In this document: in pieces, positions 1-64,000 of the stretch
How positions within the stretch are numbered: the first letter of the stretch is position 1
Layout of the letters: each line of letters starts with the position of its first letter
NCBI GenBank assembly: GCA_041662245.1
Contig: JBAZSW010000006.1
Location: 10,442-74,441 of the forward strand
DNA: 64,000 bases
Source: Parcubacteria group bacterium
GTDB lineage: Bacteria; Patescibacteriota; Minisyncoccia; Moranbacterales; UBA9337
Direction of reading: 5' to 3'
The notes under the pieces: model-generated
What the model was told of the DNA's origin: nothing
What the model saw: the letters and a program-made list of their open reading frames with translations, nothing else
Databases searched by the model: none
Program-made: the position numbers and the translations under genes

Positions 1-318
1 TAAAGCCAAAACCATCTCGGACAGCAAAAACCCATAAAAACCATAAGATAATGAATACAAAAAAAATCCCAATGTTGAAAAAATCCCTCCCAAAATAATG
101 GAAATCTTTCTCCCATATCTGTCTGCAAAATTACCCGTAGGAAGATCTAAAAAAATACTTGCTACAGAAAATAAAGATTGAAGGATAATTGCTTCCTTAA
201 GATTAACTCCATTTTCGGCAAAAAATAAAATGATAATGGAAATGCTAAACATCCCACTTCTAATTGCTCGAATAATGCAAATCTTTTTAAAGTTTAATTG
301 AGCATCGTGTTGTTTCAT
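1..318 (-). CDS. MFS-type transporter, N-terminal fragment (runs off window start)
   Basis: Minus-strand ORF starting ATG at 316-318, MKQHDAQ... Hydrophobic TM stretches and an MFS motif-A-like 'ADRYGRK' loop. Truncated by the window edge. Confidence 0.4.
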   Translation of the reverse strand, partial: MKQHDAQLNFKKICIIRAIRSGMFSISIIILFFAENGVNLKEAIILQSLFSVASIFLDLPTGNFADRYGRKISIILGGIFSTLGFFLYSLSYGFYGFLLSEMVLAL

Positions 319-691
319 TTTATTCTCCTTCTTAGTTAAATTAAATTTTATAAAAGAACTCTTCATGCTAAATAAAAAACTCGGTTTTTATTTAACCGAG
401 TTTTCCCGAAGAAGAATTTTAATATCTTTTATGACTTTTTATATAAAAAATTATTCCGGCAAACACAGTTAAACAAAAAATTTCTGTCCATTGGATAAGC
501 AAAAACCACGCCATTGGCACAAATGGATTTTTTTGCTGTATTCAACTGTGTTCTATGCTGTTGCATAAAATATTTTTAAAATTTATTACACCTCTTTAAT
601 AACATTTATTTAAAATTTTGTCAAATAAAAATTTATCTGTAGCAAAGAATTTTTTAAATACTGAGTGCCTTATACTATTTGTTTATATTTT

Positions 692-2425
692 CTAAACTTG
701 GATATTTTGCAATTCGCTTAATTTTTTGTATACTCCACCGTGATTTATAAGTTTCTGGTGATCGCCTGATTCCACTATTTTCCCGCCTTCAATTACCAAA
801 ATTAAATCCGCTCTACAAATAGTGCTCAAGCGATGAGCAATCACAAAGGTAGTTCTATTTTTCATTACTTCTTCCAAAGCACTCTGCACATATTTTTCCG
901 ATTCGCTATCTAAAGCACTAGTAGCTTCATCTAAAATTAAAATCTTAGGATTTCGTAAAATTGCTCGAGCGATAGCGACTCTTTGTTTTTGTCCAGTAGA
1001 TAATCGTACTCCTTTTTCTCCTACTATTTGCTCATACTTATCGGGAAATTTACTTATAAAATTATGACAATTGGCTAATTTTGAAGCTCGAATAATCTCT
1101 TCTTCTGTTGCTTCTAATTTAGAATAAGCAATATTATTTTTTATTGAATCATTAAAAAGATCAACTTCTTGAGGCACAATAGCAATATTGTCTCGCAAAT
1201 CTTTTAATTTTATCTTTTTTGTGTCTATCCCATCAAATAAAATGTGTCCTTTTTGAGGGATATTATAAAGAGAAATAAGATCTACTAAAGTTGATTTCCC
1301 TTCTCCACTTTTGCCAATAATTGCTACCATTTTTCCGGCAGATACTTTAAAATTTATATTTTCCAAAATAATTTCTTTTTCGTAAGAAAAACCTATATTT
1401 TTAAATTCAATATCTCCTTTGGTATTTTTTAATTGAATTGCATCTGGCGCATCATAAATCTCAGTAACCTCATTAAATATCTTTTCTGATCTTTTAATTG
1501 TCGCCAATCCTTCTTGCAATTTTTTATAATGACCACCTAACATATTTATTGCTCCAGAAACAAAGTTAATATAAGCGATTAACATCACAAATTGACCAAT
1601 GGTTATATTATTTTTACTTACCAAATAAATTCCTGTTCCGAATAAAGCAATAATAGAGAAAGTTGAAATAAGATTTTGCCAAAAATATAAGTTCATCCAC
1701 ATTATCACTCTTTGCTGGCTGATATTAAGACCCCTATTTATCGATTCTCTATTTTTTATATCCTCAAATTCTTCTCTAGAATTTGATTTAATGTTGATTA
1801 TATTAGGTGTTCGATCAAAGATATTTCCATAATATTGTTCAAAAAATTTATTTATCTTTCTTTGATAAGTGATGACGGGATTGGTCTTTTTAATGGTAAC
1901 AATCACATAAAAAATTATAAAAATAATATAAATAATAGCTAGAATCCAATTAATCCAAAAAATTACCACGAAAGCTAAAAAGGACGTTATTAAATATGGC
2001 ACGATACTAAACAGGGCATAATCAATAATGTCATGCAAATAATCATCTGCTCTGGAAAATTTTTGAATCACCTCTCCAATTTTTCTTTTTTTATGGAAAG
2101 AAAGAGGCAGACGCATTAAATGCTTTATAGAATCATTCATCAAGCCAGTGGAAGCTCTATAGCCTAATTTATTGGAAAGAATTACTCTTCCTCGCATAAA
2201 TAATCCTCCACCTATTTGGAGTACCGCCCATATTAAAAGTAATAAATAAACAGATTTTTCAAAAAATCCACCTCGAGAAACAGTATCTACCACTCGACTA
2301 TAAACCAACGGTAAAAACAAATAGGTACTGTTTTCTAAAATAACAAAAACAAATGTTGTCCAAACATCTTTTTTATAAGGTTTTAAATATTTTGTTAGTG
2401 GTCGCAAATCGCTCTTTCTAATCAT
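692..2425 (-). CDS. ABC transporter, fused permease/ATP-binding protein (MsbA-like exporter)
   Basis: N-terminal 6-TM domain. Walker A 'GKSGEGKST', ABC signature 'LSTGQKQRVAIARA', Walker B 'ILILDEATSALD'. Confidence 0.85.
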   Translation of the reverse strand: MIRKSDLRPLTKYLKPYKKDVWTTFVFVILENSTYLFLPLVYSRVVDTVSRGGFFEKSVYLLLLIWAVLQIGGGLFMRGRVILSNKLGYRASTGLMNDSIKHLMRLPLSFHKKRKIGEVIQKFSRADDYLHDIIDYALFSIVPYLITSFLAFVVIFWINWILAIIYIIFIIFYVIVTIKKTNPVITYQRKINKFFEQYYGNIFDRTPNIINIKSNSREEFEDIKNRESINRGLNISQQRVIMWMNLYFWQNLISTFSIIALFGTGIYLVSKNNITIGQFVMLIAYINFVSGAINMLGGHYKKLQEGLATIKRSEKIFNEVTEIYDAPDAIQLKNTKGDIEFKNIGFSYEKEIILENINFKVSAGKMVAIIGKSGEGKSTLVDLISLYNIPQKGHILFDGIDTKKIKLKDLRDNIAIVPQEVDLFNDSIKNNIAYSKLEATEEEIIRASKLANCHNFISKFPDKYEQIVGEKGVRLSTGQKQRVAIARAILRNPKILILDEATSALDSESEKYVQSALEEVMKNRTTFVIAHRLSTICRADLILVIEGGKIVESGDHQKLINHGGVYKKLSELQNIQV

Positions 2426-2598
2426 GTAATCATAACTATTATTTCACTCTTTACTTTATCACAAAAAGAACGTTATACAAAATACCATAATCAGACGACC
2501 GCATTTGAATAGTATAGAGTAATAAAAAAATATATAAATAGGAGGTAAAAAATTATAAAACAGGAACGACGATTTCGTCTTTCCTGTTTTCAAAGCAT

Positions 2599-3021
2599 TT
2601 ACAATAGTGCTACAATCGTTATTTTTTCTCTTCCGAGAGTCACTGCAATTTTGCATGCTTCCTCCCCTTCTCCCGTAAAAACATCGATTTTCCTCCCCTT
2701 TATTTTTTTACCAGTATCTCTGGCAACACCAATTCCATAACCCGGAATAATTAGCACTGTCCCAAAGGGGATAATCCTAGGATCAACTGCAACAGTGCCT
2801 ATGCTGGGAGTAGTTTTTGATTTAGTAATTTTACCTAAACCATTCATCTCCACATCTTTTCTGTAACTACCTCTGGCAAATTTTTTTTGTTTTTCCAGGG
2901 GCTTATAATAAGCCGTACGAACAACTTTTATTTGCTCAATTTTACCAAGCTCCGCTGCTTCGCTAAGCATGCTAAAACTTAATAACAAAAAACAAGCCAT
3001 CACAATTACAATTAATCTCAA
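2599..3021 (-). CDS. 3D domain (MltA-like) secreted protein
   Basis: Signal peptide. 'TAYY...GTVAVDPRIIPFGTVLIIPGYGIGVARDTG' is typical of the 3D domain. Confidence 0.6.
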   Translation of the reverse strand: MRLIVIVMACFLLLSFSMLSEAAELGKIEQIKVVRTAYYKPLEKQKKFARGSYRKDVEMNGLGKITKSKTTPSIGTVAVDPRIIPFGTVLIIPGYGIGVARDTGKKIKGRKIDVFTGEGEEACKIAVTLGREKITIVALL

Positions 3022-3201
3022 AACAATCCTCCTTTTTATTTTTTTGCAAATAAAAAAACTGGCTCTAATTTATTTAGTTTTCCAGTACTTATAGTGTAAC
3101 ATAAAATAATGTACACTCCCTACCCAATTGATACGTATGAAAAATAATTTTCTTTCAAATACACGCTATGTTATATATTAAATAATTTTAATAATAAATT
3201 A

Positions 3202-3798
3202 TTATTTATCTTTTAAAGTTAAACATTCAAAAGCTTCATGCTCATTAAACTTTTTATTCCATTCCTCAGGACTTCCATAATCAGCAAAATCCTTATACCA
3301 CCCATGAGCTACATTCATCTTGCTGGCAGCCTTAATTGGACACCAATATCTTTCCGTACGGGCTCCGATTTCCACTGCATAAGCGAAAAGCCCATTTACA
3401 TAACTACAATATAAACAATGAACTTTTTGAATAATATTTAAATAATCCAAAAATCTTCTATCATAAACGATAAAATCTTTACGTTTAACCTTGGGAATTT
3501 TATATAATGGAAATGCTGCTGCTTGATACACCGTTATGAAAATATCCAAAATAACCACCGGAAAAATCATAGAATAAATAAAAGGCAAGGAAAATGCATG
3601 TCTAATATTTTTAGGAACAGCATATTTCCAAGCTGGAATACGAAAAGTTCTATTTCTTTCTTTTATTTTTTTTAGAAATATTATTTTTTTCTGAGAAATA
3701 TAGAATCCATATTTTTTAGCTAACCTAGATTGTTCCTTGCGAAGAGCAACATTAAGAGCTTCAATTTTTTCGAGAATTTTTCTAATCTTTGATTCCAT
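3202..3798 (-). CDS. hypothetical protein
   Basis: 198-aa ORF, no recognisable motif. Confidence 0.35.
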   Translation of the reverse strand: MESKIRKILEKIEALNVALRKEQSRLAKKYGFYISQKKIIFLKKIKERNRTFRIPAWKYAVPKNIRHAFSLPFIYSMIFPVVILDIFITVYQAAAFPLYKIPKVKRKDFIVYDRRFLDYLNIIQKVHCLYCSYVNGLFAYAVEIGARTERYWCPIKAASKMNVAHGWYKDFADYGSPEEWNKKFNEHEAFECLTLKDK

Positions 3799-3855
3799 AG
3801 TAAAACTTTATATAATTTAAAAACAAATTTATTGTACCTTAAATAAAAAATTTAA

Positions 3856-5043
3856 TTAGTCGCTATTTTTTTCAATATGCGCAACACGGTAAGTTCCGTC
3901 CGCTTTTAAATAATTAACATTGATGGTAATTTTATTTTCTTTTACTGTTATTTCTGCAAAAGCTCCCTGATACTTAGGATTTTTGCCTATTCCAGGAAGA
4001 TCAATATAGTCCACGCCATTAATTTCTTTATAATATAAGTCTTCAATGTGTCCTGCAAAAACAGCCCTAACACCATATTGAGAAAAAATATTTTGTAAAT
4101 CCCGAGCATTAGATAAAAAATCTACATTCAAATCTATGTCGTCATCTAGCAATGGAGGATGATGCATAAAAACGATAACTTTTTTATTTGTATCTTTAAT
4201 CTCATCCTTTAACCATTCCAATTCTTTTTCTGAAACTTTTCCTTGAGTATAACTATTGCCGGCACGCACGTCACTGTCATCTTTTCTGAAATTACTATCT
4301 AAAATTATTATTTTATAATTTCCCACCTCAAAAGATTTATATAAATAATCAATTCCCAAAACCTTCACCCATTGCGCTTTAGTAATCGAACGCAAATCAT
4401 GATTGCCTATTGCCCAATATTTTTCGATTACAGTTCTATCTAATATTTTTTTAACCAAAGATAATTCTTCACTCCCTTGCGTTGAATTAATTCTAGTTCC
4501 TTCAATCATATCTCCGTCTAATAAAATAAAGTTGGGAATAAAAACATTGTTCATTTTTTCGACAAAATAATTCAACTTTTTAGCATAAGATTCTTTTAAA
4601 TATCTACCATTTCCTCCATAGGTAGTACTCATTGCATGTAAATCAGTAGCAAAGCCAATTTTTAATTCATCCGAATTATTTATTTGCTTTTCTGGCTCAG
4701 GAAGAGGCGGAAATTTATCCTGAGAAACATTTTTGTCTGTTTCTGCATTATCAGAAACTTCCTTATTTACATCCAATTGTTCGGCATCGACTTCTAATAT
4801 TTCTTCCTCTGTAGCATCTTCAATTTCATTAGCAGTTGTTTGATTTTGGGATTCTTCAATTATTTCGACTTCCAGTTCCTCCTCTGGTTCAATTTCTTCT
4901 GTTTTTGAGGAGGACGTGTTTTCTCTTATTACTTTATCATATTTAAAAATACCCCAAAAAACTATTCCATAAATAAGAAAAATACCAAAAAAAATAACAA
5001 AATAGATAGCTATTTTTAAATACAACTTTTTTGTTTTTAACAT
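3856..5043 (-). CDS. calcineurin-like metallophosphoesterase, membrane-anchored with acidic linker
   Basis: N-terminal TM helix, E/D-rich low-complexity linker, phosphoesterase motifs 'GDMIEG', 'GNHD', 'FMHHPP'. Confidence 0.7.
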   Translation of the reverse strand: MLKTKKLYLKIAIYFVIFFGIFLIYGIVFWGIFKYDKVIRENTSSSKTEEIEPEEELEVEIIEESQNQTTANEIEDATEEEILEVDAEQLDVNKEVSDNAETDKNVSQDKFPPLPEPEKQINNSDELKIGFATDLHAMSTTYGGNGRYLKESYAKKLNYFVEKMNNVFIPNFILLDGDMIEGTRINSTQGSEELSLVKKILDRTVIEKYWAIGNHDLRSITKAQWVKVLGIDYLYKSFEVGNYKIIILDSNFRKDDSDVRAGNSYTQGKVSEKELEWLKDEIKDTNKKVIVFMHHPPLLDDDIDLNVDFLSNARDLQNIFSQYGVRAVFAGHIEDLYYKEINGVDYIDLPGIGKNPKYQGAFAEITVKENKITINVNYLKADGTYRVAHIEKNSD

Positions 5044-5228
5044 ATATGATCAAAGACTTACTCTGTTAATTTAGCCTCTTTGTAATTCTACTATAACACA
5101 CTATTATGCCTCAAATCAAAAAAACTCTTCATATTTCTACATTCTTTCAAAATTATAAGTTTTAATATATACTTTAGAAAAGATTTCCTGAAGTTCCTTT
5201 TATAAATCCTATACTAACGAGGTAAATA

Positions 5229-5639
5229 ATGGCCAAAAAAAGAACCTATTCAACAGTTCTCAATGAGATACTTATTGATCTAAAAAACGTCCACGACTAC
5301 CAGTGGAAGGAGCTTTTTTCTCTTTCAAAGGGATTTCATCATTTTAGTGAAGGTCTTGTCTTTGCTCGCGGAGACTACCCAAGATGGGAAAAGAAATTTT
5401 TTGAAAAAATGGTTGAAACTGCAACCATACCATCTCACTGGCTTTCTATCGCTCATTCTGCCGAAAGATATTCCCCCGAATGGAACAACGCAGTAGACAA
5501 GCTTCTACAAGACGCGCGGGTAATGAATATTGCCAATCGATGGATTAATATCAGATTAATTTTGCCCCCAAATCACGCCTGTATGAAAGAAGTTCGATCT
5601 AAAATTTCTGATTTGAGAAATGCGCGTAAAAAAGGCTAA
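5229..5639 (+). CDS. hypothetical protein
   Basis: 136-aa ORF, the only sizeable plus-strand gene in this region. No family recognised. Confidence 0.35.
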   Translation: MAKKRTYSTVLNEILIDLKNVHDYQWKELFSLSKGFHHFSEGLVFARGDYPRWEKKFFEKMVETATIPSHWLSIAHSAERYSPEWNNAVDKLLQDARVMNIANRWINIRLILPPNHACMKEVRSKISDLRNARKKG

Positions 5640-5725
5640 ATTATCCTATCAAACCAATCCTGAACTCAAAAATTAAGTTCAGGATTGATTTTTTGTAAAA
5701 GATTTAATGTGTAAGTTTAAAATTT

Positions 5726-6010
5726 CTAATATTGAGAATCTATGCGAGGAAATATTTGTAACACCAAATACCCCGCTAAGACATAAACTACAAGTGCAAT
5801 CAGGGTAGCAAAATCAATTACAAACCCTCCTAAATCTAGACTTGGCAAAATCCCCACAAAGGGTTTCACTAGTGAAGTTGTAGCATTATAAATCCAAGCC
5901 ACAAAAGGAGTGTGTGTATTAACCGCAAAAAATTTAAAGATAAAACGAAGCGACAGCAAAAGCTCCACAATTGATACTAAAACACTTATTAATGTTCGTG
6001 CAATTCCCAT
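5726..6010 (-). CDS. YggT family membrane protein
   Basis: About 90 aa, two TM segments, 'LRFIFKFF...' pattern typical of YggT/Ycf19. Confidence 0.55.
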   Translation of the reverse strand: MGIARTLISVLVSIVELLLSLRFIFKFFAVNTHTPFVAWIYNATTSLVKPFVGILPSLDLGGFVIDFATLIALVVYVLAGYLVLQIFPRIDSQY

Positions 6011-6096
6011 AAATTTAAATTAAATTGTTAATTAACGTTATTATAGCATTAAACTAGCCCCGTGCCTATCTATTTTACTATATAATATGCTTTTTA

Positions 6097-8658
6097 TTAA
6101 TAAAATTTAAATTTAAATAACTTCAATATCTCAAACCACAATAAACTTGCCACTGAAACTACACTAATTAATAACAATTCTCCGATACTAACTGGAGCCA
6201 TATGAAACAAATTAGAAAAGAAAGGCACATATAAAACAATAAAAAGACAAATAATTGCTCCACCTATGACAAAAAGCAATGCCTTATTTCTAGTCAAAAT
6301 AGTTCTGTACATTGTTTTGTGCCAAGAAAGATTAACTACTATTAAAATAAGATTTGATAAAACAAGTGAAACAAAGGCAAATGAACGAACAGCTTCTTCG
6401 CTTCTATTTGTTTTAATCGCATAAAAAAATAATAAAAAAGTTGTTAATAAAATTCCAAGTCCTTGTAATAAGCTTACCCCAACGGTTCTTTTGTTAAAAA
6501 TGGAATCGTTGACATCTCTTGGTGGTCGATGCATCGTGCTTGATGATTCTTTTTCGGATTCAAAAACTGTCGAGCAAGCAGGATCAATTATTAATTCCAA
6601 AAAAGCAATATGCGCTGGCAAAAGTACCACCGGAAAATTAAAAAATAATGGCAAAAGCGCTACTCCAGCAATTGGAATATGTACAGCCAAAATATAACCC
6701 GAAGCTTTTTTTAAATTAGCATAGATACGTCGTCCCAAACGAACTGCATCCACAATAGAAGAAAAATCATCATTTAAAAGAACTAACGCCGAAGCTTCGC
6801 GGGCTACATCTGTACCCCGTTGCCCCATCGCAATCCCGATATCAGCAGCTTTAAGTGCTGGAGCGTCATTAACTCCATCACCTGTCATTGCCACTATTTC
6901 ATTATTCGATTTAAGTGCATCAATAATTTGTAGTTTTTGTTCCGGCGCCACTCGCGCAAAAATGTTTGTTTTTGTTATTCTTTCTTTGAGCTCATACGGA
7001 TGCATCTTGCTCATTTCATCACCCAAGATAAATAATTCTGGATTTTTAATACCAATTTTTTTAGCAATAAATTGAGCAGTTCCGGGATAATCTCCGGTTA
7101 TCATAATCACCCTAATGCCCGCTTGGTAGGCTTGCGCGATTGCTCCTGAAGCTGTATTTCTCGGCAAGTCAACAAAACCAAAAAATCCAGCAAATTTAAA
7201 ATCAAAGTCGTGCTGATTATTTGGCAATTCACTCTTGGAAAAATTAGCCTTTGCTGCTCCCAATACTCTTAAACCTCTACCAGACATATCATTTACAACT
7301 TTCAACAATTTCTTTTTTTCTTCTTCGGTAATATGACATAAATCCAAAATTGCCTCTGGTGTTCCTTTAGAAGCTATCAAATAATTATTATTTTTTGTTT
7401 TCCAAACATGCGACAGGGCAATTAATTCTTTTGACAAAGGATATTCTTTGATTAGAAATGAATCATCTAATGTTTCTTTTTTATTAATTAAACATCTAGC
7501 GCAAGACTTTTTAAGTTCTTTTTCAATAGGATCAAATGGATCTTGCTGACTGGAAAGTAATCCTATCTCAAGCAAATTGATAAATTTTAATGGCAAATCA
7601 TTATTTTTTGTATTTTTTATTTCGAAAAATTCTTCCTTAGAATAAAGAATATCCAATTTCATTTTATTTACAGTAAGTGTCCCAGTTTTATCAGTACAAA
7701 GAACTGTTGCAGCACCCAACGTTTCAATAGCAGCGGAACGTCTAGTTAAAACCATTTTTTTTGAGATACGCCAAGCTCCTAATGTAAAAAAGATTATTAA
7801 AACCACGGGAAATTCTTCGGGAAGCATCGACATACTTAAAGCTAATCCCGCCAAAAAACCTTCCAAAAAATTGCCTCTTGCAAAATAATAAACAAGAACG
7901 AAAGCGATACAAACAATGATACCAAACGCTCCCATCCAACGTGCCACCTTGGAAATTTCTTTACTCAAACGAGTGTCTTCGCTAGTGATTGATTCTAAGC
8001 TTTTGCCGATTTTCCCAATTTTTGTATTAATTCCCGTAAATAAAACCTTTGCAACGCCTCGGCCACTGACCACCAAAGAACCTGCATACACGAGAGAAAC
8101 ATTCGTAGCGCCTATTTTAATTGATTTATTGTCTTCATTTCTTTCGGATTTTCGAACAGGAACAGATTCTCCAGTCAAAAGAGATTCATCCGCATATAAA
8201 TTTTCACAATTTAAAATTAATGCATCAGCAGCAATGCGGTCACCTTCTCTTATTATCATGATATCCCCACGTACCACTTCGCGACCGGAAATTCTTTTTT
8301 GGTCACCATCTCTTATAACTAAAGCCCTAGGACTGGAAAGATTACGCAAGGCATCCAATGTTTTTTCGGTTTTATGCTCTTGATAAAAAGTTATTCCAAT
8401 AACCACAATAATGAAAGAAATAAGTATCAAAGCGTCTTGCAATTCTCCTATCAAAAAGTAAATTGATCCCGCCGTAACTAGAATGAGTAGCATAGGTTCC
8501 TTAATGACACCTAAAAATATTGAAAAAGCACTCTGTTTTTTTTGTGAAGGAAGTTCATTAAATCCTTCTCGCGCAATAATTTTTTTAGCTTGTTTTTCCG
8601 TGACTCCGCTGTATTCGATTTTGTCCTTCACTGGTTTCATAAAAAAATGTTTTATCAA
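6097..8658 (-). CDS. cation-transporting P-type ATPase (Ca2+/Mg2+ type)
   Basis: 'DKTGTLT' phosphorylation motif, 'TGDGVNDAPALK' hinge motif, about 10 TM helices. Confidence 0.85.
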   Translation of the reverse strand: MIKHFFMKPVKDKIEYSGVTEKQAKKIIAREGFNELPSQKKQSAFSIFLGVIKEPMLLILVTAGSIYFLIGELQDALILISFIIVVIGITFYQEHKTEKTLDALRNLSSPRALVIRDGDQKRISGREVVRGDIMIIREGDRIAADALILNCENLYADESLLTGESVPVRKSERNEDNKSIKIGATNVSLVYAGSLVVSGRGVAKVLFTGINTKIGKIGKSLESITSEDTRLSKEISKVARWMGAFGIIVCIAFVLVYYFARGNFLEGFLAGLALSMSMLPEEFPVVLIIFFTLGAWRISKKMVLTRRSAAIETLGAATVLCTDKTGTLTVNKMKLDILYSKEEFFEIKNTKNNDLPLKFINLLEIGLLSSQQDPFDPIEKELKKSCARCLINKKETLDDSFLIKEYPLSKELIALSHVWKTKNNNYLIASKGTPEAILDLCHITEEEKKKLLKVVNDMSGRGLRVLGAAKANFSKSELPNNQHDFDFKFAGFFGFVDLPRNTASGAIAQAYQAGIRVIMITGDYPGTAQFIAKKIGIKNPELFILGDEMSKMHPYELKERITKTNIFARVAPEQKLQIIDALKSNNEIVAMTGDGVNDAPALKAADIGIAMGQRGTDVAREASALVLLNDDFSSIVDAVRLGRRIYANLKKASGYILAVHIPIAGVALLPLFFNFPVVLLPAHIAFLELIIDPACSTVFESEKESSSTMHRPPRDVNDSIFNKRTVGVSLLQGLGILLTTFLLFFYAIKTNRSEEAVRSFAFVSLVLSNLILIVVNLSWHKTMYRTILTRNKALLFVIGGAIICLFIVLYVPFFSNLFHMAPVSIGELLLISVVSVASLLWFEILKLFKFKFY

Positions 8659-8744
8659 AAATAAACTCTAACTATTTTCATTATACATTATTTTTTTCTC
8701 TTAATATATAATATTAAATTTTTAACTACCCCAGAAAAATAAAA

Positions 8745-8770
8745 ACATAAAAGAGGCATTGGCCAGCCTC
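8745..8770 (-). terminator. rho-independent terminator after trxA
   Basis: Hairpin aaagaggc-attggcca-gcctcttt followed by a T-run on the minus strand. Confidence 0.45.
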
Positions 8771-8816
8771 TTTTATGATCTATTTTTCAACAATGATGTA
8801 TTGATAATTCGGATTA

Positions 8817-9131
8817 TTATTCCAATGCTTTTTTTAAATTTTCTTGAGATTGGATACCCACAAATTCTTTGGTAACTTTTCCATTTTTGAAAATTTTTAA
8901 AGCGGGGATAGACATTATGCCGTAGTTTGAAGCCATCAATCCATTTTCATCCACATTAATCTTTCCTACCCTAGCCTTTCCGTCCATTTCTTCTGCCAAA
9001 TTTTCGATAATAGGAGCCATCATTTGACATGGTCCGCACCAAGAGGCCCAAAAATCAACTAACACTGGTTTATCACTTTTTAAAACTTCTTGATCGAAAT
9101 TTTGATCAGTTAATTCTATTACTTTGCTCAT
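8817..9131 (-). CDS. trxA: thioredoxin
   Basis: 104 aa, active site 'WCGPC', thioredoxin fold length. Confidence 0.85.
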   Translation of the reverse strand: MSKVIELTDQNFDQEVLKSDKPVLVDFWASWCGPCQMMAPIIENLAEEMDGKARVGKINVDENGLMASNYGIMSIPALKIFKNGKVTKEFVGIQSQENLKKALE

Positions 9132-9148
9132 ATTTTTTTATTAATTAA

Positions 9149-10294
9149 TTATTTAATTTTTTGATTAGAAAATTCTTCCACTACTGTTTTAAAATCCTCC
9201 ATCTCAATAAATGACCCATCTGCTTTCTTTATGTCATATTTTGTCCCAATATCCTTTAATTTAGTTTTTTTATCCACTCCTTGAGGAAGATTAAGTTTTT
9301 CTTGAAACACCGACAAAGGAATTTTTGTGGTGTCTAGCAGATATTCTAGCGTATTGCTACCTCGTAGATTGGAAATATTTAACTCGCCATTGTCTCCAAT
9401 TAAATTAGAAGGAACTTTGGTTTTCCAGATAGGCGTCAACATAACCAAACCCAACATAACAAAAAATGCTATCATTATTATCCAGCTAAATGATTTCTTT
9501 GAAATTTCTTTTCCCATTGTTGTCGCCTTCAAACTACTTTGTGGACAATCCTTTATACAATTGAGACAACTAATGCAATCCGCTGAATTAACCTCTTTAG
9601 CGTTACCAATGTTTAAATTTGCAGGGCAAACTTCATCGCATATCCCGCAACTGACACAAGTCGTCTCATTTCTTTTGATTTTAAAAGGACTTATTTTTTT
9701 TAAAATTCCTAATCCTGCTCCCAATGGACAAAAATATCGACACCACCAATTTTTTGAAAATAATGAGGCAATAAGTAAGACCACTAAGATTAAATAACCC
9801 ACTACTTTTTCATCAAATTCTTCGCCTAGATGCATCAAAGCGTTAAATGGGTCATATCCTCTAAAAATCAGCTCTCCAGTTTTATATGAAAAATAAATAA
9901 TCACCAATAAAATTATATATTTTATATATCTAGCATATTTATCAACCGATTTGGGAAGCTCCACGTCTTTTTTGAACCCAATCTTTTTGCCCAAAGCGCG
10001 TATCCATTCTTGAAGCGCTCCCAACGGACAAAGATGTGAACAGAAAACTCTCCCAAACAAAAGAGTTAAGATCAAAACTATTCCCATTAGAATAAATGAA
10101 CTAGCATAAATTCTTTGCAAATATTCTCCGGTAGTGACATAAGTCAGAAGTCCCTCAAAAGCCCCAAAGGGACAATAGGCATCAATCGGCGCCGCTTTTT
10201 CAATGCCATATCTTAAGTGGCCGATAGTCAAAAAAAACACAATCCCAACAATGATAATTTGAGAAACTCTTCTTGGTGAAAAAATATTTTTCAT
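9149..10294 (-). CDS. membrane-bound 4Fe-4S polyferredoxin (NapH/MauN-like)
   Basis: Multiple TM helices, two 'CPLGA/CPFGA' motifs, two ferredoxin 'CxxCxxCxxxCP' clusters (CVSCGICDEVCP, CISCLNCIKDCP). Confidence 0.6.
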   Translation of the reverse strand: MKNIFSPRRVSQIIIVGIVFFLTIGHLRYGIEKAAPIDAYCPFGAFEGLLTYVTTGEYLQRIYASSFILMGIVLILTLLFGRVFCSHLCPLGALQEWIRALGKKIGFKKDVELPKSVDKYARYIKYIILLVIIYFSYKTGELIFRGYDPFNALMHLGEEFDEKVVGYLILVVLLIASLFSKNWWCRYFCPLGAGLGILKKISPFKIKRNETTCVSCGICDEVCPANLNIGNAKEVNSADCISCLNCIKDCPQSSLKATTMGKEISKKSFSWIIMIAFFVMLGLVMLTPIWKTKVPSNLIGDNGELNISNLRGSNTLEYLLDTTKIPLSVFQEKLNLPQGVDKKTKLKDIGTKYDIKKADGSFIEMEDFKTVVEEFSNQKIK

Positions 10295-10296
10295 TT

Positions 10297-10605
10297 TTAT
10301 TTTATTAATTGATTAATAATCTTTTTATAATCTTTAATTACTTTTTTATTTAAACCGTAACGAATAAAATTACCCTCTCTTTTCTCATTTAATAATCCAA
10401 TTTTTTTAAGTTTCCCTAGATGATGCGAGGCTAGTTTTTCTGAAATACCTAAAATAGGAAAAATATCACAAACATACTTAGAGCCTCCCTGTAAAACACA
10501 GATAATTTGTAATCTGTTTTTATCCGAAATAACTCGCAAAAAAGCATAGGCTTTACTAATGCATTCTTTTTTGACAAATTTTCCATCACAACATTTAAAT
10601 TCCAT
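10297..10605 (-). CDS. ArsR/SmtB family transcriptional regulator
   Basis: 102 aa, winged-HTH 'CVCDIFPILGISEKLASHHLGKLKKIGLL'. Overlaps the downstream ferredoxin gene start. Confidence 0.7.
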   Translation of the reverse strand: MEFKCCDGKFVKKECISKAYAFLRVISDKNRLQIICVLQGGSKYVCDIFPILGISEKLASHHLGKLKKIGLLNEKREGNFIRYGLNKKVIKDYKKIINQLIK

Positions 10606-10679
10606 AAATAATCTATACTAATTTATATTAGAATAGTATATCATTTATTAAAATATGTCAAATTGATTTTAGTTTAATA

Positions 10680-10708
10680 AAAAACACCCTACAAATAAGG
10701 GTGCTCTG
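10680..10708 (-). terminator. rho-independent terminator
   Basis: Hairpin caccctacaaataagggtg flanked by an A/T-run. Confidence 0.4.
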
Positions 10709-10802
10709 TCTATTTTTTATTTAAAGATATTTTTACATATCTCATATAATAACTAACGCTCATAACCACAAACTGCCTACAAGATTTTACTATCTCTTTG
10801 GA

Positions 10803-11321
10803 TTATATATTTTTTAAATAATCAACAGCCTCCCCAATTGATTTAAAAATTGGTATCTTATTTTTTCGAGCAATTTTTTGCATATATTTTCGATGATTTT
10901 TAACTTGATCTAAGGCATCACTCTTTGCCCCACCGTCATAATTATTTGCTTCTCGATATTTGATATATTTCTTATTTATACTCCAATCAGGCAAAACTAT
11001 AGCATCTGGCATCAACCAATAACAAGAGGCGCCCATAATCCATAATCCCGCCTCTTTGGCTTGCTTGGTGATGATATCACTTTTTTGTTCAACTTCATTT
11101 ATCACATCGATACCTTCTGTCCACCAATTGGTCTGCGGATGTGCATTTGTCGCCATCCAAATCTCATCACCATCTATCCAGTCTTGTTTTGCTTGATTTT
11201 TTACAAAATAAGTTTTACCGCTTCCTGAGGGTGCCAAAATAAAAAATCCCTTAGTATGAGTAACATATTTTTCCCGAAACTTTTTTAGGACATCCTCTCC
11301 ATCACAAAAAATTTGAAACAT
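10803..11321 (-). CDS. P-loop NTPase, function unknown
   Basis: Walker A 'APSGSGKTYF', 172 aa. Confidence 0.4.
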   Translation of the reverse strand: MFQIFCDGEDVLKKFREKYVTHTKGFFILAPSGSGKTYFVKNQAKQDWIDGDEIWMATNAHPQTNWWTEGIDVINEVEQKSDIITKQAKEAGLWIMGASCYWLMPDAIVLPDWSINKKYIKYREANNYDGGAKSDALDQVKNHRKYMQKIARKNKIPIFKSIGEAVDYLKNI

Positions 11322-11333
11322 ATATTTTTAAGA

Positions 11334-12194
11334 TTAAGTTATTTCATATTCCCTCCCTTGAATTTTGCTACTAACCTTCCCTTTGCAATTAATATTGAGG
11401 CTAATCCCAGCACCGTAATCAACTGCCAGATAATTATTAGAATTCATTTCTGCTACTTTATTTTTAGTATAAGGACTGATTGTGTCATAATGAGAAACCG
11501 GCCAAATGATAAGTCTTTTTCCGGAATGTTTTTTATGATAATAATCTGAAAAGTTTTTTAAAGTTTCTATAAATTTGTTATATCGCATCAAAATATCCTC
11601 TGGCCCTTCAGCTCCCAATTTTTTTCTTTCATCTTTTTCCCAATCTTCTTCAAAAGCTTGCCAAAATTGTTGCGTCAAACTACCATACTTGGATTTTAAA
11701 TATTCGAAAAACTCTGGTGATTGATTTATGAATCTTGGTTCTTGAATAGCTTTATTTTTTGTCGGAACTGGACTATCATTTTTTTCACTTACCCCCGTTC
11801 TCGAATTCAAAAGCTGATTCTTATTCAAATCGTATTTTTTAAATACATCTAGTACTCCTTTTACAACTTCGCTAGCTGTTTCAAAGCTTCGCATACCCTT
11901 GGCTTTTCCATAGTCAGTATTGCTAGCAATTACCAAAATATCAACATTTTTACGCTCATCACCTGATAGATCTTCAAATTTGTTTGTTAAAATTTCCACT
12001 GTTTGCTCGTAAGCTTTTTTTGCATCTTCTCGTTCGAGACTGCCTGATCTTTCATGCTCGACATCTCTGATATACTTTTCGTGTCTCTGCATCACAATTT
12101 CTGTTTCGCCTACACTAGGCATTTCTCTTGAAATATCAGACCTTGTTATTTTTTCAAGCGGTTTTGGCATGTTAGCTTCGGGCGACTTAAACAT
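11334..12194 (-). CDS. hypothetical protein
   Basis: 286-aa ORF, no family recognised. Confidence 0.4.
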   Translation of the reverse strand: MFKSPEANMPKPLEKITRSDISREMPSVGETEIVMQRHEKYIRDVEHERSGSLEREDAKKAYEQTVEILTNKFEDLSGDERKNVDILVIASNTDYGKAKGMRSFETASEVVKGVLDVFKKYDLNKNQLLNSRTGVSEKNDSPVPTKNKAIQEPRFINQSPEFFEYLKSKYGSLTQQFWQAFEEDWEKDERKKLGAEGPEDILMRYNKFIETLKNFSDYYHKKHSGKRLIIWPVSHYDTISPYTKNKVAEMNSNNYLAVDYGAGISLNINCKGKVSSKIQGREYEIT

Positions 12195-12250
12195 AACGAT
12201 AAAGTAAAAAATTATATTTTAATTATATCATAAAAAGTGATTATTAAAGA

Positions 12251-12300
12251 CTGCCTTTAATAACTTCTCTTTTTGGTAATTTATTTACATGTATTTTACG
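12251..12300. repeat. ~50-bp direct repeat, copy 1 (27-bp perfect core ctgcctttaataacttctctttttggt)
   Basis: Same sequence recurs at 12767-12818. Confidence 0.6.
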
Positions 12301-12397
12301 TTTAAATTATCCCTTAGTAAAGCAGATCTCTGCAAATTTAAAACGGCTCATTATTTTTCATAACAAACCGTTTATTTTCACAAAGTTTTGCAATTGA

Positions 12398-12631
12398 TTA
12401 TTTTTTTTCTGGAGGAGCTAATACCTTCTTTTCCAAGTGTTTAGACAAACCCCACCTGTCATCCGTCTTAAACAACACAAAAAGAAGGAGGCATTCTACC
12501 AACAGTAAAATGAAAAACCACATCCAAGACCGAGTATAAATTCCAACAATAGCCGGAATTACCAACATTGCCACAAAAAATAGGCGACCCAATATTGGAA
12601 TAACACGACCCGATTCATAAGCAATACCCAT
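12398..12631 (-). CDS. small membrane protein
   Basis: 77 aa, two hydrophobic helices. Confidence 0.3.
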   Translation of the reverse strand: MGIAYESGRVIPILGRLFFVAMLVIPAIVGIYTRSWMWFFILLLVECLLLFVLFKTDDRWGLSKHLEKKVLAPPEKK

Positions 12632-12766
12632 AAAAACCTCCCTTTTTTCTTATTTATGAATGATGAATTAATCCTATATGCCATAATAAAATGAACAACA
12701 CACAAACAGATAACTCCTGATTGACACTAAAGCATATTATGAAACATACAAAAAGTCAAGCCAACG

Positions 12767-12818
12767 CTGCCTTTAATAACTTCTCTTTTTGGTGACTTAT
12801 TTACTTGCATGTATCTTA
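12767..12818. repeat. ~50-bp direct repeat, copy 2
   Basis: Matches 12251-12300 with few mismatches. Confidence 0.6.
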
Positions 12819-12903
12819 TAACTAAATTATTCCAGAATAAAGTAAATTTCAATAAAATAAAAACCAGTGATTCGCCGTTAGGCAAACCACTGGAAATTAG
12901 AAA

Positions 12904-14100
12904 TTATTTTTCTCCGCTAAAAAACTTTAACAATGAATCTGGAGGATTTTTGATCATTTCTTGACCCAAAATCGATTCCAATGAAACCTTGCGATTCCGA
13001 ATACTATGCTCCCAAATTTTAATGAACTCCGGATACAAAACAACCATCGCTTTCATTATTTCTTCGGGTGCAGGGGCCAATTGACCTTCTTGAAAAAGCA
13101 AACTTTGTTGAGCATTGGCTGCCTCAAGTCTGATAAAACTACAGGAATCATAAGAAGTATGCTCTGGATAAATAAAAAGTTTAAATTCTTTATCAAAACC
13201 ATACTCTATCTGCAGATTCATATACAAATGACGATGTAAGGCGATTCGTTTTGAATACACAACTCTTCCTTCGTCATTGGACCTGACACAATCAATAGGT
13301 TGAGAGATCTTAATCACCTGAGTCATATCGCCATAACGTTTATCACGAATACAAACCGTTTTGTAAAATCTGGAATATTGCCCTTCTTTTTTAGGTTTAA
13401 TCCTGACGATTCGAGTGCAAATTCCAAAATTCCGAAACAAAATATTTGCACAAGCAATGGGGCGACCATCACCGGTTTTTTCTTCGACAAAAGATAGTTT
13501 ATAACCCAGTTCACTAAGCTCTTGGATATTTCCCTCGTAAGCCTCCGCTTCGTTTCCTTGCCAAAACTTCTCCCCAAGTTCTTTTGGGGCAAAAAAATTA
13601 TCAATGCTACTTATGCCACTCCAACAGTCAACGCTACTTGTCGCCGTATCAGAATCTTTTTCAGAGCAAAACTCCCTCAGAAAAAGAGGCCAGGTAGAGC
13701 AATCAACCGCCCTTAAAAAATCAGGCAAAAACATTATACGTGTAGCGAAATCTAGACGACTCTTTTCAAATCGACCAGGAAAATCGGTAGGTAAACCAAA
13801 GATAAACATATCTGATAGACGCCACCCCTCAGGAGTCTGCAAATAATCCGATCTATTTTCTTTCGCGATCATTTTCCAAGCCTTCACTGCCTTTCTCATC
13901 AACCTTATCAATTCTATTTTATGCCCGAAATCTCTGAATTGCGAGCTAACGAAGTTATCAATAGAATTGACTGAAGGAGCTTCCTTGACCCATTCGCGTA
14001 AAATTGGATGGCGGAAAGCCCAAGTTGCGTCTATGATCAGTTCCGGCAAACACATTTTTTTCTCTCGTTCTTCCATTTCCTTTCTGTCGTCCTCGTTCAT
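12904..14100 (-). CDS. hypothetical protein
   Basis: 398-aa ORF, no family recognised. Confidence 0.4.
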   Translation of the reverse strand: MNEDDRKEMEEREKKMCLPELIIDATWAFRHPILREWVKEAPSVNSIDNFVSSQFRDFGHKIELIRLMRKAVKAWKMIAKENRSDYLQTPEGWRLSDMFIFGLPTDFPGRFEKSRLDFATRIMFLPDFLRAVDCSTWPLFLREFCSEKDSDTATSSVDCWSGISSIDNFFAPKELGEKFWQGNEAEAYEGNIQELSELGYKLSFVEEKTGDGRPIACANILFRNFGICTRIVRIKPKKEGQYSRFYKTVCIRDKRYGDMTQVIKISQPIDCVRSNDEGRVVYSKRIALHRHLYMNLQIEYGFDKEFKLFIYPEHTSYDSCSFIRLEAANAQQSLLFQEGQLAPAPEEIMKAMVVLYPEFIKIWEHSIRNRKVSLESILGQEMIKNPPDSLLKFFSGEK

Positions 14101-14400
14101 AATGCTCTCCTTTTTTGTTTCACCTTGACCAGCAAGGCAAAAAATTATGGGGTAATCTCCCCGCTATAAGGAACTTCAATTCTGACCTGCAGAATTGATA
14201 AAAATAGCTTAACTTATAAATATTTTACTGTCAATTTAATTGGAAATTAAAAAAACAGCCCCCAGAAAGAAACCATTTTCAGTATACACGCCGTAGTAAA
14301 TACAACTAGAAACAACATTTTGGAAAATTGGAACAGAATTGATGTCAGATTACAACGTGCTCAAGCCTTAATGCAACAAATATAATATAAAAAAATAAAG

Positions 14401-14440
14401 AGCCCTCAATGCGCATTAGCATGAGGGCTTCGTTTTTGTA
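14401..14440 (+). terminator. hairpin + T-run (terminator-like)
   Basis: Perfect stem agccctca/tgagggct followed by tcgtttttg. Confidence 0.35.
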
Positions 14441-14724
14441 CTTCGAGTACTTCTTTGCCAGTCCTAGATGCCTTACCTAGGAAAACAACTGAACTGACTT
14501 TTTTCATATCGATATGCAATTTCAATTTTTTGAAACAAACAAACTACGATAATTCAATTAACAACTAAGCAACGTTTTTGGAAAATTTTCTGCGATGTTA
14601 CAATGTTATTGCTTTGCTACAAATTGATTAGATTATCTGCTTACCTAGGAAGCTTGATATCCAATCACGCTGTGCTCTATAATCACTTACTTCTTGATCA
14701 TGTGACATTTTAGCATATATAAAA

Positions 14725-14750
14725 ATATTTGTCAAGGGGCTGACAAATAT
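14725..14750. promoter_or_regulatory. perfect 10-bp-arm palindrome atatttgtca-aggggc-tgacaaatat
   Basis: Seen directly. Candidate dimeric regulator site in an ORF-free accessory region. Confidence 0.3.
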
Positions 14751-14772
14751 AGACTAGTTTAATACGAAAAAT

Positions 14773-14808
14773 AAGGCTTTACGGAGCCTTATTTTGTCAT
14801 TTGCACGG
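14773..14808. repeat. hairpin + 'TTTTGTCATTTGCACGG' module, copy 1
   Basis: Hairpin aaggctttacggagcctt immediately followed by the 17-nt motif. The same motif follows a hairpin at 15753-15792. Confidence 0.5.
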
Positions 14809-15043
14809 AAGAAGGTATACGCTTCGAACTTTGATGGTGGAAAATTGGGAATTTGTTAGTAAAAAAATGGAACGAGCGATGATTTTAATAAAATAAAAAA
14901 GGTGGACAGCAATATAATCTCCAAAGTCGTTTTCTTTTAATTTTTATTAAAAGAATCGTTTCTTTTTTGAATTACATATTTGTCCACCCATTAGCCTATT
15001 TCGAAAAAACAGTCGATTTTACTACTACGAGACTACGTTAACC

Positions 15044-15571
15044 CTAGGAATCAAGCGTCTGGGACAATCCGCAATGCGAAGGAATTCCATTGTCGCCCTT
15101 CCATTTTTCAGAAGACTGACCTTCGCGTATTTTCTTATAGCAATCAACGGCACTTTGGATATTTACGCTTCCGACGCGAATTGTGATGACAGATCGATAT
15201 GCATAAGCGCTGGAATGTATACATGCCGTTGGCACTTCAAACTTCTTATCTGCATATGTCACAGAATATACGGCCTTGCCCATACTGTCAGTGCCCTGCT
15301 TGATGTGATGATTTTCTTCTTTGAGAATGGTATCGTAGATAGTCACCTTTAAAATCTTAAGGCCCTTGAAAATCCGATGAACCTCAAGATTAACCATATC
15401 ATTAAACTTGACATAGACCTCGGGGTTTCCATTTTCACGTATTACCGTGGCGACTCCAAGACTGGTATAATTATAACCCGATTCTTTTTCGCCTTCGCCT
15501 TCATTAAGAATCCCCGCCTTTACCATCCTCCGCAAAGCTGATTTCTTATTGAAATAAATTCTCGCTTCCAC
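15044..15571 (-). CDS. hypothetical protein in a GC-richer patch (GTG start, strong SD AAGGAGA)
   Basis: 175-aa ORF. Local GC is clearly above the window average. SD 'AAGGAGA' lies 7 nt upstream of GTG. No family recognised. Confidence 0.45.
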   Translation of the reverse strand: MEARIYFNKKSALRRMVKAGILNEGEGEKESGYNYTSLGVATVIRENGNPEVYVKFNDMVNLEVHRIFKGLKILKVTIYDTILKEENHHIKQGTDSMGKAVYSVTYADKKFEVPTACIHSSAYAYRSVITIRVGSVNIQSAVDCYKKIREGQSSEKWKGDNGIPSHCGLSQTLDS

Positions 15572-15752
15572 TGTCTGTCTCCTTGTGTGTAATTAAATGG
15601 TTTAATTTCGTTTAGTTTTGTTCTTTTCGACTGTAAATTCTCAAAGGGCTAATGTGAATTGTTTGATACTTATCAATTAATTCAACTTTTTATGATGGCA
15701 CAAAACTAGTACTTTGTCAAATATTTTCCTTGTATGTGTTAATTAAAAATAG

Positions 15753-15792
15753 AAAAACGCCCTTTTTTAGGCGTTTTTTGTCATTTGCACGG
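15753..15792. repeat. hairpin + 'TTTTGTCATTTGCACGG' module, copy 2
   Basis: Hairpin aaaaacgcc-ctttttta-ggcgttttt followed by the identical 17-nt motif. Confidence 0.5.
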
Positions 15793-16092
15793 GGTCGTCA
15801 GGGACGTTAAAACTATTTTTATGAATAAAAAGGGATATATTTATATCCCAGATCTTAGCATGGAGGCTCAAATAAAGGATATCCCAATTATCTCTCCTGT
15901 ATAAATGAATATATCACACTAGCAGATTTACTTTATTAACTCAATTTCATCTGATTAATTTTTAGTTAAATTTCTTCCACATACCTTCTGAAATTATACT
16001 CATTTCGCTATCAATAATTTTAATTGCACCTTGATCATCAAGAGTATAAAAAGTTTCATAAATTATTTTTCTAATTTATTATTATATACGAA

Positions 16093-16965
16093 TTACACAC
16101 CGATTTTCCAGACACCTTTTTCCCTAAAGGCTGGGATATTTTGTCTTCTGGCAGCATTCAAAAGTGCATGCACTGACTGCGAATTCTTTTTTGCATATTC
16201 AGATAATTTAACAATTTCTTCACCTTTCAAATATGTGATTCTTTTATGCAATGATTCCATCAAGGCCAGAGATAAAACTTTTTCCATTGTCTTTGAATTT
16301 TCCTGATGGCGATAATCACCAAATGATTTATAGTACTGTGCTTTTTCCTTGTCACGAATAATTATCATTGGAAGTCCAAGCCTTAAAAATTGATAATTCA
16401 TAAGAACCCTGCCAATTCTTCCATTGCCATCACAAAAAGGATGAATTGTCTCAAAGTCCAAATGAAATTTGGCAATCTTGTCTAAAAAATATTTGTCTAA
16501 ATTGTTAGTATAATAACTTAATATATCATCAACCATTGAATCAACTTTTTCTGGAGCTGGAGCCACATGTGTTCCAACTCGCACATACTCACCAGTTTTT
16601 CGCAGTCGTCCTGCGAATTCATCATTAATTCCGCCAATCAACATCTGATGGAGCAATAAAATTAATTCCTTATCAATATCTTTTTCTTTGGATTTATCTC
16701 GGATATAGTTAATAACCCTAGACAAATTTTTTGCCTCATAAACTTCTCGCACGCTCACATCGCGAGAAACTTCCATTTCCAAAAGGATTTTTTCAGTTTC
16801 TTTTAATGTTAAAGTTGAATTTTCAATAGCATTAGAATTATAAACACTCTCTGGAATTTCAGCCTCATCAAGTAAAACCAGCAGGGACTCTTTCCCTTTG
16901 CGAAGTTTGTCATATTCACTTTTTAGTGCCCCAATGCGCTTTTTAATTGGATTTGTAATTGGCAT
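16093..16965 (-). CDS. Fic/DOC family protein (AMPylase/toxin-like)
   Basis: Canonical Fic motif 'HPFCDGNGRIGR'. Confidence 0.8.
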   Translation of the reverse strand: MPITNPIKKRIGALKSEYDKLRKGKESLLVLLDEAEIPESVYNSNAIENSTLTLKETEKILLEMEVSRDVSVREVYEAKNLSRVINYIRDKSKEKDIDKELILLLHQMLIGGINDEFAGRLRKTGEYVRVGTHVAPAPEKVDSMVDDILSYYTNNLDKYFLDKIAKFHLDFETIHPFCDGNGRIGRVLMNYQFLRLGLPMIIIRDKEKAQYYKSFGDYRHQENSKTMEKVLSLALMESLHKRITYLKGEEIVKLSEYAKKNSQSVHALLNAARRQNIPAFREKGVWKIGV

Positions 16966-17095
16966 ATTTTTTAGTTAATATTATACATTAAGTATACAGT
17001 ATTAACGTATTATTGTCAATATATCGTTAATATTATGATAAAATAAGATAAATTAACTACTTTTTATATGTAATACTAACTATCAGAATCAAAAA

Positions 17096-17118
17096 AGAGG
17101 CTTATGCAAGCCTCAATT
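17096..17118 (-). terminator. rho-independent terminator downstream of tRNA-Trp
   Basis: Perfect 7-bp stem gaggctt-atgc-aagcctc followed by TTTTTT on the minus strand. Confidence 0.55.
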
Positions 17119-17137
17119 TCAGTTCTATTCTCAAGTG

Positions 17138-17208
17138 CACGGGATGTAGGAATCGAACCTACGTCAGAGCTTTTGGAGAGCCCCATATTACCACTATACG
17201 AATCCCGC
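17138..17208 (-). tRNA. tRNA-Trp (anticodon CCA)
   Basis: Hand-folded cloverleaf: acceptor GCGGGAT/ATCCCGT, D-loop AGTGGTA, anticodon stem GGGCT/AGCTC, loop CTCCAAA, T-arm GTAGG-TTCGATT-CCTAC. CCA is not encoded. Confidence 0.8.
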
Positions 17209-17212
17209 AGTA

Positions 17213-17875
17213 TTATTTTGATAACGTTTTGTACAAATCAATTAACTCCTTCCTAATTCTATAATCATAATAACGAACACTTATGCAACCTGGGTAATTC
17301 TCTCTCTTAATCTTTCCTGAATTCTTTTTAAGGAAAGGCTTAATAAATTGCTTTGAAGGAATATTTGTCACTTTTGACCAAAACTCAATTTGTTTTTTAG
17401 GATTATGATAAGAATGTAAATGAATTGATATTCTAAATTTGCTTTCAGAAATAACAAATGATTTTCGAAACATTTTTAAAAAATAGCTAACCATATTAGG
17501 ATCAGAATTAATAAAAGACATCCTGCCTCCATCTAATTTACCACCTTCACACCAATATAGTACGGCACAAACTAACTTAGAAAATGAAATATTATTTTCG
17601 ATATTCTTAAGTTCTTCTAATATTTCTTCACTTTTTCTATGTATTAATTCATTTTCTTTTTCTGTAGCTTCTCGTCTCGTAGCGTTTCCCTTTTCTCTGC
17701 CATCTATACCTAATTTTTCAATTCTGTTCTTAGCATTTGCTGATAATTCAATATCTCTCAACCACAAACTTGCAGTGCTTTTTGAAATATACAAAATTTC
17801 ACTAATTTCTCTAAATGAAAAACCTTTTTTTCTTAAGCTGATTGCTCTCTCTTTTAATTTAAGATTGTGTTTCAT
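17213..17875 (-). CDS. HTH-domain protein of unknown function, located between rpmG and tRNA-Trp
   Basis: 220 aa with an N-terminal helix-turn-helix 'LRKKGFSFREISEILYISKSTASLWL'. No catalytic motif recognised. Confidence 0.45.
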   Translation of the reverse strand: MKHNLKLKERAISLRKKGFSFREISEILYISKSTASLWLRDIELSANAKNRIEKLGIDGREKGNATRREATEKENELIHRKSEEILEELKNIENNISFSKLVCAVLYWCEGGKLDGGRMSFINSDPNMVSYFLKMFRKSFVISESKFRISIHLHSYHNPKKQIEFWSKVTNIPSKQFIKPFLKKNSGKIKRENYPGCISVRYYDYRIRKELIDLYKTLSK

Positions 17876-17943
17876 GGAACACTAATTATAGGTTATACAA
17901 CTCCCTATAAGGATTCTAACACGATCTTAAAAAAATACCGATA

Positions 17944-18102
17944 TTACTTCTTCATTTCCTTATGTAGTGTATGAGTTTTACAAAATTTACAATGCTTTTT
18001 CATTTCCAATTTCTCTTTGATTTTTTTCTTGTTTCGTCCTGTATAATAATTGATATTTTTACATTCCCCACATCTCATTTTCACTAAATTTTCATTAGCC
18101 AT
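17944..18102 (-). CDS. rpmG: 50S ribosomal protein L33
   Basis: 52-aa ORF below the ORF-track cutoff: [52 protein letters not shown]. CxxC...CxxC zinc ribbon, L33-like. Confidence 0.75.
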
Positions 18103-18207
18103 ATTTTTAACTGATAGCTTTTTAGGTAATAGCTTTTTAGATTAACTACAAGCTAACTTCTACAACCTACAAGCTGATTTAAATTATTTCTTAAATTAAA
18201 TTCCCTG

Positions 18208-18280
18208 AGCCGTTGCGCAGAATCGAACTGCGGACCTTTTCCTTACCATGGAAATGCTCTACCATCTGAGCTACAACGGC
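18208..18280 (-). tRNA. tRNA-Thr (anticodon GGT)
   Basis: Acceptor GCCGTTG/CAACGGC, D-arm GCTC-AGATGGTA-GAGC, anticodon loop ATGGTAA, T-arm CGCAG-TTCGATT-CTGCG. Confidence 0.85.
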
Positions 18281-18429
18281 ACCGTGCGCAAATTCCCAAG
18301 TACCAAAAAACAATTTCCAAACAAACATCAAATCACAATTCACAAAAATAATTCAAATATATGATTTTTCCTTTTTTTAATTTGTCCGTATCTTATTTCT
18401 TGCAATTTATTCCTTTAATTCACTTTTTG

Positions 18430-18512
18430 TGGGCCGGGACGGATTTGAACCGCCGTAGACCGAAGTCGTCAGATTTACAGTCTGATGCAATTGACCGCTC
18501 TGCCACCGACCC
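18430..18512 (-). tRNA. tRNA-Tyr (anticodon GTA), long variable arm
   Basis: Acceptor GGGTCGG/CCGGCCC, anticodon stem TCAGA/TCTGA, loop CTGTAAA, long variable arm, T-loop TTCAAAT. Confidence 0.85.
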
Positions 18513-18517
18513 ACTAT

Positions 18518-18784
18518 TTACTTCTTTATATCTAACTTGCAAAATAATTCTTTAAGTTGTTGCTTTAAAAATCTTTTGCCTTCAGTTGTTTTTAAATATT
18601 TTTCTCTCCTTTCTGCATCTTCTTTTACTGCATAAACTTCATAATGAATAAGTCTAACAGGTAATCTCTTGCTTGTAAACTCTGCTTCACCTCTTTTGTG
18701 TTCAGCTATCCTTCTTTTCAGATCATTAGTAAAGCCAGTATACAATTGATTGTTTTTTAACAATAAAATATAGACATAAAACAT
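18518..18784 (-). CDS. GIY-YIG nuclease domain protein
   Basis: 88 aa. 'YVYILL...YTGFTNDLKRRIAEH' matches the GIY-YIG motif. Sits inside the tRNA cluster. Confidence 0.7.
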   Translation of the reverse strand: MFYVYILLLKNNQLYTGFTNDLKRRIAEHKRGEAEFTSKRLPVRLIHYEVYAVKEDAERREKYLKTTEGKRFLKQQLKELFCKLDIKK

Positions 18785-18820
18785 ATGCAGTCCACTTTAT
18801 TATTATAATATCATTTTGTG

Positions 18821-18893
18821 AGCCACCTGTCGGGCTCGGACCGACGACCTACTGTTTACAAAACAGTTGCTCTACCAACTGAGCTAAGGTGGC
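18821..18893 (-). tRNA. tRNA-Thr (anticodon TGT)
   Basis: Acceptor GCCACCT/AGGTGGC, D-arm GCTC-AGTTGGTA-GAGC, anticodon loop TTTGTAA, T-arm GTCGG-TCCGAGC-CCGAC. Confidence 0.85.
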
Positions 18894-18992
18894 ATAATTA
18901 TTTCTTATATTAAATATTTTAAATAGCATTTTTATCTTCTTCATCTAAGGCTCGCCCTATCATTCGATAGGGCGTCATGTCGGATGACATGG

Positions 18993-19049
18993 CGGACCGA
19001 CGACCTACTGTTTACAAAACAGTTGCTCTACCAACTGAGCTAAGGTGGC
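18993..19049 (-). pseudogene. truncated duplicate of tRNA-Thr(TGT), 5' 57 nt only
   Basis: 57 nt identical to positions 1-57 of the intact tRNA-Thr(TGT) at 18821-18893. The acceptor 3' strand is absent. Followed by two perfect hairpins (18976-18991, 18954-18973). Confidence 0.6.
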
Positions 19050-19136
19050 TTATCTTTAATTTATCTTCAATTCTTTAACCAAATAAAAAACAAACACTTA
19101 TCAATTCTATTCTAAAATTAAATAATTGTAAACAGT

Positions 19137-19883
19137 TTAAAATCTTTTTCGCTTAAATCTGCTTAATTTGTTTCTTACACTTAAGCTTTGAGGATTAAGC
19201 TTGAGAACTTGTTTATAACAAGACTCTGCATCAACTTTATTTCCTTGACTAACGTAATAATCTCCTAATCTTTCATAAGCTTCGATATCCCGCGGATCAG
19301 AAGCAATCCTTTCTACCAAAAGGCTTTCTAATTCCTCTTTATTTTCTTCGGGATAAGTAGCTTCTTTACTTATCATAATTCTCTCTTCACGAGCATCTCG
19401 AATGTCCAATTCTTCTTTTTTTATGCCACGACCTCTGTTAAAAATTCCTCCTTTTTTCTCTGTACTGTTATTTCTTACAGCATCCATGGAATTTACTACT
19501 TCCTTAACGACAGGCTCACTTTCAACCAATTCTCCCAAAATTTCATCTTTGCTCTCCACTAACCCGCCTAAACCATTTTCTTCAAAATCCTTTTTATCTA
19601 AGTCTGACTCAATTTCATTTTTTCTATTCTTTATAAAAGTCAACCGCTTCTCTGTCCAGTTATGAGTTTTTAGCGAAAGTACTTTAAAAATGTGAGCAAT
19701 TTTTTCCAAAAAATGCAACCACCTACTTTTGAATTCCATAGAAATTCTACTTTCGATTTTACCGTCTTCTCCATTTTCAATTTCCTTAGCAATTTCTAAT
19801 GATCTCTTGGAAATCAAAAAAATAATAATTGCCAAACTTATAACTATCACGACTGGAGGCAAAATAAAATATAAGTAAAACAT
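19137..19883 (-). CDS. membrane-anchored protein with C-terminal TPR-like repeat
   Basis: N-terminal TM. 'YERLGDYYVSQGNKVDAESCYKQVLKLNP' is TPR-like. Confidence 0.4.
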   Translation of the reverse strand: MFYLYFILPPVVIVISLAIIIFLISKRSLEIAKEIENGEDGKIESRISMEFKSRWLHFLEKIAHIFKVLSLKTHNWTEKRLTFIKNRKNEIESDLDKKDFEENGLGGLVESKDEILGELVESEPVVKEVVNSMDAVRNNSTEKKGGIFNRGRGIKKEELDIRDAREERIMISKEATYPEENKEELESLLVERIASDPRDIEAYERLGDYYVSQGNKVDAESCYKQVLKLNPQSLSVRNKLSRFKRKRF

Positions 19884-19888
19884 CTTTT

Positions 19889-20683
19889 TTATTTTAAATC
19901 TTCTTTTTTAATTATTACATATTCACCGGTAGTTAGCCTTACCTTAATAGTTTGCTCCAAGGGACTCAGTTCGATTACTTCACCTGTTCCTTTTTTGGTT
20001 TTAAGCGTACTTCCTACTTCAGGTAATCCCTTGAGCATTTCTCGATATTGCTCCGATTCATACGATAAACAGCACATTAATCTACCACAAATTCCCGATA
20101 TCCTATCCGATCCTCTTTGCGCCACATTTTGAACTTTTGCCATATCAGTTGAAATACTAGGAATTTCACCCAAAAATTTTACGCAACATAATTCTTTGCC
20201 ACAAATTCCGCATCCCCCCAAATTTCGAGCTTCGTCTCGAGAACCGATTTGTCTCATTCGCACCGAACGATGAAAAATTCGAGAAAGATTTTTTACCAAT
20301 TGACGAAAATCTATTCTTCCATCCGCAATAAAAGTAACAATAATTGTTCCCTTTCCTAAAGTCGTAAAAACATCGACAAATTTCATTTCCAATTCCATGC
20401 GCTTAGCTTCTTTTCGACAGATGTCCAAGATTTCTTTTCCTTTTTTTGAATTTTTTTCAAAATTTTTCAAATCTCTCTCTGTGGCTTCCCGCAAAATATT
20501 AAATATCTCTTCTTCATTTCCTTTTTTCTCCGATGAATCTAATAAATTTTTTATAGTTCCCAAAATATTTCCCGATTCATCCTCAACTATAACCTTATCT
20601 CCTTTTTTGAATTCGACGTTGCTCAAACACACTTTCAAATCTCCCCAACCGCACAAATTAACCAAATATTTAAACATAATCAA
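19889..20683 (-). CDS. PSP1 C-terminal domain protein (YaaT/RicT-like)
   Basis: 264 aa. Cys cluster 'CGGCGICGKELCC' and overall pattern reminiscent of the PSP1/YaaT family. Confidence 0.45.
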   Translation of the reverse strand: MIMFKYLVNLCGWGDLKVCLSNVEFKKGDKVIVEDESGNILGTIKNLLDSSEKKGNEEEIFNILREATERDLKNFEKNSKKGKEILDICRKEAKRMELEMKFVDVFTTLGKGTIIVTFIADGRIDFRQLVKNLSRIFHRSVRMRQIGSRDEARNLGGCGICGKELCCVKFLGEIPSISTDMAKVQNVAQRGSDRISGICGRLMCCLSYESEQYREMLKGLPEVGSTLKTKKGTGEVIELSPLEQTIKVRLTTGEYVIIKKEDLK

Positions 20684-20769
20684 ATAGTTTTAACAAAACA
20701 AATCACCCCTCTTATTCACATTATAGCACACTTAAAGACAAAGCTAAACGCATCGAAATTTGGTCTATT

Positions 20770-21351
20770 CTATAATTCAAAACGAGAAAACTCGCCTAAT
20801 TGAATATTTTCTCCAATTTTTCCAATTTTCTCAGTAACTAAATCCTTTATGGTGATATCTGGATTTTTTACAAAAGGTTGAGATGATAAGGAAACTTCCT
20901 CTCTAAATTTCTTCTCTTTACCCACCATTATTTTATCAGTGATTTCCTGAGATTTTCCTTCGTTTTTAAGTTGTTCTATCCAAATTGCTTTTTCTTTCTC
21001 AACAATTTCATCACTGACATCTTCTGGATTCAAGAACCTTGGATTCATTGCGCTGATATGCATTGCGATATCTCTAGCTAATTCCTTAAATTCTTCATTC
21101 CTTGCCACAAAATCTGTTTCGCAATAAAGTTTAATCATTGCGCAAATTTTATTATTAGAATGGGTATAAGAGCCAATCACTCCTTCCTTAGCTTCTCTAT
21201 CAGTTTTTTTTAGGGCTTTGGCTTGACCGTTTTTTCTTAAAATCTCTATAGCCTTAGCTTCATCACCTTGAGATTCATCTAGGGCTTTTTTTACATCTAC
21301 CATTCCTGCGCCTGTTTGTTCTCTTATTTTTTTTATTTGTTCTAAAGACAT
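20770..21351 (-). CDS. tsf: elongation factor Ts
   Basis: 'MSLEQIKKIREQTGAGMVDVKKALDES' UBA-like N-terminus typical of EF-Ts. Immediately downstream of rpsB. Confidence 0.85.
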   Translation of the reverse strand: MSLEQIKKIREQTGAGMVDVKKALDESQGDEAKAIEILRKNGQAKALKKTDREAKEGVIGSYTHSNNKICAMIKLYCETDFVARNEEFKELARDIAMHISAMNPRFLNPEDVSDEIVEKEKAIWIEQLKNEGKSQEITDKIMVGKEKKFREEVSLSSQPFVKNPDITIKDLVTEKIGKIGENIQLGEFSRFEL

Positions 21352-21369
21352 AATTTTAATCGCTAAATT

Positions 21370-22137
21370 TTATTTTAATATTGAACCGACTAAATATTCC
21401 ATTATAGTTTTTATTGAAGAAACTGCGTCATCATTAGCTGGAATCGGATAATCTATCGTATTTGGATTTACGTTAGTGTCCACGATGGCGATAACCGGAA
21501 TTTTGGCATTAAGCGCTTCTTTTAAAGCTATTTCATCAGTTTTAATATCAGAAATAAAGATAGCGGCGGGCAAATTTCTCATTTCTTTTAGTCCTCCCAT
21601 CTTCTTTTCTAATTTTTCCAATTCTTCAAATTTCTTAAGTTTTTCTAATTTAGTATATTTATCAAATCCTCCCGTTGCCATCTGCTCTTGGGATTCTTTC
21701 AAATATTGAGCTCTCTTTTTAATCACACCAAAGTTAGTAAAAGTTCCTCCTAACCATCTCTCGGTAACATGAGGCATATCGGAAGCAATCGCAGCGTTTT
21801 TTACGATAGTCTTAGCTTGTTTTTTTGTTCCTACAAATAGAATTTGTTTCTGTTCATCTTTTAATTTTTTAACAAATTCTATTGTTCGCCTTAGCTCCTC
21901 TTCTGTCTTTTGTAAATCAATTATGTTAATTCCTCTCTTGGCTCCAAAGATATATCTGTTCATTCTTGGATCCTTACAAGATTTATTGTGCCCAAAATGA
22001 ACACCGTTTTTTAGCATCTTGTCTAAACTTATTTCATTATCAGAAAAATCTAATTTGTATCTTTCTTCTAATGCATTAACTTTTTCGGAGTCTTTTTTTA
22101 CATCTTCTCCGGTAGATGTTTTTTCGATATCACTCAT
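21370..22137 (-). CDS. rpsB: 30S ribosomal protein S2
   Basis: 'MLKNGVHFGHNKSCKDPRMNRYIFGAKRGINIIDLQKT' is the conserved S2 N-terminal core. Confidence 0.9.
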   Translation of the reverse strand: MSDIEKTSTGEDVKKDSEKVNALEERYKLDFSDNEISLDKMLKNGVHFGHNKSCKDPRMNRYIFGAKRGINIIDLQKTEEELRRTIEFVKKLKDEQKQILFVGTKKQAKTIVKNAAIASDMPHVTERWLGGTFTNFGVIKKRAQYLKESQEQMATGGFDKYTKLEKLKKFEELEKLEKKMGGLKEMRNLPAAIFISDIKTDEIALKEALNAKIPVIAIVDTNVNPNTIDYPIPANDDAVSSIKTIMEYLVGSILK

Positions 22138-22414
22138 TTTTTCCTTTTTTATTAAATTAATTAATCCTCTGCTTTTTCTGTTTTTAGCTCATAATCTCAA
22201 AAAATTGAGACAGGAACGAGCCCAGTAAAAAAGCATGTTTTTATGACATTATTTGACATCAAATTCAAAAATTTCATGCCAACTAAGCACATAAGATAGT
22301 ATATCAAAATCGACGCACTTGTCAATTATTTTTTTCTATGCTAGTATTCCCTTTGTACTATCAAAGATAAATTTATTCATGTTCGAGCTATTGGGCAGAG
22401 AACTAACAAAAAAT

Positions 22415-22708
22415 ATGAAAAAAGACATTCATCCAAAATATTATCCAGCAACAACTATCAAATGCGCTTGTGGCGCGATTTTAGAAACAGGAGCCACTAA
22501 AGAGAATATTGAAGTGGAAATTTGCTCTCAATGTCATCCTTACTTTACAGGAGACAAAAAGGTAGTTGACACAGCTGGTCGAGTAGAAAGATTCAAGAAA
22601 TTAGCTGAAGCCTCCGCTAAACTTAAAAGTGCTAAAAAGGCCAAAAAAGAAACTAAGCTAGCTAAAGAAAAGAAAACTTCGCCCAAAAAAGTTACTAAGA
22701 AAAAATAA
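22415..22708 (+). CDS. rpmE: 50S ribosomal protein L31 with a Lys-rich C-terminal extension
   Basis: '[10 protein letters not shown]...CACG...[10 protein letters not shown]' is the L31 zinc ribbon. The true start is ATG at 22415; the track's upstream start (22319) adds a non-conserved hydrophobic leader. C-terminal ~35 aa are K/A-rich. Confidence 0.85.
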
Positions 22709-22727
22709 CAACATTCTTTCAATAAAA

Positions 22728-22760
22728 AACCGCCAAATATTTTTTTAGGCGGTTTTTATA
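22728..22760. terminator. bidirectional rho-independent terminator between rpmE (+) and gpmI (-)
   Basis: aaaaccgcc-aaatattttttta-ggcggtttt hairpin with T-runs on both sides. Confidence 0.55.
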
Positions 22761-22769
22761 TTGTTATTT

Positions 22770-24329
22770 TTAGTTCAATAATGAATCACACGTCATTTCT
22801 TTAGGTTTTTTTAAATCCATAATTTCTAAAATTGTCGGGGCAATATTGCCCAATTTCCCCCCCAGCTTCAGTTCCCTATTTTTAAATTTATCTCCCAAAA
22901 CAGAAAAAATAACTTTATTTTTAGTATGAAAGGTATTAGGGAATTCTTTGCCATCGATTATATCAATCATATTATCCGCATTGCCATGATCAGCTGTAAC
23001 AATTAGACTCCCCTTTCTTTTGTTAATTTCTTCCCAAAGCATTGCTAATTTTTTATCCACAAATTCCACTGCTTGTACAGTGGCCTTTATATCTCCCGTA
23101 TGTCCTACCATATCAGCATTGGCAAAATTAATAGCATAAAAATCATACTGTGAATTTCTCATCTTTCCCAAAACAAAATTGGTAATTTTTTCGGCTGACA
23201 TTTCAGGTGCTTTAGCATAAGAACCCACCGCTAAGGATGGCACCATTAATCTGTCTTCGCCATTTATACTATCAGCATAACCCCCGTTAAAAAAATAAGT
23301 GATATGCGCATATTTTTCTCCTTCGGCAATATAAAATTGTTTTTTATTTTCAAGAGCTATTGGCAAAGAATTTTTTAGAGAGCTACTCATAAAAGCGGTA
23401 TGCACATCCATATCTGGACCGAAATCCCCCATCGAAACAAAATACAAAGATTCTATTTTCTCTGCTTGAGGGAGCTTATCATTTTTTTTTATTTCAGGGC
23501 TGACTTCTACAAATAGTTTAGTAAATTGTCTTGCCCTATCAGATCTAAAATTAAAAAAAATTAAACTATCATTTTTATCTAATCTAGCTACGGGCAAGTT
23601 GTTCTTTAAAATAACTGTCGGCAAAATATTTTCATCTGTTTCTCCTCTCTTGTAAGCTTTTTTAATTGCTTCTTCAGGAGAATCAGCGACTTCTCCTTTA
23701 GAAAAAGCCAAAGCATTGTAAGCCTTTAATAATCTATCCCAATTTTTAGCTCTGTCCATCGCCCAAAATCTACCACTAATTGAAGCAACTCTTCCAATTC
23801 CTTCACTTTTAATAATTTCTTTGTATTTTTCCAATAAATCTAATGCGCATTTTGGATAAGAATCCCGTCCATCTGTAAAAAAATGACAATAAACTTCTCG
23901 GATGCCATTTTTTTTCGCCAATCGCAAAAGCATTTTAAAATGGTTAGGGTTGCTATGCTGACTATCGGTAGTACTCATCAAACCCATAAGATGAAATTTA
24001 CTTCCTTTGATTCTACAATTTTTTATAGCATCTACCAAGACAGGATTGATAAAGAATTCCCCACTTTCAATTTCTCTATCTATTATATAAGATTCCTGAA
24101 TAACCACTCTTCCTCCACCAATATTAATATGACCCGCCTCAGAACCACTCATTTGATTTTCATTTAATCCTACGGCTTTTCCTGTAGCGTCTAATAAAGT
24201 AAAAGGAAATTTTTCTTTTAACCCATCCATAAAAGGAGTTCTCGCCAAAGAAATAGCGTTAGCTCTATTTTTTGGAGCCTCCCCCCAACCATCTAAAATC
24301 ACTAAGACTGTCGGTTTTTTATTTTGCAT
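22770..24329 (-). CDS. gpmI: 2,3-bisphosphoglycerate-independent phosphoglycerate mutase
   Basis: 519 aa. 'VLVILDGWGEAP' N-terminus and metalloenzyme core typical of iPGM. Confidence 0.9.
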   Translation of the reverse strand: MQNKKPTVLVILDGWGEAPKNRANAISLARTPFMDGLKEKFPFTLLDATGKAVGLNENQMSGSEAGHINIGGGRVVIQESYIIDREIESGEFFINPVLVDAIKNCRIKGSKFHLMGLMSTTDSQHSNPNHFKMLLRLAKKNGIREVYCHFFTDGRDSYPKCALDLLEKYKEIIKSEGIGRVASISGRFWAMDRAKNWDRLLKAYNALAFSKGEVADSPEEAIKKAYKRGETDENILPTVILKNNLPVARLDKNDSLIFFNFRSDRARQFTKLFVEVSPEIKKNDKLPQAEKIESLYFVSMGDFGPDMDVHTAFMSSSLKNSLPIALENKKQFYIAEGEKYAHITYFFNGGYADSINGEDRLMVPSLAVGSYAKAPEMSAEKITNFVLGKMRNSQYDFYAINFANADMVGHTGDIKATVQAVEFVDKKLAMLWEEINKRKGSLIVTADHGNADNMIDIIDGKEFPNTFHTKNKVIFSVLGDKFKNRELKLGGKLGNIAPTILEIMDLKKPKEMTCDSLLN

Positions 24330-24390
24330 ATTTATTTTAGGAAGTTACGAATATGAGAATTTAGGAATTTGAGATTTGTCGCCTAAAAAA

Positions 24391-25647
24391 CTAACTTAGT
24401 TGTTCATTAATCCTCAGCATTCGATTGTATTTACAAATTCTTTCTCCACGGGAAAGAGAGCCTGTTTTAATAAAATCCGCATTTGTTCCAACGGCTAAAT
24501 CAGCAATAAAATCATCCGTAGTTTCCCCACTTCGATGAGATATTACTATTCTCATATTATTTTTTTTGGCCAAGTTTATACAATCAATTGTTTCACTCAG
24601 TGTTCCAATTTGGTTTACTTTAATAAGAACACTATTGCAAGCTTCTTCTATTATTGCCCTTTCTAGTCTTTTTACATTAGTAACCAACAAATCGTCTCCA
24701 ATAGTCATCACCTCTTTCCCGATTTTTTCATTCATCATTTTCCAACCAGCCCAATCTTCTTCGGCCAATCCATCTTCCACTGACATAATGTTATATTTAC
24801 TAATCCAATCCTTATAAAGATTTATCAAATTCTCTTTATTTAATTTTTCATTTTCTGGTTTTAAAAAATATACGTCCTCTCCAGATTCATAAAAAGAATT
24901 AGCTGCTGCATCTAAAGCCACAAAAATCTGCTTTCCTGGTGCGTACCCAGCTTCGACAATAGCCTGATTAATAATTTCCAAGGCCTGAGAATTACTTTCT
25001 AATCTAGGTGCAAAACCGCCCTCATCACCCACCGCCGTACTTTGTCCCAAAGAAGTTAAAATTTTCTTTAAGGCAAAAAATACTTCACTTCCTGCTCTTA
25101 GCTGTTCCGCATAGTCAGTAATCCCCAGAGGCACCAATTTAAACTCTTGGATACTTAAACCCGAATCAGAATGTTCTCCTCCATTTAAAATATTAAACAT
25201 TGGAATAGTTTTAAATCCATCCAATTTAAATCCAAAGGTATCCGCGATATATTGATATAGTTTTTTACCTTGAGCACCAGCAGTCGCCTTACACACCGCT
25301 AAAGATACACCTAAAATAGCATTAGCTCCCAAATTCGTCTTGTTTTCACTACCATCTAGTTCTAACATCTTAGCATCTATTTCTCTTTGGTTTTCACTTT
25401 CCATTCCTATTAAAACTTCTGCAATTCTTTCGTTAACGTTAGCCACAGCTTTTAAAACACCTTTTCCTCCGTAACGATTTTTGTCTTCATCTCTCAATTC
25501 CAATGCTTCATGCGATCCCGTTGACGCTCCCGAAGGAACAGCTGCGACACCCATGATTCCACCCTCCAAAGTCACTTCCACTTCAACTGTTGGATTGCCT
25601 CGAGAATCAAGAATCTCACGAGCATATATTTTTTCTATTTTTGACAT
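24391..25647 (-). CDS. eno: enolase
   Basis: 'MSKIEKIYAREILDSRGNPTVEVEV', 418 aa, enolase signature throughout. Confidence 0.95.
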   Translation of the reverse strand: MSKIEKIYAREILDSRGNPTVEVEVTLEGGIMGVAAVPSGASTGSHEALELRDEDKNRYGGKGVLKAVANVNERIAEVLIGMESENQREIDAKMLELDGSENKTNLGANAILGVSLAVCKATAGAQGKKLYQYIADTFGFKLDGFKTIPMFNILNGGEHSDSGLSIQEFKLVPLGITDYAEQLRAGSEVFFALKKILTSLGQSTAVGDEGGFAPRLESNSQALEIINQAIVEAGYAPGKQIFVALDAAANSFYESGEDVYFLKPENEKLNKENLINLYKDWISKYNIMSVEDGLAEEDWAGWKMMNEKIGKEVMTIGDDLLVTNVKRLERAIIEEACNSVLIKVNQIGTLSETIDCINLAKKNNMRIVISHRSGETTDDFIADLAVGTNADFIKTGSLSRGERICKYNRMLRINEQLS

Positions 25648-25877
25648 AATTGATTAGTTCTTTAGATAGTAGTTTTTAGCTTTTTAGTTTATCTAACGCA
25701 CAACAACTAACGGCTACCAACTACCCAACTAAGTAATTTACTATTTACATTTTAAATTATACTATTTTAAAAGATTGAGAACAAGTAACTTGAAGTAGCT
25801 AATAGTTGGTAACTCGTAACTAATAAAAAAATTTAGCAATAAATATCTTTTACTTTTTGTTATTTATTAATTTAAAA

Positions 25878-26105
25878 TTAGTGCAAGCCATCTATGTCTA
25901 CCATTTTAATCTTGGCGGATTTACCGCCTACAATCTTCACGAGACTTTTTGAAACATCAAAATATTTAGCTAAAACCTTTATTAACATAGCATTAGCTTC
26001 ACCATCAACTGGCGGAGCAGTTATTTTCACTCGATATTCATCTTTGTTTATTTCTTTAATTTCGTTTTTAGAAGATCGCGGGATAACTTTTACATAAATT
26101 CTCAT
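25878..26105 (-). CDS. DUF167/YggU family protein
   Basis: 75 aa. 'VKVIPRSSKNEI...ITAPPVDGEANAMLIKVLAK' is typical of UPF0235. Confidence 0.6.
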   Translation of the reverse strand: MRIYVKVIPRSSKNEIKEINKDEYRVKITAPPVDGEANAMLIKVLAKYFDVSKSLVKIVGGKSAKIKMVDIDGLH

Positions 26106-26962
26106 ATATTGCTATTATTTTTTAGTTTAAAATAATTAATTATTTTCGTAACCATATTTACGACAATAATTATCATTAAAAATAAATTCATTCCAATAAA
26201 AACATTTCTCACAATTTCATTTTTTAAATCTGTTCCCAAAAAAAATCCATGCACAATCACAACTCCATACAAAACAATATTTAAATAATGAGAGAATCGC
26301 CAAAGTTTATAAGAAGTAAATTTCCTAAAATAAGAATTGACGACCAATAGCACCATCAAATACATTCCTATTATTCCTAGAGCTACCTCATTAGTATACA
26401 ATTTACTTATAAAGGGAATCGTAACATCGTAAATGTTAAAATTTAAATATTTATCAAATAACAAAGCTCCCATATGAATAAAAACAAAAAATAGAGCCTG
26501 TACCGAAAGCCAAGTATGTACATTGAGAGAATTAATCGGTTTTATCAACTTATTTAAAAGAGGAGTTTTGATGCTAAGACCCAAAAACATTACCAAATAA
26601 AGCAATAAAAATGCTACTAATCCTGTGGCGCGAGTAACATACCAGCCCCAAGGAATCTCATTTTGAATAATATCATTGAAATTAACTATAGTCTTTGTTG
26701 CTACGGGAGAAGTATTATCTAGTGCATTAGTGTTTGATAGAATTTCTACACCATCATAAAACCCATCCATGTCTGAATCAGGAGCAAGGGGGTCAGTTTT
26801 AAAAATTTCTTTTTCTCCTTGATCAGTTAATCCATCCAAATCACCGTCTACAATTACAGCATCTTTGTAATCCAATTTAATATCATCGTATACGGCGTTA
26901 GCTATACTAAAAATAAAAAATAATCCACTAATCAACAAAATTTTCACACTTATTTTTTTCAT
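26102..26962 (-). CDS. membrane protein: signal peptide, dockerin/thrombospondin-type-3-like Asp repeats, ferric-reductase-like heme-binding TM domain
   Basis: 'DGDLDGLTDQ...DSDMDGFYDG' calcium-binding-type repeats followed by 6 TMs with paired His (HMGALLF, HGFFLG). Confidence 0.4.
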   Translation of the reverse strand: MKKISVKILLISGLFFIFSIANAVYDDIKLDYKDAVIVDGDLDGLTDQGEKEIFKTDPLAPDSDMDGFYDGVEILSNTNALDNTSPVATKTIVNFNDIIQNEIPWGWYVTRATGLVAFLLLYLVMFLGLSIKTPLLNKLIKPINSLNVHTWLSVQALFFVFIHMGALLFDKYLNFNIYDVTIPFISKLYTNEVALGIIGMYLMVLLVVNSYFRKFTSYKLWRFSHYLNIVLYGVVIVHGFFLGTDLKNEIVRNVFIGMNLFLMIIIVVNMVTKIINYFKLKNNSNI

Positions 26963-26965
26963 ATT

Positions 26966-27895
26966 TTATTCGAAAGTAATAAAATTAGACATAACCATAG
27001 TTTTATCTTTTTTTAAAAAAATACTTTTTATTTTGTTTTTATTGGCAAACTTGAATCCTTTTTCTATTCCCAACAAAAATAATACCTTTGCCATTACATC
27101 CGCCTCCAAAGTATTTTTGGCAATTACAGTAACTGATTTCAAATCAAAATCAAATTTATCCGAATTGATTGGGTTTATAAGATGATGAAATTTTTTACCA
27201 TCTATTTCCCAAAATTTTCTGGTATTTCCACTAGTTGCCACCGCTTCATCGGAAATCTCTATTAAAGTTTTATTTTCATTTCTGCTCTCTTCTAGCGCAA
27301 TCCCCCATTTTTCCTTGTTTTTGTTTTTCCCCTTAGCGTACATATCTCCACCCGAATCAACCAAAAAATTATCCCACCTTTGCAAAATCAAAAAATCAGC
27401 TATCCTATCCGTGATATATCCTTTAGCAATTCCTGAAAAATCCATTTTTTTCAAAAATTTAACTTCGTTATTTTTTATAATCAAATCATTCTTTAGATTT
27501 TTATCAAATAATTTCTTTTGAAATGATTTATTTTCTTCAAATTTATTTTGCCTAAAATCTCTTCTGTAGCCAATGGCCTCTAACTTTTCCAAAATTCTCA
27601 GATCAAAGATGCCTCTACTTTTATCATAATACTCCAACGATTTTTCTGCCAAATATACAATGTCGCGTGAAACTTGAACAAATTTACCTAAATTATAATT
27701 TATTTTAGAAAGCTCACTATCCTTATCGAATCGACTCAGTAACTTCTCTTGTCTTTTGTAAATATCAACAACTTTCAAAAAATCACGCTCAGCTTTATGA
27801 ATGTCAAATTCTTCACTTACTAATTGCAGATAAATATCAGTTCCTAATGCTTTAAATTCTTTTTCAAAAACATTTATTTTCATTTTATTTCTCAA
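26966..27895 (-). CDS. apbE: FAD:protein FMN transferase (ApbE family)
   Basis: 'DFSGIAKGYITDRIADFL' matches the ApbE conserved motif. 309 aa. Confidence 0.7.
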   Translation of the reverse strand: MRNKMKINVFEKEFKALGTDIYLQLVSEEFDIHKAERDFLKVVDIYKRQEKLLSRFDKDSELSKINYNLGKFVQVSRDIVYLAEKSLEYYDKSRGIFDLRILEKLEAIGYRRDFRQNKFEENKSFQKKLFDKNLKNDLIIKNNEVKFLKKMDFSGIAKGYITDRIADFLILQRWDNFLVDSGGDMYAKGKNKNKEKWGIALEESRNENKTLIEISDEAVATSGNTRKFWEIDGKKFHHLINPINSDKFDFDLKSVTVIAKNTLEADVMAKVLFLLGIEKGFKFANKNKIKSIFLKKDKTMVMSNFITFE

Positions 27896-28181
27896 ATTTA
27901 TCCACTATCCCATTTCTATTATCATCCGCCACTATATATATTTCCCCAATATTGGGATGAGGATCATCTTTATCGATAATTCCATCCCCATCACTGTCTC
28001 CTAAGATAATTGTTTCCACGTTTTTGCTTGTAGTAGTAACTGCGGATTGACTACTTTTTGGATTTTCATTCTCATCTTCATCTTCATCTTCGTCGTCTGC
28101 AGCCCTAAGTGCGAAGCCACTTGCCACAAATAATATTACAAGTAAAATTAAACCCCACCATTTTATTTTTTCTCTTTTCAT
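27885..28181 (-). CDS. small secreted protein with poly-acidic stretch and dockerin-like Asp repeats
   Basis: Signal peptide. 'DDEDEDEDENENP' and 'DSDGDGIIDKDDPHPN'. Confidence 0.35.
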   Translation of the reverse strand: MKREKIKWWGLILLVILFVASGFALRAADDEDEDEDENENPKSSQSAVTTTSKNVETIILGDSDGDGIIDKDDPHPNIGEIYIVADDNRNGIVDKFEK

Positions 28182-28201
28182 AAATTTTTCTTAAAAATAT
28201 T

Positions 28202-28510
28202 TTAAGATGTTTTAGTTTTTCGAGTTGGAGCAGAAACAGGAGCAACGGTTTTTGTAGTGGTAGTTATATTTTCCTGTTTAATATCTTTGGGAGAAGTATT
28301 TAAATCTCTTAACTTATTCTCTCTATCAGTAGCTATTTCGTTTTGAAGTTCCAAAATATCTGCGTTTACCGGCACAATATTTTCTTCGCTTTTATCTTGA
28401 AAAACAATTTTATTTTTATCTCTATCTTTTATTCCACAAATAATCAAGGCTACAATTAATAAATTGACCCCAAAAACAAATATTTTTTGACCATGTTTTT
28501 TTATTTCCAT
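28202..28510 (-). CDS. small membrane-anchored protein
   Basis: 102 aa with a single N-terminal TM. Confidence 0.3.
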   Translation of the reverse strand: MEIKKHGQKIFVFGVNLLIVALIICGIKDRDKNKIVFQDKSEENIVPVNADILELQNEIATDRENKLRDLNTSPKDIKQENITTTTKTVAPVSAPTRKTKTS

Positions 28511-28636
28511 GATATTTTAAATTAAAATTTGCTTATAAAATATTTTTTACTTGTTTGCTAAATCTTCTATGAAGAAGTTGTATGTAGAGATTGCCACGGA
28601 GCATCTCGCAATGACAGAAAATGAAAAAACATGATT

Positions 28637-29329
28637 TTATTTTATCTCATAAATAACATCTTTTTTTTCTACTATTATTTTCCATTTATTTTCTTGAGCA
28701 ATTTCCTTTAAATTATGATTAGGATTAAAGGCAATTGGATTTTCTACTAATTCTAAAAAGCTGGCATCCGATTCAGTGTCTCCCACCCCATAAGAATCTT
28801 TGAAAGTTAATTTGTTTTCATATACATATTGTTTAATAAATTGACCTTTATTTCTTACCGGTACAAATCCTTCCCTGCCTGTATAAATATTATTTTCATC
28901 TTGCTCATAAACACTGCCAAACACCTCGTCAAAATGCAAATGTAATTTATTGAATTCATTAACTATTTCAATAGGCGAACCACTCACGGCAATAATATGA
29001 TAATTTTTTTCTTTTAATTCCTCTATCAGATTCTCAGCAAAAACATAAGTTCTATCCTTATGAAAAGGCACCACTATTCTACTGGCATTTATAATATCTT
29101 CTTGTGAACAACCCTTTACATTTTTTTCATAAAGCCCAATTAGTGTTTTCCTATAATCTTCGTAAGTTCCCACGTGTTCGAGCCAATTGGTATAAGCTTT
29201 GTTTAATTCTTTCCTAACGTTTTGCGGAAAAACTTTGAGCCAAACTAATTCACTAATTAACTCAAAATGAAGATTTTTACGAAAGATTGTTCCATCTATA
29301 TCAAAGACGGCTAATTTATTTTTTATCAT
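28637..29329 (-). CDS. HAD superfamily hydrolase
   Basis: HAD motif I 'LAVFDIDGTIF'; 'GDTESD' motif IV-like. Confidence 0.7.
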   Translation of the reverse strand: MIKNKLAVFDIDGTIFRKNLHFELISELVWLKVFPQNVRKELNKAYTNWLEHVGTYEDYRKTLIGLYEKNVKGCSQEDIINASRIVVPFHKDRTYVFAENLIEELKEKNYHIIAVSGSPIEIVNEFNKLHLHFDEVFGSVYEQDENNIYTGREGFVPVRNKGQFIKQYVYENKLTFKDSYGVGDTESDASFLELVENPIAFNPNHNLKEIAQENKWKIIVEKKDVIYEIK

Positions 29330-29354
29330 ACGTTATTTGCAAAAACTCATTTAA

Positions 29355-29849
29355 TTAGTAAATTTTCTCTGTTAATTTATATCCTGCTACTCCCAATGCC
29401 ACCGCGACATTAAGAGATTGTTTTTTTCCTCGCATCGGTATTTCTATTAGATTATCACATTTATTAAGAATTCTTTTATCAATTCCCCTCGGCTCATTTC
29501 CCACAATCAGGGCCATCTTATCAACTCCTTTAAATTTTCTATAATCTACGCTTTTCCTGTCTTGTTCCAAAGCAATAATACAAAATTTTTCTTTTTTTAA
29601 TTTATCAATAACCTTACTCACACTAACTACTTTTTCCCAAGGCACATATTTATCCGCTCCCAATGCCGTCTTGGATAACATTTTCTCTGCCTTGGTTTGC
29701 ATCAGATATTCTTTTTTTGAAGGGGCTTGAGTAAATCCGGTAATAAATATTTTATCCACTCCGATTCCGTCCGCACTACGAAACATTGATCCTACATTAT
29801 ACGCGCTTCGAATACGATGTAAGATTAAATAAAATTTTTTTTCTTTCAT
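29355..29849 (-). CDS. SpoU/TrmH family RNA 2'-O-methyltransferase
   Basis: 164 aa. 'IALEQD...', 'LIVGNEPRGI', 'NVAVALGV' are SPOUT motifs. Confidence 0.7.
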   Translation of the reverse strand: MKEKKFYLILHRIRSAYNVGSMFRSADGIGVDKIFITGFTQAPSKKEYLMQTKAEKMLSKTALGADKYVPWEKVVSVSKVIDKLKKEKFCIIALEQDRKSVDYRKFKGVDKMALIVGNEPRGIDKRILNKCDNLIEIPMRGKKQSLNVAVALGVAGYKLTEKIY

Positions 29850-29856
29850 AATTCCT

Positions 29857-30522
29857 TTAAAACTTTAGATAGTTTTCCCAATAATCATACAGTTTGGCTG
29901 TGGCTTTTATATCCCGAGCACAATACTGAGCAATTTCTTTTTGTCTACCCGATTGAAACATCTCTCCAATCATCGCACCGTCTATTCCTTCTTCTTTGGG
30001 ACTTCTGATGCCAAATTGTTTAGTATAAAAATCTAGACTAAATCGACGGCTAGCTCCATAATAAGTAAATTGATCAAGCAAATCACAATGTAATTTATAA
30101 TCATAACGATAAGGAACTAAATTACGACTAGGTTTGACTTTTAAAATAGCACTTCTTAAATGAAGGAAAGGAGCATCGAAAACCCTTCCATTGAAAGTTA
30201 TTATTTGCTTATATTTCCCAATATCCTCCCAAAAGCTTTTTAACATTTCCCTTTCCGATTTTATCTTAAAAATCACACCTTCTTCTAAAAAATCACCATC
30301 TTTTTCTTTCCCTTGATAATAAGTTATCCCTTTCTCCGTAACAGGATTAAACATTCCGATAGCCACGATTTCCCCCGTCAGAGGACTGAGTGCTAAGCTT
30401 TCTTTTATTTTATTCTGTTCTTCTTCATCTTTGGCATACTTCAATAAATATTCCTTGGATTTTTCATCCAAACTCTCGAAATCTATCCCAATTGTTTCAA
30501 TATCCACAACAACCTTACTCAT
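29857..30522 (-). CDS. RNase H-like 3'-5' exonuclease domain protein (YprB/PolB-exo-like)
   Basis: N-terminal 'VVVDIETIG' DEDD-type motif; 221 aa. Confidence 0.45.
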   Translation of the reverse strand: MSKVVVDIETIGIDFESLDEKSKEYLLKYAKDEEEQNKIKESLALSPLTGEIVAIGMFNPVTEKGITYYQGKEKDGDFLEEGVIFKIKSEREMLKSFWEDIGKYKQIITFNGRVFDAPFLHLRSAILKVKPSRNLVPYRYDYKLHCDLLDQFTYYGASRRFSLDFYTKQFGIRSPKEEGIDGAMIGEMFQSGRQKEIAQYCARDIKATAKLYDYWENYLKF

Positions 30523-30531
30523 ACGAAATTA

Positions 30532-31155
30532 TTAACTATTAGTCGTTTTCTCTAATTCATCTTTAAACTCTTGATATATTTTTTCTAATTCTTCAATTTC
30601 CGCATTATCATCTTCTGCAATTCTGACTATTACTTCATGAATGGCTTTTTCTCTCTCTGCGTCAACATCGAAATCTTTTTCATCTTTTTTATCAAAAGCA
30701 TCCACTAACATAATAAGATCTTCTTCTAGGTATTGGATAAATTTATAATTTCCACCACCATTAGAATATTTATCTTTTAATTTAACAGCCACGTTTTTTA
30801 TTTCACTTATAGTTTTTTTGGTTTTAAGAAATTCTTCTTTAATGTGAGCAAAAACATCTCCATCAATCCCTGTTTCACTTACCATAACGCCCGTCTCAGA
30901 TTCGATAAACATATCCATTATTTCTTCTCCTCCAAATTTTTCCATCCCTGCCAATATAAAGACTTTCTCCGTACTAGCCAAATGGTTGATAAAATCCTTT
31001 ATAACTCCGTAGGGAGGATATCTTTTTTCCACTATCCGCCTAACCATATCAATTTTTTCCAGCTCTTGAGTAACCTTTTCTTTTTCGTTGCCCACTTGCT
31101 CAAAGTTATCATTATCCAATCTTTTTTCCGATGTATTTTCTTCTATGATAGACAT
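30532..31155 (-). CDS. hypothetical acidic protein
   Basis: 207 aa, E/D-rich, no family recognised. Confidence 0.35.
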   Translation of the reverse strand: MSIIEENTSEKRLDNDNFEQVGNEKEKVTQELEKIDMVRRIVEKRYPPYGVIKDFINHLASTEKVFILAGMEKFGGEEIMDMFIESETGVMVSETGIDGDVFAHIKEEFLKTKKTISEIKNVAVKLKDKYSNGGGNYKFIQYLEEDLIMLVDAFDKKDEKDFDVDAEREKAIHEVIVRIAEDDNAEIEELEKIYQEFKDELEKTTNS

Positions 31156-31181
31156 ATAATTTGTTTTTTAAAATTAAGAAA

Positions 31182-31661
31182 TTATTTTTTAATTCCAGCA
31201 GCTTTGGCAAAAAAATCTATTACATCTGGATCACCCATATAACATTTTCCTTCACTGTAAACAAAAGGAACTCCAATATTTTTTGGATCTAATCCGCATT
31301 TTGTGGCCGCCTGAGTTAACTCCTTGCCATTTTCCTGATTATGCCAAACTTCCTTTTTGACAAACTTAACCTTGTTATAAATATCATTTTGATCTAAATA
31401 CGCTATAACATTTTCACAATGAGGGCATTCTTCTCCGTAATAATAAATCGTACCACTGATATTCGCAACAGTTGAGCTTTCTGTCACACCTGAATTTTTA
31501 TTATTTTTCACAGACGCATCTGTTTTTGACTCTACTTTTTCAGGCACATTTTTGTTATTATCTTTTTTGTTATTTTTCAAATCTTGAAAATGCCAATAAA
31601 CAAAAAATATGCCCAATAAAACCACTGCCCCCGATAAAAACAAAATATTTCTATTCTTCAT
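31182..31661 (-). CDS. membrane-anchored thioredoxin-fold/glutaredoxin-like protein
   Basis: N-terminal TM, 'CPHCENV' redox motif. Confidence 0.5.
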   Translation of the reverse strand: MKNRNILFLSGAVVLLGIFFVYWHFQDLKNNKKDNNKNVPEKVESKTDASVKNNKNSGVTESSTVANISGTIYYYGEECPHCENVIAYLDQNDIYNKVKFVKKEVWHNQENGKELTQAATKCGLDPKNIGVPFVYSEGKCYMGDPDVIDFFAKAAGIKK

Positions 31662-31729
31662 ACATACCTCATCTGATTAGTTGAATCCTCAATAAACTCA
31701 AACAACCAAATATTTTTTAAAGTTATTAA

Positions 31730-32908
31730 TTAATTATTTAATTTTTCATATAAGGCCAATGTTTCTTTGGCCACATTATCCCAATCAAAATCTTTAGCTC
31801 TTTCTAATCCTCTTTTCTTAAATTCATCACGCATATTCTTATCATGAGAGAAACTAAATATTGCATTTGCAATTCCTTCCGTATCTATCGGATTAACAAA
31901 ATAAGCCGCATCTCTCGCTATCTCAACTAGAGAAGATACCCGAGAAACTATTGCGGGCGTTCCTGTCGCAAAAGCCTCCAGAACCGTCATTCCAAATCCT
32001 TCATAGAGAGAAGGTAGGATAAAAAATTCTGCATTTTTGAAAAGTGGCAAAAGCTCATCTCCGATAATATAACCAGCAAAAATGATATCTTTCTTTACGC
32101 CTAAATCTTTAGCAATTTGAATATATTCTTTAGCTAACCATCCACTTTTTCCTACCAGCAAAAGCTGATAATCAAATTTTTTGTTTATGTCATTCTTTTT
32201 ATTTTCTTCAATAATTTTATTTTTAAAACTTGCAAAAGCTCCCAGCATTCTAGTGATATTTTTGCTAGGTTCAATAGTTCCTAAAAATAAAATATATTTT
32301 TTTCCTACTCCTAATTTTCCCAATATTCTCTCTGCGCCATCATCTGTTCCATTAAAAAATCGTTTATCCAAACCGCTATAAATAACTTCTACCTTATTAC
32401 CCACTTTAAAAATATTATCCAAATCCTCTTTGATAGAATTAGACACAGCAATAATTTTATCCACTTTTTTAGCCATCAACTGATAAGAAACCTTATTCCT
32501 CATTAAAGTTGTCCGAGGAAAACACTCTGGAATTTTATACATCGCCATATCGTGAAAAGTTGCTATCGTTTTCCCTTTGTAAGTCGTAGGAATCCGACTC
32601 ACAGGAGAAGTCGAATGCAAGACATCCAATTTTTCCTTTGCCAAGGTAGCTGCCGTTAAAATTTCATTATAAGCACCCGGGAGATACTTGCGATAATCTG
32701 AAAAAGGATAAAAAATAATTTTAGTATTGGGCAGAGTAAATTTTTTAATATCTTTTTCTCTAGCGCGAAAGTCAAGGAAAAGAACATATTCATTTTTTTT
32801 ATCCAAATCTAAAAGATGCTTAATTAATTGATAAGTATAATGTCCCGAGCCAACCGCTTCTCCTTTTTTGGGATTTAAAATTGTGCGAGCATCTATTCCT
32901 ATACGCAT
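31730..32908 (-). CDS. glycosyltransferase family 4 (GT-B)
   Basis: C-terminal 'EGFGMTVLEAFATGTPAIVS' E-x7-E-type motif. Confidence 0.8.
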   Translation of the reverse strand: MRIGIDARTILNPKKGEAVGSGHYTYQLIKHLLDLDKKNEYVLFLDFRAREKDIKKFTLPNTKIIFYPFSDYRKYLPGAYNEILTAATLAKEKLDVLHSTSPVSRIPTTYKGKTIATFHDMAMYKIPECFPRTTLMRNKVSYQLMAKKVDKIIAVSNSIKEDLDNIFKVGNKVEVIYSGLDKRFFNGTDDGAERILGKLGVGKKYILFLGTIEPSKNITRMLGAFASFKNKIIEENKKNDINKKFDYQLLLVGKSGWLAKEYIQIAKDLGVKKDIIFAGYIIGDELLPLFKNAEFFILPSLYEGFGMTVLEAFATGTPAIVSRVSSLVEIARDAAYFVNPIDTEGIANAIFSFSHDKNMRDEFKKRGLERAKDFDWDNVAKETLALYEKLNN

Positions 32909-33135
32909 ATATTTTTTATTAATCTACTTATATCTTACTATATTATAAGGTGTTTATCAAGAAAGCTATTTTTGACAAAAATAAAAAACGCATACCTTTT
33001 CCTTAAGGTATGCGCCCAACAAAATTTGAATTATAAAAATCTAATTTTAATTTTTTCTATTTTTTGTTTTTTTAACTCAATCCAATTTGGACCAATAGAT
33101 TCAACTCCAGCTATTTCTCTCATAAAAAAGATGAT

Positions 33136-34566
33136 TTAAGAATTATTTTTTCTTCTTCTGAGCAAAACTGCCACTGTCTTAAATATTATTTGAATATCCA
33201 AAAGCAATGTCCAATTTTCTATATAATATAAGTCTAATTTATATTCATCTTCGAAATCCAAGTCTGATCTTCCCGAAACTTGCGCCATGCCAGTTATCCC
33301 CGGCTTGATAGTCAACAATCGTCTGTGATATTCTCGATATTTTTCAACTTCTCTTTTTTGATGTGGCCTAGGGCCCACCAAACTCAAATCGCCCAAAAAA
33401 ACATTATAAAACTGAGGAAATTCATCGATGGAATATTTTTCAATAAATGTTCCAATTTTAGTTTTTCTGGGATCATCTTTAATTTTATAAAGGGGTCCTT
33501 GGCGTATACTTCTTTCTTCAATTAACTTTTTCTCAAAAGCCAAAGCCTCTTTAAAATTGGGATTATTTTTATCTATACAATATTTCCATTGAAAGTAACG
33601 CAATTTAAAAACCTTTATTTCTCTGCCATGCGAACTGATTCTTTTATTTTTGTAGATAATAGGCCCTCCACGATCCTCTAATTTTATTAAAATTGCCACC
33701 ACCACTAAAATAGGAAAAGTTAAAATTATAAAGAATAAAGAAACAACGATATCAAAAATTCTTTTTATGATTTTATTCCAACCATCTAAAGGAGTGTGTT
33801 TAATTTCAATGATAGGCTCTCCAGCGAAAACTCCCATTTCAAAATGAGCAGTTTGCAAAGTAGTCGGAATAAAACGATAAGTAATATTGTTAATCGCACA
33901 AAAATCGATTAATTTTTCAATATCGTCTTCTGGAATAGTGGCATCTGATAAAATAATTTCATCAATTCCCTTATCCTCTCGAATACTTTTTACAATTGTT
34001 ACACGGGCAGTATCAATAACATCAATTATTTCATAGCCAAATTTAGGATTTCTTTCAATTATTTTCCTTAGGGTATCAATTTTACCGTTTCTACCAATTA
34101 GTAGTGTTCGGTGTACTCCGATTCTCTTATTTTTTAAAAGCCACTTTTGCACCGATTGCAATAAAAACCGAATTATTATTACATAAAAAGTCACCAAAAA
34201 CCATGCCAAAAGAATAATAAAACGAGAAGAAAACCATTCTCGTTTTAAAAAGAAAGTTACCACCACCAACATCAAAACAATAGTTGTAGCTGAAAAAACC
34301 TTCAATGATTCTTGCCAAAACTTTCTAGTAGCTCTGATATCATATAATCCTTGAGTGGCAAAAACTAAAATAAAAAAAGGAATTGCTACTAACACAATTC
34401 TCAAAAATTCATCAAAAGGAACCAATTTCAAAAGAGATTTTAATTCTAGCACCTCCCTAACCATTTCCGAGTCTCGTAACCAAAAAGCCGTAGTAGCTGC
34501 AACTAAAATAGCAATTGCATCCAAAGGAACTTGTATAGCACTAAAAAATAATTCTGATTTCTTCAT
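33136..34566 (-). CDS. polyprenyl-phosphate glycosyl-1-phosphate transferase (WbaP/sugar transferase family)
   Basis: N-terminal TM bundle plus C-terminal bacterial sugar transferase domain ('...SLVGPRP...'). Confidence 0.8.
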   Translation of the reverse strand: MKKSELFFSAIQVPLDAIAILVAATTAFWLRDSEMVREVLELKSLLKLVPFDEFLRIVLVAIPFFILVFATQGLYDIRATRKFWQESLKVFSATTIVLMLVVVTFFLKREWFSSRFIILLAWFLVTFYVIIIRFLLQSVQKWLLKNKRIGVHRTLLIGRNGKIDTLRKIIERNPKFGYEIIDVIDTARVTIVKSIREDKGIDEIILSDATIPEDDIEKLIDFCAINNITYRFIPTTLQTAHFEMGVFAGEPIIEIKHTPLDGWNKIIKRIFDIVVSLFFIILTFPILVVVAILIKLEDRGGPIIYKNKRISSHGREIKVFKLRYFQWKYCIDKNNPNFKEALAFEKKLIEERSIRQGPLYKIKDDPRKTKIGTFIEKYSIDEFPQFYNVFLGDLSLVGPRPHQKREVEKYREYHRRLLTIKPGITGMAQVSGRSDLDFEDEYKLDLYYIENWTLLLDIQIIFKTVAVLLRRRKNNS

Positions 34567-34755
34567 GTTGTTCTCTACGGATTACGAATTAATACGAATA
34601 TACCAATGCGTGAAAAATTAAAATTATTCCACAAATTACTTATTCGTATATTCGTACAAAATTTGTAATTCGTAGGAAGCCAAACTCAATCAAATAATAT
34701 TAAACGCGCAATAAATTCAAAACAATCGATAAAGCGAGTTTGAATAAAAAATCAA

Positions 34756-35358
34756 TTATCTATCAAGACAAATCTATAAGCCGGATTCTGTCCCTTAAAA
34801 ATTAATTCAAGGGGGCAATCATTTATCTAGCCATATTGTTACCAATATGATCATTAGCAGCACTCCGCCACTGCATAGCAGTGGAATAATCAAATAACAA
34901 TTTACAAGATACAAACAAATTTCAAATCTCGGAAATCAATATTTCAAACAGGTCTGTTTGAATTATTGGAAACTGATCATTGTTTATTATTTGGAAATCG
35001 CATCTTGATACTTGAAATTTCCAATGCTACGCATTGACGACACGGCCTTGCACCAAGTAGGGTTTACCACGTTCTTCTATTGCTAGAGAACGAGAATTAT
35101 AGCTACAAATTTCATTGCTTCTGCAGAAATGCCAGCAACAAAAAATAAACATTAATTCACTTTTCACGTTTCTCCCATTACTTGTAAGTAATAGGATAGT
35201 ATTGTCTCTGTGGCACTTTCCCGTGATTTATCTCGCGATAAATCAGGTGGGCATTACCCACTACCTATATGTTGATAAATCAACATAGTGTCCGGACTTT
35301 CCTCTCGATATATTTAAAAAATATATCCAGCGATTGCCCGATTTGCCTTGATAGATAA
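34756..35358 (-). ncRNA. rnpB: RNase P RNA (bacterial type A), about 600 nt with expansions
   Basis: Minus-strand 'GAGGAAAGUCCGGACAC' (P4 5' strand, + 35288-35305). 'ACAGAAUCCGGCUUA' (P4 3' strand, + 34776-34790). 'CUAGAUAAAUGAUUG' matches the E. coli 'CUAGAUGAAUGACUG' region. A 19-bp P1 helix pairs the ends (UUAUCUAUCAAGGCAAAUC / GAUUUGUCUUGAUAGAUAA). No genuine ORF in 34.57-35.50 kb. Confidence 0.8.
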
Positions 35359-35502
35359 CAAATTTTAAAATAACTTTTCATATTTCCAATCCCCCCAACT
35401 ATAGCACAAATTGACCAAAAAATCAATACCAATTACCTCTTTGAAAAATACCTTCAACTGTGCTATATTTATAGCACCTAAGTAATAATTAAAATAAAAA
35501 AT

Positions 35503-35772
35503 ATGGAAATTCTTGGAGAAACTCTCCCTCAAACACCCGAGCAGCCAAAAAGTAAACGTGAAGCGTATTTAGATCTTATTGAATCTGAAAAAGAAACAAT
35601 TAAAGATATTAAAACAAAAGAGGATTTAGCAGATCCAAACGTAAAGGTGCGTTTAAACAACTCAGAGAATCTGCTCGCTTTGCTTCAAGACGAACTGGAA
35701 GAATTAGATGATTTGGAAACATCTTCTGATGATGAAAAAGAAAATCCAGACAATATTGAATCTATACATTAA
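35503..35772 (+). CDS. small acidic hypothetical protein
   Basis: 89 aa, E/D-rich, followed by a terminator. Confidence 0.4.
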   Translation: MEILGETLPQTPEQPKSKREAYLDLIESEKETIKDIKTKEDLADPNVKVRLNNSENLLALLQDELEELDDLETSSDDEKENPDNIESIH

Positions 35773-35795
35773 AATAAGTTCTCAAAAAAACCGTC

Positions 35796-35826
35796 AGATC
35801 TATTTTATAGACTGACGGTTTTTTAA
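35796..35826 (+). terminator. rho-independent terminator
   Basis: aaccgtcag-...-ctgacggtt hairpin followed by tttttt. Confidence 0.55.
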
Positions 35827-35880
35827 GCTTTTGAAGAAATAAATCTAGGTGAATATTTTCCACCCAGAAGGGCTTAGTGA

Positions 35881-36159
35881 TTACTTGATCATTTCCATCA
35901 ATTTTTCAAGGGGTATTTGCAACAAAACATCATCCTTTATGGAATCCGTCCTCAAAGGAGAATGCAGATACCCGACATTACACATACAAAAGCATAAATA
36001 TCGGCAAGGAGGAAGATCCTCCTTTTTTGGCGCTATCACCGAAATTCCTTTTTCTGCAAAAAAGGATTCTATACGCTCCAGAACTTCTCTCATTTGAAAA
36101 CAATTCAGTTTTCTTTCCATAATCTCCCTTGCTGTGGCAAGATCTTCTCTTCTCATCAT
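35881..36159 (-). CDS. hypothetical small protein
   Basis: 92-aa ORF with SD 'AAGGGAGA' 5 nt upstream of ATG. Competes with overlapping small ORFs in other frames. Confidence 0.3.
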   Translation of the reverse strand: MMRREDLATAREIMERKLNCFQMREVLERIESFFAEKGISVIAPKKEDLPPCRYLCFCMCNVGYLHSPLRTDSIKDDVLLQIPLEKLMEMIK

Positions 36160-36303
36160 GAATTCTCCCTTTTAGATTATTTGAGCTACTCAATTATATA
36201 TATGTTAATCGAAATAACAAAATAGATATTTCGACCCTTTATGCTAACATAAAAAAGCCATTTAGTCAATCCTCTAAAGTAATGCCAAGCGATAATTCCT
36301 CTG

Positions 36304-37938
36304 TCAATCCACGAAGCATTCTTTGGGGAGAATATCTTTCCTAATTTCATCTATTTGGGGACTTATTAATTGAACAGACATTGTCCCAAAAGGAATAGCG
36401 CCATTCTCTCCTTTGTTTTTTATTAATAAAACATGATTTTGAAATATGGACTCTTCTAAAGAGCCTTTCTGATAACACCCTTTTCTCCCCTTTTCTATCG
36501 AAAGGATGTAATAAAGTGAACGCACATAACGACTTTCTCCAGAAATAAAAATAAAGCCATTGTCAGAAAAATTATTATCAATTTTTGTAGCAATGGCGCG
36601 AAGTTGCCCCAATGTCACTTTTTCCTCTGTACCAAAAACGAGATCTTTTTCCATTTTATCAGATGTTTTTCCTGCATACGAAAGATTCTTTAAATAAATA
36701 TCTGTAGAATAAAGATTTAAAAAAATAAATACTAATATTATCAAAGAAACCAATGCTTTCGAAAAATTATTCGGAATAATTTGCGCTAACCACTCTAACA
36801 AAAAAGCAACCAAAAGGAAAATCAAAGGAGTAATGCCCAAATAAAATCGAGTAGAAATTTGATAAGCAAGAAGAACAGTAATCAGAAAAAAACTACCAAA
36901 CCATATTCCAAAAAATAATAAAATTTGTTTAGTGATATCTTTTTCTTTTTTCCATTTCCAAAAACCAATCCAAATTAAAAAAGAAAAAAACAAAAGAGAG
37001 ATTACGGTTATAGGAAGATCTGTTCTGCAATCTTTATCGCATTTTAAGGAAAATCCTCGCGTAAGGATGGTATTTGTATTTTGCCCGCCAGTTGCGACTA
37101 ACCAAAAGATTTTTGCTTCTTCCTGATATGCCCGAAAAAACTTTTCATGAATTCCATGATTATTATTTTGTGAACCTTTTTCTTCAACTGTCTTTATAAA
37201 TATTTCGCTCATAGCACCCTTGTTTTTTATCTCATACAAAAAAGTCGGCGCTTGAAAGATAAAGATAACAAAAACGCATATTAAAAATTCTTTCCAGTTC
37301 AACGGTTGAAAAAGTAATAAAAACACAAGTAAACTCCCGAGAAGGCTCAGTGCTACAACAAAATGTAATTGAAATATTATGCCCGTGCATATTGATAAAC
37401 CCACTAAAATCCATACTCGTGATTTATTTTTTCCAATAGAAAGAGCAAAAAATAAGGCCAACAAAGTCGAAAAAAACGGCAAACTATTTGGATTCCAAGC
37501 GAATCTTGAGAACGTAACCAAAAAAAGCGAAACACTTGCCAGACCAGTCACTCCCAAAGCTATCCAATTTGAAACAAACATCCTTAATAGGAAAAAGAGA
37601 ACCGGAATAGTAAGAATACCAAAAAAAAGATCGGGATAGGCAAAACTCTCGGGACTTGCTCCAAAAATTTTACCTGAAAAATATTGAAAATAATAAAAAA
37701 TAGGACCCAGATGAAGCTCACTTCCTCTAGCCTGAGGTCCGCTGAGAGGAAGCTTATCAATGCCCTCGATGATAGCTTTATTGACAATAAAAGAATCTCG
37801 GGATTGATCAGATTGAAAAATCAACCAATCTCCAAAATGGATAGAGCGAAAAAAAATCCCAACACCAAAAATAAATATAAATATTATTACATTTAAAAGA
37901 AATCTCTTATTATTAAAAATAAAATGTTTTTTAAGCAT
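36304..37938 (-). CDS. polytopic membrane glycosyltransferase (GT39/ArnT-PMT-like)
   Basis: 544 aa, more than 10 TM helices, overall GT-C-like architecture. Confidence 0.45.
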   Translation of the reverse strand: MLKKHFIFNNKRFLLNVIIFIFIFGVGIFFRSIHFGDWLIFQSDQSRDSFIVNKAIIEGIDKLPLSGPQARGSELHLGPIFYYFQYFSGKIFGASPESFAYPDLFFGILTIPVLFFLLRMFVSNWIALGVTGLASVSLFLVTFSRFAWNPNSLPFFSTLLALFFALSIGKNKSRVWILVGLSICTGIIFQLHFVVALSLLGSLLVFLLLFQPLNWKEFLICVFVIFIFQAPTFLYEIKNKGAMSEIFIKTVEEKGSQNNNHGIHEKFFRAYQEEAKIFWLVATGGQNTNTILTRGFSLKCDKDCRTDLPITVISLLFFSFLIWIGFWKWKKEKDITKQILLFFGIWFGSFFLITVLLAYQISTRFYLGITPLIFLLVAFLLEWLAQIIPNNFSKALVSLIILVFIFLNLYSTDIYLKNLSYAGKTSDKMEKDLVFGTEEKVTLGQLRAIATKIDNNFSDNGFIFISGESRYVRSLYYILSIEKGRKGCYQKGSLEESIFQNHVLLIKNKGENGAIPFGTMSVQLISPQIDEIRKDILPKECFVD

Positions 37939-37975
37939 CTAAATCTAAAGATTATCGTTACTTCTTGTGAAAACA

Positions 37976-39196
37976 TTACAGCTCCTGCAATTCTTCCATT
38001 AATCTCATGTAGAATTTCAGATTGTGGATAGAGGCTAAACGCATTCCCAATGGATCGCCCAAACGAAACAGATGATTAAGATAAGCCCGCGTATAATTTT
38101 GGCAAAGCTCACAATCACAATTTTTATCCACTGGCCCAAAATCATTTTTAAATTTTCCGTTTCGGATGTTAACTATTTCATAAAATAATTTTTGGTTTTT
38201 TGAATTTGGGTTTTTGAATTTGTTTGGAAATTGGGAATTGGAAATTGGGAATTCAAATTGTTTATTGGAAATAAACAATCTACCATGTCTTCCTTCTCTA
38301 GTCGGGATCACACAATCAAACATGTCCCAGCCTAATTTATAACATTTGATAATATCCTCTGGCGTTCCCACTCCTAAAGCAAAACGCAATGATTTTTCAG
38401 GAATAAAATCAGCAGTCGCTTTTAAAATTTTATCCATGAAAACCCCTTTTTCGTCAATATGACGCGCGCCAAATCCATAGCCATCCCAATCTCTCCCCAC
38501 TTCACGACCAACATCAATTAGACCTTCAACGCATCTTTTTCGTAAATCAACATATTTTCCTCCTTGCACTACTGCAAAAATAAGTGGTCTAGTTTTAGCT
38601 GTTAATTTTCTTTTTTTGATTTGCTTATTATATTCAATCAGGCATCTTTTGGCCCAACTAATCGTTCGCTCTACGGCTGAAGATATTCTTTCCTTTGAAT
38701 AATTATTAGGTGGCGGATCATCAAAACAAACTAACATGTCCACCCCCAAATCAAATTGGATCTGAATGGATTTTTCGGGAGTAATAGTGTGTTTTTCTCC
38801 GCTAGCAGGAGAACGAAAAACAACTTCATTATCAGTAATTCTACCCATTTGAGGATTCTTATGAATTAAAGAAAAAACTTGATATCCGCCACTATCCGAA
38901 AGTAGTGGTTTATGATAATTCATAAATTTATGTACTCCACCTGCCTTTTTGATAGTTTCCATTGTTGGTTGCAAAAAAAGATGGTAAGTATTTACCACCA
39001 TAGGAACCACTCCTGCTTTTTCCAGATCGTCATTACTTAAAAATTTTACCAACGCCCGCGTCGCATCCGGCATAAAAAACGGAGTTTTTAACTTTCCGTT
39101 TTTTGTAGTAATTATTTGATGCCTAAATTTATCCATCTTTATTTTTAATTTATCTTTTACCTGTAGTAAAATTAATGTCTTCCAAGGTAAACTCAT
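37976..39196 (-). CDS. tgt: queuine tRNA-ribosyltransferase
   Basis: Catalytic 'LSDSGGYQVFSL'; zinc site 'CDCELC...H'. Contains a low-complexity insertion encoded by tandem repeats at 38180-38280. Confidence 0.85.
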   Translation of the reverse strand: MSLPWKTLILLQVKDKLKIKMDKFRHQIITTKNGKLKTPFFMPDATRALVKFLSNDDLEKAGVVPMVVNTYHLFLQPTMETIKKAGGVHKFMNYHKPLLSDSGGYQVFSLIHKNPQMGRITDNEVVFRSPASGEKHTITPEKSIQIQFDLGVDMLVCFDDPPPNNYSKERISSAVERTISWAKRCLIEYNKQIKKRKLTAKTRPLIFAVVQGGKYVDLRKRCVEGLIDVGREVGRDWDGYGFGARHIDEKGVFMDKILKATADFIPEKSLRFALGVGTPEDIIKCYKLGWDMFDCVIPTREGRHGRLFISNKQFEFPISNSQFPNKFKNPNSKNQKLFYEIVNIRNGKFKNDFGPVDKNCDCELCQNYTRAYLNHLFRLGDPLGMRLASIHNLKFYMRLMEELQEL

Positions 39197-41003
39197 CCTT
39201 ACCCGTGATCATAATATCCTGATTTATTTTTAAGTCCTCTTTGTTTTGATTAACTTCTGGGGTTATTCCTATTTGAAATTTAACCTCTTTGGGATTATTC
39301 AAAAATCCCCTTCCATTTTCCAATGTTCCCACATTCCAAATTACCTCGTGAGTTCTTTCATTAAAAGAGATATCTTCACCCTGAGGAAAGACAACTCCTT
39401 TCCATTTTGCCCAAGTAGGAATAGTAGAATAAACTTTAATACCACTAACTGTATTAGAAACATTGGTTATTTTTAAATCAATAGCATAAGTTGTTTCTTG
39501 ACCCACCTCCACAGGATTTGGTCCAGAATTTTTTATGTCATTATCATTAAAGTTAACCTCTCTTGTTAGGGCCACCTTGGAATTTAATTTAACAAAAACC
39601 GTATTGCTAATATTCTTACTACTTCCCAATGAATGATAAGCGATATCAGAACTATCAATACTAGCCATTGCTTCAATGGCATAATTTTTATCATCAGCGC
39701 TTTTTATATCTAAACTATTTTTTACAGGAAGCACCACTATAAACTGTCCACTATCTCCCGGTTCTAATTTTTTTAAGTCTTTAGAATCGGCCACTTTCCA
39801 AGTAAAATCTTTGTTGGTACTATCATAAGCTCCTCCGTTAAGATTTACATGAGCATAATCAATTATAGGACTATCCAACTTTAATTTGACAATAACATCT
39901 TTTAACCCAATATCTCCTCGGTTGGAATAAGTAATGACATAAGTTAGTCTGTCTCCCAAATTAACATTGACCGAATTTTTTTCATTTACCTTTAAGTCAA
40001 TCGCTAGGGGTGGCATAACAACTTTTGTTGTGGCTTCCGATTTTCCATAGACAATCTCTTTCTCGTTATTTTCATTCTTGTAGATACTCGCCCTTATTAA
40101 TTTAATATCATATTGTTGCCCATTTATCTTACTTTTTATTTTTATAGAACCCCTTGCTCCTATGCTTAGATTTCCCAGATACCAATTGTTATCCCCCTCC
40201 ACTGGCTTAGGTACAGCTTCTTGAAAAATCAATCCATCTGGATATTCCAATTTAAGATTCAAATTATTCAAGGCTACTCCACCTTTATTTTCATAACTAA
40301 CCGTGTACTCAATTGTAGATTCATCTATGGCTTCCTTGGGAGTTTCTATTCCCAAAAATACTGGCGAACTAGTTACTTTTACACCCAATTGAGAAGTTGC
40401 GACAAAAAAACTATTAAAATTTTGAGCCTTATATTTTAATGTTGGTTGCAAATAAACCATAAAATTTTCTGCTGCATAAAATTTTCCCGTAACCTCAATT
40501 TCTCCATTACCAAAAGCCTTTATTTCTCCTAAATTCACCCGTACATTTCTATCATTATCTATTTCTATTTTATCATTTTTTTCTGGATAAAAATTTTCAG
40601 AATGATTTAATACTATTTCAACATTGCTCAATGAAACTCTATTTTTATTTTCATATTTAATAGTATAAGTAGCATCTTTAACACTGTTAACCACTTCGGG
40701 ACCCTCTACTTTAACCGTTACTCTATTTTCTGAAAAAGCCGTTTCTTTAAAATTAACTATCGCCACATAACCCAGGGAAAGTATTCCAATAGAACCGAGA
40801 GCAATCGCTCCAACATAAACCGCCCACCTTTTTTCATTAGTCAGCCATTCTTCATAAAAATTTTCCCACCAAGTTTTTTTTTCTTTAAAGCTATCTCCTG
40901 CCATTTTCGCCTCATCTAAATCGAACTCACTTCCCGAATGACCTCTTTTCTCAATTTCTGAATCAGGCTTATAAAGTTTTTCTTCTGTATTTTTCAGTGA
41001 CAT
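39150..41003 (-). CDS. large cell-surface protein with DUF11/CARDB-like repeats
   Basis: N-terminal TM anchor plus repeated beta-rich modules ('YENKGGVALNNL', 'YSNRGDIGLKDV'). Confidence 0.5.
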   Translation of the reverse strand: MSLKNTEEKLYKPDSEIEKRGHSGSEFDLDEAKMAGDSFKEKKTWWENFYEEWLTNEKRWAVYVGAIALGSIGILSLGYVAIVNFKETAFSENRVTVKVEGPEVVNSVKDATYTIKYENKNRVSLSNVEIVLNHSENFYPEKNDKIEIDNDRNVRVNLGEIKAFGNGEIEVTGKFYAAENFMVYLQPTLKYKAQNFNSFFVATSQLGVKVTSSPVFLGIETPKEAIDESTIEYTVSYENKGGVALNNLNLKLEYPDGLIFQEAVPKPVEGDNNWYLGNLSIGARGSIKIKSKINGQQYDIKLIRASIYKNENNEKEIVYGKSEATTKVVMPPLAIDLKVNEKNSVNVNLGDRLTYVITYSNRGDIGLKDVIVKLKLDSPIIDYAHVNLNGGAYDSTNKDFTWKVADSKDLKKLEPGDSGQFIVVLPVKNSLDIKSADDKNYAIEAMASIDSSDIAYHSLGSSKNISNTVFVKLNSKVALTREVNFNDNDIKNSGPNPVEVGQETTYAIDLKITNVSNTVSGIKVYSTIPTWAKWKGVVFPQGEDISFNERTHEVIWNVGTLENGRGFLNNPKEVKFQIGITPEVNQNKEDLKINQDIMITGKDEFTLEDINFTTGKR

Positions 41004-41094
41004 ATTTTAATAACAAAAAATAACACCAACCTATTTGTTTTTATTTTGTATTTAGATTTTATATATAGTTAGATTTTACCAAAAAAACCAACAA

Positions 41095-41811
41095 TTAACA
41101 AATCCATTTTATAAACATTCGTGATATGTGACTTAATTCTTTGGATTCTCTAGCGCTTATTTTTAGCTTAACTAAATTACTGATTTTATTTTGAAAAAAA
41201 ATCCTAATAATCTTTATAGAGTTATTACTGATAGGAAGAATGTTGGCACCTTCCTTGGCGCAATCCCCGCAAACTGCTCCACCTAAATTATATTCAAAGA
41301 AATTTCTGCTTCGGGATAATTTTTTTTCACATTTTACACATTTATTTAATTCTATTTTGTAACCTAGACAATCCAACAGCTTGAATACAAATCCTTGAGT
41401 AATGAGATTTTTTTGAATTTCATCTAGACTATCACTGATTTTGTCCAAAGCCTCCAAATAATCTACAAACAGGAAAAAAATGTCCGCGTCCTTTTCTTGA
41501 TCATTTATCAAGCGATTAAACGCTTTGGCCACCTTAAAAACTTTTTCTAACGAATCAAAATCATTGCGAATTTTCTTAAAATTATTTTCTACAATAGAGC
41601 TAGAAATATTTCCCATTCCCCTATTTCTCATTATAGTCAAATCTACCAAATAATAATTCTCCAAATGTCCGGCCAACTTAGATTTAGATTTTCGCACTCC
41701 TCTAGCAATCGCAGAAATTTTACCTTGCTCCAAAGTATAGACATTATAAATTCGATCGGTTTCTCCGATATCTTTTTTATTTAATATTATCCCTGTATAT
41801 TTATATTCCAT
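41095..41811 (-). CDS. recO: DNA repair protein RecO
   Basis: N-terminal OB-fold 'YKYTGIILNKKDIGETDRIYNVYTLEQGKISAIARG'. C-terminal Cys4 zinc motif 'CVKCEKK...CGDC'. Confidence 0.75.
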   Translation of the reverse strand: MEYKYTGIILNKKDIGETDRIYNVYTLEQGKISAIARGVRKSKSKLAGHLENYYLVDLTIMRNRGMGNISSSIVENNFKKIRNDFDSLEKVFKVAKAFNRLINDQEKDADIFFLFVDYLEALDKISDSLDEIQKNLITQGFVFKLLDCLGYKIELNKCVKCEKKLSRSRNFFEYNLGGAVCGDCAKEGANILPISNNSIKIIRIFFQNKISNLVKLKISARESKELSHISRMFIKWIC

Positions 41812-41918
41812 TTTTTATCATTGCTTTAGCTGCCACTCTTTGATTATACCGGCAAATAACCAAATTGTTAAATACAAAAAGGCCTCTGCTCAATATCAGC
41901 AAAAACCTTTTGAATCTC

Positions 41919-42077
41919 TTAATTATTTTTAGGAGACTTTTTCTTGTCTTGAGATACTCCTCCTTTATTTGATTCATTTTCAAGACTTCTGAAAAAAAGT
42001 CCTAAAACAACGCCCAAAAACACTATCCCCAACAAAATGAAAGCAACAACATAAAAAAGAATTAAAATTTTTAACAT
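41919..42077 (-). CDS. small membrane protein (52 aa), below the ORF-track threshold
   Basis: MLKILILFYVVAFILLGIVFLGVVLGLFFRSLENESNKGGVSQDKKKSPKNN with SD GAGGTGA upstream. Tentative. Confidence 0.25.
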   Translation of the reverse strand: MLKILILFYVVAFILLGIVFLGVVLGLFFRSLENESNKGGVSQDKKKSPKNN

Positions 42078-42093
42078 CCTTTCACCTCTTTGG

Positions 42094-45000
42094 CTATCTT
42101 TTTATAGTAATGACAATTTTTTCTCCATCAATTACAAATTCTTTTTCTAAATCTACTTTCGGGGATTTATTTTCCCTAGAAAGAACTTCGTCGGCCAATG
42201 TTTCTTTGGCAATAATATTTCTTAAATTTTCATCACCAAAAACCTCATTTGCCCCATCATACCATACCTTTATGCGATTGTCGACTTCATAGCCTGCTTG
42301 CTTACGCATTTCTTGTATAAAACGAATAATTTCTCGCGCTTGTCCTTCGAGTTTTAATTCGGGAGTAATTTCTGTATCTAGCTCAATAGCTAAGACATCA
42401 GCTGTTGGCTTATTTGTTTTGCCAGACAAAACATCCTTCATATTCGTTGTTTTAATAATAGCTTTGTGTTCTACTTTATCACCCTCATTTTTCCCAACAA
42501 CATAAGCTATATTTTTAACATTAACTTCTTCTTTTATTATTTCCAAGAGCTCTTCACTTAATCCACAATTCTTGATTCTTAATTCACCCAAAGGTTGTCT
42601 GACTTTTATCCCGCTCTTGGCTCGAAGCTGTAATCCAATGTTTACAATCTCCCGCACCGCTTGCATATCCAAATTTATTTTTTCATCAATCAAACCCTCA
42701 TCTGCCACCGGAAAATCAGCCAAATGCACCGACAATAAGGCCTCCTCCCCTCCCTGAGGGGAGGATTGAGAAGGGGTGGAAATTAAATTTCTAAATATTT
42801 CTTCACTCACAAACGGTGTAAACGGTGCCATCACCTTGGAAAGCTCTACTAAAACATAATACAAAGTCTGATAGGCTTCATTTTTATCACCATCGTTTTC
42901 ACTTTTCCAAAATCTCTTTCGACTGCGACGAATATACCAGTTGGACAGATTATCGACAAATTTTGGCAAAAGCCTCGCGGCTTTATGCAACTCATAATTT
43001 TCCATATGCAGATTAAATTCTCTAATCAACATATGCAATTCTGAAATAAGCCATTTGTCCAATAGGCCATTTAATTTTTGCGGATTAAAATTTTTATCCG
43101 CTTCAAACTTATCAATCTCAGCGTAAAGCACAAAAAAAGAATAGCTGTTCCAAAGCATTCGCATCATTCCACGAGTGATTTCCCCCACTTCATTCTCGAT
43201 AAAATTCATATTTTGAGCCGCCACCACAGGAGAACTCATCAAATAATAACGCACACTATCTGCTCCGTATTTCTCAAACATTTCCATCGGATCAGGATAA
43301 TTTTTTAGTTTCTTAGCCATTTTCTTTCCGTCCTCGGCTAATACGATTCCATTTACTATCACATTTTTAAAAGCGTTGCTATCTTTTATCCCGCTGGCAA
43401 TTACATGCTGATAATAAAACCAAGCTCTGGTCTGATCTATTCCTTCAGCGATAAAATCAGCTGGAAAACTTTCTTCAAATCTATCTTTATTTTCAAATGG
43501 ATAATGTTTTTGAGCATAAGGCATCGAACCACTGTCAAACCAAGTGTCTAGCACATCTGGCACTCTTTTCATTTCTCCTTTACACTTTTCACACTTGAAA
43601 ATAATTTTATCAACCACATGTTTGTGTAGATCATTAATTTTTTCTCCACTAATTTTTTCAAGTTCTGCGATAGAACCGAAAACTTTTTTTTCTCCACACT
43701 CTTCACATACCCAAATCGGCATTACACTAGCCCAAAAACGTTGACGACTGATAGACCAATCTCTCGCCCCCTCCAACCAATTACCAAAACGTCCTTCTTT
43801 TATATTAGCCGGAGACCAATTGATATTTTTGGCTAGCTTTAACATCTTATCTTTTATTTTCGTTACTGCTACAAACCATGAACTCGTCGCATAATTTATC
43901 AATGGAGTATCACAACGCCAACAATGCGGATAGCTGTGCTCAAATTTTTCTTTATGAAACAAATTTCCATTTTTCGCTAGATATTTAATAATTTCTACGT
44001 CAGTAGCTTGTGGGTTTTCAATCGGCTTTACATTCAACCCTGCTAACTCTCCCATCTCATCCTTAAAACTTCCATCCATTGCCACATGTTGTATAAAGGG
44101 AAGCTTTTTTTCTTTCCCTAATTTCATATCATCTTCACCAAAAGCCGGTGCAATGTGAACCACTCCCGTTCCTTCATCTGTTGTCACAAAATCACCAGCA
44201 TAAATTTTCCAACCATTTTCCCTATTTTCCAAGTTTTCATCTTTACTATAAAAATCAAAAAGCGGTTTGTATTTTTTACCAACTAAATCTTTACCCTTAA
44301 ATTCTTCAATAATTTTATATTCACTATCCTTAAAAACATCTGTCAATCTATCCTTAGCTAAAATAAATCTCACTAGCTTACCCACACCCTCATCTTTCTT
44401 TTCTATTTTTACATAATTAATATTTTCACCAACTGCAAGTGCCACGTTTCCTGGTAAAGTCCAAGGTGTTGTCGTCCAAGCTAAAATAGAGGTCTTGACC
44501 TCCCCTCCTCCCTGAGGAGGGGATTGAGGAGTGGTGTCTTCGCCATTGTCAGAAATAAATTCAAACTCTGCGATCACACTCAAATCCTTCACATCCTTAT
44601 ATCCTTCGGAAACTTCTTGCTGCGAAAGCGTGGTTTCACAACGCGGACAAATATGCATAGAGCGATAATCTTGGTAAATTAAATCCTTATCCCATAATTC
44701 TTTAAAAACCCACCAAACACTCTCCATGTAATCTTTATCCATAGTGCGATAAGCATTTTTCATATCTGCCCAGCGTCCCAACCTTGGAATAAGTCGCTCC
44801 CATTCATCTACATATGCCAAAACTTTGCTACGACAAAGTTCATTAAATTTTTCTACACCCATCACTTCAATATCTTTTTTCTTCTTGCTTCCCAATTCTT
44901 TTTCTACAATGTTTTCAATTGGCAAACCATGACAATCCCAACCCCATTTACGCTGCACATAGAACCCACGCATCGTCCAATATCTCGGCACTACATCTTT

Positions 45001-45192
45001 CAAAAGACTCCCCACGATATGTCCATAATGAGGAGTGCCTGTCGCGAAAGGAGGTCCATCATAAAAAGTATATTCTTTGGCACCTTTGCGATTTTCCATT
45101 GATTTTTCAAATATTTTATTTTCATTCCAAAAATCGATGATATTTTTTTCCATCTCCGGAAACTTTTGATTTGATTCAACTTTCTTAAACAT
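42094..45192 (-). CDS. ileS: isoleucine--tRNA ligase
   Basis: 1032 aa. HIGH-type motif 'PHYGH', KMSKS-like 'KMAKKL', editing domain, zinc knuckles 'CPRCETTL' and 'CWRCDTPL'. Confidence 0.9.
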   Translation of the reverse strand: MFKKVESNQKFPEMEKNIIDFWNENKIFEKSMENRKGAKEYTFYDGPPFATGTPHYGHIVGSLLKDVVPRYWTMRGFYVQRKWGWDCHGLPIENIVEKELGSKKKKDIEVMGVEKFNELCRSKVLAYVDEWERLIPRLGRWADMKNAYRTMDKDYMESVWWVFKELWDKDLIYQDYRSMHICPRCETTLSQQEVSEGYKDVKDLSVIAEFEFISDNGEDTTPQSPPQGGGEVKTSILAWTTTPWTLPGNVALAVGENINYVKIEKKDEGVGKLVRFILAKDRLTDVFKDSEYKIIEEFKGKDLVGKKYKPLFDFYSKDENLENRENGWKIYAGDFVTTDEGTGVVHIAPAFGEDDMKLGKEKKLPFIQHVAMDGSFKDEMGELAGLNVKPIENPQATDVEIIKYLAKNGNLFHKEKFEHSYPHCWRCDTPLINYATSSWFVAVTKIKDKMLKLAKNINWSPANIKEGRFGNWLEGARDWSISRQRFWASVMPIWVCEECGEKKVFGSIAELEKISGEKINDLHKHVVDKIIFKCEKCKGEMKRVPDVLDTWFDSGSMPYAQKHYPFENKDRFEESFPADFIAEGIDQTRAWFYYQHVIASGIKDSNAFKNVIVNGIVLAEDGKKMAKKLKNYPDPMEMFEKYGADSVRYYLMSSPVVAAQNMNFIENEVGEITRGMMRMLWNSYSFFVLYAEIDKFEADKNFNPQKLNGLLDKWLISELHMLIREFNLHMENYELHKAARLLPKFVDNLSNWYIRRSRKRFWKSENDGDKNEAYQTLYYVLVELSKVMAPFTPFVSEEIFRNLISTPSQSSPQGGEEALLSVHLADFPVADEGLIDEKINLDMQAVREIVNIGLQLRAKSGIKVRQPLGELRIKNCGLSEELLEIIKEEVNVKNIAYVVGKNEGDKVEHKAIIKTTNMKDVLSGKTNKPTADVLAIELDTEITPELKLEGQAREIIRFIQEMRKQAGYEVDNRIKVWYDGANEVFGDENLRNIIAKETLADEVLSRENKSPKVDLEKEFVIDGEKIVITIKR

Positions 45193-45248
45193 ATATTTTA
45201 TATATTTTATAAAACTTTAAATTATTAAATTATTAGCTTATTACCTTT

Positions 45249-45286
45249 TTGCATTTTACTGCTACGCTTTGAAGTGTGGAAGTAAA
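45249..45286. repeat. 38-bp perfect direct repeat, copy 1 (ttgcattttactgctacgctttgaagtgtggaagtaaa)
   Basis: Identical to 45850-45887. Lies 57 bp upstream of the ileS start. Confidence 0.8.
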
Positions 45287-45293
45287 TGACTAT

Positions 45294-45839
45294 TTAAAAA
45301 TATTTAGTCATTCTCTTCAATTTCTTATATAGATCTGTTTTTTCTTTCATCTTATTCATTTGCTCCACAACCTTTCTAATTTCCTCCCTTTGCTTTTTGT
45401 TGGAGTTCTTTATAATATTCTCCAAAACAATTTCCGGCCAATAATACATGGGATATTTTTTCTTTATATTGCTAAAATTTCTTTTAAAATAATCGTCTTC
45501 TTTTACAATATCTTTGCCCTTAGTAATCTCCACTGCTTTGCGATAGCCTTCTCCTGAAATATTTAGCCACTCTCGTACTCTAGCAATTGTTCCATCTCCT
45601 ACCTTTAATTCATCTTTTATTTCCTCATAAGAAAACCCATCCAATATCATTTCTGCAATTTTTAATCTTTTGGAAATCATTTTTACTTCATTGACAGTAA
45701 GTAAGTCACTTAAAAAACCTGCTATTTCTTCTGGCTTTTTTATTTTAGACACAGCCAAACATAGCTTATAAAACATCTTTCCCAAGTCTTTCTTATTCAC
45801 ACTCTCTTTTTTACTTGTATTCTCTTTTAATTTATCCAT
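45294..45839 (-). CDS. TrpR-like YerC/YecD family DNA-binding protein with C-terminal extension
   Basis: 'LSDLLTVNEVKMISKRLKIAEMILDGFSYEEIKDELKVGDGTIARV' resembles the YerC/YecD HTH. 181 aa. Confidence 0.45.
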   Translation of the reverse strand: MDKLKENTSKKESVNKKDLGKMFYKLCLAVSKIKKPEEIAGFLSDLLTVNEVKMISKRLKIAEMILDGFSYEEIKDELKVGDGTIARVREWLNISGEGYRKAVEITKGKDIVKEDDYFKRNFSNIKKKYPMYYWPEIVLENIIKNSNKKQREEIRKVVEQMNKMKEKTDLYKKLKRMTKYF

Positions 45840-45849
45840 AAAAATAAAA

Positions 45850-45887
45850 TTGCATTTTACTGCTACGCTTTGAAGTGTGGAAGTAAA
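45850..45887. repeat. 38-bp perfect direct repeat, copy 2
   Basis: Identical to 45249-45286. Lies 11 bp upstream of the YerC-like ORF start. Confidence 0.8.
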
Positions 45888-45899
45888 ATAGTTTTTTTA

Positions 45900-46185
45900 A
45901 TTTTATAATTTTCGTAGCATAAAAAAACAAAAAATCCCTACGCAAAAATTGCATAAGGACGAATAAATCGTGGTACCACCTTAGTTTAGCTTGTAGTTTT
46001 TAGATTTTTAGTTTGTAGTAAAAAATACTACTATCTAAAAAGTTAATCGCTACCAGCTCTTAATTTCAGCTATTACGGGCTTACCCGATAAGGTCTACTC
46101 ATCAAAAAGACTTTCTTCTTATATTCTCTCGCTTATTAGGCGAATTCAAATGGTGATAGCCACCCTACTGGAGAATTTTAATTGA
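45900..46185 (-). promoter_or_regulatory. candidate T-box riboswitch leader (with upstream sigma70-like promoter at 46192-46220)
   Basis: Minus-strand RNA carries 'AAGGUGGUACCACG' (+ 45968-45983), one mismatch from T-box consensus AGGGUGGNACCGCG. Followed by a hairpin (45934-45958) and U-run (45920-45933). Upstream promoter TTGCCA-17-TAATAT. Confidence 0.45.
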
Positions 46186-46228
46186 CAAGTTTATATTACA
46201 TTAAAAATATTTTTTTGGCAATAATTTT

Positions 46229-46774
46229 TTATAATTCACTAAATAAAATATTTTTCTTGTCTTTTTCAGAAATAATTGGAATTTCAATCCCATTTTTAGA
46301 TAATTGCCAATCAATATTCAAATCTTTGTCATCCCACATTATGCCTACTTCTAAAGTAGGGTTATAAAAATTGGTGCACTTATAACTAAAAATAGTGCCG
46401 TCTTCCAAAGAAAGAAATCCGTGTGCCAATCCCGGAGATATCCAAAATTGTTTTTTGTTTTCTCCTGATAATTCTATTGAAAAATATTCTCCGAATGTTG
46501 GAGAATCTTTACGAATATCCACAGCCACATCTAAAACTTTCCCTTGTATTACCTGTACTAACTTTCCCTGAGCAAAAGGCTCCTTTTGAAAATGCAAACC
46601 ACGTAATACTCCCTTGGCCGAAGAAGAAAGATTATCTTGCACAAAATCAAACTCGATTCCTGCCTCCTTATATCTTTGAGTATTATAAGTCTCGACAAAA
46701 AAACCTCTTTCATCTCCAAAAATCTTTGGTTCGATAACTAACACTCCTTCTATTTTTGTTTTTATAATATTCAT
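46229..46774 (-). CDS. rfbC: dTDP-4-dehydrorhamnose 3,5-epimerase
   Basis: 'MNIIKTKIEGVLVIEPKIFGDERGFFVETYN' cupin fold. 181 aa. Confidence 0.85.
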   Translation of the reverse strand: MNIIKTKIEGVLVIEPKIFGDERGFFVETYNTQRYKEAGIEFDFVQDNLSSSAKGVLRGLHFQKEPFAQGKLVQVIQGKVLDVAVDIRKDSPTFGEYFSIELSGENKKQFWISPGLAHGFLSLEDGTIFSYKCTNFYNPTLEVGIMWDDKDLNIDWQLSKNGIEIPIISEKDKKNILFSEL

Positions 46775-46893
46775 ATTTATTTTTCAAAACCCAAAAGATA
46801 AGCAATTATTTAAATTTTAAAAAAAATTATTTTATTTTTTATATCAATCTTATTTTAGACAAAATTCAAGGGAATCTACATTAAGATTCCCCC

Positions 46894-47172
46894 TTAATCC
46901 AATTGGCAAACTGTCGGAGCTTTGCCCCTAACGAACATAATGTAAAATCTATCATCTGGCATATTCCATTTCAACATTTTTTCTTTGCTTAAACCAAGAT
47001 TTTTGGCAGAGATAATAAGATTTCCATTTTTACCTGCTTTATCCCGACAGATACTAATAAACCTTTTGGCCTCATCTTCCGCTCCCTTAAATCCACATTG
47101 TTTAATTAGCCTTTTAACAGCATGATTTGAAGCCGCCCCAGAAACTTTAAGAAGCTTCCCTCCTTTTGCCAT
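46894..47172 (-). CDS. hypothetical small basic protein
   Basis: 92 aa, no family recognised. Confidence 0.3.
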   Translation of the reverse strand: MAKGGKLLKVSGAASNHAVKRLIKQCGFKGAEDEAKRFISICRDKAGKNGNLIISAKNLGLSKEKMLKWNMPDDRFYIMFVRGKAPTVCQLD

Positions 47173-47187
47173 TTTGTCCTCCTTTGT

Positions 47188-48414
47188 CTAAAAAACTATT
47201 TTAACAAAATTTATCTTTCCAACTTTAAGTATTTTTCCATTAAATTTATCCTTTGTCAATATTTCCGTTCCCACTGAAATTTTTTCACCCTCAATTGAAA
47301 CACCCCCCTGTTCAATTTTTCGTCTAGCATCACCCCTGCTGTTAGCTAAACCACAAGAAACCATAAAATCTATAACATTTTCTTCCGCTTCATAGGCGTC
47401 TACCCATTTTGGAGTACACTCGCGTACATCAGTTGGAATTTCTTTTTTTGAAAAAGTATTTGAAAAATATTCCTGAGATTTATCTGCCTCAGTTTCACCA
47501 TGATAAATTTTTACGATTTCCCAAGCTAATCGCATTTTGGCATCACGTGGATTTTCTAATTTCATCAACTCTTCAATTTCTACTAAAGAAATTCGGGTAC
47601 ATCCGATAGCCAAAGGTTTAATCATTCCATCAGATTGCGACATTATCGCTCCATAAAGATTATTGGCATCCAAATCCAAGAACACTCCCGTTCCATTAGA
47701 TTTTGACATCAACATCCCTGTCTTCTCATCTGCGATTAATTTAGTTGCAATGACAAATTTTTCTTTATTTTTTAATTTTTGCATTAAAGTCCTACCCGCT
47801 AGCGCATTAAATATCTGATCTGTCCCGCAAAGCTCCACATCCACATCCAGTACGACACTGTCATAACCTTGCATCAACGGATACAAGAATTCATGTACAT
47901 AAATTGGTCGCCCTTCTTTCATTCTCTTATCAAACATGTCCCGCTCCAACATTTGTTGAACCGTAAAATTACTAGCTAATTCCAAAACTTCTGCAAAATT
48001 GAGTCTTCTCAACCAATCAGAATTATATTTTATCTGCACCGGATTATTTTCGTCATCAAAGTTAAGTATATTCTTAACTTGCTCTTTCCAATTTTTAAAA
48101 TTTTCCTCCACTCCTTCACGAGTTTGCTTCACTCTCGCCGAAGATTTATCACTCGGATCACCTATCATACCAGTAAAATCGCCAATCAAAAATATAACTT
48201 CATGCCCTAATTTTCTGAAATCTTCCAATACCATTAAATTTTGAGCGTGTCCCAAATGAAGAGCCTTGGCAGTAGCATCTGCTCCAATATAAAAACGCAT
48301 TTTTTCTTCTGTTAACAATTTTTTGCGAAATTCTTCTTTAGTGGGCAAAAATTCTATTAAAACACCTCTTTCTAAAACCTCATCCACCTTTTGCTCTAAT
48401 TCTTTTTTATTCAT
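47188..48414 (-). CDS. tyrS: tyrosine--tRNA ligase
   Basis: Class I 'HLGH' and 'KMSKS' ('LMSKSNGTG') motifs. C-terminal S4-like domain. 408 aa. Confidence 0.8.
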   Translation of the reverse strand: MNKKELEQKVDEVLERGVLIEFLPTKEEFRKKLLTEEKMRFYIGADATAKALHLGHAQNLMVLEDFRKLGHEVIFLIGDFTGMIGDPSDKSSARVKQTREGVEENFKNWKEQVKNILNFDDENNPVQIKYNSDWLRRLNFAEVLELASNFTVQQMLERDMFDKRMKEGRPIYVHEFLYPLMQGYDSVVLDVDVELCGTDQIFNALAGRTLMQKLKNKEKFVIATKLIADEKTGMLMSKSNGTGVFLDLDANNLYGAIMSQSDGMIKPLAIGCTRISLVEIEELMKLENPRDAKMRLAWEIVKIYHGETEADKSQEYFSNTFSKKEIPTDVRECTPKWVDAYEAEENVIDFMVSCGLANSRGDARRKIEQGGVSIEGEKISVGTEILTKDKFNGKILKVGKINFVKIVF

Positions 48415-48640
48415 ATTTGTTGGAATAAGTCTATAATTTAAGTAATTTTATTGTAACACTAATAAATGTTGATTTCAACATTTATTAAATAATCAATATT
48501 CAATGCTCAATACTCAGTAAATTTGTAATAATCAATTTATCAATAAAAAATGAATATTACGATATTGAGTATCGAATGAATGTTTATTATTGGATATTCA
48601 AAAACCCCTAGCTTTCACTAGAGGTTTCTATCTTTTTAAT

Positions 48641-49183
48641 CTACTTTAATAATTCTTCAATCTGTTTTTCTAGCTCTTCCAACGTGCCGTTGTTATCTAA
48701 AATTACATCTGCCTGTTCTCTTAGTCCTGCAATAGTTAGCTCTGCCTCTCTTTGTGCATCAAATTTGAAATCTTTTAAAGTTTTATTTTTATCATCAGAG
48801 TTTTCCTCTCGCTTGACTATTCGCTCATATCGTTTTTCCAAGCTGACATCCACAAAAACTAATTTAAAATCAGGATTTTTTTTCAAAAACTCGATATCTT
48901 CCACCCTCCTGATACCATCAATAACGACAATTTTATTTTTATCTTCTTTTGTGTCCCCTGCCATCACCTTAGCTAGAATATTTTCCCCGTAAGTATTCCG
49001 AAGCATAGAAGACGCTTGTTGCAATGTCTCTCGAGAATGCTTTATATGCAATCTGTCTAAAATATCCCGAAGCATCGTCGAAAAACGATGATTTGAAGCT
49101 CCATATTTTTCAGTCAAATATTTCACAACTGTGCCTTTGCCGCTAGCTATTTCACCTACTAAACCTATTATTATTTTTTCCAT
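48641..49183 (-). CDS. P-loop nucleotide kinase-like protein (dephospho-CoA kinase-like), paralog 1
   Basis: Walker A 'GLVGEIASGKGTV', about 180 aa. Confidence 0.4.
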   Translation of the reverse strand: MEKIIIGLVGEIASGKGTVVKYLTEKYGASNHRFSTMLRDILDRLHIKHSRETLQQASSMLRNTYGENILAKVMAGDTKEDKNKIVVIDGIRRVEDIEFLKKNPDFKLVFVDVSLEKRYERIVKREENSDDKNKTLKDFKFDAQREAELTIAGLREQADVILDNNGTLEELEKQIEELLK

Positions 49184-49237
49184 AATATTATTATTTACAA
49201 AAAAGAAGCTCCTAAAAGCCTCTTTTCTTTTGTAATA

Positions 49238-49804
49238 TTATCTTTTTTTAATTTCTTCCATCACCTTATCCGCTTCAGCCAACAAGTGTGCTAAGTCTTT
49301 ATCATTTTCAATCACAAAATCCGCCTTGGCTCCCATCTCAGGAACATACTTTTCAGTTTCCATAGTTTGCTCTGTTTCTATGAATTTTTCAAAACTCATC
49401 GCATCATCACTTTTTTCTCCACGGTTAATCGTTCTTTCCCAACGAATTTTTTGGGGCACATCTATATAAAGAATGTAACTATCCGTATAAGATTTTACAA
49501 AATGAAAATCCTCCCAAAAACGCACTCCATTTACCATAATAATTCCTTCTCCGTTATCAATTCTTTTTCGAAGCGCGCGGCTCAAAATATCATCTCCAAA
49601 TCTATTTCTAAATTGTACCGCTAGCCAAGACTGGTCTTCTTTAGAAAATTTATCAAAATAAATCGCCAATGTTTCTTTTAAAGGGTCAGCAAAACGCATC
49701 TTTTGTACGCCATGCTTTTCTTCTAAGTAATTGGCCACTGTGTCCTTTCCTGATCCGGTTGCCCCCACAAGTCCAATTACAATTCTCTTTTTTTCCTTTG
49801 TCAT
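49238..49804 (-). CDS. P-loop nucleotide kinase-like protein, paralog 2
   Basis: Walker A 'GLVGATGSGKDTV'. Same architecture as the upstream paralog. Confidence 0.4.
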   Translation of the reverse strand: MTKEKKRIVIGLVGATGSGKDTVANYLEEKHGVQKMRFADPLKETLAIYFDKFSKEDQSWLAVQFRNRFGDDILSRALRKRIDNGEGIIMVNGVRFWEDFHFVKSYTDSYILYIDVPQKIRWERTINRGEKSDDAMSFEKFIETEQTMETEKYVPEMGAKADFVIENDKDLAHLLAEADKVMEEIKKR

Positions 49805-49979
49805 TTTGTTAAAGTTTTTTAAATCAATTAGATTCTTTAAAATAAAACACGCCTTAAACCATCCCCTGATTCAACAACATTATTAATTTTATAAAAAATA
49901 TCCAGATAAGTCAATGGCTCATAGATATCAAATAAAATATAAAAGAGTATTAAACTCAATCACCTACATAAAAAGTCTA

Positions 49980-50573
49980 CTATCTATAAGCAATTATATC
50001 GAATGTTTTTATAGCTGAATTGTAAGGAACATACTTACTTTTTTTATCTCCTTCAACAATATCAATATTTTTAAAACCACACGCCAACAATACAGCATTG
50101 ATATCTTCAATTTTATGAATATATTTATCAACTTGTATGTCTTTTCTTTCAAAAATTCCTCCTGACATATTATAGCTAGAAACAAATATCCCTCCCTCAT
50201 TCAAAGACTCAAATATTTGATCAATCATTTTATGTAATTCATTTTTATTAAGATATTGAAAAAGTCTTGTGGCAATCACTATATTATATTTATTTCCCTC
50301 AAAATAATCGGTAACTGATTTTTTTATAAAAGAAATATTTTCTTGAATCTCACCTTCTAGATGAGACATAAAATCAAGATCAGCAATATCAATCGCGTCA
50401 ACATGAAATCCTTTTTTGGCAAGATATATTGAATTCCTACCATTACCACATCCCAAATCAAGCACTTTCGATTTGATAGGGATATCCCCAGCTATCTTTT
50501 TGACAATTTTACTTGGATTTATCGTGTTAATTGAAAATTTTTTCTGCTGGTATGCTTTTTCCCATTTATGCAT
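49980..50573 (-). CDS. class I SAM-dependent methyltransferase
   Basis: Motif I 'VLDLGCGNGRNS'. Confidence 0.7.
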   Translation of the reverse strand: MHKWEKAYQQKKFSINTINPSKIVKKIAGDIPIKSKVLDLGCGNGRNSIYLAKKGFHVDAIDIADLDFMSHLEGEIQENISFIKKSVTDYFEGNKYNIVIATRLFQYLNKNELHKMIDQIFESLNEGGIFVSSYNMSGGIFERKDIQVDKYIHKIEDINAVLLACGFKNIDIVEGDKKSKYVPYNSAIKTFDIIAYR

Positions 50574-50625
50574 ATAAACTATTAATAATTATATTTGTAT
50601 ATTATTCATCAATTCAATTTTTTAA

Positions 50626-53600
50626 CTACAATTTTCCTCCCGAAATATCGAAAAATCTCTCAAAGAAACTTGTTAACCTATTCAAGACACTTTCTCGTTT
50701 TTGTGTTCGTTCACCACTTGGAGAGAATCGAGATACTGGTGGCAATACCTTTGTAATTGCAGTACCAGTTGTCGCAATATTTCCGTCCCGAAAAGCATTT
50801 TTTATAAACTTATATGTCGCTTCCCTATCAAGATTTTCGTTTTCAATAATTCTGTCTAATTCCTCAATTTTCCTTTCTTCAACAAATTTTTGCCAATCTT
50901 CATCTACAATTGAATGAACATCGAGTGAGGTGATAAACTGATTAATAAGATCTTTTTTATTACGAAGTTCAACACTGGAATCAATCGCTTTATTAATATC
51001 AACCAATAACTCTTTGTTTTTAGCATGATCCTCATGGTACTTTTTAATCAGCCCCAAAACAAAATCAATATTAATCTCAACTTGCTTAATAAGCTCCATT
51101 TCAAAAACCACATCATCATTAACGTTTTCTTTTTCCCCTTCTACGCCTTTGCGAAATTCATTATACAAATCAATATACATACTGTGATAATCCTGCACAT
51201 CACGCTCGGTTAAAATCTCATTGCCAATAAATTCGTCAAAAGTTGTCAAAATATTACGCACACGCAAAACCGCTCCATATAATTTGATAAAGTCTTTTTG
51301 ATCCTGTTCCCCCACAATCCTCTTTCCTGCAGGAAATTTCTCCAAAAGCTCCGCGATCAAACTTTTATACCCTCGCACTTCCTTATCATCACCTGCCTTG
51401 TCGGCAGACAGGTCCATGTAGCCGTTGTAATAATCCTCATAAGCCTTAAGGAGCACGATTCCGCAAGCTTCTTTATCTCCAAAAAGCGCGATAGATTCAT
51501 TGGTCGCTTTTTCTAAATTACGAAAACAAACAATATTTCCAAAAGTTTTTACACTATTCAAAATACGATTGGTTCTAGAAAATGCTTGAAGCAAACCATG
51601 CAAACGTAAATTTTTATCGACCCAAAGAGTGTTTAGAGTTGTCGCGTCAAATCCGGTCAAAAACATATTTACTACAATCAAAATATCTACTTCTCTTTTT
51701 TTAACTCTCTCACTAACATCTTTATAATAATTTTGAAATTTATCTGATGACGTGTCATAAGAAGTTCCAAACATTTTGTTGTAATCAATAATGGCACTTT
51801 CAAGAAAATCACGCGAGCTGATATCAAGTCCGCTGGTGTCCTCGGAATTTTCATCAATCATGCCATCCGAGTCTTCATCATTGACTCCGAAACTGAAAAT
51901 TGTTGCTACTTTTAATCTTTTATCACTTGGTTCATTAGCTAATTGTTTTTTAAACTCAAGATAATATTTTTTTGCCACGTCAATAGACGCAACGGCAAAA
52001 ATTGAGTTGAAGCCCGCTAGTCTCCTGTCCTTAATTTTATAAAAACTATTTCGCTTTGTTTTTTGATCAAAGTGCTCACGAATATACTTTACGATATTTT
52101 CCAGTCGCTCTGGCGCAGACAAAATGGCCTCGCGATCGATATCTCTCACTTTTTCATCTTTAATATTCTCGGCTTCATGAACTGTTGAAACATAGTCAAC
52201 TTTAAATGGCAAAACATTTTTATCCGCAATTGCATCCACAATTGTATAAGTGTGCAATTTTTCACCAAAAGCCTGCTCGGTAGTTTTGAAATCAACTCGC
52301 CCACCAGATGAAGAATTTAGGGCAAAAATAGGCGTCCCGGTAAAGCCGAATAAATGATAATTTTTAAAAGCTTTTACAATACTGGCATGCATATCTCCAA
52401 ATTGGCTGCGATGACATTCGTCAAAAATGATAACCATATGCCCATCAAATATTTCATGCTTGCTATTTTTCCCGATAAATTTATCCAGCTTCTGAATAGT
52501 TGTAACAATTATTCTTGAATTTGAATTTTCTAATTGTTTTTTTAAAATAGCGGTACTGGTATTACTATTGGCGGCGCCTTTTTCAAATTTGTCATATTCT
52601 AACATTGTTTGATAATCCAAATCTTTGCGATCAACCACAAATAATACTTTATCGACATATGGCAATTTGCTTGCCAATTGTGCCGTCTTAAAACTAGTTA
52701 AAGTTTTCCCCGATCCAGTGGTATGCCAAATATATCCGCCAGCTTCTAACGTTCCAAGTTTTTTGTAATTAGTACTGATTTCGATCTTGTTTAAAATTTT
52801 CTCAGTGGCGACAATTTGATAGGGTCGCATAGCCAGCAAAAGTCTATCTGTGGTAAAGACGCAATATTTTGTCAAAATATTTAAAATCGTATGCTTGGCA
52901 AAAAATGTCTTGGCAAAATCCATGAGATCAGTAATCGGTCGATTGGTCGCATCCGCCCACCAACTGGTAAATTCAAAACTATTGCTCGTTTTTTTACCTT
53001 TCTTAATCTTACCTTCAGTTGAATCTTTGATGTGCTGGAATCTGGTTGTATTGCTGTAATATTTTGTATGAGTTCCATTGGAAATAACAAACAATTGCAC
53101 ATATTCGAAAAGTCCGCTCGATGCCCAAAAGCTTTCTCGTTGATACCGATTAATTTGATTAAAAGCTTCAGCGATCGCAACACCACGGCGTTTCAGCTCA
53201 ATATGAACCAATGGCAGTCCGTTTACCAACACCGTCACATCATAACGATTAGCGCGCTGTCCTTCCTCAGTAGCATATTGATTAATAACTTGCAGACTAT
53301 TGTTGTGAATATTTTTCTTGTCGATGAGATCAATATTTTTAAAAGTCCCGTCATCTCGGTCTAATATTTTTGTGCTGTCTTCTTGAATAGTGGCTGTTTT
53401 TTCTTCGATGTTTTGATTGGGATTGGCAATAGTACTGACAAAAAACTTTTCCCATTCAGTATCTGAAAAAGTAAAATTGTTTAGTTTTTCTAGTTGCTGC
53501 CTTAAATTAAGCACCAATTCATCCTCAGAGGTGATGCGCAAATATTCATAAGCTTGAGTTTCCAATTGCTTGATAAAAGCGCGTTCAAGATCGGCTTCGC

Positions 53601-53694
53601 TTTGGTAATTTGCGTCACGCAAAAGATCGCCGTTTGGAATGTACAGACCAACCACGGTACTTTCAGGATTTTGCGCGACTAAATTATATTTCAT
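50626..53694 (-). CDS. hsdR: Type I restriction enzyme R subunit
   Basis: 1022 aa. Helicase motif I 'TGSGKT', motif II 'DECH', SF2 motifs. Confidence 0.9.
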   Translation of the reverse strand: MKYNLVAQNPESTVVGLYIPNGDLLRDANYQSEADLERAFIKQLETQAYEYLRITSEDELVLNLRQQLEKLNNFTFSDTEWEKFFVSTIANPNQNIEEKTATIQEDSTKILDRDDGTFKNIDLIDKKNIHNNSLQVINQYATEEGQRANRYDVTVLVNGLPLVHIELKRRGVAIAEAFNQINRYQRESFWASSGLFEYVQLFVISNGTHTKYYSNTTRFQHIKDSTEGKIKKGKKTSNSFEFTSWWADATNRPITDLMDFAKTFFAKHTILNILTKYCVFTTDRLLLAMRPYQIVATEKILNKIEISTNYKKLGTLEAGGYIWHTTGSGKTLTSFKTAQLASKLPYVDKVLFVVDRKDLDYQTMLEYDKFEKGAANSNTSTAILKKQLENSNSRIIVTTIQKLDKFIGKNSKHEIFDGHMVIIFDECHRSQFGDMHASIVKAFKNYHLFGFTGTPIFALNSSSGGRVDFKTTEQAFGEKLHTYTIVDAIADKNVLPFKVDYVSTVHEAENIKDEKVRDIDREAILSAPERLENIVKYIREHFDQKTKRNSFYKIKDRRLAGFNSIFAVASIDVAKKYYLEFKKQLANEPSDKRLKVATIFSFGVNDEDSDGMIDENSEDTSGLDISSRDFLESAIIDYNKMFGTSYDTSSDKFQNYYKDVSERVKKREVDILIVVNMFLTGFDATTLNTLWVDKNLRLHGLLQAFSRTNRILNSVKTFGNIVCFRNLEKATNESIALFGDKEACGIVLLKAYEDYYNGYMDLSADKAGDDKEVRGYKSLIAELLEKFPAGKRIVGEQDQKDFIKLYGAVLRVRNILTTFDEFIGNEILTERDVQDYHSMYIDLYNEFRKGVEGEKENVNDDVVFEMELIKQVEINIDFVLGLIKKYHEDHAKNKELLVDINKAIDSSVELRNKKDLINQFITSLDVHSIVDEDWQKFVEERKIEELDRIIENENLDREATYKFIKNAFRDGNIATTGTAITKVLPPVSRFSPSGERTQKRESVLNRLTSFFERFFDISGGKL

Positions 53695-53699
53695 ATTTT

Positions 53700-54545
53700 T
53701 TATTTCTTAGTTGGTTTATTTTTTTTCGAAAGTAACACTTTTCTAGCGTTTAAAGAGCTGATTACTTTTTTGCCTGTTTCAGCTTCTAATTTCATACGAG
53801 CCTCCTTGGCGATATTGCCTCCGCGCTGTGCGACAACTCCATGCTCTTGAAACGATTTTGGATTTGATACCTCTGATATTTCCTTGGTAGATAGTTCAGC
53901 TAACATATTCAAGATTAATTCCTTGTTGGTCATATTATCTCGAAGATTTTCTTTTTTTAAATCTTTAAACTTTTTATATTCTTTGGCTGTTTTTCCTGCC
54001 CAGGTTTTATAAATAATATCAGTAAGTGTTGCAAATTCCAAGCCTTCTTTTAGTCCGTATTTTTTCCATTCATCGGTGAGTTCTTTGCGAATCTCAATAC
54101 TTTTAAGTCTTTGATTGATCCAATTTTCTGAATATCCAAGATTTTTATAATCCCACATAGCTTGCTCAATAGAAAGTTCCGGATCTTGCATTTGATCAAG
54201 ACGTTTTTTAGCGACTTCCGCTAACCACAATTTAAAAGGTTCCGCTTTTTTGGAAGGGATTGATTGAATAATACGCAAAATCTGTTCAGTATCAACGACA
54301 TCGGTCAGTCTCATTTTTCCGTCAGGAGTTCTCAATTTCAACTGGTTAGTTATACTAACCACTTCACTTCCCTCCTCCTTTAACCTATTTTTAAGCCATT
54401 TCCAATAATTGCGTGTTTTTTTGTAGTCCGATTGATCGGTAAGAATGGCGATAATATCCAAAACGGAAAACCACCATTTTTCGGCGTGCTCATCCCAAAC
54501 CGTACGAACTTGTTTTTTTTCAAAAAGTTGGATAGCGTTTTTCAT
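53700..54545 (-). CDS. BRO-N domain protein (DinD/antirepressor-like) between hsdS and hsdR
   Basis: N-terminus 'IQLFEKKQVRTVWDEHAEKWWFSVLDIIAILT' fits the Bro-N pattern. 281 aa. Confidence 0.4.
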   Translation of the reverse strand: MKNAIQLFEKKQVRTVWDEHAEKWWFSVLDIIAILTDQSDYKKTRNYWKWLKNRLKEEGSEVVSITNQLKLRTPDGKMRLTDVVDTEQILRIIQSIPSKKAEPFKLWLAEVAKKRLDQMQDPELSIEQAMWDYKNLGYSENWINQRLKSIEIRKELTDEWKKYGLKEGLEFATLTDIIYKTWAGKTAKEYKKFKDLKKENLRDNMTNKELILNMLAELSTKEISEVSNPKSFQEHGVVAQRGGNIAKEARMKLEAETGKKVISSLNARKVLLSKKNKPTKK

Positions 54546-54631
54546 AAAAAATAAAGTTAATAATTAATTGAGGCGAATTCGCCATAATTAAACATTTTCT
54601 ACACGCATCAAATCCGATGGGTTTAAAGTGG

Positions 54632-55765
54632 TCAAATTCGACCACTTAACGGCTTAAATGTCAAAAGCTTCCCCCGGTAATATTCATATTGCGATCTTCG
54701 AGCTTTGAGCTCGGCAGGAAGACCGATTGAAATGTCGTTTACCAAAGCATCAAATTTATCAAGAATTGAAACGATGCGTTTTTGTTCTTCAAGAGAATAT
54801 TTTGGGATTGGAATTTTATTAAGATTTGCTTGATTAAGTTTTGGTTGAGCAGCCCCGCTAATGTATGGAGTTAAATCAATTGAATTCAAATAAAACTCAA
54901 TGAACCTTCGTTCCTCATAAGTTTCAAATTCTAACACATGGGCATGATTATTAATCCAGCTCTTCCCACTTACTGAAAAAGCAATTGGTGTAGATCTGGC
55001 TAGTAAATTAGCTCCGTCTTCAGAAACTAAAAGATAATCACCATCAAATATATAATCTTCAACATAATCGACTATTCCTGAAGCCCCATAATAAGGGATC
55101 TCTCCTTTTGTTCGCACCCCTCTTGTGACTGGCTTTCTTTTTGAATCAAGGTTTAGAGAAATTTTATCAAGAGTTGTAAACTCTAAGTCATCTGAATTTA
55201 AAAGTTTGTCTCTATAATACTCGTATTGCCTCTTTCTCGCTTCTAATTCTGCTTCTAATTCTGCTTCTAGCTCTGTAAAACTATTAAGAATTTTAACAAT
55301 TTCTTTTTGGATGGCAAGGGGCGGGATGGGGATTTTTATTTTTTTTAAAAAACTAAAATGCCTTGTGTATTTACCAGTTTTTAAATAAAAATTATTTAAA
55401 GCATAGTAAAAATATTTTATATCTAATACGCTTTGATTTGTTTTAAGAATCTTAATACCATCTGCACCTTGAGCAAAAGAAAAATCAATATATTTTATTG
55501 CTTCAGTATGGTCTCCAAATATAACGTATGAATCTTTAACAATGACTGCGGCATTATCATCAGTATAGCCAACAATGAAATCTTGCCCTTGATCTATAAT
55601 AGGAAATTCACCTGTTGTTTTGTAATATTTTTTTGTAAGCTTTTTAGGGGGAATGCAGGTTTTTACAACTTTATCTTCAAGTAAAATATCAATATCAAAA
55701 AACTTCACACCATTAGGGCATAGTTCAGCAATTAGTTTTTCGATTTTATTTTGTACCTCTAGCAT
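54632..55765 (-). CDS. hsdS: Type I restriction-modification specificity subunit
   Basis: Two target-recognition domains separated by conserved coiled-coil repeats ('ELEARKRQYEYYRDKLL', 'LKARRSQYEYYRGKLLTF'). Confidence 0.85.
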   Translation of the reverse strand: MLEVQNKIEKLIAELCPNGVKFFDIDILLEDKVVKTCIPPKKLTKKYYKTTGEFPIIDQGQDFIVGYTDDNAAVIVKDSYVIFGDHTEAIKYIDFSFAQGADGIKILKTNQSVLDIKYFYYALNNFYLKTGKYTRHFSFLKKIKIPIPPLAIQKEIVKILNSFTELEAELEAELEARKRQYEYYRDKLLNSDDLEFTTLDKISLNLDSKRKPVTRGVRTKGEIPYYGASGIVDYVEDYIFDGDYLLVSEDGANLLARSTPIAFSVSGKSWINNHAHVLEFETYEERRFIEFYLNSIDLTPYISGAAQPKLNQANLNKIPIPKYSLEEQKRIVSILDKFDALVNDISIGLPAELKARRSQYEYYRGKLLTFKPLSGRI

Positions 55766-55773
55766 AATAATAT

Positions 55774-56778
55774 TTATGTGACATCAAATAAAGATTTTTG
55801 ATTAATATTTTTTTCCTCTCTTTTCTTTGTATCTTTTTTTATAGCTAAATCTTTTTTATGTTGAACCAAATTATCATTATGAGAAACAACCTTCTTTACA
55901 TATAGATTAGGTTTCCCAAATTTTCCACTAGTATAATTATAATAAAGACTGATATCAAAAACTACTCCAATATTATCGCCACTTGTAAATGAAATCTCTT
56001 GGTCTAGAATTTGCTTTTTATACTCATCATCTTGCATATAAAAAAATACATTCTCTCCATCTTCTACTAGTAATTTTCCATCGTTATCAAGAATATCACC
56101 TCCATAATATATTCCTTTCCATGCCGCACCCCTTCCATATTGTTGTTGTTTATCAATAAACGGCTGCGATAATTGTATATGACCAGATAAATCCGTCCTT
56201 AAAAATTCTTTTTCCTTGGGAAAATCCTCTATATATAAAGCAAAATCACTTCTATAAATCTCTTTTTCAAAACTATTTTTATCTTCTTTAACAACTGTCT
56301 TTATGCTGGTGACATTACTATCTGAAATTACAGATTCATAAAATTTGTTTTTCTGTTTCTTGGGAAAATATGAATCACATATATCACTCACAGTCTGGAT
56401 TTTTTCATCATCTAAGCCAAGCTCTTTACATTTTTCTACGATCTCTAATATATTAAGATCAGAAGTTGTATTATTCAATCTTATTTGACTACCAAATAAT
56501 AATGCTGGGATCAAAACACCCACGACTGAAATAACCCCTTGGTTATTATTCAAAAATTTAATAATCTTCCAATCCCCATAGGATCCATCTTGTGGTGGCA
56601 AAGATAAAATCTCAAATTTTTCATTAGGATATAATGTCCTTATTACATAAGAAATTATTTTTACCTGAGCCAAGGAACATGCATTTTTTGTGTAAAAATT
56701 AATCGAATGAACATCATTATTAAAAAAATTATAATGCAATTTAATAACTATTTCATTTTTGGATAAATTAATTTTCAT
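55774..56778 (-). CDS. hypothetical protein, third gene of the cassette embedded in the Type I R-M operon
   Basis: 334 aa, no recognisable motif. Co-oriented with the upstream cassette genes and hsdM, and tightly packed against hsdS. Confidence 0.4.
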   Translation of the reverse strand: MKINLSKNEIVIKLHYNFFNNDVHSINFYTKNACSLAQVKIISYVIRTLYPNEKFEILSLPPQDGSYGDWKIIKFLNNNQGVISVVGVLIPALLFGSQIRLNNTTSDLNILEIVEKCKELGLDDEKIQTVSDICDSYFPKKQKNKFYESVISDSNVTSIKTVVKEDKNSFEKEIYRSDFALYIEDFPKEKEFLRTDLSGHIQLSQPFIDKQQQYGRGAAWKGIYYGGDILDNDGKLLVEDGENVFFYMQDDEYKKQILDQEISFTSGDNIGVVFDISLYYNYTSGKFGKPNLYVKKVVSHNDNLVQHKKDLAIKKDTKKREEKNINQKSLFDVT

Positions 56779-56788
56779 ATTATCATAA

Positions 56789-57676
56789 TTAATTTAACGG
56801 TTTTGAAGTAGCGTCTTTTTCAGGAATACTCATATCAACTTCGTCAGCAATGAAGTGATTGCATACATATCTGAGATATTCAAAAACTTCCTCTAGCTTT
56901 ATTATTCCGTTATCAATATAAATTTCAGGGATACTTACAATTAACTTATTGCAAATATTAAGCTTTTGAGAGGACTTTATGTAGCTATAAATTATTTTTT
57001 TCAAAATGTCTTTTTTCTGCTCTGGCGTTCTCCCGTGTCCTGCATTAATAATGGGAATAGTTACAACATCATTTCTACAAGAATCATTCGCAATATAATC
57101 CCATAAACTAATGAGTGACTTTTGCAAATCACCATCTTCAGATTTAACACGATTATTTTCTTGCTTACGAGTATTAACAAGCAAATAAAATAACTTATAA
57201 TTTTTCTCCACCTCAACAACTGTTCCTATTTCATGTTCAATATTAGTTTTGTGTGTTTTATTTATGTCTAAATCTAAGTGCTCAGATTTATTGTCGTAGT
57301 AATCCACAATTAGTCGATTTTGCAGACTACCCGCTTTTGCAACATTTCCATTTAAGGAAACATCCAAATAATTATTAAATGGGATAACTAAAGCACCTTT
57401 ATTATCAAAAGCATCTCCTACTTTTAATTCTACGAAATTATCTCTATCTTTTATCTTCTCTGTTCTTGAACTTACCGGTCTATTTAACCAAAATGAAAGG
57501 GTAGCAAAAATTGATAAAGAAAAAATGTAAACAAATGCATTTTTAAAATAAAAATCACTCTTATTATCTGTGAAATAGCTTGTTACTTCAACCAATAACC
57601 AAAAAACAGTTAACAGACTTATTAATGTTGTTCCAATTTCGTTTAACCTATTCTTTTTTAGCCATCTTTTTATCAT
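56789..57676 (-). CDS. 2TM + Macro-like domain protein (ThsA-like effector of type II Thoeris-like system)
   Basis: Two N-terminal TM helices, then 'GDAF...GALVIPFNNYL....GNVAKA' resembling the macro 'GDI..DAIVNAAN..L.GGGV.AI' motif. 'VTIPIINAGHGRTP' resembles macro 'IAFPAISTGIYGYP'. Start overlaps the upstream TIR-like gene by 4 bp. Confidence 0.5.
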   Translation of the reverse strand: MIKRWLKKNRLNEIGTTLISLLTVFWLLVEVTSYFTDNKSDFYFKNAFVYIFSLSIFATLSFWLNRPVSSRTEKIKDRDNFVELKVGDAFDNKGALVIPFNNYLDVSLNGNVAKAGSLQNRLIVDYYDNKSEHLDLDINKTHKTNIEHEIGTVVEVEKNYKLFYLLVNTRKQENNRVKSEDGDLQKSLISLWDYIANDSCRNDVVTIPIINAGHGRTPEQKKDILKKIIYSYIKSSQKLNICNKLIVSIPEIYIDNGIIKLEEVFEYLRYVCNHFIADEVDMSIPEKDATSKPLN

Positions 57677-58179
57677 ATTCCTAATTGATTATAGATTTCA
57701 TCTTTATAATAGTAGTCTGTTTTACTTCCTTGTTTTTTAAAATTTTCATGCAAATTGGGCCACTCGCTTATAGCTTTAGCTATAATTGCTTTATTAAAGC
57801 TCACGTGGAGAGATAATTCATTATTCAAAATTGAGGGGCAAAGATTTGAATCTTTGTATCTTAAATTATTTAAATTTACGACAATTATTGGTATTTCTCT
57901 GCTCGAAGCTTGCTCTATTTCCCAACGAACAAACTTATATAGAGACTTTGTGCTATTTCCGACTAATAAGATGAAAACTTTTGTGTTATTTAATCGTTCT
58001 CTAAGTTTTGATTTTATTGTTTCTTCGGAGGAGAAAGACATAAGATTATTTAAATCATGTGCATCAAAAAAATTGAAGGAAGATCCATCAGTTTTTTTCC
58101 ATGCCTGCATTAAGCGATAGTATCTAATATCATTGTCTGCATCAAATGCGACGTAAGTTTTATTTGTGTAAGTATTCAT
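57673..58179 (-). CDS. TIR-like (DUF1863-type) domain protein, ThsB-like
   Basis: 'KTYVAFDADNDIRYY' (cf. 'kvFiSYahkDd') and 'VFILLVGNSTKSLYKFVRWEIEQAS..EIPIIVVNL' (cf. 'vvlvllSpnyleSeWv..Ei..A...g..iiPv') match the DUF1863/TIR-like pattern. 168 aa. Confidence 0.55.
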   Translation of the reverse strand: MNTYTNKTYVAFDADNDIRYYRLMQAWKKTDGSSFNFFDAHDLNNLMSFSSEETIKSKLRERLNNTKVFILLVGNSTKSLYKFVRWEIEQASSREIPIIVVNLNNLRYKDSNLCPSILNNELSLHVSFNKAIIAKAISEWPNLHENFKKQGSKTDYYYKDEIYNQLGI

Positions 58180-58222
58180 ATATCTATTTTATTAATTCTT
58201 TTAATAAATTTGTGATTCTATT

Positions 58223-59806
58223 TTATTTTTCAATATCCCCCACAATCTCATCTATCGCCACCCTCAAATCACTCTGCCTTGCCACAATCCGATCAATCTC
58301 CTTATTAAGAACTTTAATATCAACCACCTCTCGCGTATCTTCCGCCACCACATAGCTTGATACCGCGATATTATAATCATTTTCAGCAATAGTGGTGTTG
58401 TCGACCAGCTTGGCAAAATAATCTGCATCTTTACGCTTGATAAAAGCATTCAGAATCTTTTTGCGATTATTTTCACTCAGTTTATTTTTATTCCCGCCTC
58501 GCACAAATTCTTTCGACGCGTCGATAAACAAAGTCTTATTTTCTTTCTTGCTCTTTTTAAGGACAATGATGCAAGTGGCAATTGTTGTGCCAAAGAAAAG
58601 ATCCGGCGGAAGCTGGATAACCGCATCTACATAATTATTATCAACCAAATATTTTCGAATCTTACCCTCTGCTCCACCACGATAGAGTACTCCTGGGAAT
58701 TCAACAATCGCTGCCGTCCCACTGGTAGAAAGCCAAGCGAGCATATGCATCGTAAAAGCCAAATCAGCTTTACTCTTTGGCGCGAGCACTCCCGCTGGAG
58801 AAAAACGTAGATCATTAATTATCAAAGGATTAGCATCGCCATCCCACTTGATAGAATAAGGCGGATTGGAAACGATAGCGTCAAAGGGTTCATCGTCCCA
58901 ATGTTTCGGATCAGTGAGAGTGTCACCATGGGCAACATCAAAATTATTATAATTGATATCGTGCAAAAACATATTGATTCGGCAAAGATTATAAGTAGTC
59001 AGATTTATTTCTTGACCATAAAAACCCTGTCTAACATTTTCCTTGCCCAACACTTTGGCAAATTTTAAGAGAAGTGAACCAGATCCACAACAAGGATCAT
59101 AAACTTTATTGACTTCTTTTTTGCCCACAGTGGTAATTTCTGCTAGCAGTTCGCTCACTTCCTGCGGAGTATAAAACTCTCCTCCGGATTTTCCGGCGTT
59201 TGATGCATACATGGCCATCAAATATTCATAAGCATCGCCAAAAGCATCAATTGTATTATCAGCATACTCACCCAAACGAAGATCGCCAATTGCTTCTAAT
59301 AGTTTTGCAATTCTTTGATTTCTTTTTTCTACCGTTGGTCCAAGCTTATTAGAATTCACATCAATGTCATCAAACAATCCCCTTAGGTCATCCTCACTTT
59401 CAAATCCTTTGGCAGAATTTTCAATATTATCAAAAATCTTAGCCAGTGTTTCATTGAGGTTTTCGTCATTACGAGCATTTTTGCAAACATTCACAAAAAG
59501 CTCACTCGGCAAAATGTAAAAGCCTTTATTGATTATGGTTTCACTACGACCAAATTCCGCTTCTTTATCACTCAATTTTGTATAATCAAATTCTTCCTGC
59601 CCAGAAATTCGTCGTTCGTCTTCATTAATAAAACTAGTCAGATTTTCACTAATAAAACGATAAAAAAGTATTCCAAGGACATACTGCTTGAAATCCCAAC
59701 CATCCACACTTCCCCTAAGGTCATTGGCAATCTGCCAAATGGCGCGATGAAGCTCTGAACGCTCTTGCTCCTTGGTCATATTTAAATTTGTATCTTTTTT
59801 ACTCAT
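58223..59806 (-). CDS. hsdM: Type I restriction-modification DNA methyltransferase subunit
   Basis: N6-adenine MTase motif IV 'NPPYS'; SAM-binding 'DPCCGSGS'. Confidence 0.9.
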   Translation of the reverse strand: MSKKDTNLNMTKEQERSELHRAIWQIANDLRGSVDGWDFKQYVLGILFYRFISENLTSFINEDERRISGQEEFDYTKLSDKEAEFGRSETIINKGFYILPSELFVNVCKNARNDENLNETLAKIFDNIENSAKGFESEDDLRGLFDDIDVNSNKLGPTVEKRNQRIAKLLEAIGDLRLGEYADNTIDAFGDAYEYLMAMYASNAGKSGGEFYTPQEVSELLAEITTVGKKEVNKVYDPCCGSGSLLLKFAKVLGKENVRQGFYGQEINLTTYNLCRINMFLHDINYNNFDVAHGDTLTDPKHWDDEPFDAIVSNPPYSIKWDGDANPLIINDLRFSPAGVLAPKSKADLAFTMHMLAWLSTSGTAAIVEFPGVLYRGGAEGKIRKYLVDNNYVDAVIQLPPDLFFGTTIATCIIVLKKSKKENKTLFIDASKEFVRGGNKNKLSENNRKKILNAFIKRKDADYFAKLVDNTTIAENDYNIAVSSYVVAEDTREVVDIKVLNKEIDRIVARQSDLRVAIDEIVGDIEK

Positions 59807-59988
59807 TTATTTTTTTCTAATTTGAAGTTATCTAACAAAACGCATATGTCTTTATTCTACGCCAAAAAATAAGGCTTGGCAAAAACCTATCCTCTAAACA
59901 AAAAAGATAAGGGTTTATATTTGAGATTTCTCCACTCCTATATTTTTGAGTACAAAAATATATCCAGTCGAAATAACACGCGGAAGGA

Positions 59989-60684
59989 CTACATCATATT
60001 CTTCTCTTTTAAGCTGAAGAAGCTGGTTTGGGTGATTATTATGTGGTCGATTAACTCGATGCCCATTATTTTTCCAGCCTCTTTGAGTCGATTGGTGGTG
60101 GTTAAATCATTATCCGAGGGCTCTGCTCCACCAGAGGGATGATTATGAGCGATGATTATCGAAGCCGCCAGATAATCAATAGCTGATTTAAAAACTTCTC
60201 TCGGATGCACTAAATTAGCATTAAGAGTCCCGACAGAAATGATTTCTTTGTGAATTAGTTGATTGCGCGCATTTAAATATAAAACCACCAAATGTTCTTT
60301 TTTGGCGGTGCGGAGTTCTTGAAGTTGTGCCATCGCCTCTCTGGCGGAGCTTATGACAGGTAGATTATTATCCTCTACTGCTAAAGCACGTTTAGTCAGT
60401 TCAAAGGCCGCCAATAATAAACAAGCTTTGACCGTCCCTATTCCTTTAATCTTAGATAAATTTTTTAAATCCAAAGTTAATAATTTTTTAGTGGGAAACT
60501 TTTTTAAAATCTCTCTGGAAACTTCTAAAACATTTTTACCCGCCACTCCAGTGCGAAGTAAAATCGCCATCAATTCATAATCTTTTAAATTCCCCACCCC
60601 CTTTTCCAGCATCTTTTCTCTGGGCATTTCATGCTTGGCTAGGTTTTTTATTTTTGGCATATTTTTTAATCTTATTTTTTTCAA
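59989..60684 (-). CDS. radC: RadC-like JAB/MPN domain protein
   Basis: JAMM motif 'HNHPSG...SDNDL'. N-terminal HhH region. Confidence 0.8.
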   Translation of the reverse strand: MKKIRLKNMPKIKNLAKHEMPREKMLEKGVGNLKDYELMAILLRTGVAGKNVLEVSREILKKFPTKKLLTLDLKNLSKIKGIGTVKACLLLAAFELTKRALAVEDNNLPVISSAREAMAQLQELRTAKKEHLVVLYLNARNQLIHKEIISVGTLNANLVHPREVFKSAIDYLAASIIIAHNHPSGGAEPSDNDLTTTNRLKEAGKIMGIELIDHIIITQTSFFSLKEKNMM

Positions 60685-60934
60685 TCACTAATTATCAATT
60701 TATTTCCTGATTTTTTATTACGTAATCAATTACGTACCTAATTAAACCTTGAAGTTATACTAAATCCCATTAGCCTCTGCACAATTTAATTTTACAATAG
60801 ATCTCTCGACTCCGCATTCACTTCACTCGAGATGACAATTGTGAGTAACAATTGTTTGGAAATGGTATTATCTGACAGAAAGTAGATACCTCTATTTTAC
60901 TCCTATTTTTAGTTCTTTACCAATTAAAAAATAT

Positions 60935-60968
60935 CCACCTCAGGCGGATATTTTTTTATTGAAAGACG
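60935..60968 (-). terminator. rho-independent terminator after ftsZ
   Basis: atatccacc-tca-ggcggatat hairpin with flanking T-run. Confidence 0.45.
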
Positions 60969-60979
60969 TTAAGTTATCT

Positions 60980-62215
60980 TTATTTTCCCATTTTCCTTCG
61001 GATAAAAGCTGGAATTTCTAACTCGTCATCGCTATCGTCATTCATATCTCTAGTTACGGTAATATTATTTCTCTTGGGTTGTAATTTTTCTTCAATTATC
61101 ATTCGACTCTCGACTTTTCTTGTCGGAAAGGCAACTCTTTCTGGCATAACATTTTCGATTTCATCCAAATCCTTATCCATCACCATTATTTCTTCTTTTT
61201 CTGAAGTATTATTTTTTCTTACTCTCGCTATCATATCGGCAGGAGAGTCTCCATAATCATCCGTATCAAATCCTGTTGCCACTACAGTGATATGCAAATC
61301 TCCTTTTCGCACTTGATCATCTGTCACGGCACCAAAGATAACTTTAGCGTTAGGATCCACATTTTCAGTAATGATATTAGCGGCTTCATTAATTTCAAGC
61401 ATAGTTAAATCGCTAGAACCAGAAACATTAAACAATACTCCTTTAGCGCCATCAATTGATAACTCCAATAAAGGACTGCTAATAGCGGCCTTGGCAGCTT
61501 CCGCAGCTCTATTTTCTCCACTAGAAATTCCAATTCCCATCAAAGCGCTTCCACTATCGGCCATAATGGCTCGCACATCTGCAAAATCCACATTAACAAT
61601 TCCTGGTTTAGTAATTAAATCAGAAATTCCTTGCACTCCTTGTCTAAGCACATCATCTACAATCTTAAATGAATTTATCAAAGTAACTTTTTTATCAATA
61701 ATAGAAAGCAATCTATCATTATGAATAGTAATAAAAGTATCTACTCTCTTTTTTAAATTTTCTAAAGCTTCATTGGCAATTGCTTGGCGTTGTGCTCCTT
61801 CAAAAGCAAACGGTTTAGTTACTACCGCTACTGTTAGGGCTCCCAATTCTTTGGCAGTTTCAGCGACTACGGGACCTGCGCCCGAGCCAGTTCCTCCTCC
61901 TAAACCGCAAGTAACGAAAACCATATCAGTACCTTTCAACACCTCTTGAATTTCATCTCTGTTTTCTTCAGCTGCCTGTCTTCCAATTTCTGGATTCATT
62001 CCTGCGCCCAAACCTTTGGTTAAATTTTTACCAATATGAACTTTTTCCGCCGCTCTTGAATGATGGAGAGCTTGTGAGTCAGTATTAACTGCCACAAATT
62101 CAACCCCTTTGATATTAGAATCAATCATTCTGCTTACTGCGCTGTTTCCACTTCCTCCCACTCCAACAACTTTTATTTTTGCGAAAGTTTCTATATCGGG
62201 TTTAACCTCGGCCAT
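60980..62215 (-). CDS. ftsZ: cell division protein FtsZ
   Basis: Tubulin signature '[10 protein letters not shown]'. 411 aa. Confidence 0.95.
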
Positions 62216-62345
62216 ATATTTTTTAAATAATTACTGACGAATCCAATTCTTTTAGTAAATTAGCTCCTCAATAAAAAATAATTTTTAATTCATTCTTCTT
62301 AGTATATAAATCTATCACAGTTACACAACCTATGTCAAGTAAGCT

Positions 62346-63602
62346 CTAAGGAAGGAAATTATCCGTCCACTTCTTTATTCTACCACCAATTTTTTTCATA
62401 TTAATTTTATCCGTAGAAAAGAAATTCATATATTTATTATGATTTTTATTCTTGCAAGCATTTTGATAGGAACTTGCCAAAAGTCCAATCACTGTAGAAA
62501 ACGACGGTGAATCAATTTTATCTAAAACTCCCGTAACTTCAGTAGGATAACCAGTCTTAGCCGGAAGTCCCAAAATATCTTTAGCAAAAGAAACTACTCC
62601 CGGTAATTCCGATCCGCCACCTATCAAAACTACTCCTGCTGGCAACAATCCCGCTTTGCCGATTTTCTTCAATTCATTATTTATCATTTCAAAAATTTCT
62701 CGAAGTCTGGCTTCAATAATTTCTGCCACATGATATCTCAAAACAACTCCTTCTTCTTTTATGTCAATTTCTGATAATTCTATAATATCTCTTTTATTTA
62801 TTTCTTTAGGAAAAGCACTTCCATATTCTAATTTTATTTTTTCAGCCACTTCTATAGAGGTTCGCAACCCAATAGCCAAATCATTAGTAATATGTCCTGC
62901 ACCTACTGGCAAAACTGTTAAGTAACTAAGCTCGCCCTCCTCATAAATTGTTATTGAAGTTGTCCCACCTCCAATATCCACGATAGCTACTCCCAATTCC
63001 TTTTGGCTTTTATCCAACACTACCGCTGAAGCCGCCACCGAATTTACTGCCAATTCATCAATGTTTACATAATGTCCAACACTTTTGGTTAAATTTCCCA
63101 AATGAGTTGAGGCATCTTCAATCATTAAAACATCCGCCTCTAATCTAATTCCTTTTAGCCCCAAGGGATTTCTTATTTCGCTTTGATCATCTAATTTATA
63201 ACTCTTAGCGATAGAATGGATTATCTCGCTATTTATCGGCATTGAAGCGTTTTTAGCTGCTTCTAAAACTCTTTGAATATCTTCTTCCTCCACTGTTCCA
63301 TTGGCTCTGCCTATGGCGATAACCCCTTTCGTTTTTTGTAACTTTATATCTGTTCCGCCTATTCCCAAAACGATATCATGCACCCGACAATCAATAATAG
63401 TTTCCAATTTATTAATTACTTCACTAATTGATTTGGAAGCGTCTTCAACATCAATCACAGCTCCTCTCCTTATTCCTCTTGATTTAGAAATAGCCACACC
63501 CAAAATCTGTATTTCTTCTTCGTTGTTGATTTGAGCAGCTGCAGCTCTGATATTATTAGAGCCTACATCTAAACTAATTATAATATTGTCCTTATTTGAC
63601 AT
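62346..63602 (-). CDS. ftsA: cell division protein FtsA
   Basis: Actin-like ATPase fold. Immediately upstream of ftsZ. Confidence 0.9.
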   Translation of the reverse strand: MSNKDNIIISLDVGSNNIRAAAAQINNEEEIQILGVAISKSRGIRRGAVIDVEDASKSISEVINKLETIIDCRVHDIVLGIGGTDIKLQKTKGVIAIGRANGTVEEEDIQRVLEAAKNASMPINSEIIHSIAKSYKLDDQSEIRNPLGLKGIRLEADVLMIEDASTHLGNLTKSVGHYVNIDELAVNSVAASAVVLDKSQKELGVAIVDIGGGTTSITIYEEGELSYLTVLPVGAGHITNDLAIGLRTSIEVAEKIKLEYGSAFPKEINKRDIIELSEIDIKEEGVVLRYHVAEIIEARLREIFEMINNELKKIGKAGLLPAGVVLIGGGSELPGVVSFAKDILGLPAKTGYPTEVTGVLDKIDSPSFSTVIGLLASSYQNACKNKNHNKYMNFFSTDKINMKKIGGRIKKWTDNFLP

Positions 63603-63607
63603 AAAAA

Positions 63608-63991
63608 TTAGAAATAGAAATTTAGTAAATTAAATATATGAGGCAAAAATATTATTAATCCTAGCAAAATAGACATCACCGAAGAAATTAAAACTACTCC
63701 TGCCATAATATCTTTTATCAAGCGAGCAAAAGGATGCACCCTAGGCTCGAGAATATCTACCACTCTTTCTACAACAGTGTTAATAAGCTCTGTGACTAAT
63801 ACCCAAGTAATTAAAAAGATGACCACCACAAATTCCCAAATTTTTATATCAAAAATAATTGAACAAAAAACAACAAATATCGCAATCATTAATTCTATTC
63901 TGAAATTTCTTTCATTTTTTATGACATACCTCAGCCCTCTGATGGCACATCGCAAACTACTCTTAAACTTGTTGCTTCTCTTATGCTTCAT
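63608..63991 (-). CDS. dgkA: diacylglycerol/undecaprenol kinase (DgkA family)
   Basis: About 125 aa, three TM helices, 'ELINTVVERVVD' resembles the DgkA conserved core. Confidence 0.65.
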   Translation of the reverse strand: MKHKRSNKFKSSLRCAIRGLRYVIKNERNFRIELMIAIFVVFCSIIFDIKIWEFVVVIFLITWVLVTELINTVVERVVDILEPRVHPFARLIKDIMAGVVLISSVMSILLGLIIFLPHIFNLLNFYF

Positions 63992-64000
63992 ACTAATATT

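Follow-up and report, generated by a model that had tools for sequence, protein, structure and literature searches.

The locus downstream of a Fic gene in the 64-kb stretch of Parcubacteria DNA analysed here (the window) raises the question of what the two repeated motifs flanking a 175-aa ORF (ORF175) are, and whether they delimit imported DNA. The original prediction was that a GC-richer patch carries a small imported cassette bounded by two copies of a structured module, i.e. a hairpin adjoining an identical 17-mer. Our analysis leads to another reading of the delimiters: the modules probably are copies of the end of a tRNA-Trp gene that border single-gene cassettes inserted beside this tRNA (Table 1).

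Table 1. Features of the locus, listed in the direction of the genes (positions are those of the 64-kb window)
Feature	Position	Strand	Basis and remarks
tRNA-Trp (CCA)	17137..17208	-	ARAGORN, Rfam, sequence; anchor of the array
tRNA-Trp trailer and terminator hairpin GAGGCTTGCATAAGCCTC + U-run	17090..17136	-	Left end of the putative Fic cassette, begins exactly at the core
Fic gene (HPFxDGNGR motif)	16093..16965	-	Pfam PF02661; PADLOC SoFic / PDC-S04; cargo of the putative first cassette
Arm B, conserved about 65 nt before the core	15793..15856	-	Alignment A6
Module 2 17-mer CCGTGCAAATGACAAAA	15776..15792	-	Core CCGTGCA 15786-15792; aligns with tRNA-Trp 3' end and trailer of L001
Module 2 hairpin AAAAACGCC...GGCGTTTTT + U-run	15745..15778	-	Terminator scan; intrinsic terminator
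ORF175 promoter (TTGACA, 17-nt spacer, extended -10)	15692..15720	-	Kept in L001, L002, L006, L085
5'-terminal stem-loop of ORF175 mRNA	15655..15684	-	In MFE and centroid folds
5' strand of 5'UTR-3'UTR long-distance pairing (CAUUAGCCC..ACAGUCGA)	15627..15654	-	Inverted repeat I3, folds, duplex statistics
Shine-Dalgarno AAGGAGA	15578..15584	-	Sequence; SD census
ORF175 (GTG start, 175 aa), orphan CPR protein family	15044..15571	-	Homologue comparison
3' strand of long-distance pairing (UCGACUGU..GGCUAAUG)	14989..15016	-	Inverted repeat I3, folds, duplex statistics
3' rod: GGUGGACA...UGUCCACC closing a long AU-rich hairpin, then U-run	14888..14988	-	Covariation
Arm A (..TCCCAATTTTCCA..GTTCGAAGCG..) before the core	14809..14862	-	Alignments A7, A8
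Module 1 17-mer CCGTGCAAATGACAAAA	14792..14808	-	Core 14802-14808
Module 1 hairpin AAGGCUCCGUAAAGCCUU + U-run	14765..14791	-	Sequence; orthologous hairpin in L102; intrinsic terminator
Second strong promoter-like site (TTGACA-17-TAAAAT with TG)	14707..14735	-	11/12 match
Bidirectional terminator-like hairpin GAGCCCUCA...UGAGGGCU	14400..14432	.	Sequence; fold z = -2.8
Third, degenerate module: arm A and decayed core GGCGTGTA (14285-14292)	14280..14360	-	Sequence comparison

The arrangement itself was borne out by sequence search: the 17-mer TTTTGTCATTTGCACGG has two exact copies in the window, each adjoining a hairpin, with ORF175 between them. No third match was found in the window at up to 3 mismatches, and the proviso that the module might be a common terminator therefore fails within these 64 kb. 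On the strand of the genes (minus), the first 7 nt of the 17-mer are the 3' end of the tRNA-Trp, which is located on the same strand 1.3 and 2.3 kb upstream of the two copies. This end, ...ATCCCGTG followed by CA, is the source of the repeated core CCGTGCA, in which the final 4 nt of the acceptor stem are followed by the discriminator G73 and by 2 trailer nt. CCGTGCA occurs at four sites in the window (both strands) versus 1.43 expected, and three of the four lie on the minus strand within 2.4 kb, at the tRNA-Trp 3' end and in both modules (core positions 17142, 15792 and 14808). The 17-mer matches the tRNA-Trp end and trailer in register at 13 of 17 positions, the identity between tRNA-Trp and module 2 extending over just 8 nt. 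These data show, at the level of sequence, that the core originates from tRNA-Trp. Across 596 Gb of genome contigs, the exact 17-mer gave 77 matches, close to what chance would yield; no match belongs to a record named as Parcubacteria, and one is in a Saccharibacteria MAG. Instead of a structured module, the repeated element is an att-like core that copies part of the tRNA-Trp 3' end.

The hairpin half of the predicted module did not stand as a repeat. The hairpins of modules 1 and 2 differ in sequence (70% over 50 nt, alignment D1), the 17-mer alone being repeated, and both are ordinary intrinsic terminators: that of module 1, followed by AUUUUU, has the features of a Rho-independent terminator, as has that of module 2 according to the terminator scan. 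Among aligned module copies, the hairpin is kept while its sequence changes, and its position covaries across copies. Each module would be a composite, in which a partial tRNA-Trp 3' end is joined through an A-rich spacer to an ordinary Rho-independent terminator. The degenerate third module is about 80% identical (by eye) to positions 4925-4990 of the related locus L097 and has a tblastx match to L102.

Two smaller motifs had also been reported. The palindrome with 10-bp arms (14725-14750) is present and contains the -35 box of the second promoter-like site (14735->14707, minus strand). The motif 'ttacctaggaa' is exact twice (14472-14483 and 14640-14651; D16), but its third site, around 15040, is partial and lies over the ORF stop codon. 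Exact pairs of 11-12-mers are about as frequent as expected by chance in this AT-rich stretch. The second promoter-like site and the bidirectional hairpin would bound a transcript of about 300 nt. With Rfam 15, the sole matches in the window at gathering score are tRNAs and RNase P, and at a permissive threshold nothing with E < 0.7 was found in 13900-16300.

ORF175 with flanking partial tRNA-Trp copies is not confined to the source genome, the same arrangement being present in other Parcubacteria. For instance, in L001, whose ORF175 homologue is 70% identical, an intact tRNA-Trp with its trailer and terminator sits in place of module 2, and a second fragment (ATTCCCTTGCCCCGTGCA) that matches ATTCCCTCCACCCGTGCA of the tRNA at 15 of 18 positions follows the cassette. 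Four other loci (L097, L099, L100 and L101) are syntenic (EF-Ts, PSP1, TPR, tRNAs, tRNA-Trp) and carry a Fic gene 93% identical to the one studied here. They harbor three further direct copies of the core after tRNA-Trp, each followed by an A-rich spacer and a hairpin, and one of these copies (L097 at 2831) is an exact 20-nt copy running from the T-loop to the tRNA-Trp 3' end. In L097, the order is tRNA-Trp, a 179-nt unit, a 95-aa ORF, Fic, LysM and ABC, and ORF175 is absent from the locus. L102 contains a 374-aa ORF, ABC, Fic, a 246-aa ORF and a 307-aa ORF, and L094 two Fic genes in tandem; the arrays of these two loci extend over at least 5-6 kb with no tRNA in the locus. The core recurs in register in L001, L006, L085, L094, L097 and L102. 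The length of its tRNA-derived part differs among copies, from 7-8 nt to 20 nt, and the spacer is alike among copies of one genome (CAAATGAC twice here, CAGAAA.. in L006).

The sequence just upstream of the core is also shared between loci. Arm B, which includes the Fic terminator hairpin (15832-15849), is found in L094 (two copies and two further ones), L085, L006 (alignment A6) and L102, and a unit nearly identical to arm A lies at position 6170 of L102. Both arms recur before cores beside unrelated cargo, i.e. Fic, ABC transporter, ORF175, 246-aa, 374-aa and FecR genes. Arm A contains TTCCA and GTTCGAA, with a spacing unlike that of a decayed anticodon-to-3' half of tRNA-Trp. When the Fic cassette is compared with L094 and L097, homology sets in precisely at the core (17139-17142) and stops at the Fic stop codon, and the trailer of the cassette is also found behind degenerate cores in these two loci; no terminal inverted repeats were seen by eye at the ends of the Fic unit. 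Fic itself has thousands of CPR homologues (74-94% identity). The ORF175 unit measures 984 bp from repeat to repeat, and the units range from 0.18 to 1.3 kb, with one to few genes each and mostly one. Hence, comparison between relatives shows the boundaries of the putative cassettes to fall at the core and their content and order to vary. No decayed copy of the ORF175 cassette was found in 14100-14790 or elsewhere in the window.

The core copies would therefore partition the DNA downstream of tRNA-Trp into single-gene cassettes, in the proposed order tRNA-Trp, Fic cassette, core (module 2), ORF175 cassette and core (module 1), followed by a unit of about 0.45 kb without long ORF and by the decayed core. 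The partial tRNA copies may be att-type direct repeats resulting from successive insertions at tRNA-Trp, and the 17 bp identical between modules 1 and 2 would be the identity block used in recombination when the ORF175 unit was inserted. As a pattern, varying single-gene units between partial tRNA copies are the classic signature of what would be repeated site-specific insertion at a tRNA gene. The junctions would have been made by a tyrosine-type site-specific recombinase, although none is seen here: Pfam searches found no domain of an integrase or other recombinase in any ORF of at least 100 aa of the window, and there is no recombinase among the genes called in the related loci L001-L102. 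Given their size, the units cannot be autonomous elements.

It is known that partial tRNAs flank elements and are scattered through islands after repeated integration (bioRxiv 10.1101/2020.12.28.424599). As in tRNA-linked islands, including the tycheposon-shaped islands of Prochlorococcus, insertion here is at a tRNA 3' end, serial partial tRNAs form direct repeats of the 3' part of the tRNA, units are present or absent depending on the relative, and the cargo varies between close relatives, is atypical in composition and includes a defence-type gene (Fic / SoFic). Unlike these islands, the array has no integrase, integrase fragment or replication module in the window or related loci, its units are small, mostly single genes with their own terminator and promoter, it displays two recurring arms, and its core may have as few as 7-8 nt in common with the tRNA. 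For an att core, the 8 nt that are identical between the tRNA and module 2 are few; this counts, together with the failure to find a recombinase and the small size of the units, against the tRNA-island reading, as do the recurring arms, which simple decay of independent islands does not predict.

ORF175 is a real gene, five homologues being conserved as protein while their DNA has diverged. It has the highest GC (0.424) and GC3 (0.4375, z = 3.4) among the 54 ORFs of at least 100 aa, but the flanking non-coding DNA, with GC of 0.33 and 0.28, is at or under the window mean (0.329); the enrichment is thus that of the ORF and not of the whole patch. The SD was rightly described as unusually strong, since a match of at least 6 nt is found in only three of the 54 ORFs, including ORF175, and 47 of the 54 have at most 3 nt. 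Moreover, the GC3 of the ORF175 family deviates from that of the host in most genomes. The cassette looks imported, being an outlier in GC3 and SD and absent in a close syntenic relative (L097). The predicted imported cassette bounded by direct repeats is therefore retained, but its delimiters are copies of the tRNA-Trp end instead of structured elements.

The protein is soluble, with one copy per locus, and belongs to a small family found only in CPR. No sequence relatives were found in Pfam, NCBIfam, PHROGs, PADLOC or by PDB sequence search, no fold match in PDB or BFVD, and no tblastn match in phage and plasmid collections. The AF2 model was poor with 5 sequences (pLDDT 50) and reached pLDDT 85 with an alignment of 22 sequences. 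The family has an invariant His and a nearly invariant Tyr on a helix. More distant homologues (L086-L091) have housekeeping genes as neighbours and lack both a tRNA and flanking repeats. The gene is therefore not always carried by a cassette, a further point against the tRNA-island reading.

Besides its outlier composition and SD, ORF175 has an mRNA with marked secondary structures. The 5'UTR pairs with the region just past the stop codon in 9 of 10 ORF175 loci, through two helices of 7-9 bp over about 28 nt. Counts of 5'-3' pairs in MFE folds were dropped as evidence, 10 of 31 control genes also giving at least 16, and were replaced by duplex energies compared with 52 control genes and with non-cognate partners. 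These energies range from -29.5 to -40.1 kcal/mol in the 9 loci versus -18.6+-5.8 in the 52 control genes, and cognate 5' and 3' partners outscore non-cognate ones. The pairing is seen in both MFE and centroid folds, with fold z-scores of -3.8 and -3.9 for the full mRNA. The 5'-terminal stem-loop shows compensatory differences in L006 and L085, as seen by eye and not by formal count. The 3' rod is 96.7% paired, with 7 compensated pairs versus 2.1+-1.1 in shuffles (none of 500 reached 7) and 0-1 in slid controls, and its G-U wobbles fall on the mRNA strand (minus). This covariation-supported rod, found in the closer relatives of ORF175, serves as a structured terminator. Scanning metagenomes and viral sequences with a 3' rod pattern of 22 specified bases retrieved only contigs already known.

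As a transcription unit, the ORF175 cassette would be complete and insulated: a terminator precedes a strong sigma-70 promoter, and then come the 5' stem-loop, a CA-rich leader, a strong SD, the ORF, a post-stop box pairing with the 5'UTR, and the 3' rod with its U-run. In B. subtilis, the hbs mRNA combines an interaction between 5'- and 3'-UTR, described as stabilising that mRNA, with a strong SD (PMC5737220). Like it, the ORF175 mRNA is monocistronic with a structured 5'UTR and a strong SD, and by this analogy the paired ends most likely stabilise it. Unlike that of hbs, the pairing predicted here is longer, is directly flanked by a 5' hairpin and a conserved 3' rod, and is kept through sequence turnover across the whole protein family. 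Long-distance 5'-3' interactions are also described for the type I toxin mRNAs hok and aapA (PMC6733600). As in these, the ends of the full-length ORF175 mRNA are predicted to pair and the fold is conserved across loci. However, ORF175 does not belong with type I toxin mRNAs, its product being a soluble 175-aa protein instead of a small hydrophobic peptide; inspection revealed no conserved anti-SD pairing in the ORF175 mRNAs, and opposite the 5'UTR the plus strand showed no promoter-like site that could yield an antisense RNA.

Other origins of the repeats have to be weighed. The array could consist of integron-like cassettes working in trans, in which 'arm A or B + CGTGCA core + terminator' is a dedicated 3' recombination site and a recombinase located elsewhere shuffles the units, which would then not be decayed islands. 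The recurrence of two arm types before cores next to unrelated cargo speaks for this, as do the mostly single-gene units that end in a recombination-site-like repeat and are shuffled between close relatives, and the long arrays of L102 and L094 without tRNA in the locus; as for integron cassettes and CALINs, no recombinase is needed inside the cassette, and no integrase was found locally. However, neither IntI nor any other recombinase was found in the window or related loci, the arms have no conserved hairpin of the attC type, no inverse-core motif was seen by eye, and the site derives from a tRNA 3' end. Moreover, the cassettes, in contrast to those of integrons, have promoters and terminators of their own, the arms could simply be P arms belonging to two conventional families of integrative elements, and only a handful of genomes was sampled. 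The array does not fit the definition of attC cassettes, and we regard this explanation as rather unlikely. Local duplication, gene conversion, or homologous or homology-facilitated illegitimate recombination of foreign DNA anchored on the tRNA-Trp 3' end could also have produced the repeats without any site-specific recombination. Although the lack of a recombinase nearby, the variable length of the tRNA-derived part and the likeness of spacers within a genome, which suggests concerted evolution, would fit such processes, the boundaries are sharp at the same core position in different genomes and the sequences on either side of the 17-mer are unrelated between copies, unlike in a tandem duplication. 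In addition, a tRNA of 72 nt is a short anchor for homology-facilitated recombination. This origin appears distinctly unlikely.

That the modules are common intergenic terminators, the 17-mer being a chance match or a generic terminator leader, would agree with the ordinary look of both hairpin and U-run pairs and with the chance-level number of 17-mer matches in 596 Gb, without any record named Parcubacteria. Nevertheless, the window contains two exact copies of the 17-mer and no other, and this very improbable explanation is largely refuted by the in-register copies of the tRNA-Trp 3' end in six other loci and by the clustering of three of the four CCGTGCA sites on one strand. Finally, ORF175 could be the transposase of an IS200/IS605-like or RAYT-like element whose ends are the hairpins or inverted repeats. 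The small protein, the inverted repeats of about 28 nt (I3) flanking the ORF, and the His and Tyr residues on a helix recall such elements. An HUH or RAYT identity was nonetheless rejected, as ORF175 has no Y1_Tnp domain and the locus no similar subterminal hairpins. The database searches, which include Y1 transposases (Pfam, NCBIfam, PHROGs), and the fold searches gave no match, the module hairpins are unrelated in sequence, and there is a single copy per locus. Furthermore, conservation between genomes runs past the inverted repeats to the promoter and 3' rod, and the G-U wobbles on the mRNA strand of the rod point to RNA instead of DNA ends. A transposase is thus extremely unlikely.

The preferred reading, i.e. 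tRNA-Trp-end copies bordering inserted single-gene cassettes, bears on both RNA biology and gene flux. ORF175 is a clean example of an mRNA end pairing kept through complete sequence turnover. Such pairings are experimentally documented for few bacterial mRNAs, and the ORF175 family supplies covariation data from nature as well as a case open to testing. Furthermore, conservation of the 3' rod far exceeds that of the coding sequence, suggesting that an interaction with a protein or with an RNA has gone unrecognised. A speculative and rather doubtful extension would be a cassette system of Parcubacteria and related CPR bacteria without integrase inside the cassettes, in which a recombinase encoded elsewhere captures and shuffles insulated units (terminator, promoter, gene) at tRNA-Trp-derived 'arm + CGTGCA core' sites, and in which the mRNA-end structure of ORF175 could be a platform for its own protein (autoregulation or RNP). 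The structure concerned comprises the 5' hairpin, the 5'-3' pairing and the near-invariant 3' rod. How CPR bacteria, whose genomes are tiny, acquire genes is poorly known. For them, an array of self-insulated single-gene cassettes without local integrase would provide a compact path of gene flux, and the present one already holds a candidate defence gene (Fic / SoFic).

Nearly all genes of the window, which comes from a Parcubacteria (CPR) MAG and has a GC content of 0.329, are on the minus strand. The upstream part reads EF-Ts, PSP1, a TPR protein, a tRNA cluster, L33, a 220-aa HTH protein and tRNA-Trp; Fic, ORF175 (a 175-aa ORF), about 0.95 kb without long ORFs and a 398-aa hypothetical gene come next. 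The original prediction was that of an imported cassette around ORF175, delimited by two copies of a module made of a hairpin and a 17-nt motif. The 17-mer (CCGTGCAAATGACAAAA on the gene strand) occurs as two exact copies, and no third one was found in the window with up to three mismatches. A hairpin adjoins each copy, but the sequences of the two hairpins differ: the motif is repeated, the structure is not.

Features of the tRNA-Trp region and of other loci discussed (window positions)
Feature	Position	Strand	Remark
398-aa hypothetical gene	12904-14100	-	
Third, degenerate module	14280-14360	-	arm A and core decayed to GGCGTGTA; about 80% identity by eye with L097 4925-4990
Terminator-like hairpin	14400-14432		bidirectional
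Strong promoter-like site	within 14392-14735	-	TTGACA-17-TAAAAT, extended -10; -35 box inside palindrome 14725-14750
17-mer of module 1	14792-14808		
3' rod of ORF175	14888-14988		
Box after ORF175 stop codon	14989-15016		
ORF175	15044-15571	-	GTG start
5'UTR box of ORF175	15627-15654		
17-mer of module 2	15776-15792		
Fic	16093-16965	-	
tRNA-Trp	17137-17208	-	
220-aa HTH ORF	17213-17875	-	
L33	17944-18102	-	
Partial tRNA match	18978-19043	-	
RNase P RNA match	34761-35349	-	class A
Defence island	50626-59806	-	
ThsA-Macro (Thoeris)	56789-57676	-	
ThsB-TIR (Thoeris)	57673-58179	-	

Elsewhere in the window, the 17-mer resembles one sequence alone, the tRNA-Trp 3' end with its trailer (...ATCCCGTGCAcTTGAgAAtA), which is identical to it, in register, at 13 of 17 positions. 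The core, CCGTGCA, is present four times on the two strands of the window (1.43 expected), and three of these sites (17142, 15792 and 14808) belong to the minus strand. Related loci from other CPR genomes harbor further copies. In L001, which encodes an ORF175 homologue 70% identical, a complete tRNA-Trp, trailer and terminator included, is found directly upstream of the ORF promoter and aligns with module 2, and a fragment downstream of the cassette (ATTCCCTTGCCCCGTGCA) matches the tRNA segment ATTCCCTCCACCCGTGCA. Similar partial copies of tRNA-Trp surround the ORF175 homologue in L006 and L085. Furthermore, the relatives L097, L099, L100 and L101 are syntenic with the window over EF-Ts, PSP1, TPR and the tRNAs, and encode Fic at 93% identity. 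Behind tRNA-Trp, they have three additional direct repeats of the core, all with an A-rich spacer plus a hairpin; in one of them, 20 nt of the tRNA, from the T-loop through to the 3' end, are copied exactly. The copies in all these loci show that the core is a partial copy of tRNA-Trp.

In translated comparison with L097 and with L094, another related locus, the homology of the Fic unit has the core (17139-17142) as its exact starting point and extends to the Fic stop codon. In L094, the trailer CTTGAGAATA..AAATTGAGGCTT.. that follows the window tRNA-Trp stands behind a degenerate core, GGCGTGCA. Judged from such alignments, the cores are the borders of the cassettes. Two conserved sequences precede them. 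Arm B (consensus TGGGATATAAATAT..TTCATAAAAATAGTTyTAACGTCC..) is found in module 2, L094 (four copies), the related locus L102 (two), L085 and L006 (one each). Arm A (..GCACGCTGTAATCTGACAT..TCCCAATTTTCCA..) is found in module 1, L097 and L102 (two copies each), L006 (one) and a third, degenerate window module, which accounts for the low-coding stretch of the original prediction and for the exact 11-mer TGGAAAATTGG common to 14321 and 14838. When copies of the arm A type are aligned, the position of the hairpin is the sole conserved structural feature, the hairpin sequence varying from copy to copy; the module hairpins are ordinary intrinsic terminators.

Cassette content and order vary between relatives. 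L097 carries tRNA-Trp, a 179-nt unit, a 95-aa ORF, Fic, LysM and an ABC transporter, L102 a 374-aa ORF, an ABC transporter, Fic, a 246-aa ORF and a 307-aa ORF, and L094 a tandem pair of Fic genes. ORF175 is absent from the corresponding L097 locus. The module at position 6170 of L102 is nearly identical to module 1, including CCGTGCAAATGAaAAAg and the hairpin AAGGCTT..AGCCTT, which fits module 1 being the distal junction that retains the original tRNA trailer of the lineage. The Fic protein of the window has thousands of homologues (74-94% identity) in Parcubacteria, Pacebacteria and Moranbacteria, a conservation unusually high for an accessory gene, and matches the PADLOC SoFic / PDC-S04 defence candidates.

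Arranged in this way, the units look like the textbook outcome of site-specific insertion, one event after another, at a tRNA gene. Each insertion would restore tRNA-Trp and displace the old 3' end downstream, and repeated insertion would leave partial tRNAs as separators between units. In Prochlorococcus islands shaped by tycheposons, partial tRNAs were likewise read as successive insertions (bioRxiv 10.1101/2020.12.28.424599). Modules 1 and 2 are identical over 17 bp and unrelated in the sequence to either side, which fits an att identity block around a 984-bp unit. Three features are misfits with simple insertion at a tRNA: no recombinase domain was found in any window ORF of at least 100 aa, nor was a recombinase seen among called genes of the related loci; in size, the units fall far short of autonomous elements; and both arms recur beside many different cargo genes. 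Decayed conventional elements are still the most economical explanation, an integron-like cassette system acting in trans being less probable. The core idea of an imported cassette bounded by repeats holds; the supposed repeated structured elements turn out to be partial copies of tRNA-Trp fused to ordinary terminators.

ORF175 is a real gene, since its homologues have 60-70% protein identity while their DNA is strongly diverged. Its GC (0.424) and GC3 (0.4375, z = 3.4) are both the highest among 54 ORFs; the GC-rich patch initially described is limited to the ORF, its non-coding flanks (0.33 and 0.28) not being GC-rich. The genome is SD-poor, the SD match not exceeding 3 nt in 47 of the 54 window ORFs, and the SD of ORF175 is unusually strong, as first noticed (at least 6 nt, as in only 3/54). 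These three ORFs (2599-3021, 12904-14100 and 15044-15571) are all located in the variable region downstream of tRNA-Trp. The 398-aa gene is also an outlier (GC3 0.358, SD AAGGAG). In L001, its homologue (10670-11902) is found 4 kb downstream of that of ORF175; hence, the two orphan genes co-occur in two genomes.

In most genomes, the GC3 of the ORF175 family differs from that of the host locus, usually upward (for instance, 0.525 vs 0.27 in L002 and 0.55 vs 0.32 in L088), L090 being the single case of a lower value (0.31 vs 0.51). This indicates that the odd composition travels with the gene. The family comprises about 20 clusters at 50% identity, in CPR-type contexts only, and has the motifs EQNxHIKQG (H89 invariant), S..DCYxKIREG and WKG. 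Searches of Pfam, NCBIfam, PHROG, PADLOC and PDB sequences detected no relatives, and phage and plasmid collections gave no match. The structure is predicted confidently (pLDDT 85, pTM 0.78), and Foldseek retrieved no match to it in PDB or BFVD at E <=0.001.

The ORF175 mRNA is predicted to start near 15686 and to end near 14888. The non-coding flanks of ORF175 are better conserved than the ORF itself. The 3' rod, a long AU-rich hairpin with a U-run, is 96.7% paired over six sequences and has 7 pairs with compensatory change, versus 2.1+-1.1 in shuffles (0/500 as high) and 0-1 in slid controls. The mRNA strand has several G-U wobbles, which point to an RNA structure. Moreover, a box in the 5'UTR is complementary to a box right after the stop codon, and loci L091, L086, L088 and L089 have counterpart pairings with entirely different sequences. 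In 9 of 10 loci, the duplex energy is between -29.5 and -40.1 kcal/mol, versus -18.6+-5.8 in 52 control genes, at most two of which reach values as low. End-to-end pair counts in MFE folds did not discriminate and were discarded as evidence of end pairing. In whole-mRNA folds (z = -3.8 and -3.9), a 5' hairpin, the end pairing and the 3' rod are next to one another.

In function, the closest analogue is the hbs mRNA, with a strong SD and a 5'/3'-UTR interaction limiting RNase access (PMC5737220). The hok and aapA toxin mRNAs differ in that their end pairing masks the SD (PMC6733600); no conserved pairing masking the SD of ORF175 was seen. By analogy, the end structure would stabilise a strongly expressed ORF175 mRNA. 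The near-invariant unpaired bases of the 3' rod hint at a specific binding partner. In L001, the sequence AAGTTGACAAATGAATAATT (5847-5869), from the promoter region upstream of the ORF175 homologue, and the 5' arm of the rod (GAGGTGGACAAATGTATAATT, 6583-6605) are similar (83% identity over 23 nt), and 'TTGACAAAT / GGACAAAT' strings related to them are located at 14976, 14725-14750 and 15714 in the window.

In the non-coding DNA at 14100-14790, a transcript of about 300 nt is predicted (14700 to 14400), with the promoter-like site and the terminator-like hairpin as its presumed limits. Its fold has a z of -2.8, both its CCUAGG motifs are within small hairpins, its only ORF (33-39 aa) is devoid of SD, and no Rfam family matched it. 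It could represent a small cassette, either non-coding or with a small ORF.

Other features of the window deserve mention. The 220-aa ORF between L33 and tRNA-Trp has an N-terminal HTH (weak HTH_23 match) and a C-terminal part that looks, by eye, homing endonuclease-like; no gene was called in the equivalent L097 interval. A weak partial tRNA match in Rfam (37.7 bits, model positions 7-64), not called by ARAGORN, could represent either a remnant or an atypical member of the tRNA cluster. The RNase P RNA match covers 589 nt for a 367-position model, implying large insertions. In the defence island, a Bro-N protein gene, an unknown ORF of 334 aa and the Thoeris pair interrupt the genes for type I restriction-modification (HsdR, HsdS and HsdM).

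Partial tRNA copies with terminators are an already known signature of insertion at tRNA genes. What is new here is that the cassettes are miniature, self-insulated and without a local integrase, that conserved arm sequences recur ahead of the cores, that cassettes are shuffled among CPR relatives, and that an orphan family, ORF175, has a conserved mRNA-end architecture.

Follow-up and report, generated by a model that had tools for sequence, protein, structure and literature searches.

Introduction

As a rule, attachment-site (att-site) fragments of tRNA genes repeat the 3' portion of the gene. Split or permuted tRNA genes are known from Nanoarchaeum, Caldivirga and some algae, and small palindromic elements are represented in bacteria by the REP/REPIN sequences and the Rickettsia palindromic elements. 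Integration of elements, and even uptake of CRISPR spacers, has also been described as leaving tRNA gene fragments behind (van der Gulik et al. 2023, RNA Biol 20:48, PMC9897764). Small GC-rich palindromic insertions in AT-rich genomes include the GC clusters of mitochondria (PMC4478555), together with the double-hairpin elements of Allomyces mitochondria and the repetitive hairpin-forming elements of sponge mitochondria (PMC2800124). In the literature on CPR bacteria, we found no description of tRNA remnants or hairpin elements of the kind presented here.

The subject of this study is a stretch of DNA 64 kb long, hereafter the window, in which a first-pass annotation had noted a truncated duplicate of a tRNA gene followed by hairpins. 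Exact-match searches placed the window in Candidatus Moranbacteria/Moraniibacteriota (Patescibacteria, CPR); the GC content of the genome is 33%. On balance, we favour the view that the fragment is a non-functional tandem 5' pseudogene derived from the single-copy tRNA-Thr(UGU) gene, and that this pseudogene carries a palindromic insert and owes its lasting similarity to the live gene to unequal exchange.

Organization of the locus

The remnant, its hairpins and the tRNA operon are all located on the minus strand, and coordinates refer to the 64-kb window (Table 1). Read along this strand, rpsB, tsf, a gene with a PSP1 domain and a gene for a 248-aa TPR protein precede the remnant and tRNA-Thr(UGU), which are followed by an 88-aa GIY-YIG ORF, tRNA-Tyr, tRNA-Thr(GGU), rpmG, a 220-aa HTH ORF, tRNA-Trp and a Fic gene. 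ARAGORN recognizes four tRNA genes at the locus, in the transcription order Thr(UGU), Tyr, Thr(GGU) and Trp. The live tRNA-Thr(UGU) gene is 74 nt long and has the same sequence throughout the Moranbacteria loci examined (> 10 species).

Syntenic loci were collected along four routes: from the exact L33 protein, from species-representative genomes that contain the tRNA core pattern, from JGI metagenomes that match the live tRNA in its 3' part, and from homologues of the TPR protein. The comparison comprises about 20 Moranbacteria loci, for which L-numbers (L001, L046 and so on) serve as labels. The promoter motif GTTTACAATT...TAGAAT occurs at the equivalent position in about 15 of the Moranbacteria loci, and in the window TTTACA-17-TAGAAT would be the promoter of the tRNA operon. 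Because it is positioned upstream of the remnant, the remnant falls inside the predicted leader of this operon. The first ~ 20 nt of the leader segment ahead of the remnant are kept among relatives, and its last ~ 19–34 nt are lineage-specific; leaders of L072 and L055 have ...tttggttaaagaatt in common with the window and diverge after it.

Table 1. Positions of the remnant, its insert and neighbouring features in the 64-kb window
Feature	Position	Strand	Basis
Predicted sigma-70-type promoter, TTTACA-17 nt-TAGAAT	19104..19132	-	Top promoter match of the region, 10/12
Leader, promoter to remnant	19050..19103	-	Leader comparison among relatives
tRNA-Thr(UGU) remnant, nt 1-57	18993..19049	-	57/57 identical to live gene (repeat search and own scan)
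Double-hairpin insertion (DHE), 40 nt, GC-rich, between tRNA G57 and A58	18953..18992	-	Sequence and fold
Hairpin 1, CATGTC-ATCC-GACATG	18991->18976	-	Sequence reading
Hairpin 2, GCCCTATC-GAAT-GATAGGGC	18973->18954	-	Sequence reading
AGCC, tRNA nt 58-61, final recognisable remnant bases	18949..18952	-	Read from sequence
AT-rich spacer, 55 nt, remnant to live tRNA	18894..18948	-	Sequence reading
Live tRNA-Thr(UGU) (TGT) gene	18893-18820	-	ARAGORN; Rfam 68.1 bits, full length
88-aa GIY-YIG ORF, between tRNA-Thr and tRNA-Tyr	18518..18784	-	Pfam PF01541, 4.8e-16
tRNA-Tyr	18512-18429	-	ARAGORN
tRNA-Thr(GGU)	18280-18207	-	ARAGORN
tRNA-Trp	17208-17137	-	ARAGORN

Anatomy of the remnant

The copied segment covers the acceptor 5' strand, the D arm, the anticodon arm, the variable loop, the T-stem 5' strand and the first four bases of the T loop, and a gap of 99 nt separates it from the start of the live gene. 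An exact repeat of this length cannot be a product of chance. The first-pass annotation had described a 57-nt 5' duplicate of tRNA-Thr(TGT) about 100 bp from the intact gene, devoid of the acceptor 3' strand and succeeded by two hairpins, and its description was accurate: the copy is exact, GAGCCCGACAGGTGGC (allowing up to three mismatches) matches the live gene alone in the 64 kb, and the hairpins lie at the positions given and both form in the RNA centroid fold (z = -3.1 in comparison with shuffles). It overlooked that the stems extend to nine pairs and that tRNA homology resumes past the hairpins. Since the resumed bases AGCC correspond to nt 58–61, the hairpins represent an insertion within the T loop and not a tail behind a clean break. 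The remnant thus reads as a 3'-truncated copy of the gene that ends near nt 61, with its T loop interrupted by a 40-nt insert.

The window was assembled from a metagenome, and a misjoin induced by the repeat has to be considered, as an exact repeat of 57 nt may confuse short-read assemblers. The junction between the leader and the remnant recurs in L065, a Logan assembly made independently from the same strain, and the contig of L065 breaks inside the repeat, as expected of a genuine one. Unique sequence adjoins the remnant at either end, namely the leader, whose junction L065 confirms, and the DHE; a misjoin would not produce a palindromic insert of 40 nt, and the same architecture has been assembled independently in L046 (NCBI), in L063 and L057 (metagenome collection), and in L096 and L098 (ENA). 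We therefore hold an assembly artefact to be very improbable.

Another question is whether the fragment could be a tRNA gene of any kind. The annotation had proposed, among other options, a remnant of a split or permuted tRNA; in this case the fragment, as half of a split, permuted or intron-containing gene, would be joined or spliced into a functional tRNA-Thr. Its D arm and anticodon arm are intact, and the Rfam tRNA model scores it at 37.7 bits, above the threshold of 29 (19043->18978). The match is confined to model positions 7–64 and uses CCGAC inside hairpin 1 as the 3' strand of the T stem. ARAGORN makes no call on the remnant, either by default, with introns of up to 120 nt, or with lowered thresholds, so that the check suggested for a complete, unusual tRNA turned up none at the fragment. 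No second tRNA-Thr 3' part (16 nt, up to three mismatches) exists in the 64 kb besides that of the live gene, which also has the only 3' end containing AGGTGGC in the window, and no acceptor 3' strand was found in the loci of relatives that were read. Behind the insert there is only AGCC and then AT-rich DNA. In relatives, the fragments are more decayed and carry extra insertions. The complete, identical gene 99 nt away makes the fragment redundant, and the archaeal splicing endonuclease is not known from bacteria. Judged by its sequence, the remnant does not qualify as a functional canonical tRNA gene, having no acceptor 3' strand to pair with nt 1–7, and the reading as a split or permuted tRNA is rejected.

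The double-hairpin insertion

The DHE has the sequence CCATGTC-ATCC-GACATGA-CG-CCCTATC-GAAT-GATAGGG-CG. Both stems reach nine pairs through shared CG dinucleotides, the first of which is C56-G57 of the tRNA; hairpin 1 of the window consists of eight Watson-Crick pairs and one C·A mismatch, and hairpin 2 is paired throughout (9/9). Neither hairpin sequence appeared in 100 shuffles. Further copies of the DHE are absent from the 64-kb window, and outside the tRNA-Thr remnants none was detected in ~ 470 kb of fetched loci. As a general feature of the window, perfect GC-rich hairpins are rare, being found at about 10 places per 64 kb.

Related genomes disclose the same insert in two settings. In L046, L063 and L096–L099 it occupies the identical site and is 38/40 identical to that of the window, and in L057 the site is again identical with the insert partly deleted. 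In L054 it is placed in the reverse orientation between nt 14 and 15, in the D loop. Empty sites could be recognized in remnants or live genes of L044, L026 and L022. Alignment and direct reading reveal a common architecture, [YG] arm-ATCC-arm' [CR] arm-GRAT-arm' [YG], followed by AGC. The dinucleotides are CG/CG/CG in the window and L046, where the target is TC-CG|AGC of the T loop, and TG/CA/TG on the antisense strand of L054, where the target AC-TG|AGC is the complement of GCTCAG in the D arm. The outer stem of hairpin 1 in L054 is formed by CCC/GGG instead of CAT/ATG, and the stems differ by two compensatory changes. Both insertions thus have CYG|AGC as their target and, at their flanks, a 2-nt repeat (CG or TG), to which the central dinucleotide of the DHE is complementary in each case. 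As this pattern comes from just two independent insertions, it is a lead and not a rule. The two independent insertion sites suggest that the DHE is a separate small palindromic insertion element that may be mobile; its single copy per 64 kb counts against mobility.

The sequence CYGAGC is found 21 times in the window, 15 times in long ORFs and 5 times in tRNA genes or the remnant. Because it otherwise resides mostly in ORFs and tRNA genes, the remnant is about the sole harmless target, and this distribution would explain the occurrence of the DHE in remnants only. In L058, a member of another genus, a tRNA-Thr(GGU) remnant has a different double hairpin at the identical CTG|AGC site.

Some other assignments of the hairpins were tried and abandoned. 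An intrinsic terminator was considered; GAGCCTTAGATG comes after the second hairpin, and the terminator scan gave no site at 18953–18992. Rfam searches with the hairpins and the leader at E <= 10 returned the partial tRNA match alone. A phage origin was rejected because the DHE and the tRNA core are absent from the viral contigs of IMG/VR; a 16-mer of the block typical of L022 (described below) had 21 matches there, all in unrelated contexts.

The genome of the window contains, in addition, a second GC-rich palindromic element, present in two copies inserted in frame inside ileS, the gene for isoleucyl-tRNA synthetase. These insertions are missing from most ileS orthologues.

Remnants in related genomes

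At least 10 species of Moranbacteria have 5' remnants of tRNA-Thr(UGU) between the conserved promoter and the live gene (Table 2). Their breakpoints vary (tRNA nt ~ 25, 36, 47 and 62), and so do their GC hairpins, which are located in the D loop, the T loop, or both. All upstream remnants of tRNA-Thr(UGU) in the Moranbacteria loci begin at nt 1, and several downstream remnants in CPR loci reach the tRNA 3' end.

Table 2. Forms of the tRNA-Thr(UGU) 5' remnant in related loci
Loci	Composition
L046/L063/L096-L099, L057 (window type)	nt 1-57, same 40-nt insert, AGCCC or AGC
L054	nt 1-14, DHE reversed, nt 15-25
L044	nt 1-14, TCCGCCAGCTGGCGGA, nt 18-36
L026/L070	nt 1-14, nested hairpins, decayed stretch to ~nt 47
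L022, L061, L068, L002, L069	nt 1-17, TCAGCCAGAGGCCGA, decayed stretch
L001/L014/L035/L053/L064; L039/L066; L100; L055/L072/L074	No remnant

Among the loci of the window type, L046 keeps AGCCC and L057 keeps AGC, beyond which the spacer is weakly alignable. The L046 group and L057 additionally possess a 20-nt hairpin in the D loop, CCTGCC-TRCC-GGCAGG. Mismatches in the 5' part were noted in L069 (3/17), L057 (2/21) and L002 (1/17).

The nearest relative, represented by three independent assemblies (L055, L072 and L074) whose flanking genes have 83–86% nucleotide identity to those of the window, is without the remnant. Its junction, ...aaagaatt|tagcatac|tRNA, is not what a simple homologous deletion from the arrangement in the window would yield. 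The proposal of the annotation that the fragment is a duplicated processing signal is weakened by its absence from this relative and from several other species.

The same loci and other CPR loci also contain remnants of tRNA-Tyr, tRNA-Thr(GGU) and tRNA-Trp, whose loops often carry GC hairpins.

Proposed duplication and unequal exchange

The remnant and the live gene are adjacent and on the same strand, with one of the two truncated and the other intact, as expected of a tandem duplicate. The first step would be a partial tandem duplication or an unequal exchange, with breakpoints near nt 61/62 and in the upstream flank; such an event would always spare one intact copy of the gene and give the observed 5' polarity. 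In agreement with this, a duplicated leader ahead of both the remnant and the live gene can be traced in L002 (p ~ 0.001) and L054 (p ~ 0.013). The corresponding comparison in the window, between the spacer and the leader upstream of the remnant, gave no significant similarity (p = 0.56), and the 9-mer GAAGATAAA that the two segments have in common is compatible with chance. With no detectable duplicated leader in the window itself, the duplication step is deduced from relatives.

As the second step, the dead copy would gain the 40-nt double hairpin in its T loop, at CCG|AGC. Recurrent unequal crossing-over with the live gene, as the third, would keep the tRNA-derived part identical, change the number of remnants and allow them to be deleted, while letting the distal part of a remnant decay. 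Strains of one species, recognized by an identical flanking TPR protein (P0032), are informative in this respect. L046, L063, L096 and L098 have one remnant each; L097 has two identical tandem remnants; and L099 has a remnant and a chimera, in which nt 1–57 of the live gene are joined to the DHE as in the window form. Scaffold N gaps adjoin the repeats in both L097 and L099. The occurrence of one or two remnants and a chimera points to the reciprocal products expected of unequal crossing-over between a remnant and the live gene.

On the RNA level, the remnant would be transcribed as part of a leader of ~ 200 nt starting from TTTACA-17-TAGAAT, and discarded at the RNase P cut that generates the 5' end of the live tRNA. 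We infer the order of these events, as well as the transcription of the remnant, its lack of function and the existence of an agent that moves the hairpin element.

Two expectations of the first-pass annotation can be judged by these comparisons. A recombination scar, which it had listed first, is supported by a truncated tandem copy of the live gene and by the copy-number variants and chimeras of relatives. Inspection of synteny, which it advised, has essentially brought out what it had named as a refutation, a simple remnant of tandem duplication, with the twist that the hairpins were inserted separately.

The GIY-YIG cassette and the question of integration

The annotation had also considered an integration scar, and had remarked that a duplicated 5' part is atypical of integrases. 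The remark is correct. In the integrase sense an integration scar finds no support: the 99 nt between the copies contain no ORF of 40 aa or longer, the same is true of every relative examined, and no relative with a remnant has an integrase-borne element between the copies.

A variant of this idea assigns the insertion to the GIY-YIG cassette or to a small integrative element that carried a copy of the tRNA 5' part and was later deleted, leaving behind the 5' part of the host gene, a short spacer and a restored gene. The locus is indeed a hot spot of mobile DNA. Between the window and L072, the GIY-YIG cassette has ~ 97% identity, as opposed to 83–86% in the flanking genes, and within the L046 species it is polymorphic; this cassette is mobile in its own right. 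Associations of GIY-YIG genes with tRNA genes or their fragments recur elsewhere. L100 has a hairpin-bearing 5' fragment of tRNA-Trp and, immediately behind it, a GIY-YIG gene within which the fetched locus stops. A GIY-YIG gene of L008 has GC hairpins on its flanks and is situated upstream of an intact tRNA-Trp; L045 has an intact tRNA-Trp, then GIY-YIG, then a 3' remnant; and cassettes of L001 are bounded by tRNA-Trp 3' remnants. Behind the GIY-YIG gene, a tRNA-Thr 3' remnant is marginally detectable in L096–L099 (p = 0.04–0.11) and none is present in the window.

Against this explanation, none of the genomes examined has a cassette or an ORF between the tRNA-Thr(UGU) 5' remnant and the live gene. 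The spacer of the window was compared with the cassette as its possible relic, and the similarity is not significant (p = 0.14–0.57). The distribution of the GIY-YIG gene is independent of that of the remnant. Both are present in L096 and L098, and a direct link between them was dismissed, as L055, L072 and L074 have the gene without the remnant, and L046, L054 and L057 the remnant without the gene. Finally, L002 and L054 show a plain duplication of the leader. We consider the scar of a deleted cassette unlikely.

Conservation of the remnant and its hairpins

Crossing-over with the live gene accounts for the tRNA-derived parts of the block only; for the remainder, selection, lateral spread or palindromes that maintain themselves must be invoked. 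Between the window and L046, rpsB, tsf and the PSP1-domain gene are 74% identical, and the remnant ends at nt 61 in one and at nt 62 in the other. The adjacent spacer has ~ 74% identity and then becomes unalignable, while the DHE at the same site differs in 2 of its 40 positions. Similarly, a 48-nt block of the L022 type is identical (48/48) in L022, L061 and L068, in which genes are 77–80% identical and adjacent spacers cannot be aligned.

This degree of conservation, exceeding that of housekeeping genes in both comparisons, is an argument for a selected module of the leader, in which the tRNA 5' fragment and the GC hairpins would be kept as a processing or stability element or as a decoy on the DNA level. 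In the latter version, the fragment might absorb palindromic elements or nucleases that target tRNA genes and thereby spare the single essential gene. The constant position inside the predicted transcript fits such a role, as does the fact that hairpin insertions at the Thr(UGU) locus are all in remnants and none in live genes. On the other hand, the module is missing in the three assemblies of the nearest relative, in L001, in L039/L066 and in L100, its copy number is one or two within a single species, and its forms have no common structure, with breakpoints at nt 25, 36, 47 or 62. The 5' part decays in L069, L057 and L002. Two single-base variants of the DHE stems favour opposite strands and therefore, read directly, give no consistent signal on the RNA level. 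A selected leader module is for these reasons a doubtful interpretation, and we continue to prefer a pseudogene maintained by exchange with the live gene.

It is conceivable, again as a tentative suggestion, that the DHE is an undescribed, ultra-small mobile element of CPR bacteria, guided to CYG|AGC in part by pairing of its central dinucleotide with the 2-nt repeat, and that dead tRNA fragments in the operon leader are retained as its safe landing pads or as decoys, so that the single-copy essential tRNA genes stay free of such insertions. If true, this could explain why blocks composed of a remnant and hairpins are better conserved than housekeeping genes.

Implications

For annotation, the locus provides an example of a tRNA-like match that passes the Rfam threshold and yet is not a gene. 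Remnants near tRNA-Thr, tRNA-Tyr and tRNA-Trp genes exist in many Patescibacteria, where they could inflate tRNA counts. Partial duplication, unequal exchange and colonization by tiny GC-rich palindromes seem to be concentrated at the single-copy tRNA genes of these reduced, AT-rich genomes. If blocks of a remnant with hairpins are selected, they would add a novel type of element to the leaders of pre-tRNAs, or serve as decoys for mobile DNA that targets tRNA genes.

Comparison with known systems

With split tRNA genes, the remnant shares a separate tRNA 5' portion followed by a GC-rich structured sequence. It differs from them in having no 3' half, in hairpins that are complementary to themselves and not to a partner, in its bacterial host, and in the complete gene that adjoins it.

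Att-site tRNA fragments (PMC9897764) are also partial copies in direct orientation near a complete gene, and they too are scored above the threshold by the covariance model without being genes. Fragments of that kind flank elements of 9–23 kb, in place of the 99 nt without an ORF found here. The remnant in the window represents the 5' part of the tRNA, nt 1–57 (and 58–61), and not the 3' part that is normally duplicated at att sites.

Other comparable systems are tandem duplicates that evolve in concert through unequal crossing-over or gene conversion. Common to them and to the remnant are the head-to-tail order on the same strand, the identity of the shared part, the copy-number variants and the chimera. 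The remnant departs from such duplicates in that one of the partners is truncated and dead, with 57 nt left of a 74-nt gene, and that, in the window, the duplicated flank is no longer recognisable.

The DHE, for its part, is comparable with small palindromic elements in its length of 40 nt, its GC-richness, its two adjacent hairpins and its insertion into a recognisable sequence, and also in that related genomes have it at more than one site and in either orientation, with changes in the stems that preserve pairing. Unlike elements of the REP/REPIN and GC-cluster types, it is represented by one copy in 64 kb and seen only in tRNA-Thr remnants. Its own particulars among palindromic elements are the apparent target CYG|AGC, the 2-nt repeat and the complementary central dinucleotide.

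GIY-YIG ORFs and structured inserts beside tRNA genes

Adjoining the live tRNA-Thr(UGU) gene, the window carries a short GIY-YIG ORF (Table), which is approximately 97% identical to its counterpart in L072, a locus of the nearest relative; identity of the flanking genes is 83-86%. Among strains of the species represented by L046, this ORF is polymorphic, being present in some and absent in others (loci include L096, L098, and L099), and it therefore behaves as a recently mobile cassette.

Related arrangements were observed at tRNA-Trp genes in other loci. In L100 (~2900-3168), the anticodon arm of a tRNA-Trp 5' fragment contains a hairpin, and the fragment is followed directly by a GIY-YIG gene, within which the locus sequence stops. 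GC hairpins are located on both sides of the GIY-YIG gene in L008 (300-730), upstream of an intact tRNA-Trp, and the order in L045 (near 3400-3830) is intact tRNA-Trp, GIY-YIG, hairpins, and 3' remnant. These three arrangements suggest that GIY-YIG cassettes enter tRNA-Trp and restore it as they do so.

In other CPR loci, a structured insert, ~125-165 nt long, separates an intact tRNA (Tyr, Trp, or Thr-GGU) from a 3' remnant of the same tRNA. These inserts hold a terminator-like hairpin together with a copy of the T arm, inverted, and have GC-rich motifs in common (ggggtcggg..., gagcgaagcgacg). An Rfam search of the inserts disclosed no family at E<=0.1. In addition, three cassettes in series lie downstream of tRNA-Trp in L001 (6289-10400; also in L003, L004, and L053), each opening with a 3' remnant of tRNA-Trp, after which comes atctttcgctaaaCCTGCCTGCCGGCAGG. 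The region as a whole resembles an array made up of small integrated cassettes.

Positions of features in the window and in compared loci
Feature	Sequence	Position	Strand	Remark
GIY-YIG ORF	Window	18518-18784	-	88 aa; ends 5 nt before tRNA-Tyr
T loop, live tRNA-Thr(UGU)	Window	18834-18840	-	UCCGAGC
RNase P RNA, bacterial class A	Window	34761-35349	-	Model match
GC-rich palindromic element, ileS	Window	42742-42770	-	In-frame in ORF 42094-45192
GC-rich palindromic element, ileS	Window	44500-44528	-	In-frame in ORF 42094-45192
Structured insert, tRNA to 3' remnant	L047	~1900-2100
Structured insert, tRNA to 3' remnant	L050	~1700-1880
Structured insert, tRNA to 3' remnant	L057	~6660-6840
Structured insert, tRNA to 3' remnant	L018	~350-520
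Structured insert, tRNA to 3' remnant	L021	~1650-1800
Structured insert, tRNA to 3' remnant	L031	~7630-7780

Leader and T loop of tRNA-Thr(UGU)

The tRNA-Thr(UGU) leaders of L022, L061, and L068 share a block of 48 nt, GCCACCTTAGCTCAGTTTCAGCCAGAGGCCGATAAAGTCCAAGCTTAA, at 100% identity; identity among the housekeeping genes of these genomes is 77-80%, and the flanks of the block are unalignable on both sides. The same type of block occurs in this leader in L002 and L069. The block is a remnant with unexplained conservation.

U at position 55 (pseudouridine 55) is almost universal in tRNAs. The live tRNA-Thr(UGU) has C at this position, and a T loop starting with UCCGA is common to many Patescibacteria (41 genome loci).

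Insertions in RNase P RNA and ileS

The RNase P RNA match extends over 589 nt against 367 model positions and must thus hold large insertions; it includes the GC hairpin CCACTGCATAGCAGTGG at 34868-34884.

In the ORF of isoleucyl-tRNA synthetase (ileS), a GC-rich palindromic element (CTCAATCCYCYCCTCAGGGAGGRGRGGAG, with a stem of 10 pairs) occurs twice, each time with the reading frame kept. The encoded peptides, TTPQSPPQGGGEV and TPSQSSPQGGEEA, both correspond to gaps in alignment with the best solved IleRS, 8c8u. Most Moranbacteria IleRS orthologues carry neither insert; others have the same or different inserts at these two sites. In this occurrence of same or different inserts at two sites across orthologues, the ileS inserts resemble Rickettsia palindromic elements.

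What the first reader, a model, noticed from the sequence alone, without database searches (positions are those of the whole stretch)
42741..44536. Two copies of a GC-rich palindromic mini-element inserted in-frame inside ileS
In an AT-rich gene, 'cctcctcccctccctgaggggaggattgagaaggggtgg' (42741-42779) and 'cctcccctcctccctgaggaggggattgaggagtggtg' (44499-44536) are near-identical GC-rich elements. Both contain a CCTCCC...GGGAGG inverted repeat. Both are in the same orientation and frame. They encode 'TPSQSSPQGGEEA' and 'TTPQSPPQGGGEV' loops in IleS. This looks like an intragenic, in-frame-tolerated repeat or mobile palindromic element rather than native IleS sequence. A weaker relative ('tagcctgaggtccgctgagagg' with cttcctct/agaggaag stem) sits in the GT39-like gene at ~37731-37775, also encoding a 'SGPQARGSE' loop.
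Basis: seen in the sequence. Interest (0 to 1): 0.6.

Follow-up and report, generated by a model that had tools for sequence, protein, structure and literature searches.

The report
Hairpin mini-repeats inserted in-frame in IleS
Two 38-base GC-rich hairpin repeats sit in-frame in two flexible surface loops of an essential enzyme (isoleucyl-tRNA synthetase) of a tiny AT-rich "candidate phyla radiation" bacterium, and the same repeat family sits inside many other housekeeping genes of related bacteria, showing how selfish DNA repeats add new loops to proteins.

Summary
Window 42741-42778 and 44499-44536 hold two copies of a 38-nt GC-rich element on the coding (minus) strand of ileS (42094..45192). 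Both are in the same frame, and shuffles expect 0 such matches. The organism is a Moranbacteria/Parcubacteria (CPR) bacterium with 32% GC.

Both copies are insertions. The ancestral loops are '[VI]DEPG' (site A) and 'TGEE' (site B). The closest orthologs and the closest solved IleRS lack the inserts. AlphaFold gives pLDDT below 50 for both.

The element belongs to a dispersed family: a 5' tail CACCCCTCCTCAA plus a 10-bp hairpin. About 55 distinct copies turned up in CPR genomes and metagenomes. They lie in-frame in IleS, RecG, UvrB, UvrC, UvrD, LigA, Fpg and TatD, and also in intergenic DNA, alone or as inverted pairs. Stem pairs covary without a single mismatch.

The same two IleS loops carry at least six insert families in different lineages. 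In one genome a related family occupies both loops.

I found no target-site duplication, no Rfam match and no phage copies.

The "weaker relative" in the GT39 gene is a conserved native motif, not an insertion.

Best reading: a REP/RPE-like selfish hairpin repeat, filtered by selection into permissive loops and translated. It is a new variant of a known kind, and I found no description of it for CPR.

The parts
42094..45192 (-). ileS (type-2/eukaryote-like isoleucyl-tRNA synthetase, 1032 aa), the host gene of both element copies
   Evidence: ORF. It is 100% identical to P0001, 'isoleucine--tRNA ligase, Parcubacteria group bacterium'. Best solved homologue is 8c8u, E 8e-232.
42741..42778 (-). 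Element copy at IleS site B (alpha subfamily). Sense sequence: CACCCCTTCTCAATCCTCCCCTCAGGGAGGGGAGGAGG
   Evidence: CM R1 scores it 61.8 bits, E 3e-17. It differs at one base from the copy at site A of the nearest relative, L001.
44499..44536 (-). Element copy at IleS site A (beta-like subfamily). Sense sequence: CACCACTCCTCAATCCCCTCCTCAGGGAGGAGGGGAGG
   Evidence: CM R1 scores it 62 bits, E 3e-17. Subfamily assignment comes from the alignment.
42743..42765 (.). Hairpin of copy B: 10-bp stem TCCTCCCCTC/GAGGGGAGGA with a 3-nt loop
   Evidence: Fold. The palindromic core also matches the CM on the opposite strand.
44501..44523 (.). Hairpin of copy A: 10-bp stem TCCCCTCCTC/GAGGAGGGGA with a 3-nt loop
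   Evidence: Fold. Opposite-strand CM hit.
42733..42783 (-). Expanded loop B of IleS, residues 804-820 'ISTPSQSSPQGGEEALL', which replaces the ancestral 4-residue 'TGEE' between helix 793-804 and the 'SVHL' motif
   Evidence: Ortholog alignment. Empty-site DNA AAT TTA ACG GGA GAG GAA TCT. pLDDT is below 50 at residues 807-817. The solved structure 8c8u has a 14-residue gap here.
44494..44556 (-). Expanded loop A of IleS, residues 213-233 'ISDNGEDTTPQSPPQGGGEVK', which replaces the ancestral 5-residue beta-turn '[VI]DEPG' just before the 'WTTTPW' entry into the CP1 editing domain
   Evidence: Ortholog alignment. pLDDT is below 50 at residues 215-230, between strands 205-212 and 234-240. 8c8u has a 16-residue gap here.

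Best explanation
The two segments are copies of a small, non-autonomous, dispersed hairpin repeat. The unit is 38-42 nt, with a C-rich 5' tail CACCCCTCCTCAA followed by a 10-bp GC-rich hairpin ending in GGAGG. The family is spread through Patescibacteria/CPR genomes.

Shown: the element occurs in many genomes and in many unrelated genes. It is absent from the same loops in the closest IleS orthologs. Its hairpin is maintained by compensatory changes. It lacks target-site duplications. It occurs alone and as inverted pairs in intergenic DNA. Intragenic copies always keep the host frame open.

Inferred: copies arise by a hairpin-dependent process. The likeliest is a trans-acting single-strand (HUH/RAYT- or IS200/IS605-like) enzyme; the alternative is ectopic recombination between copies. 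New copies land more or less anywhere. In these compact genomes, purifying selection keeps only those whose net length is a multiple of three, that contain no stop codon (five of the six frames are open), and that fall in surface loops able to accept a flexible Pro/Ser/Gln/Gly/Glu peptide.

The IleS beta-turn before the editing domain (site A) and the loop after helix 793-804 (site B) are two such permissive loops, so they are hit and turned over repeatedly. The copies are simply translated as disordered loops, and no benefit to IleS is required.
For: - Not ancestral: the basal states '[VI]DEPG' and 'TGEE' dominate the 120-ortholog tree. P0003/P0004 (82% identical) lack the site A insert and carry a different insert at B. 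P0002 shares the A insert but has another sequence at B.
- Dispersed family: 10 genome loci and 52 metagenome loci match a 19-20-base pattern. That gives 55 distinct copies, plus more diverged copies found with CM R1.
- Hosts with copies in frame: IleS, RecG, UvrD, LigA, UvrB, UvrC, Fpg, TatD, a SpoIID-domain protein, Wzy_C and bPH_2 proteins. All three sense frames and the antisense orientation are used.
- Hairpin conservation: the two stem pairs left free by the search pattern read UA45/CG10 and CG38/UA16/UG1, with 0 mismatches in 55 copies. No shuffle reaches the observed covariation score (0/500), and slid registers lose pairing.
- Permissive loops: the AF2 model gives pLDDT below 50 at residues 215-230 and 807-817, flanked by confident secondary structure. 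The solved IleRS 8c8u has gaps at both places. Of 120 orthologs, 63 have an expanded site A and 55 an expanded site B. These involve at least six recurring peptide families, and even a whole NUDIX domain at site A.
- Independent replicate: in L070 a related element (AACCCTCACCCC..CCTCTCCC-NGA-GGGAGAGG) occupies both loops A and B, and there is also an intergenic copy.
- Selection filter rather than replication bias: intragenic copies follow gene sense (about 14 sense to 3 antisense independent events; 20 of 24 on the G-rich strand), whereas intergenic copies show no skew bias (8 of 19). The antisense copies lie in membrane proteins.
- Nucleotide conservation: the element is 84-95% identical between IleS genes whose flanking third-codon positions are only 37-62% identical.
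Against: - No transposase or other mobilising enzyme was identified, and no empty/filled pair from near-identical strains was found, so mobility is inferred from distribution, not observed.
- No target-site duplication was found. This fits REP/IS200-type elements but also fits non-transpositional spread.
- In about 68 kb of this genome the only two copies are both in ileS. In 160 kb around ileS in six relatives, the consensus search with up to 9 substitutions found copies only in ileS. The covariance model later added one more diverged intergenic copy, L001:3592-3629. Copy number per genome may therefore be low, and an ileS-specific process is not excluded.
- About 11 of the contigs recovered carry the element at IleS site B, always in the same frame and position. 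This is an enrichment that a pure 'random insertion plus filter' model explains only by invoking very few tolerated sites.
- The empty site B sequence ACG GGA GAG GAA resembles the element's 3' arm, which hints at homology-guided targeting.
- The element-versus-flank identity comparison is inflated by ascertainment with a fixed pattern.
Confidence: 0.8

Rival explanations
1. The hairpin is a selected mRNA structure. For example, it could sequester an internal Shine-Dalgarno-like GGAGG with a CCUCC anti-SD mimic to tune ribosome pausing at domain boundaries, or it could protect the transcript. On this reading the protein loop is a by-product.
For: The stem is kept by compensatory changes with no mismatch. 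The only non-Watson-Crick pairs are three U·G pairs that work on the sense RNA but would be C·A on the antisense strand. Intragenic copies are strongly sense-biased. The right arm is GGAGG-rich, and some intergenic copies sit 17-60 nt upstream of start codons. Site A lies at the Rossmann/CP1 domain boundary.
Against: The same element occurs in both orientations in intergenic DNA, as inverted pairs, and downstream of stop codons in antisense. Most IleS orthologs function without it. The same loops hold inserts that do not fold. There is no Rfam family. Three U·G pairs are too few to count as evidence, and the subfamilies are inherited, so independent covariation events are few.
Confidence: 0.1
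2. The element is not mobile in this lineage. One copy was acquired once, and the second arose by intragenic ectopic recombination or gene conversion between the two ileS loops. More generally, copies spread only by short-homology recombination and not by a transposase.
For: Both copies in about 68 kb lie in the same gene. The site A copy of the sister genome L001 differs from the window's site B copy at one base in 38. L070 also has the same related element in both loops. There is no target-site duplication. The empty site B resembles the element's 3' arm.
Against: L001 has no family-1 copy at site B to serve as donor. The window's site A copy carries the beta-subfamily signature seen in unrelated genomes, not the alpha sequence of its own site B copy. 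Nearly identical units occur in at least 12 unrelated host genes and in intergenic DNA of several CPR classes.
Confidence: 0.15
3. The segments are native, ancestral IleS loops (low-complexity Pro/Gln/Gly linkers) that look alike by chance or through convergent codon usage.
For: They are in frame, lie in loops, and the gene is intact.
Against: They are absent from the nearest orthologs and from solved structures. Shuffles expect 0 such matches. The same 38-mer is read in other frames in other proteins. Nucleotide conservation far exceeds that of flanking synonymous sites.
Confidence: 0.02
4. The inserts are not translated. They would be bypassed by the ribosome (like the byp elements of Magnusiomyces mitochondria) or removed from the mRNA.
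For: They are GC-rich hairpins of similar size in AT-rich coding sequence, which is the anatomy of byp elements and GC clusters (PMC8811140).
Against: Every intragenic copy examined keeps the host ORF open, with a net length that is a multiple of three (39 nt at site B here), in several hosts and frames. Bypassing would remove that constraint.
Confidence: 0.03

Closest known systems
Rickettsia palindromic elements (RPE)
   Same: A dispersed palindromic repeat that inserts in-frame into unrelated housekeeping ORFs and is translated as an extra peptide at sites compatible with the protein fold (review PMC10969869). Here that means IleS, UvrB, UvrC, UvrD, LigA, RecG, Fpg and TatD, in disordered surface loops.
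   Different: RPEs are about 100-150 bp and occur in Rickettsiales. This unit is 38-42 nt (13-14 codons), is GC-rich in AT-rich CPR genomes, and has an asymmetric tail-plus-hairpin anatomy. About half of the sampled copies are intergenic, often as inverted pairs. No sequence relationship to RPEs was tested.
REP/BIME elements (repetitive extragenic palindromes mobilised by RAYT, Y1/HUH transposases)
   Same: The size (20-40 nt), an imperfect GC-rich hairpin preceded by a conserved 5' motif, the absence of target-site duplication, and the occurrence as inverted pairs or clusters.
   Different: The 5' motif is CACCCC..., not GT[AG]G. Many copies are intragenic and translated, whereas REPs are extragenic by definition. 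No RAYT gene was looked for or found. The comparison of REP features rests on my own knowledge of the REP/RAYT literature.
GC clusters of yeast mitochondrial genomes
   Same: Short GC-rich palindromic clusters in a very AT-rich genome. They are mostly intergenic but also occur as in-frame, strain-polymorphic insertions in a coding gene (var1), and they merge and turn over (PMC8811140). Compare the turnover and adjacent inserts at IleS site B.
   Different: Those are mitochondrial and flanked by AG/TAG terminal repeats regarded as target-site duplications. No flanking repeat was detected here, and the setting is a bacterial chromosome.
Coxiella burnetii QMITE and other intragenic MITEs (ERIC, Correia)
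   Same: Small non-autonomous repeats that can create in-frame fusions with host ORFs (PMC10969869; PMC5896051 listed).
   Different: MITEs have terminal inverted repeats and target-site duplications and are usually longer than 100 bp. Neither a target-site duplication nor terminal repeats of a single unit are seen here.
byp translational-bypass elements (Magnusiomyces capitatus mitochondria)
   Same: GC-rich hairpin inserts of 27-55 nt inside AT-rich protein-coding genes (PMC8811140).
   Different: byp elements are skipped by the ribosome and need not preserve the frame. All copies here preserve it.

Membership tests
Rickettsia palindromic elements (RPE) | Dispersed, hairpin-forming repeat present in many copies and genomes | tested here: met
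   55 distinct copies in CPR genomes and metagenomes. Hairpin shown.
Rickettsia palindromic elements (RPE) | In-frame insertion into unrelated ORFs with the reading frame preserved | tested here: met
   IleS, RecG, UvrD, LigA, UvrB, UvrC, Fpg, TatD and others; ORFs stay open through every copy.
Rickettsia palindromic elements (RPE) | Element length about 100-150 bp, encoding a conserved peptide of about 30-50 aa | tested here: not met
   The unit is 38-42 nt, or 13-14 codons. The encoded peptide differs with frame.
Rickettsia palindromic elements (RPE) | Sequence homology to RPE-1..10 and occurrence in Rickettsiales | not tested
   The host is Moranbacteria/Parcubacteria. No RPE sequences were compared.
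REP/BIME (RAYT-associated) | 20-40 nt imperfect palindrome | tested here: met
   38 nt with a 10-bp stem.
REP/BIME (RAYT-associated) | Conserved 5' GT[AG]G head next to the hairpin | tested here: not met
   The conserved 5' tail is C[AT]CC..C.CTCAATCC.
REP/BIME (RAYT-associated) | Extragenic location | tested here: not met
   About half of the sampled copies lie well inside ORFs of 300 aa or more.
REP/BIME (RAYT-associated) | Clusters of copies in alternating orientation | tested here: met
   Inverted pairs with 19-51 nt spacers in L014, L019 (two pairs), L023, L040 and L049. L013 has four copies in 2.1 kb.
REP/BIME (RAYT-associated) | Cognate RAYT (Y1 HUH transposase) gene in the genome | not tested
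MITE | Target-site duplication flanking the element | tested here: not met
   The longest shared flank k-mer averages 2.74, against 2.35 +/- 0.30 in the shuffled-partner control.
MITE | Terminal inverted repeats | tested here: inconclusive
   A single unit is asymmetric (tail plus internal hairpin). Inverted dimers of about 100 bp would have inverted ends.
Yeast mitochondrial GC clusters | GC-rich palindromic cluster in an AT-rich genome, with in-frame polymorphic insertion in coding sequence | tested here: met
   The element is 66% GC in a 32% GC window. Presence and absence among IleS orthologs is shown.
Yeast mitochondrial GC clusters | AG/TAG terminal repeats; fungal mitochondrial genome | tested here: not met
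   No flanking repeats. The setting is a bacterial CPR chromosome.
byp translational-bypass elements | The insert is not decoded, so frame and length are unconstrained | tested here: not met
   All intragenic copies keep the ORF open, with net lengths that are multiples of three.

The most novel reading that the evidence does not exclude
CPR bacteria harbour a superfamily of 38-42-nt 'coding-compatible' hairpin elements. Family 1 is described here; family 2 encodes PHPNPLPEGEG; others may exist. On this reading the elements actively target, and rapidly turn over at, a few specific loops of essential enzymes, with a preference for DNA-repair proteins and aminoacyl-tRNA synthetases. Targeting would use a hairpin- or homology-guided insertion mechanism that has not been described. 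The recurrent hits at identical codons would then reflect targeting and not just selection, and the elements would be a major source of the lineage-specific loops typical of CPR proteins.
Probability: 0.2. Interest if true: 0.8.

Novelty: new variant of a known kind. Interest (0 to 1): 0.6.

Why it matters
In-frame colonisation of essential genes by palindromic repeats is a classic oddity of Rickettsia and of yeast mitochondria. This finding shows the same phenomenon, with a much shorter REP-sized element, in the Candidate Phyla Radiation, a huge and largely uncultured branch of bacteria with tiny, densely coding genomes.

It provides a concrete and datable source for the many lineage-specific loop insertions seen in CPR proteins. 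It also provides a natural experiment on which loops of IleS, UvrB and LigA tolerate 13-20 extra residues, because two IleS loops were hit again and again by different families.

There are practical consequences too. Such elements can confuse alignment, phylogeny, binning and protein-family models for CPR genomes.

If the recurrent hits reflect targeting and not selection, the family would point to a new insertion mechanism. Six literature searches of the held library found no description of such elements in CPR/Patescibacteria.

Tried and rejected
- The 'weaker relative' at 37731-37775 was rejected. The peptide PLSGPQARGSELHLGP is a conserved, length-invariant motif of the GT39/PMT_2 protein in 55 orthologs.
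- More copies in the window: a covariance-model scan with filters off found none. There were also none in 4.4 kb of extra sequence from the same organism.
- Other insert families in other window genes: a six-frame motif scan found nothing convincing.
- Target-site duplication: no signal above the shuffled-partner control.
- Known RNA family: no Rfam hit at E <= 1 over 42000-45300.
- Phage carriage: the pattern has 0 matches in IMG/VR contigs.
- Replication-strand bias: intergenic copies show none (8 of 19), so the bias of intragenic copies is coding-related.
- 'All insert families at the hot spots are hairpins': rejected. The family-3, family-6 and L001 site B inserts do not fold better than shuffles.
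- RNA folding z-scores of the two copies alone are unimpressive (-0.4 to -1.9), because shuffles of such C/G-block sequences also pair. The covariation evidence is what supports the hairpin.
- One genome-scan hit (Cryobacterium, L007) and one metagenome hit (L031) are GC-rich chance matches and were excluded.
- P0114 DNA could not be fetched.
- Literature searches for CPR plus palindromic/MITE/REP/RAYT terms found nothing relevant.
Full report
**Observation**

The window is 32% GC. On its minus strand lies a 1032-aa ileS ORF, 42094..45192, identical to a protein annotated as isoleucine--tRNA ligase of a Parcubacteria-group MAG. Its nearest relatives are all Candidatus Moranbacteria/Moraniibacteriota.

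The two quoted sequences are present at the stated coordinates. A 22-nt degenerate core matches only there, with 0.00 matches expected in shuffles. A covariance model of the family built later finds only these two copies in the whole window: 62 bits, E about 3e-17, with the next best hit at E 1.5.

Both copies lie on the coding strand and are read in the same frame relative to the element. They encode T-P-S-Q-S-S-P-Q-G-G-E-E and T-T-P-Q-S-P-P-Q-G-G-G-E. As single-stranded DNA each forms a perfect 10-bp hairpin with a 3-nt loop.

**Insertions, not native sequence**

I aligned 120 IleS orthologs, which are 90%-identity cluster representatives at 60-82% identity to the query.

- At site A, the turn just before the invariant WTTTPW, the common state is '[VI]DEPG' (5 residues).
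- At site B, between 'EEIYKNL' and 'SVHL', it is 'TGEE' (4 residues).
- In the window, site A is 21 residues and site B is 17.

Among the closest relatives:

- P0003 and P0004 (82% identical) have the basal site A and an unrelated 12-residue insert at B.
- P0002 (82%) shares the site A element but has a different 33-residue sequence at B.
- P0007 and P0009 (77-79%) are basal at both sites.

The closest solved structure (8c8u, E 8e-232) aligns with a 16-residue gap at A and a 14-residue gap at B.

An AlphaFold2 model of the window protein (65-sequence alignment, mean pLDDT 76) puts both inserts in segments with pLDDT below 50. Residues 215-230 lie between strands 205-212 and 234-240, and residues 807-817 follow helix 793-804. 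Both segments are therefore lineage-specific additions to surface loops.

**A dispersed element family**

Aligning the DNA of family members from six ileS loci gave the following consensus: (CT)C CACCCCTCCTCAATCCTCCCCTC-loop-GAGGGGAGGAGG.

- A 20-specified-base pattern found 10 loci among 185,579 species-representative genomes. They were Moraniibacteriota, Nomurabacteria, Vogelbacteria, another Patescibacteria MAG, one Nitrospinaceae MAG, and one GC-rich chance hit.
- A 19-base pattern found 52 metagenome loci.
- There were no matches in viral contigs, and no Rfam family matches.
- After removing duplicates and two chance hits, 55 distinct copies remain.

About half of the copies lie well inside long ORFs that stay open through the element. 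Pfam assignments of these hosts:

- Sense orientation: IleS (at least 11 contigs, always site B, always the same frame), RecG, UvrD, LigA, UvrB, UvrC, Fpg, TatD, and a SpoIID-domain protein.
- Antisense orientation: two Wzy_C membrane proteins and a bPH_2 protein.

All three sense frames are used. They encode TPPQSSPQAGEE, HPSSILPSGRGGG or PPLNPPLGQGRR. The conserved entity is therefore the DNA, not a peptide.

The remaining copies are intergenic or sit at gene ends. The covariance model also picks up more diverged copies, often as inverted pairs with the 5' tails facing each other across 19-51 nt. These occur in L014, L019 (two pairs), L023, L040 and L049. Clusters also occur, with four copies in L013, and there is an intergenic copy in the window's sister genome at L001:3592-3629.

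**Anatomy and conservation**

The unit is asymmetric: a C-rich tail (C[AT]CC..C.CTCAA) followed by a 10-bp stem (TCCTCCCCTC/GAGGGGAGGA in the main subfamily) and a terminal GG.

The search pattern left both partners free at two stem pairs. There the 55 copies read UA45/CG10 and CG38/UA16/UG1, with no mismatch at all. No shuffle of 500 reaches the observed covariation score, and sliding the register drops pairing from 95% to about 70-85%.

The variation falls into subfamilies:

- alpha: CCTCCCC/GGGGAGG
- beta: CCCCTCC/GGAGGGG, with tail CACCAC
- gamma and delta: CCTCTCC/GGAGAGG

The window's site B copy is alpha, and its site A copy carries the beta signature. The orthologous site A copy in L001 is alpha and differs from the window's site B copy at a single base. 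The 'compensatory' differences between the two window copies therefore reflect subfamily identity, perhaps through conversion from another copy, and not private drift.

Flanks show no target-site duplication: the mean longest shared k-mer is 2.74, against 2.35 +/- 0.30 in controls.

Between IleS genes whose flanking third-codon positions are 37-62% identical, the element is 84-95% identical. This comparison is biased upward by the way copies were ascertained.

**Hot spots**

Of the 120 orthologs, 63 have an expanded site A, 55 an expanded site B, 30 have both and 32 have neither. The inserted peptides fall into recurring families scattered over the tree:

- Family 1: TPPQSSPQ[GA]GEE. It is at B in P0001, P0005, P0087, P0103, P0104, P0114 and P0117, in at least five separate clades, and at A in P0001 and P0002.
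- Family 2: PHPNPLPEGEG.
- SSQSTVHGKE.
- GVETQNLA.
- CHSGLDPES...LKQVQDD.
- STNYESDTNVRITN.
- Others.

Within the window's own clade (over 77% identity), site B carries family 1, family 3, families 3+4, or a composite. Turnover there is therefore faster than protein divergence. Adjacent and nested inserts occur (P0008, P0099), and a whole NUDIX domain sits at site A in P0089 and P0114.

The DNA of P0057 (L070) shows a related GC-rich hairpin element, AACCCTCACCCC(T)A(A/G)C-CCTCTCCC-NGA-GGGAGAGG-GGGAT. It occupies both loop A and loop B, and a third copy lies in the next intergenic region. The family-1 model detects these copies weakly, at E 3e-4 to 0.04. The 'two copies in the same two loops' pattern is thus replicated with a different family.

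Not every insert family is a hairpin. The family-3, decayed family-6 and L001 site B inserts fold no better than shuffles.

**Mechanism**

What is shown:

- The repeat is dispersed and its hairpin is constrained.
- It has no target-site duplication.
- It is present in some lineages and absent in their closest relatives.
- It is found inside ORFs only in a form that keeps the frame.
- In IleS, it sits in disordered loops.

What is inferred:

- The element propagates by a hairpin-dependent route. A trans-acting single-strand HUH/RAYT-like enzyme is the best analogy for a tail-plus-hairpin unit without target-site duplication that forms inverted pairs. Recombination between copies is the alternative.
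- Selection then keeps only insertions that are harmless.

Several observations support a protein-level filter over a replication-linked bias.

- Intragenic copies follow the gene's sense (about 14 independent sense events to 3 antisense; 20 of 24 on the G-rich strand), whereas intergenic copies show no skew preference (8 of 19).
- The few antisense copies, which encode LLPxLRGGLRRG-type peptides, are in membrane proteins.
- Five of the six frames are free of stop codons.

The empty site B sequence, ACG GGA GAG GAA, resembles the element's 3' arm. IleS site B is also strongly over-represented among the hits. Some homology-guided targeting therefore cannot be excluded, and this is the main open point.

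**The third sequence**

The 'weaker relative' at 37731-37775 lies in a PMT_2/GT39 protein. The peptide PL[LI]GPQARGSxLHLGP is conserved, without length variation, in 55 orthologs down to about 38% identity. It is a native motif, and its only resemblance to the element is the heptamer CCTGAGG.

**Comparison with known systems**

Functionally this is closest to Rickettsia palindromic elements, which insert in-frame into housekeeping ORFs at structurally tolerated sites (PMC10969869). It is also close to the GC clusters of yeast mitochondria, which are short GC-rich palindromes in AT-rich DNA with in-frame polymorphic insertions in var1 (PMC8811140).

In size and anatomy it is closest to REP/BIME elements. 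It fails defining features of each:

- It is far shorter than RPEs.
- It lacks the GT[AG]G head and the extragenic habit of REPs.
- It lacks the terminal repeats of GC clusters and the terminal inverted repeats and target-site duplication of MITEs.
- Unlike byp elements, it always preserves the frame.

I therefore rate it a new variant of a known kind. Six searches of the held literature found no description of such elements in CPR/Patescibacteria. Absence from that library is not proof of novelty.

**Verdict**

- Confidence is about 0.8 that these are copies of a dispersed selfish hairpin repeat retained in permissive loops and translated.
- The mobilising mechanism is unknown.
- Interest is 0.6.

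Noticed in passing
window 45249-45306 and 45850-45907: A 38-nt identical block (minus strand TTTACTTCCACACTTCAAAGCGTAGCAGTAAAATGCAA, with TTCCAC-17nt-TAAAAT promoter-like spacing) lies about 20 nt upstream of the TrpR-like ORF (45294..45839) and about 65 nt upstream of ileS. It looks like a duplicated promoter/operator. The trpR-like-ileS neighbourhood is conserved in L001 and L003.
   Followed up: partly
L070:10658, 12452, 13437 (genome of P0057): A related hairpin element (AACCCTCACCCC..CCTCTCCC-NGA-GGGAGAGG-GGGAT, peptide P[SH]P..PLPEGEGD) occupies both IleS loops A and B, plus the intergenic region after the next small ORF. This is the same double hit as in the window, made by another family.
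   Followed up: partly
IleS orthologs P0089, P0114, P0036, P0037, P0032, P0083, P0108, P0060, P0078, P0080, P0094: Whole domains are inserted into Moranbacteria IleS. NUDIX sits at site A and at a second site in CP1. A histidine-phosphatase (PF00300) domain sits near core position 495-503. A block of about 190 aa that looks like an alpha/beta-hydrolase sits in the editing domain.
   Followed up: no
L006, L013, L026/L062, L027, L040, L056, L057: Seven of about 13 distinct host proteins of the family-1 element are DNA repair or DNA-processing enzymes (RecG, UvrD, LigA, UvrB, UvrC, Fpg, TatD). This looks like an enrichment for such small genomes and is unexplained.
   Followed up: no
IleS orthologs P0101, P0099, P0110, P0039, P0054, P0097, P0100, P0102: Further recurrent mini-insert peptides appear at several other IleS positions (core positions 38, 249, 308, 748, 876), such as 'ACNASHSDAGR', 'ARNATHSVAGG' and 'LPTGQAG'/'GGQAG'. 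This suggests additional repeat families and additional permissive loops.
   Followed up: no
L025:3904-3941 and L038:2058-2095: Two of the rare antisense intragenic copies lie in Wzy_C (O-antigen-ligase-like) membrane proteins from different contigs. They encode LLPxLRGGLRRG-type and PPPLxEGRIEEG-type loops, possibly at an orthologous site.
   Followed up: no
L015, L035, L048, L063, L067: The gamma subfamily (CTCCTCACCTCAATCCTCTCCTC...GAGGAGAGGAGG) occurs in a Nitrospinaceae MAG and in contigs of 41-59% GC. The family may therefore extend beyond CPR, or these contigs may be mis-binned.
   Followed up: no
window 18200-19080: A tRNA gene cluster contains two nearly identical neighbouring tRNA-like repeats (86 nt, 87% identical, 156 nt apart).
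   Followed up: no
window 37700-37775: An 8-bp inverted repeat cttcctct/agaggaag brackets the codons of the conserved GPQARGSE motif of the GT39-like gene. The protein motif is native; whether the DNA/RNA stem means anything was not examined.
   Followed up: partly

Follow-up and report, generated by a model that had tools for sequence, protein, structure and literature searches.

The locus considered here lies on the minus strand of a 64,000-nucleotide stretch of DNA, which as a whole we call the window, from a tiny-genome CPR bacterium of the Parcubacteria/Moraniibacteriota group. Read along that strand, it comprises a promoter-like site, a probable T-box leader with its terminator, one copy of a 38-bp repeat (copy B), a gene for a TrpR-like protein, a second copy of the repeat (copy A) and ileS. 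The ileS gene (42094–45192), downstream of copy A, encodes an isoleucyl-tRNA synthetase of 1032 amino acids, while the gene between the repeats (45294–45839) encodes a protein of 181 amino acids that profile and fold matches assign to the YerC/YecD type of the TrpR family. The T-box leader (45952–46157), which precedes copy B, matches Rfam RF00230 with 38.9 bits (E 6.6e-6) against a gathering score of 93, and both the conserved GGTGGTACCACG box and the terminator hairpin are present. This intrinsic-terminator-like hairpin, followed by a T-run, was returned by the terminator scan at 45934–45960. The promoter-like site TTGCCA-17-TAATAT upstream of the T-box (46193–46221) is a consensus match only.

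The first hairpin of the T-box is short, GGTGGCTATCACC, and contains AUC-A, which we infer to be the Ile specifier. In relatives in which the TrpR-like gene is linked to ileS, a T-box always stands ahead of the TrpR-like gene, with an HAD gene between the two in one case (L010), and the T-boxes at the matching place score 37–61 bits. More broadly, the ileS T-boxes of the window and of L001, L006, L010, L017–L019 and L100–L103 all fall below the Rfam gathering threshold (37–61 bits); all have the very short first hairpin with AUC-A, and a terminator follows. Short-stem-I ileS T-boxes occur in Actinobacteria, and those of these CPR bacteria are reminiscent of them, but here come with a terminator.

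The ileS reading frame has peculiarities of its own. Two perfect, GC-rich (70%) palindromes with 10-bp arms stand out in this AT-rich genome, TCCTCCCCTC-CCT-GAGGGGAGGA and TCCCCTCCTC-CCT-GAGGAGGGGA, at 42743–42765 and 44501–44523. Their core, CCTCCCTGAGG, is found at those two places only in the window (none of 100 shuffles reaches two) and once in the 85% relative L001, again within ileS. The encoded peptides, ..PQSPPQGGGE.. and ..SQSSPQGGEE.., fall in the two segments that are gapped or poorly conserved against the IleRS of L002, and the pair look like short in-frame palindromic insertions. The same comparison, made by eye between the window IleRS (42094–45192) and that of L002 (5606–8569), is mosaic: the first ~735 residues are about 50% identical and the final ~300 nearly 90%, whereas the adjoining TrpR-like proteins are 81% identical; this suggests that part of ileS was replaced or recombined in one of the two lineages. 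Extra domains also occur among IleRS relatives, namely His_Phos_1 in L010 (4591–8133), P0104, P0109, P0155 and P0180 and NUDIX in P0108, P0109, P0161 and P0186.

Two further repeats in the window are recorded for completeness. An 86-nt direct repeat of 87% identity (18837–18922 and 18993–19078) overlaps a tRNA-Thr(tgt) at 18820–18893; ARAGORN reports no tRNA at the second copy, where a tRNA may have been duplicated in part or a gene overlooked. Two terminator-like hairpins (14759–14808 and 15743–15792), 984 bp apart, are each followed by the identical 17-mer TTTTGTCATTTGCACGG, and the pair may be another repeated intergenic signal.

The 38-bp repeat as an imperfect palindrome

The repeat, TTGCATTTTACTGCTACGCTTTGAAGTGTGGAAGTAAA on the plus strand, occupies 45249–45286 (copy A) and 45850–45887 (copy B). 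The two copies are identical, 601 bp apart from start to start with 563 bp between them, and the 64-kb window has no further match when up to three mismatches are allowed; 100 shuffles gave none. A perfect 38-bp direct repeat flanking a YerC-like open reading frame is what the original prediction had described, and both coordinates and the 601-bp spacing proved exact, while the distances to the gene starts each come out one nucleotide shorter than it gave: copy A ends 56 nt (not 57) ahead of the ileS ATG (45192), and copy B ends 10 nt (not 11) ahead of the ATG of the TrpR-like gene (45839). Copy A starts 7 nt past the TrpR-like stop codon. Around the pair, similarity continues in weaker form to a total of 58 nt at 84%.

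Both adjoining genes lie on the minus strand, on which each copy reads TTTACTTCCACACTTCAAAGCGTAGCAGTAAAATGCAA. The first 32 nt form an imperfect palindrome in which 10 of 13 arm pairs match, running from 45887 to 45856 in copy B (axis between 45872 and 45871) and from 45286 to 45255 in copy A (axis between 45271 and 45270). Each copy contains four recognition-type motifs: TTACT and ACACT, separated by TCC and followed by TC, lead up to the axis, and AGCGT and AGTAA, preceded by AA and separated by AGC, lead away from it.

Directly 3' of the palindrome both copies carry a -10-like TAAAAT, at 45854–45859 in copy B and 45253–45258 in copy A, in each case a consensus match only. The promoter scan pairs the hexamer of copy B with TCCACA at a spacing of 16 nt, again by consensus alone, and the scan as a whole returned 9 matches against 7.5 expected. 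In copy A the hexamer is followed by GCAAAAAGGTAATAA, and the corresponding position in relatives and at a single-copy site reads GCAAGT(A/T)GGGTAAT; (T/A)AA(A/G)AT-GC is kept 3' of the palindrome in relatives. A sigma-70 promoter was rejected as the conserved feature, the -35 region co-varying with the palindrome and being poor in relatives; of the promoter parts, the window's clade keeps just the -10-like TAAAAT.

A long form of the TrpR/HisR family

That the bracketed gene is YerC/TrpR-like, as had been predicted, is borne out by its matches to PF01371 (Trp_repressor; E 9e-18, 64.5 bits against a cut-off of 27) and TIGR02531 (59.1 bits against 42.2). Profile searches against known structures return 3FRW, 3G1C and 3KOR at E 1e-15 to 1e-17. 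The AF2 model (pLDDT 80.6 overall, above 90 at residues 20–100) has a confident N-terminal TrpR-like domain and three more helices, and Foldseek matches it to the YerC-type structures 3KOR, 3FRW and 3G1C and to 1TRO with TM(target) of 0.7–0.8, the E. coli TrpR–operator complexes 1TRO and 1TRR being among the matches.

Residues ~16–106 make up the TrpR-like helix-turn-helix domain and residues ~116–177 a helical C-terminal extension particular to the family, which carries a conserved KKYPMYYWPE. At 181 amino acids the protein does not fit the size of single-domain TrpR and HisR proteins (about 90–110 amino acids), and the additional C-terminal ~70 residues are present in 49 of 49 aligned members. 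By these sequence comparisons the CPR proteins are a long-form subfamily of the TrpR/HisR family, with about 100 clusters at 50% identity (E up to 1e-30). One cluster representative, P0001, is identical to the window protein, for which an exact-sequence look-up gave no record. Searches of the PADLOC and PHROGs libraries gave no match, and neither these nor the Pfam/TIGR profiles placed a recombinase, transposase, integrase or other such catalytic domain in the protein. By eye, four relatives showed no clear pattern relating the recognition-helix residue (R/Q/H) to the inner motif (ACACT/GTACT/ATACT).

Background for such a protein comes from B. subtilis YerC, identified as HisR, a histidine-responsive repressor of the TrpR family that binds 20-bp palindromes with the operator consensus cacTTTAn6TAAAgtg and that regulates its own gene in about half of the genomes (PMC9413887). 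Simple orthology with HisR, carrying the HisR motif, was rejected, as both motif and gene context differ here.

Bracketing palindromes across CPR bacteria

The order TrpR-like gene, ileS, small open reading frame and recO is kept in relatives whose TrpR-like proteins are 85, 81, 74 and 60% identical to that of the window, and in all four the gene is bracketed by two copies of the element, 594–619 bp apart. The palindrome cores differ between species in a compensatory manner (CTTCCACAC..GTGTGGAAG, CTACCGTAC..GTACGGTAG and CTTCCATAC..GTATGGAAG). More distant members of the family have other neighbouring genes, and the bracketing pair is still present.

A scan of one genome per species added 80 loci from many CPR lineages, many of these genomes carrying 2–4 paralogues of the TrpR-like gene. 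Upon aligning the 250 nt upstream of each gene to the 280 nt downstream, a significant flanking direct repeat was found in about 70 of 83 non-redundant loci, with scores of 36–104 as against 20–38 for shuffles and 14–34 for distant control regions. Nearly all of these repeats are palindromes, with arms of 7–26 bp, and most of the low-scoring loci also have both palindromes, more diverged from each other. Overall, two palindromes bracket the gene in roughly 90% of about 80 independent CPR loci of the family; the clear exceptions are three loci whose stop codon is overlapped by the following gene. Measured between axes, the median spacing in the family, 601 bp, is that of the window. The bracketing pair is a hallmark of the CPR-specific long form.

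Aligned on the symmetry axis, 130 palindrome copies yield a half-arm consensus AAATACTnCnATACTnn|axis, that is, ATACT twice, 8 bp apart, and so four motifs per element. The family motif is ATACT-n3-ATACT-n4-AGTAT-n3-AGTAT, a layout into which the window element fits. The ATACT cores are shared, and the outer-arm sequence is particular to each paralogue.

The upstream axis lies a median of 42 nt ahead of the repressor start codon and the downstream axis a median of 67 nt ahead of the next co-directional gene, so that the two sites stand at similar distances from the genes that follow them. The downstream site is missing where the next gene is translationally coupled. It nevertheless stays beside the stop codon even where the gene that follows is convergent or lies beyond 200 nt, as in L011, which has a separate, real terminator 3' of its palindrome; the downstream copy is therefore not simply the operator of the next gene. 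Its neighbours include ileS, cysS, glyA, ddl, gyrA and others with no common function, and no his genes were seen beside the family loci, as a HisR regulon would have them. We accordingly rejected a shared downstream function as a pointer to the effector, and neither a regulon logic nor an effector can be named from the neighbours. The pairing of a given paralogue with a given downstream gene is itself kept across genomes (ileS at 9 loci, GT28 at 4, a zincin at 4, cysS at 2, and others).

Sites at other loci

A 24-nt core of the window type occurs in six stretches in the whole metagenome collection. Two of its matches flank the orthologous gene in a 91% relative (L094), the upstream one being the exact 38-mer. 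A GDSL-lipase gene (L098/L099) likewise has the exact 38-mer, here in single copy, 45 nt ahead of it, and a DUF167 gene (L095/L096) has a variant with one mismatch 43 nt ahead; the latter site is on the L006 contig, where the palindromes flanking the TrpR-like gene itself are of another subtype. The exact asymmetric core is found beside an L002-type palindrome in L097, and third sites lie upstream of neighbouring genes in L023, L027 and L040.

The three asymmetric positions of the window palindrome are kept across these loci and genomes (half-site CTKCYACRC), which argues for selection on the sequence and against recent copying. Of the two explanations offered beforehand for the perfect identity of the pair, a recent event and strong conservation, it is the second that the evidence fits, the exact 38-mer recurring at other loci and in other genomes. 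Nor is the 38-mer a common dispersed repeat, the outcome that was to tell against its connection with these genes: with two copies in 64 kb and six stretches in the metagenome collection it does not behave as a dispersed repeat, MITE or REP element, and no window-type element occurs in viral contigs. On the negative outcome of the window, metagenome, PADLOC, PHROGs and viral-contig searches, a common dispersed repeat, a phage element and a defence element were rejected.

The L097 site deserves separate mention. Here (7177–7269), in a genome resembling that of L002, an L002-type palindrome and a window-type asymmetric element stand back to back, about 45 nt apart, with a thrS region on one side and the 3' end of a dus gene on the other. 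Two operator subtypes in one genome may mean two paralogous regulators.

Symmetry kept in DNA, copy by copy

Does selection act on the palindrome as DNA or as RNA? Among 1962 arm pairs from 131 copies, the mismatches on the sense strand divide evenly into 30 of the G:T type and 30 of the A:C type. In the window the sense strand folds weakly (-4.6 kcal/mol, z -1.2) and the antisense strand better (-11.8 kcal/mol, z -3.4), the latter only because its mismatches become G:U pairs. An RNA hairpin with a function would be expected to prefer G:U on the strand that is transcribed; the lack of any bias of G:T over A:C, together with the weak sense fold, implies a constraint on DNA and not on RNA, one that acts on double-stranded or otherwise strand-symmetric DNA. 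We accordingly rejected an RNA hairpin or riboswitch-like element, for which there is also no Rfam match. Long-range pairing between copy B and the stretch that follows the T-box terminator was likewise set aside, since L094, the 91% relative, does not have the complementary ATGCTACG. The palindromes are not terminators, since they lack a U-run and are followed by AAAATGC; the terminator scan reports only the T-box terminator and the first hairpin of the T-box (46164–46152), and not the repeats.

The symmetry is, moreover, a property of each copy. The arms of a copy mismatch each other at 103 positions, as against 187 when they are paired with the arms of the other copy (p 1.6e-6), and self-complementarity beats cross-complementarity at 27 loci versus 2. 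Differences between the two copies are compensated in 40 cases and single in 49, and in five loci the 4-nt centre is flipped between them. Such copy-by-copy symmetry is not predicted by a single protein recognizing both sites.

Leaders of ileS without the gene

Relatives with IleRS proteins 66–70% identical to that of the window share the backbone argS-GT4-...-ileS-recO-CLIPPER and have no TrpR-like gene. In two of them (L102, L103) the T-box and its terminator stand directly ahead of ileS, the arrangement without the intervening gene that had been named as the comparison to seek. In two others (L100, L101) the slot between T-box and ileS holds a gene for a 290-amino acid protein with no Pfam match (2097–2974), and no family-type palindrome is present in the ileS leaders of L100–L103. 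Across these genomes the slot between terminator and ileS therefore holds the palindrome-bracketed gene in the window clade, an HAD hydrolase (3237–3899) together with that gene and its palindromes in L010, the 290-residue protein, or nothing.

With a T-box directly before ileS in relatives that lack the gene, the gene and both palindromes sit as an insert in one sublineage; the layout is kept down to 60% protein identity, so that the event is old. Duplication of a leader segment does not account for the repeat either: no palindrome is present in the empty leaders, and the pair flanks family members unrelated to ileS. Of the first of two readings in the original prediction, a gene cassette recently inserted into the ileS leader with duplication of a leader segment, the insert thus survives, and the recent date and the duplicated leader do not.

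Interpretation

In light of the foregoing, the second of those readings, in which the TrpR-like protein acts on both its own gene and ileS by way of a duplicated operator, is the better of the two, and the overall interpretation offered beforehand is partly supported. Four-motif palindromes with the geometry of TrpR operators accompany the family almost everywhere; where TrpR dimers bind trp operators in tandem, the ACT/AGT units likewise follow one another at 8 bp. Family membership and the known behavior of TrpR and HisR are consistent with this reading. We consider it probable that each 38-mer serves the encoded repressor as a composite operator, the pair providing for autoregulation and the control of ileS. 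The four ACT/AGT-type motifs of a copy, two per arm and 8 bp apart, would offer room for two repressor dimers or one tetramer. The operator just upstream of the repressor start codon would provide autoregulation. At the second, past the repressor stop codon and upstream of ileS, as at the first, bound repressor would lower transcription that starts at or passes the sites, which may overlap promoters, presumably in response to some effector. In that case two controls would act on the expression of ileS, that of the T-box, responding to uncharged tRNA-Ile, and that of the repressor, and the two sites might cooperate by looping of the ~600 bp of DNA between them through the extra C-terminal domain. 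The anchoring at the stop codon, the unrelated downstream genes and the copy-by-copy symmetry go beyond a plain operator; they would also accommodate looping, some part played by cruciform or hairpin DNA, or descent from an insertable cassette.

This last idea deserves to be spelled out, unlikely though we think it. The palindrome–gene–palindrome unit would be, or would once have been, mobile, and the palindromes would be recombination sites or cruciform/hairpin DNA, marking the boundaries of a cassette as well as, or instead of, serving as operators. A circle of the gene and one site, integrating in the manner of Campbell into a single-copy site, automatically gives site–gene–site–host gene. 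The presence of the unit ahead of many unrelated housekeeping genes, the genomes with 2–4 paralogues, the variable contents of the T-box–ileS slot, where other relatives hold other genes or nothing, the anchoring of the downstream copy to the stop codon, and the single-copy sites as possible landing pads are all in keeping with this, as are copies that evolve in concert, each with its own symmetry, with perfect arms of up to 26 bp and with a centre flipped between them at five loci. On the other hand, nothing in the enclosed protein points to a transposon or integron cassette, no recombinase or transposase domain being present in it, and its neighbours are housekeeping genes; PADLOC, PHROGs and viral contigs give no match, synteny between paralogue and downstream gene is kept across genomes, and near-identical copies at different places were not seen. 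As the ileS synteny holds to 60% identity, any movement would be ancient and rare. In its fullest form, to which we attach a similarly low probability, the proposal is of a self-contained CPR cassette whose circle integrates at a single-copy palindrome, by recombination there or by the cruciform/hairpin chemistry of the site, recreating the bracketing pair. A housekeeping gene such as ileS, cysS, glyA or gyrA would thereby come under a new repressor that loops through its C-terminal domain, and the symmetry within each copy would be the footprint of hairpin or cruciform intermediates.

The remaining explanations fare less well. Stem-loops in the 5'-untranslated or intercistronic RNA, acting in processing, stability or translational control, would suit copies that lie 10–60 nt ahead of start codons in a probable polycistronic transcript downstream of a T-box and that remain self-complementary through compensatory changes. 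We regard this as very unlikely given the even split of G:U and A:C mismatches (30 against 30), a sense hairpin that is weak where the antisense is better, and ATACT motifs whose 8-bp period is conserved as sequence, beyond what pairing requires; added to this, U-tracts are generally lacking, so that the elements are not terminators (L011 has a separate one), no Rfam family matches, and the long-range pairing predicted for the window is absent in the 91% relative. No more attractive is a duplicated promoter or 5'-untranslated module with no dedicated repressor, its palindrome incidental or bound by another factor. TAAAAT does follow both copies, the flanks GCAAG..GGTAAT are kept at downstream copies and at single-copy L098, and ATACT may be thought to resemble a -10 hexamer, but what is conserved is the palindrome with its four-motif layout and not the weak -35/-10 matches, and the sites keep company with the TrpR-family gene, being missing where the gene is missing. 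That the pair is a recent, functionless scar, for instance a target duplication left by insertion of the gene into the ileS leader, is hardly credible: perfect identity, abrupt ends and a gene set between a T-box and the gene it normally controls directly might all suggest it, yet bracketing occurs in about 90% of family loci from distant lineages, the ileS arrangement is kept to 60% identity, the exact 38-mer is kept both at the upstream site of another genome and at a locus with one copy, and the empty leaders do not have the sequence. The comparative data already contradict it.

CPR/Patescibacteria have very few regulators, and almost nothing is known of how these bacteria control transcription. 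Comparison alone here defines a long CPR form of the TrpR/HisR family, a probable 32–36-bp four-motif operator and a nearly invariant bracketing architecture, and it supplies candidate binding sites, the exact 38-mer among them, that are directly testable. A further prediction is that a T-box and a protein repressor both control an aminoacyl-tRNA synthetase gene, and one may ask how a module of regulator plus operators reaches many unrelated housekeeping genes. Should the sites prove to be ordinary operators, the outcome is the annotation of a regulon, useful but unsurprising; bracketing that stems from looping or from the insertion of a cassette would amount to a new principle of regulation or of genome dynamics.

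Comparison with known systems

The operator reading has its closest precedents in HisR and TrpR, with which the CPR proteins share family and fold. Palindromic sites beside the regulator's own gene are likewise common to both, autoregulation being frequent for HisR (PMC9413887), and trp operators, in their tandem ACTAGT units (1TRR), offer a parallel to the ACT/AGT motifs with their 8-bp period. Unlike the ~100-residue HisR and TrpR, however, the CPR protein has about 175–185 residues with a conserved ~70-residue extension, and its site, with four motifs over at least 32 bp, differs from the HisR consensus cacTTTAn6TAAAgtg. In further contrast to HisR and TrpR, the CPR sites bracket the gene rather than standing upstream only, several paralogues occur per genome, and the neighbours are not his or trp genes.

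Repressors that act by looping, such as lambda CI at OL-OR, LacI at O1-O2-O3, DeoR and GalR, offer a second likeness. There, as here, two similar operators hundreds of base pairs apart enclose one or more genes, and the CPR protein has in addition a helical domain of the kind used for oligomerization. In those systems the distal operator is not known to stand systematically at the repressor stop codon, as it would in the looping proposed for the CPR pair.

Among mobile systems, the ends of IS200/IS605 elements, REP-RAYT, integron attC sites and Xer-dependent dif modules all recall the ~0.6-kb gene set between similar, lineage-specific palindromes in varied host contexts. Unlike these, the protein enclosed at the CPR locus is no HUH, tyrosine or serine recombinase, the repeat is not dispersed and synteny is vertically conserved; unlike attC, it is the inner core that is conserved and the outer arms that vary, the opposite of the attC pattern.

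Finally, the window T-box, with its GGTGGTACC box, its terminator and a presumed AUC specifier upstream, recalls T-box-controlled ileS leaders, of which the relatives L102 and L103 show the classical T-box–ileS layout. It differs in its short first stem and in scoring below the Rfam gathering threshold, and the window clade as a whole differs in having, between terminator and ileS, a repressor gene and two putative operators.
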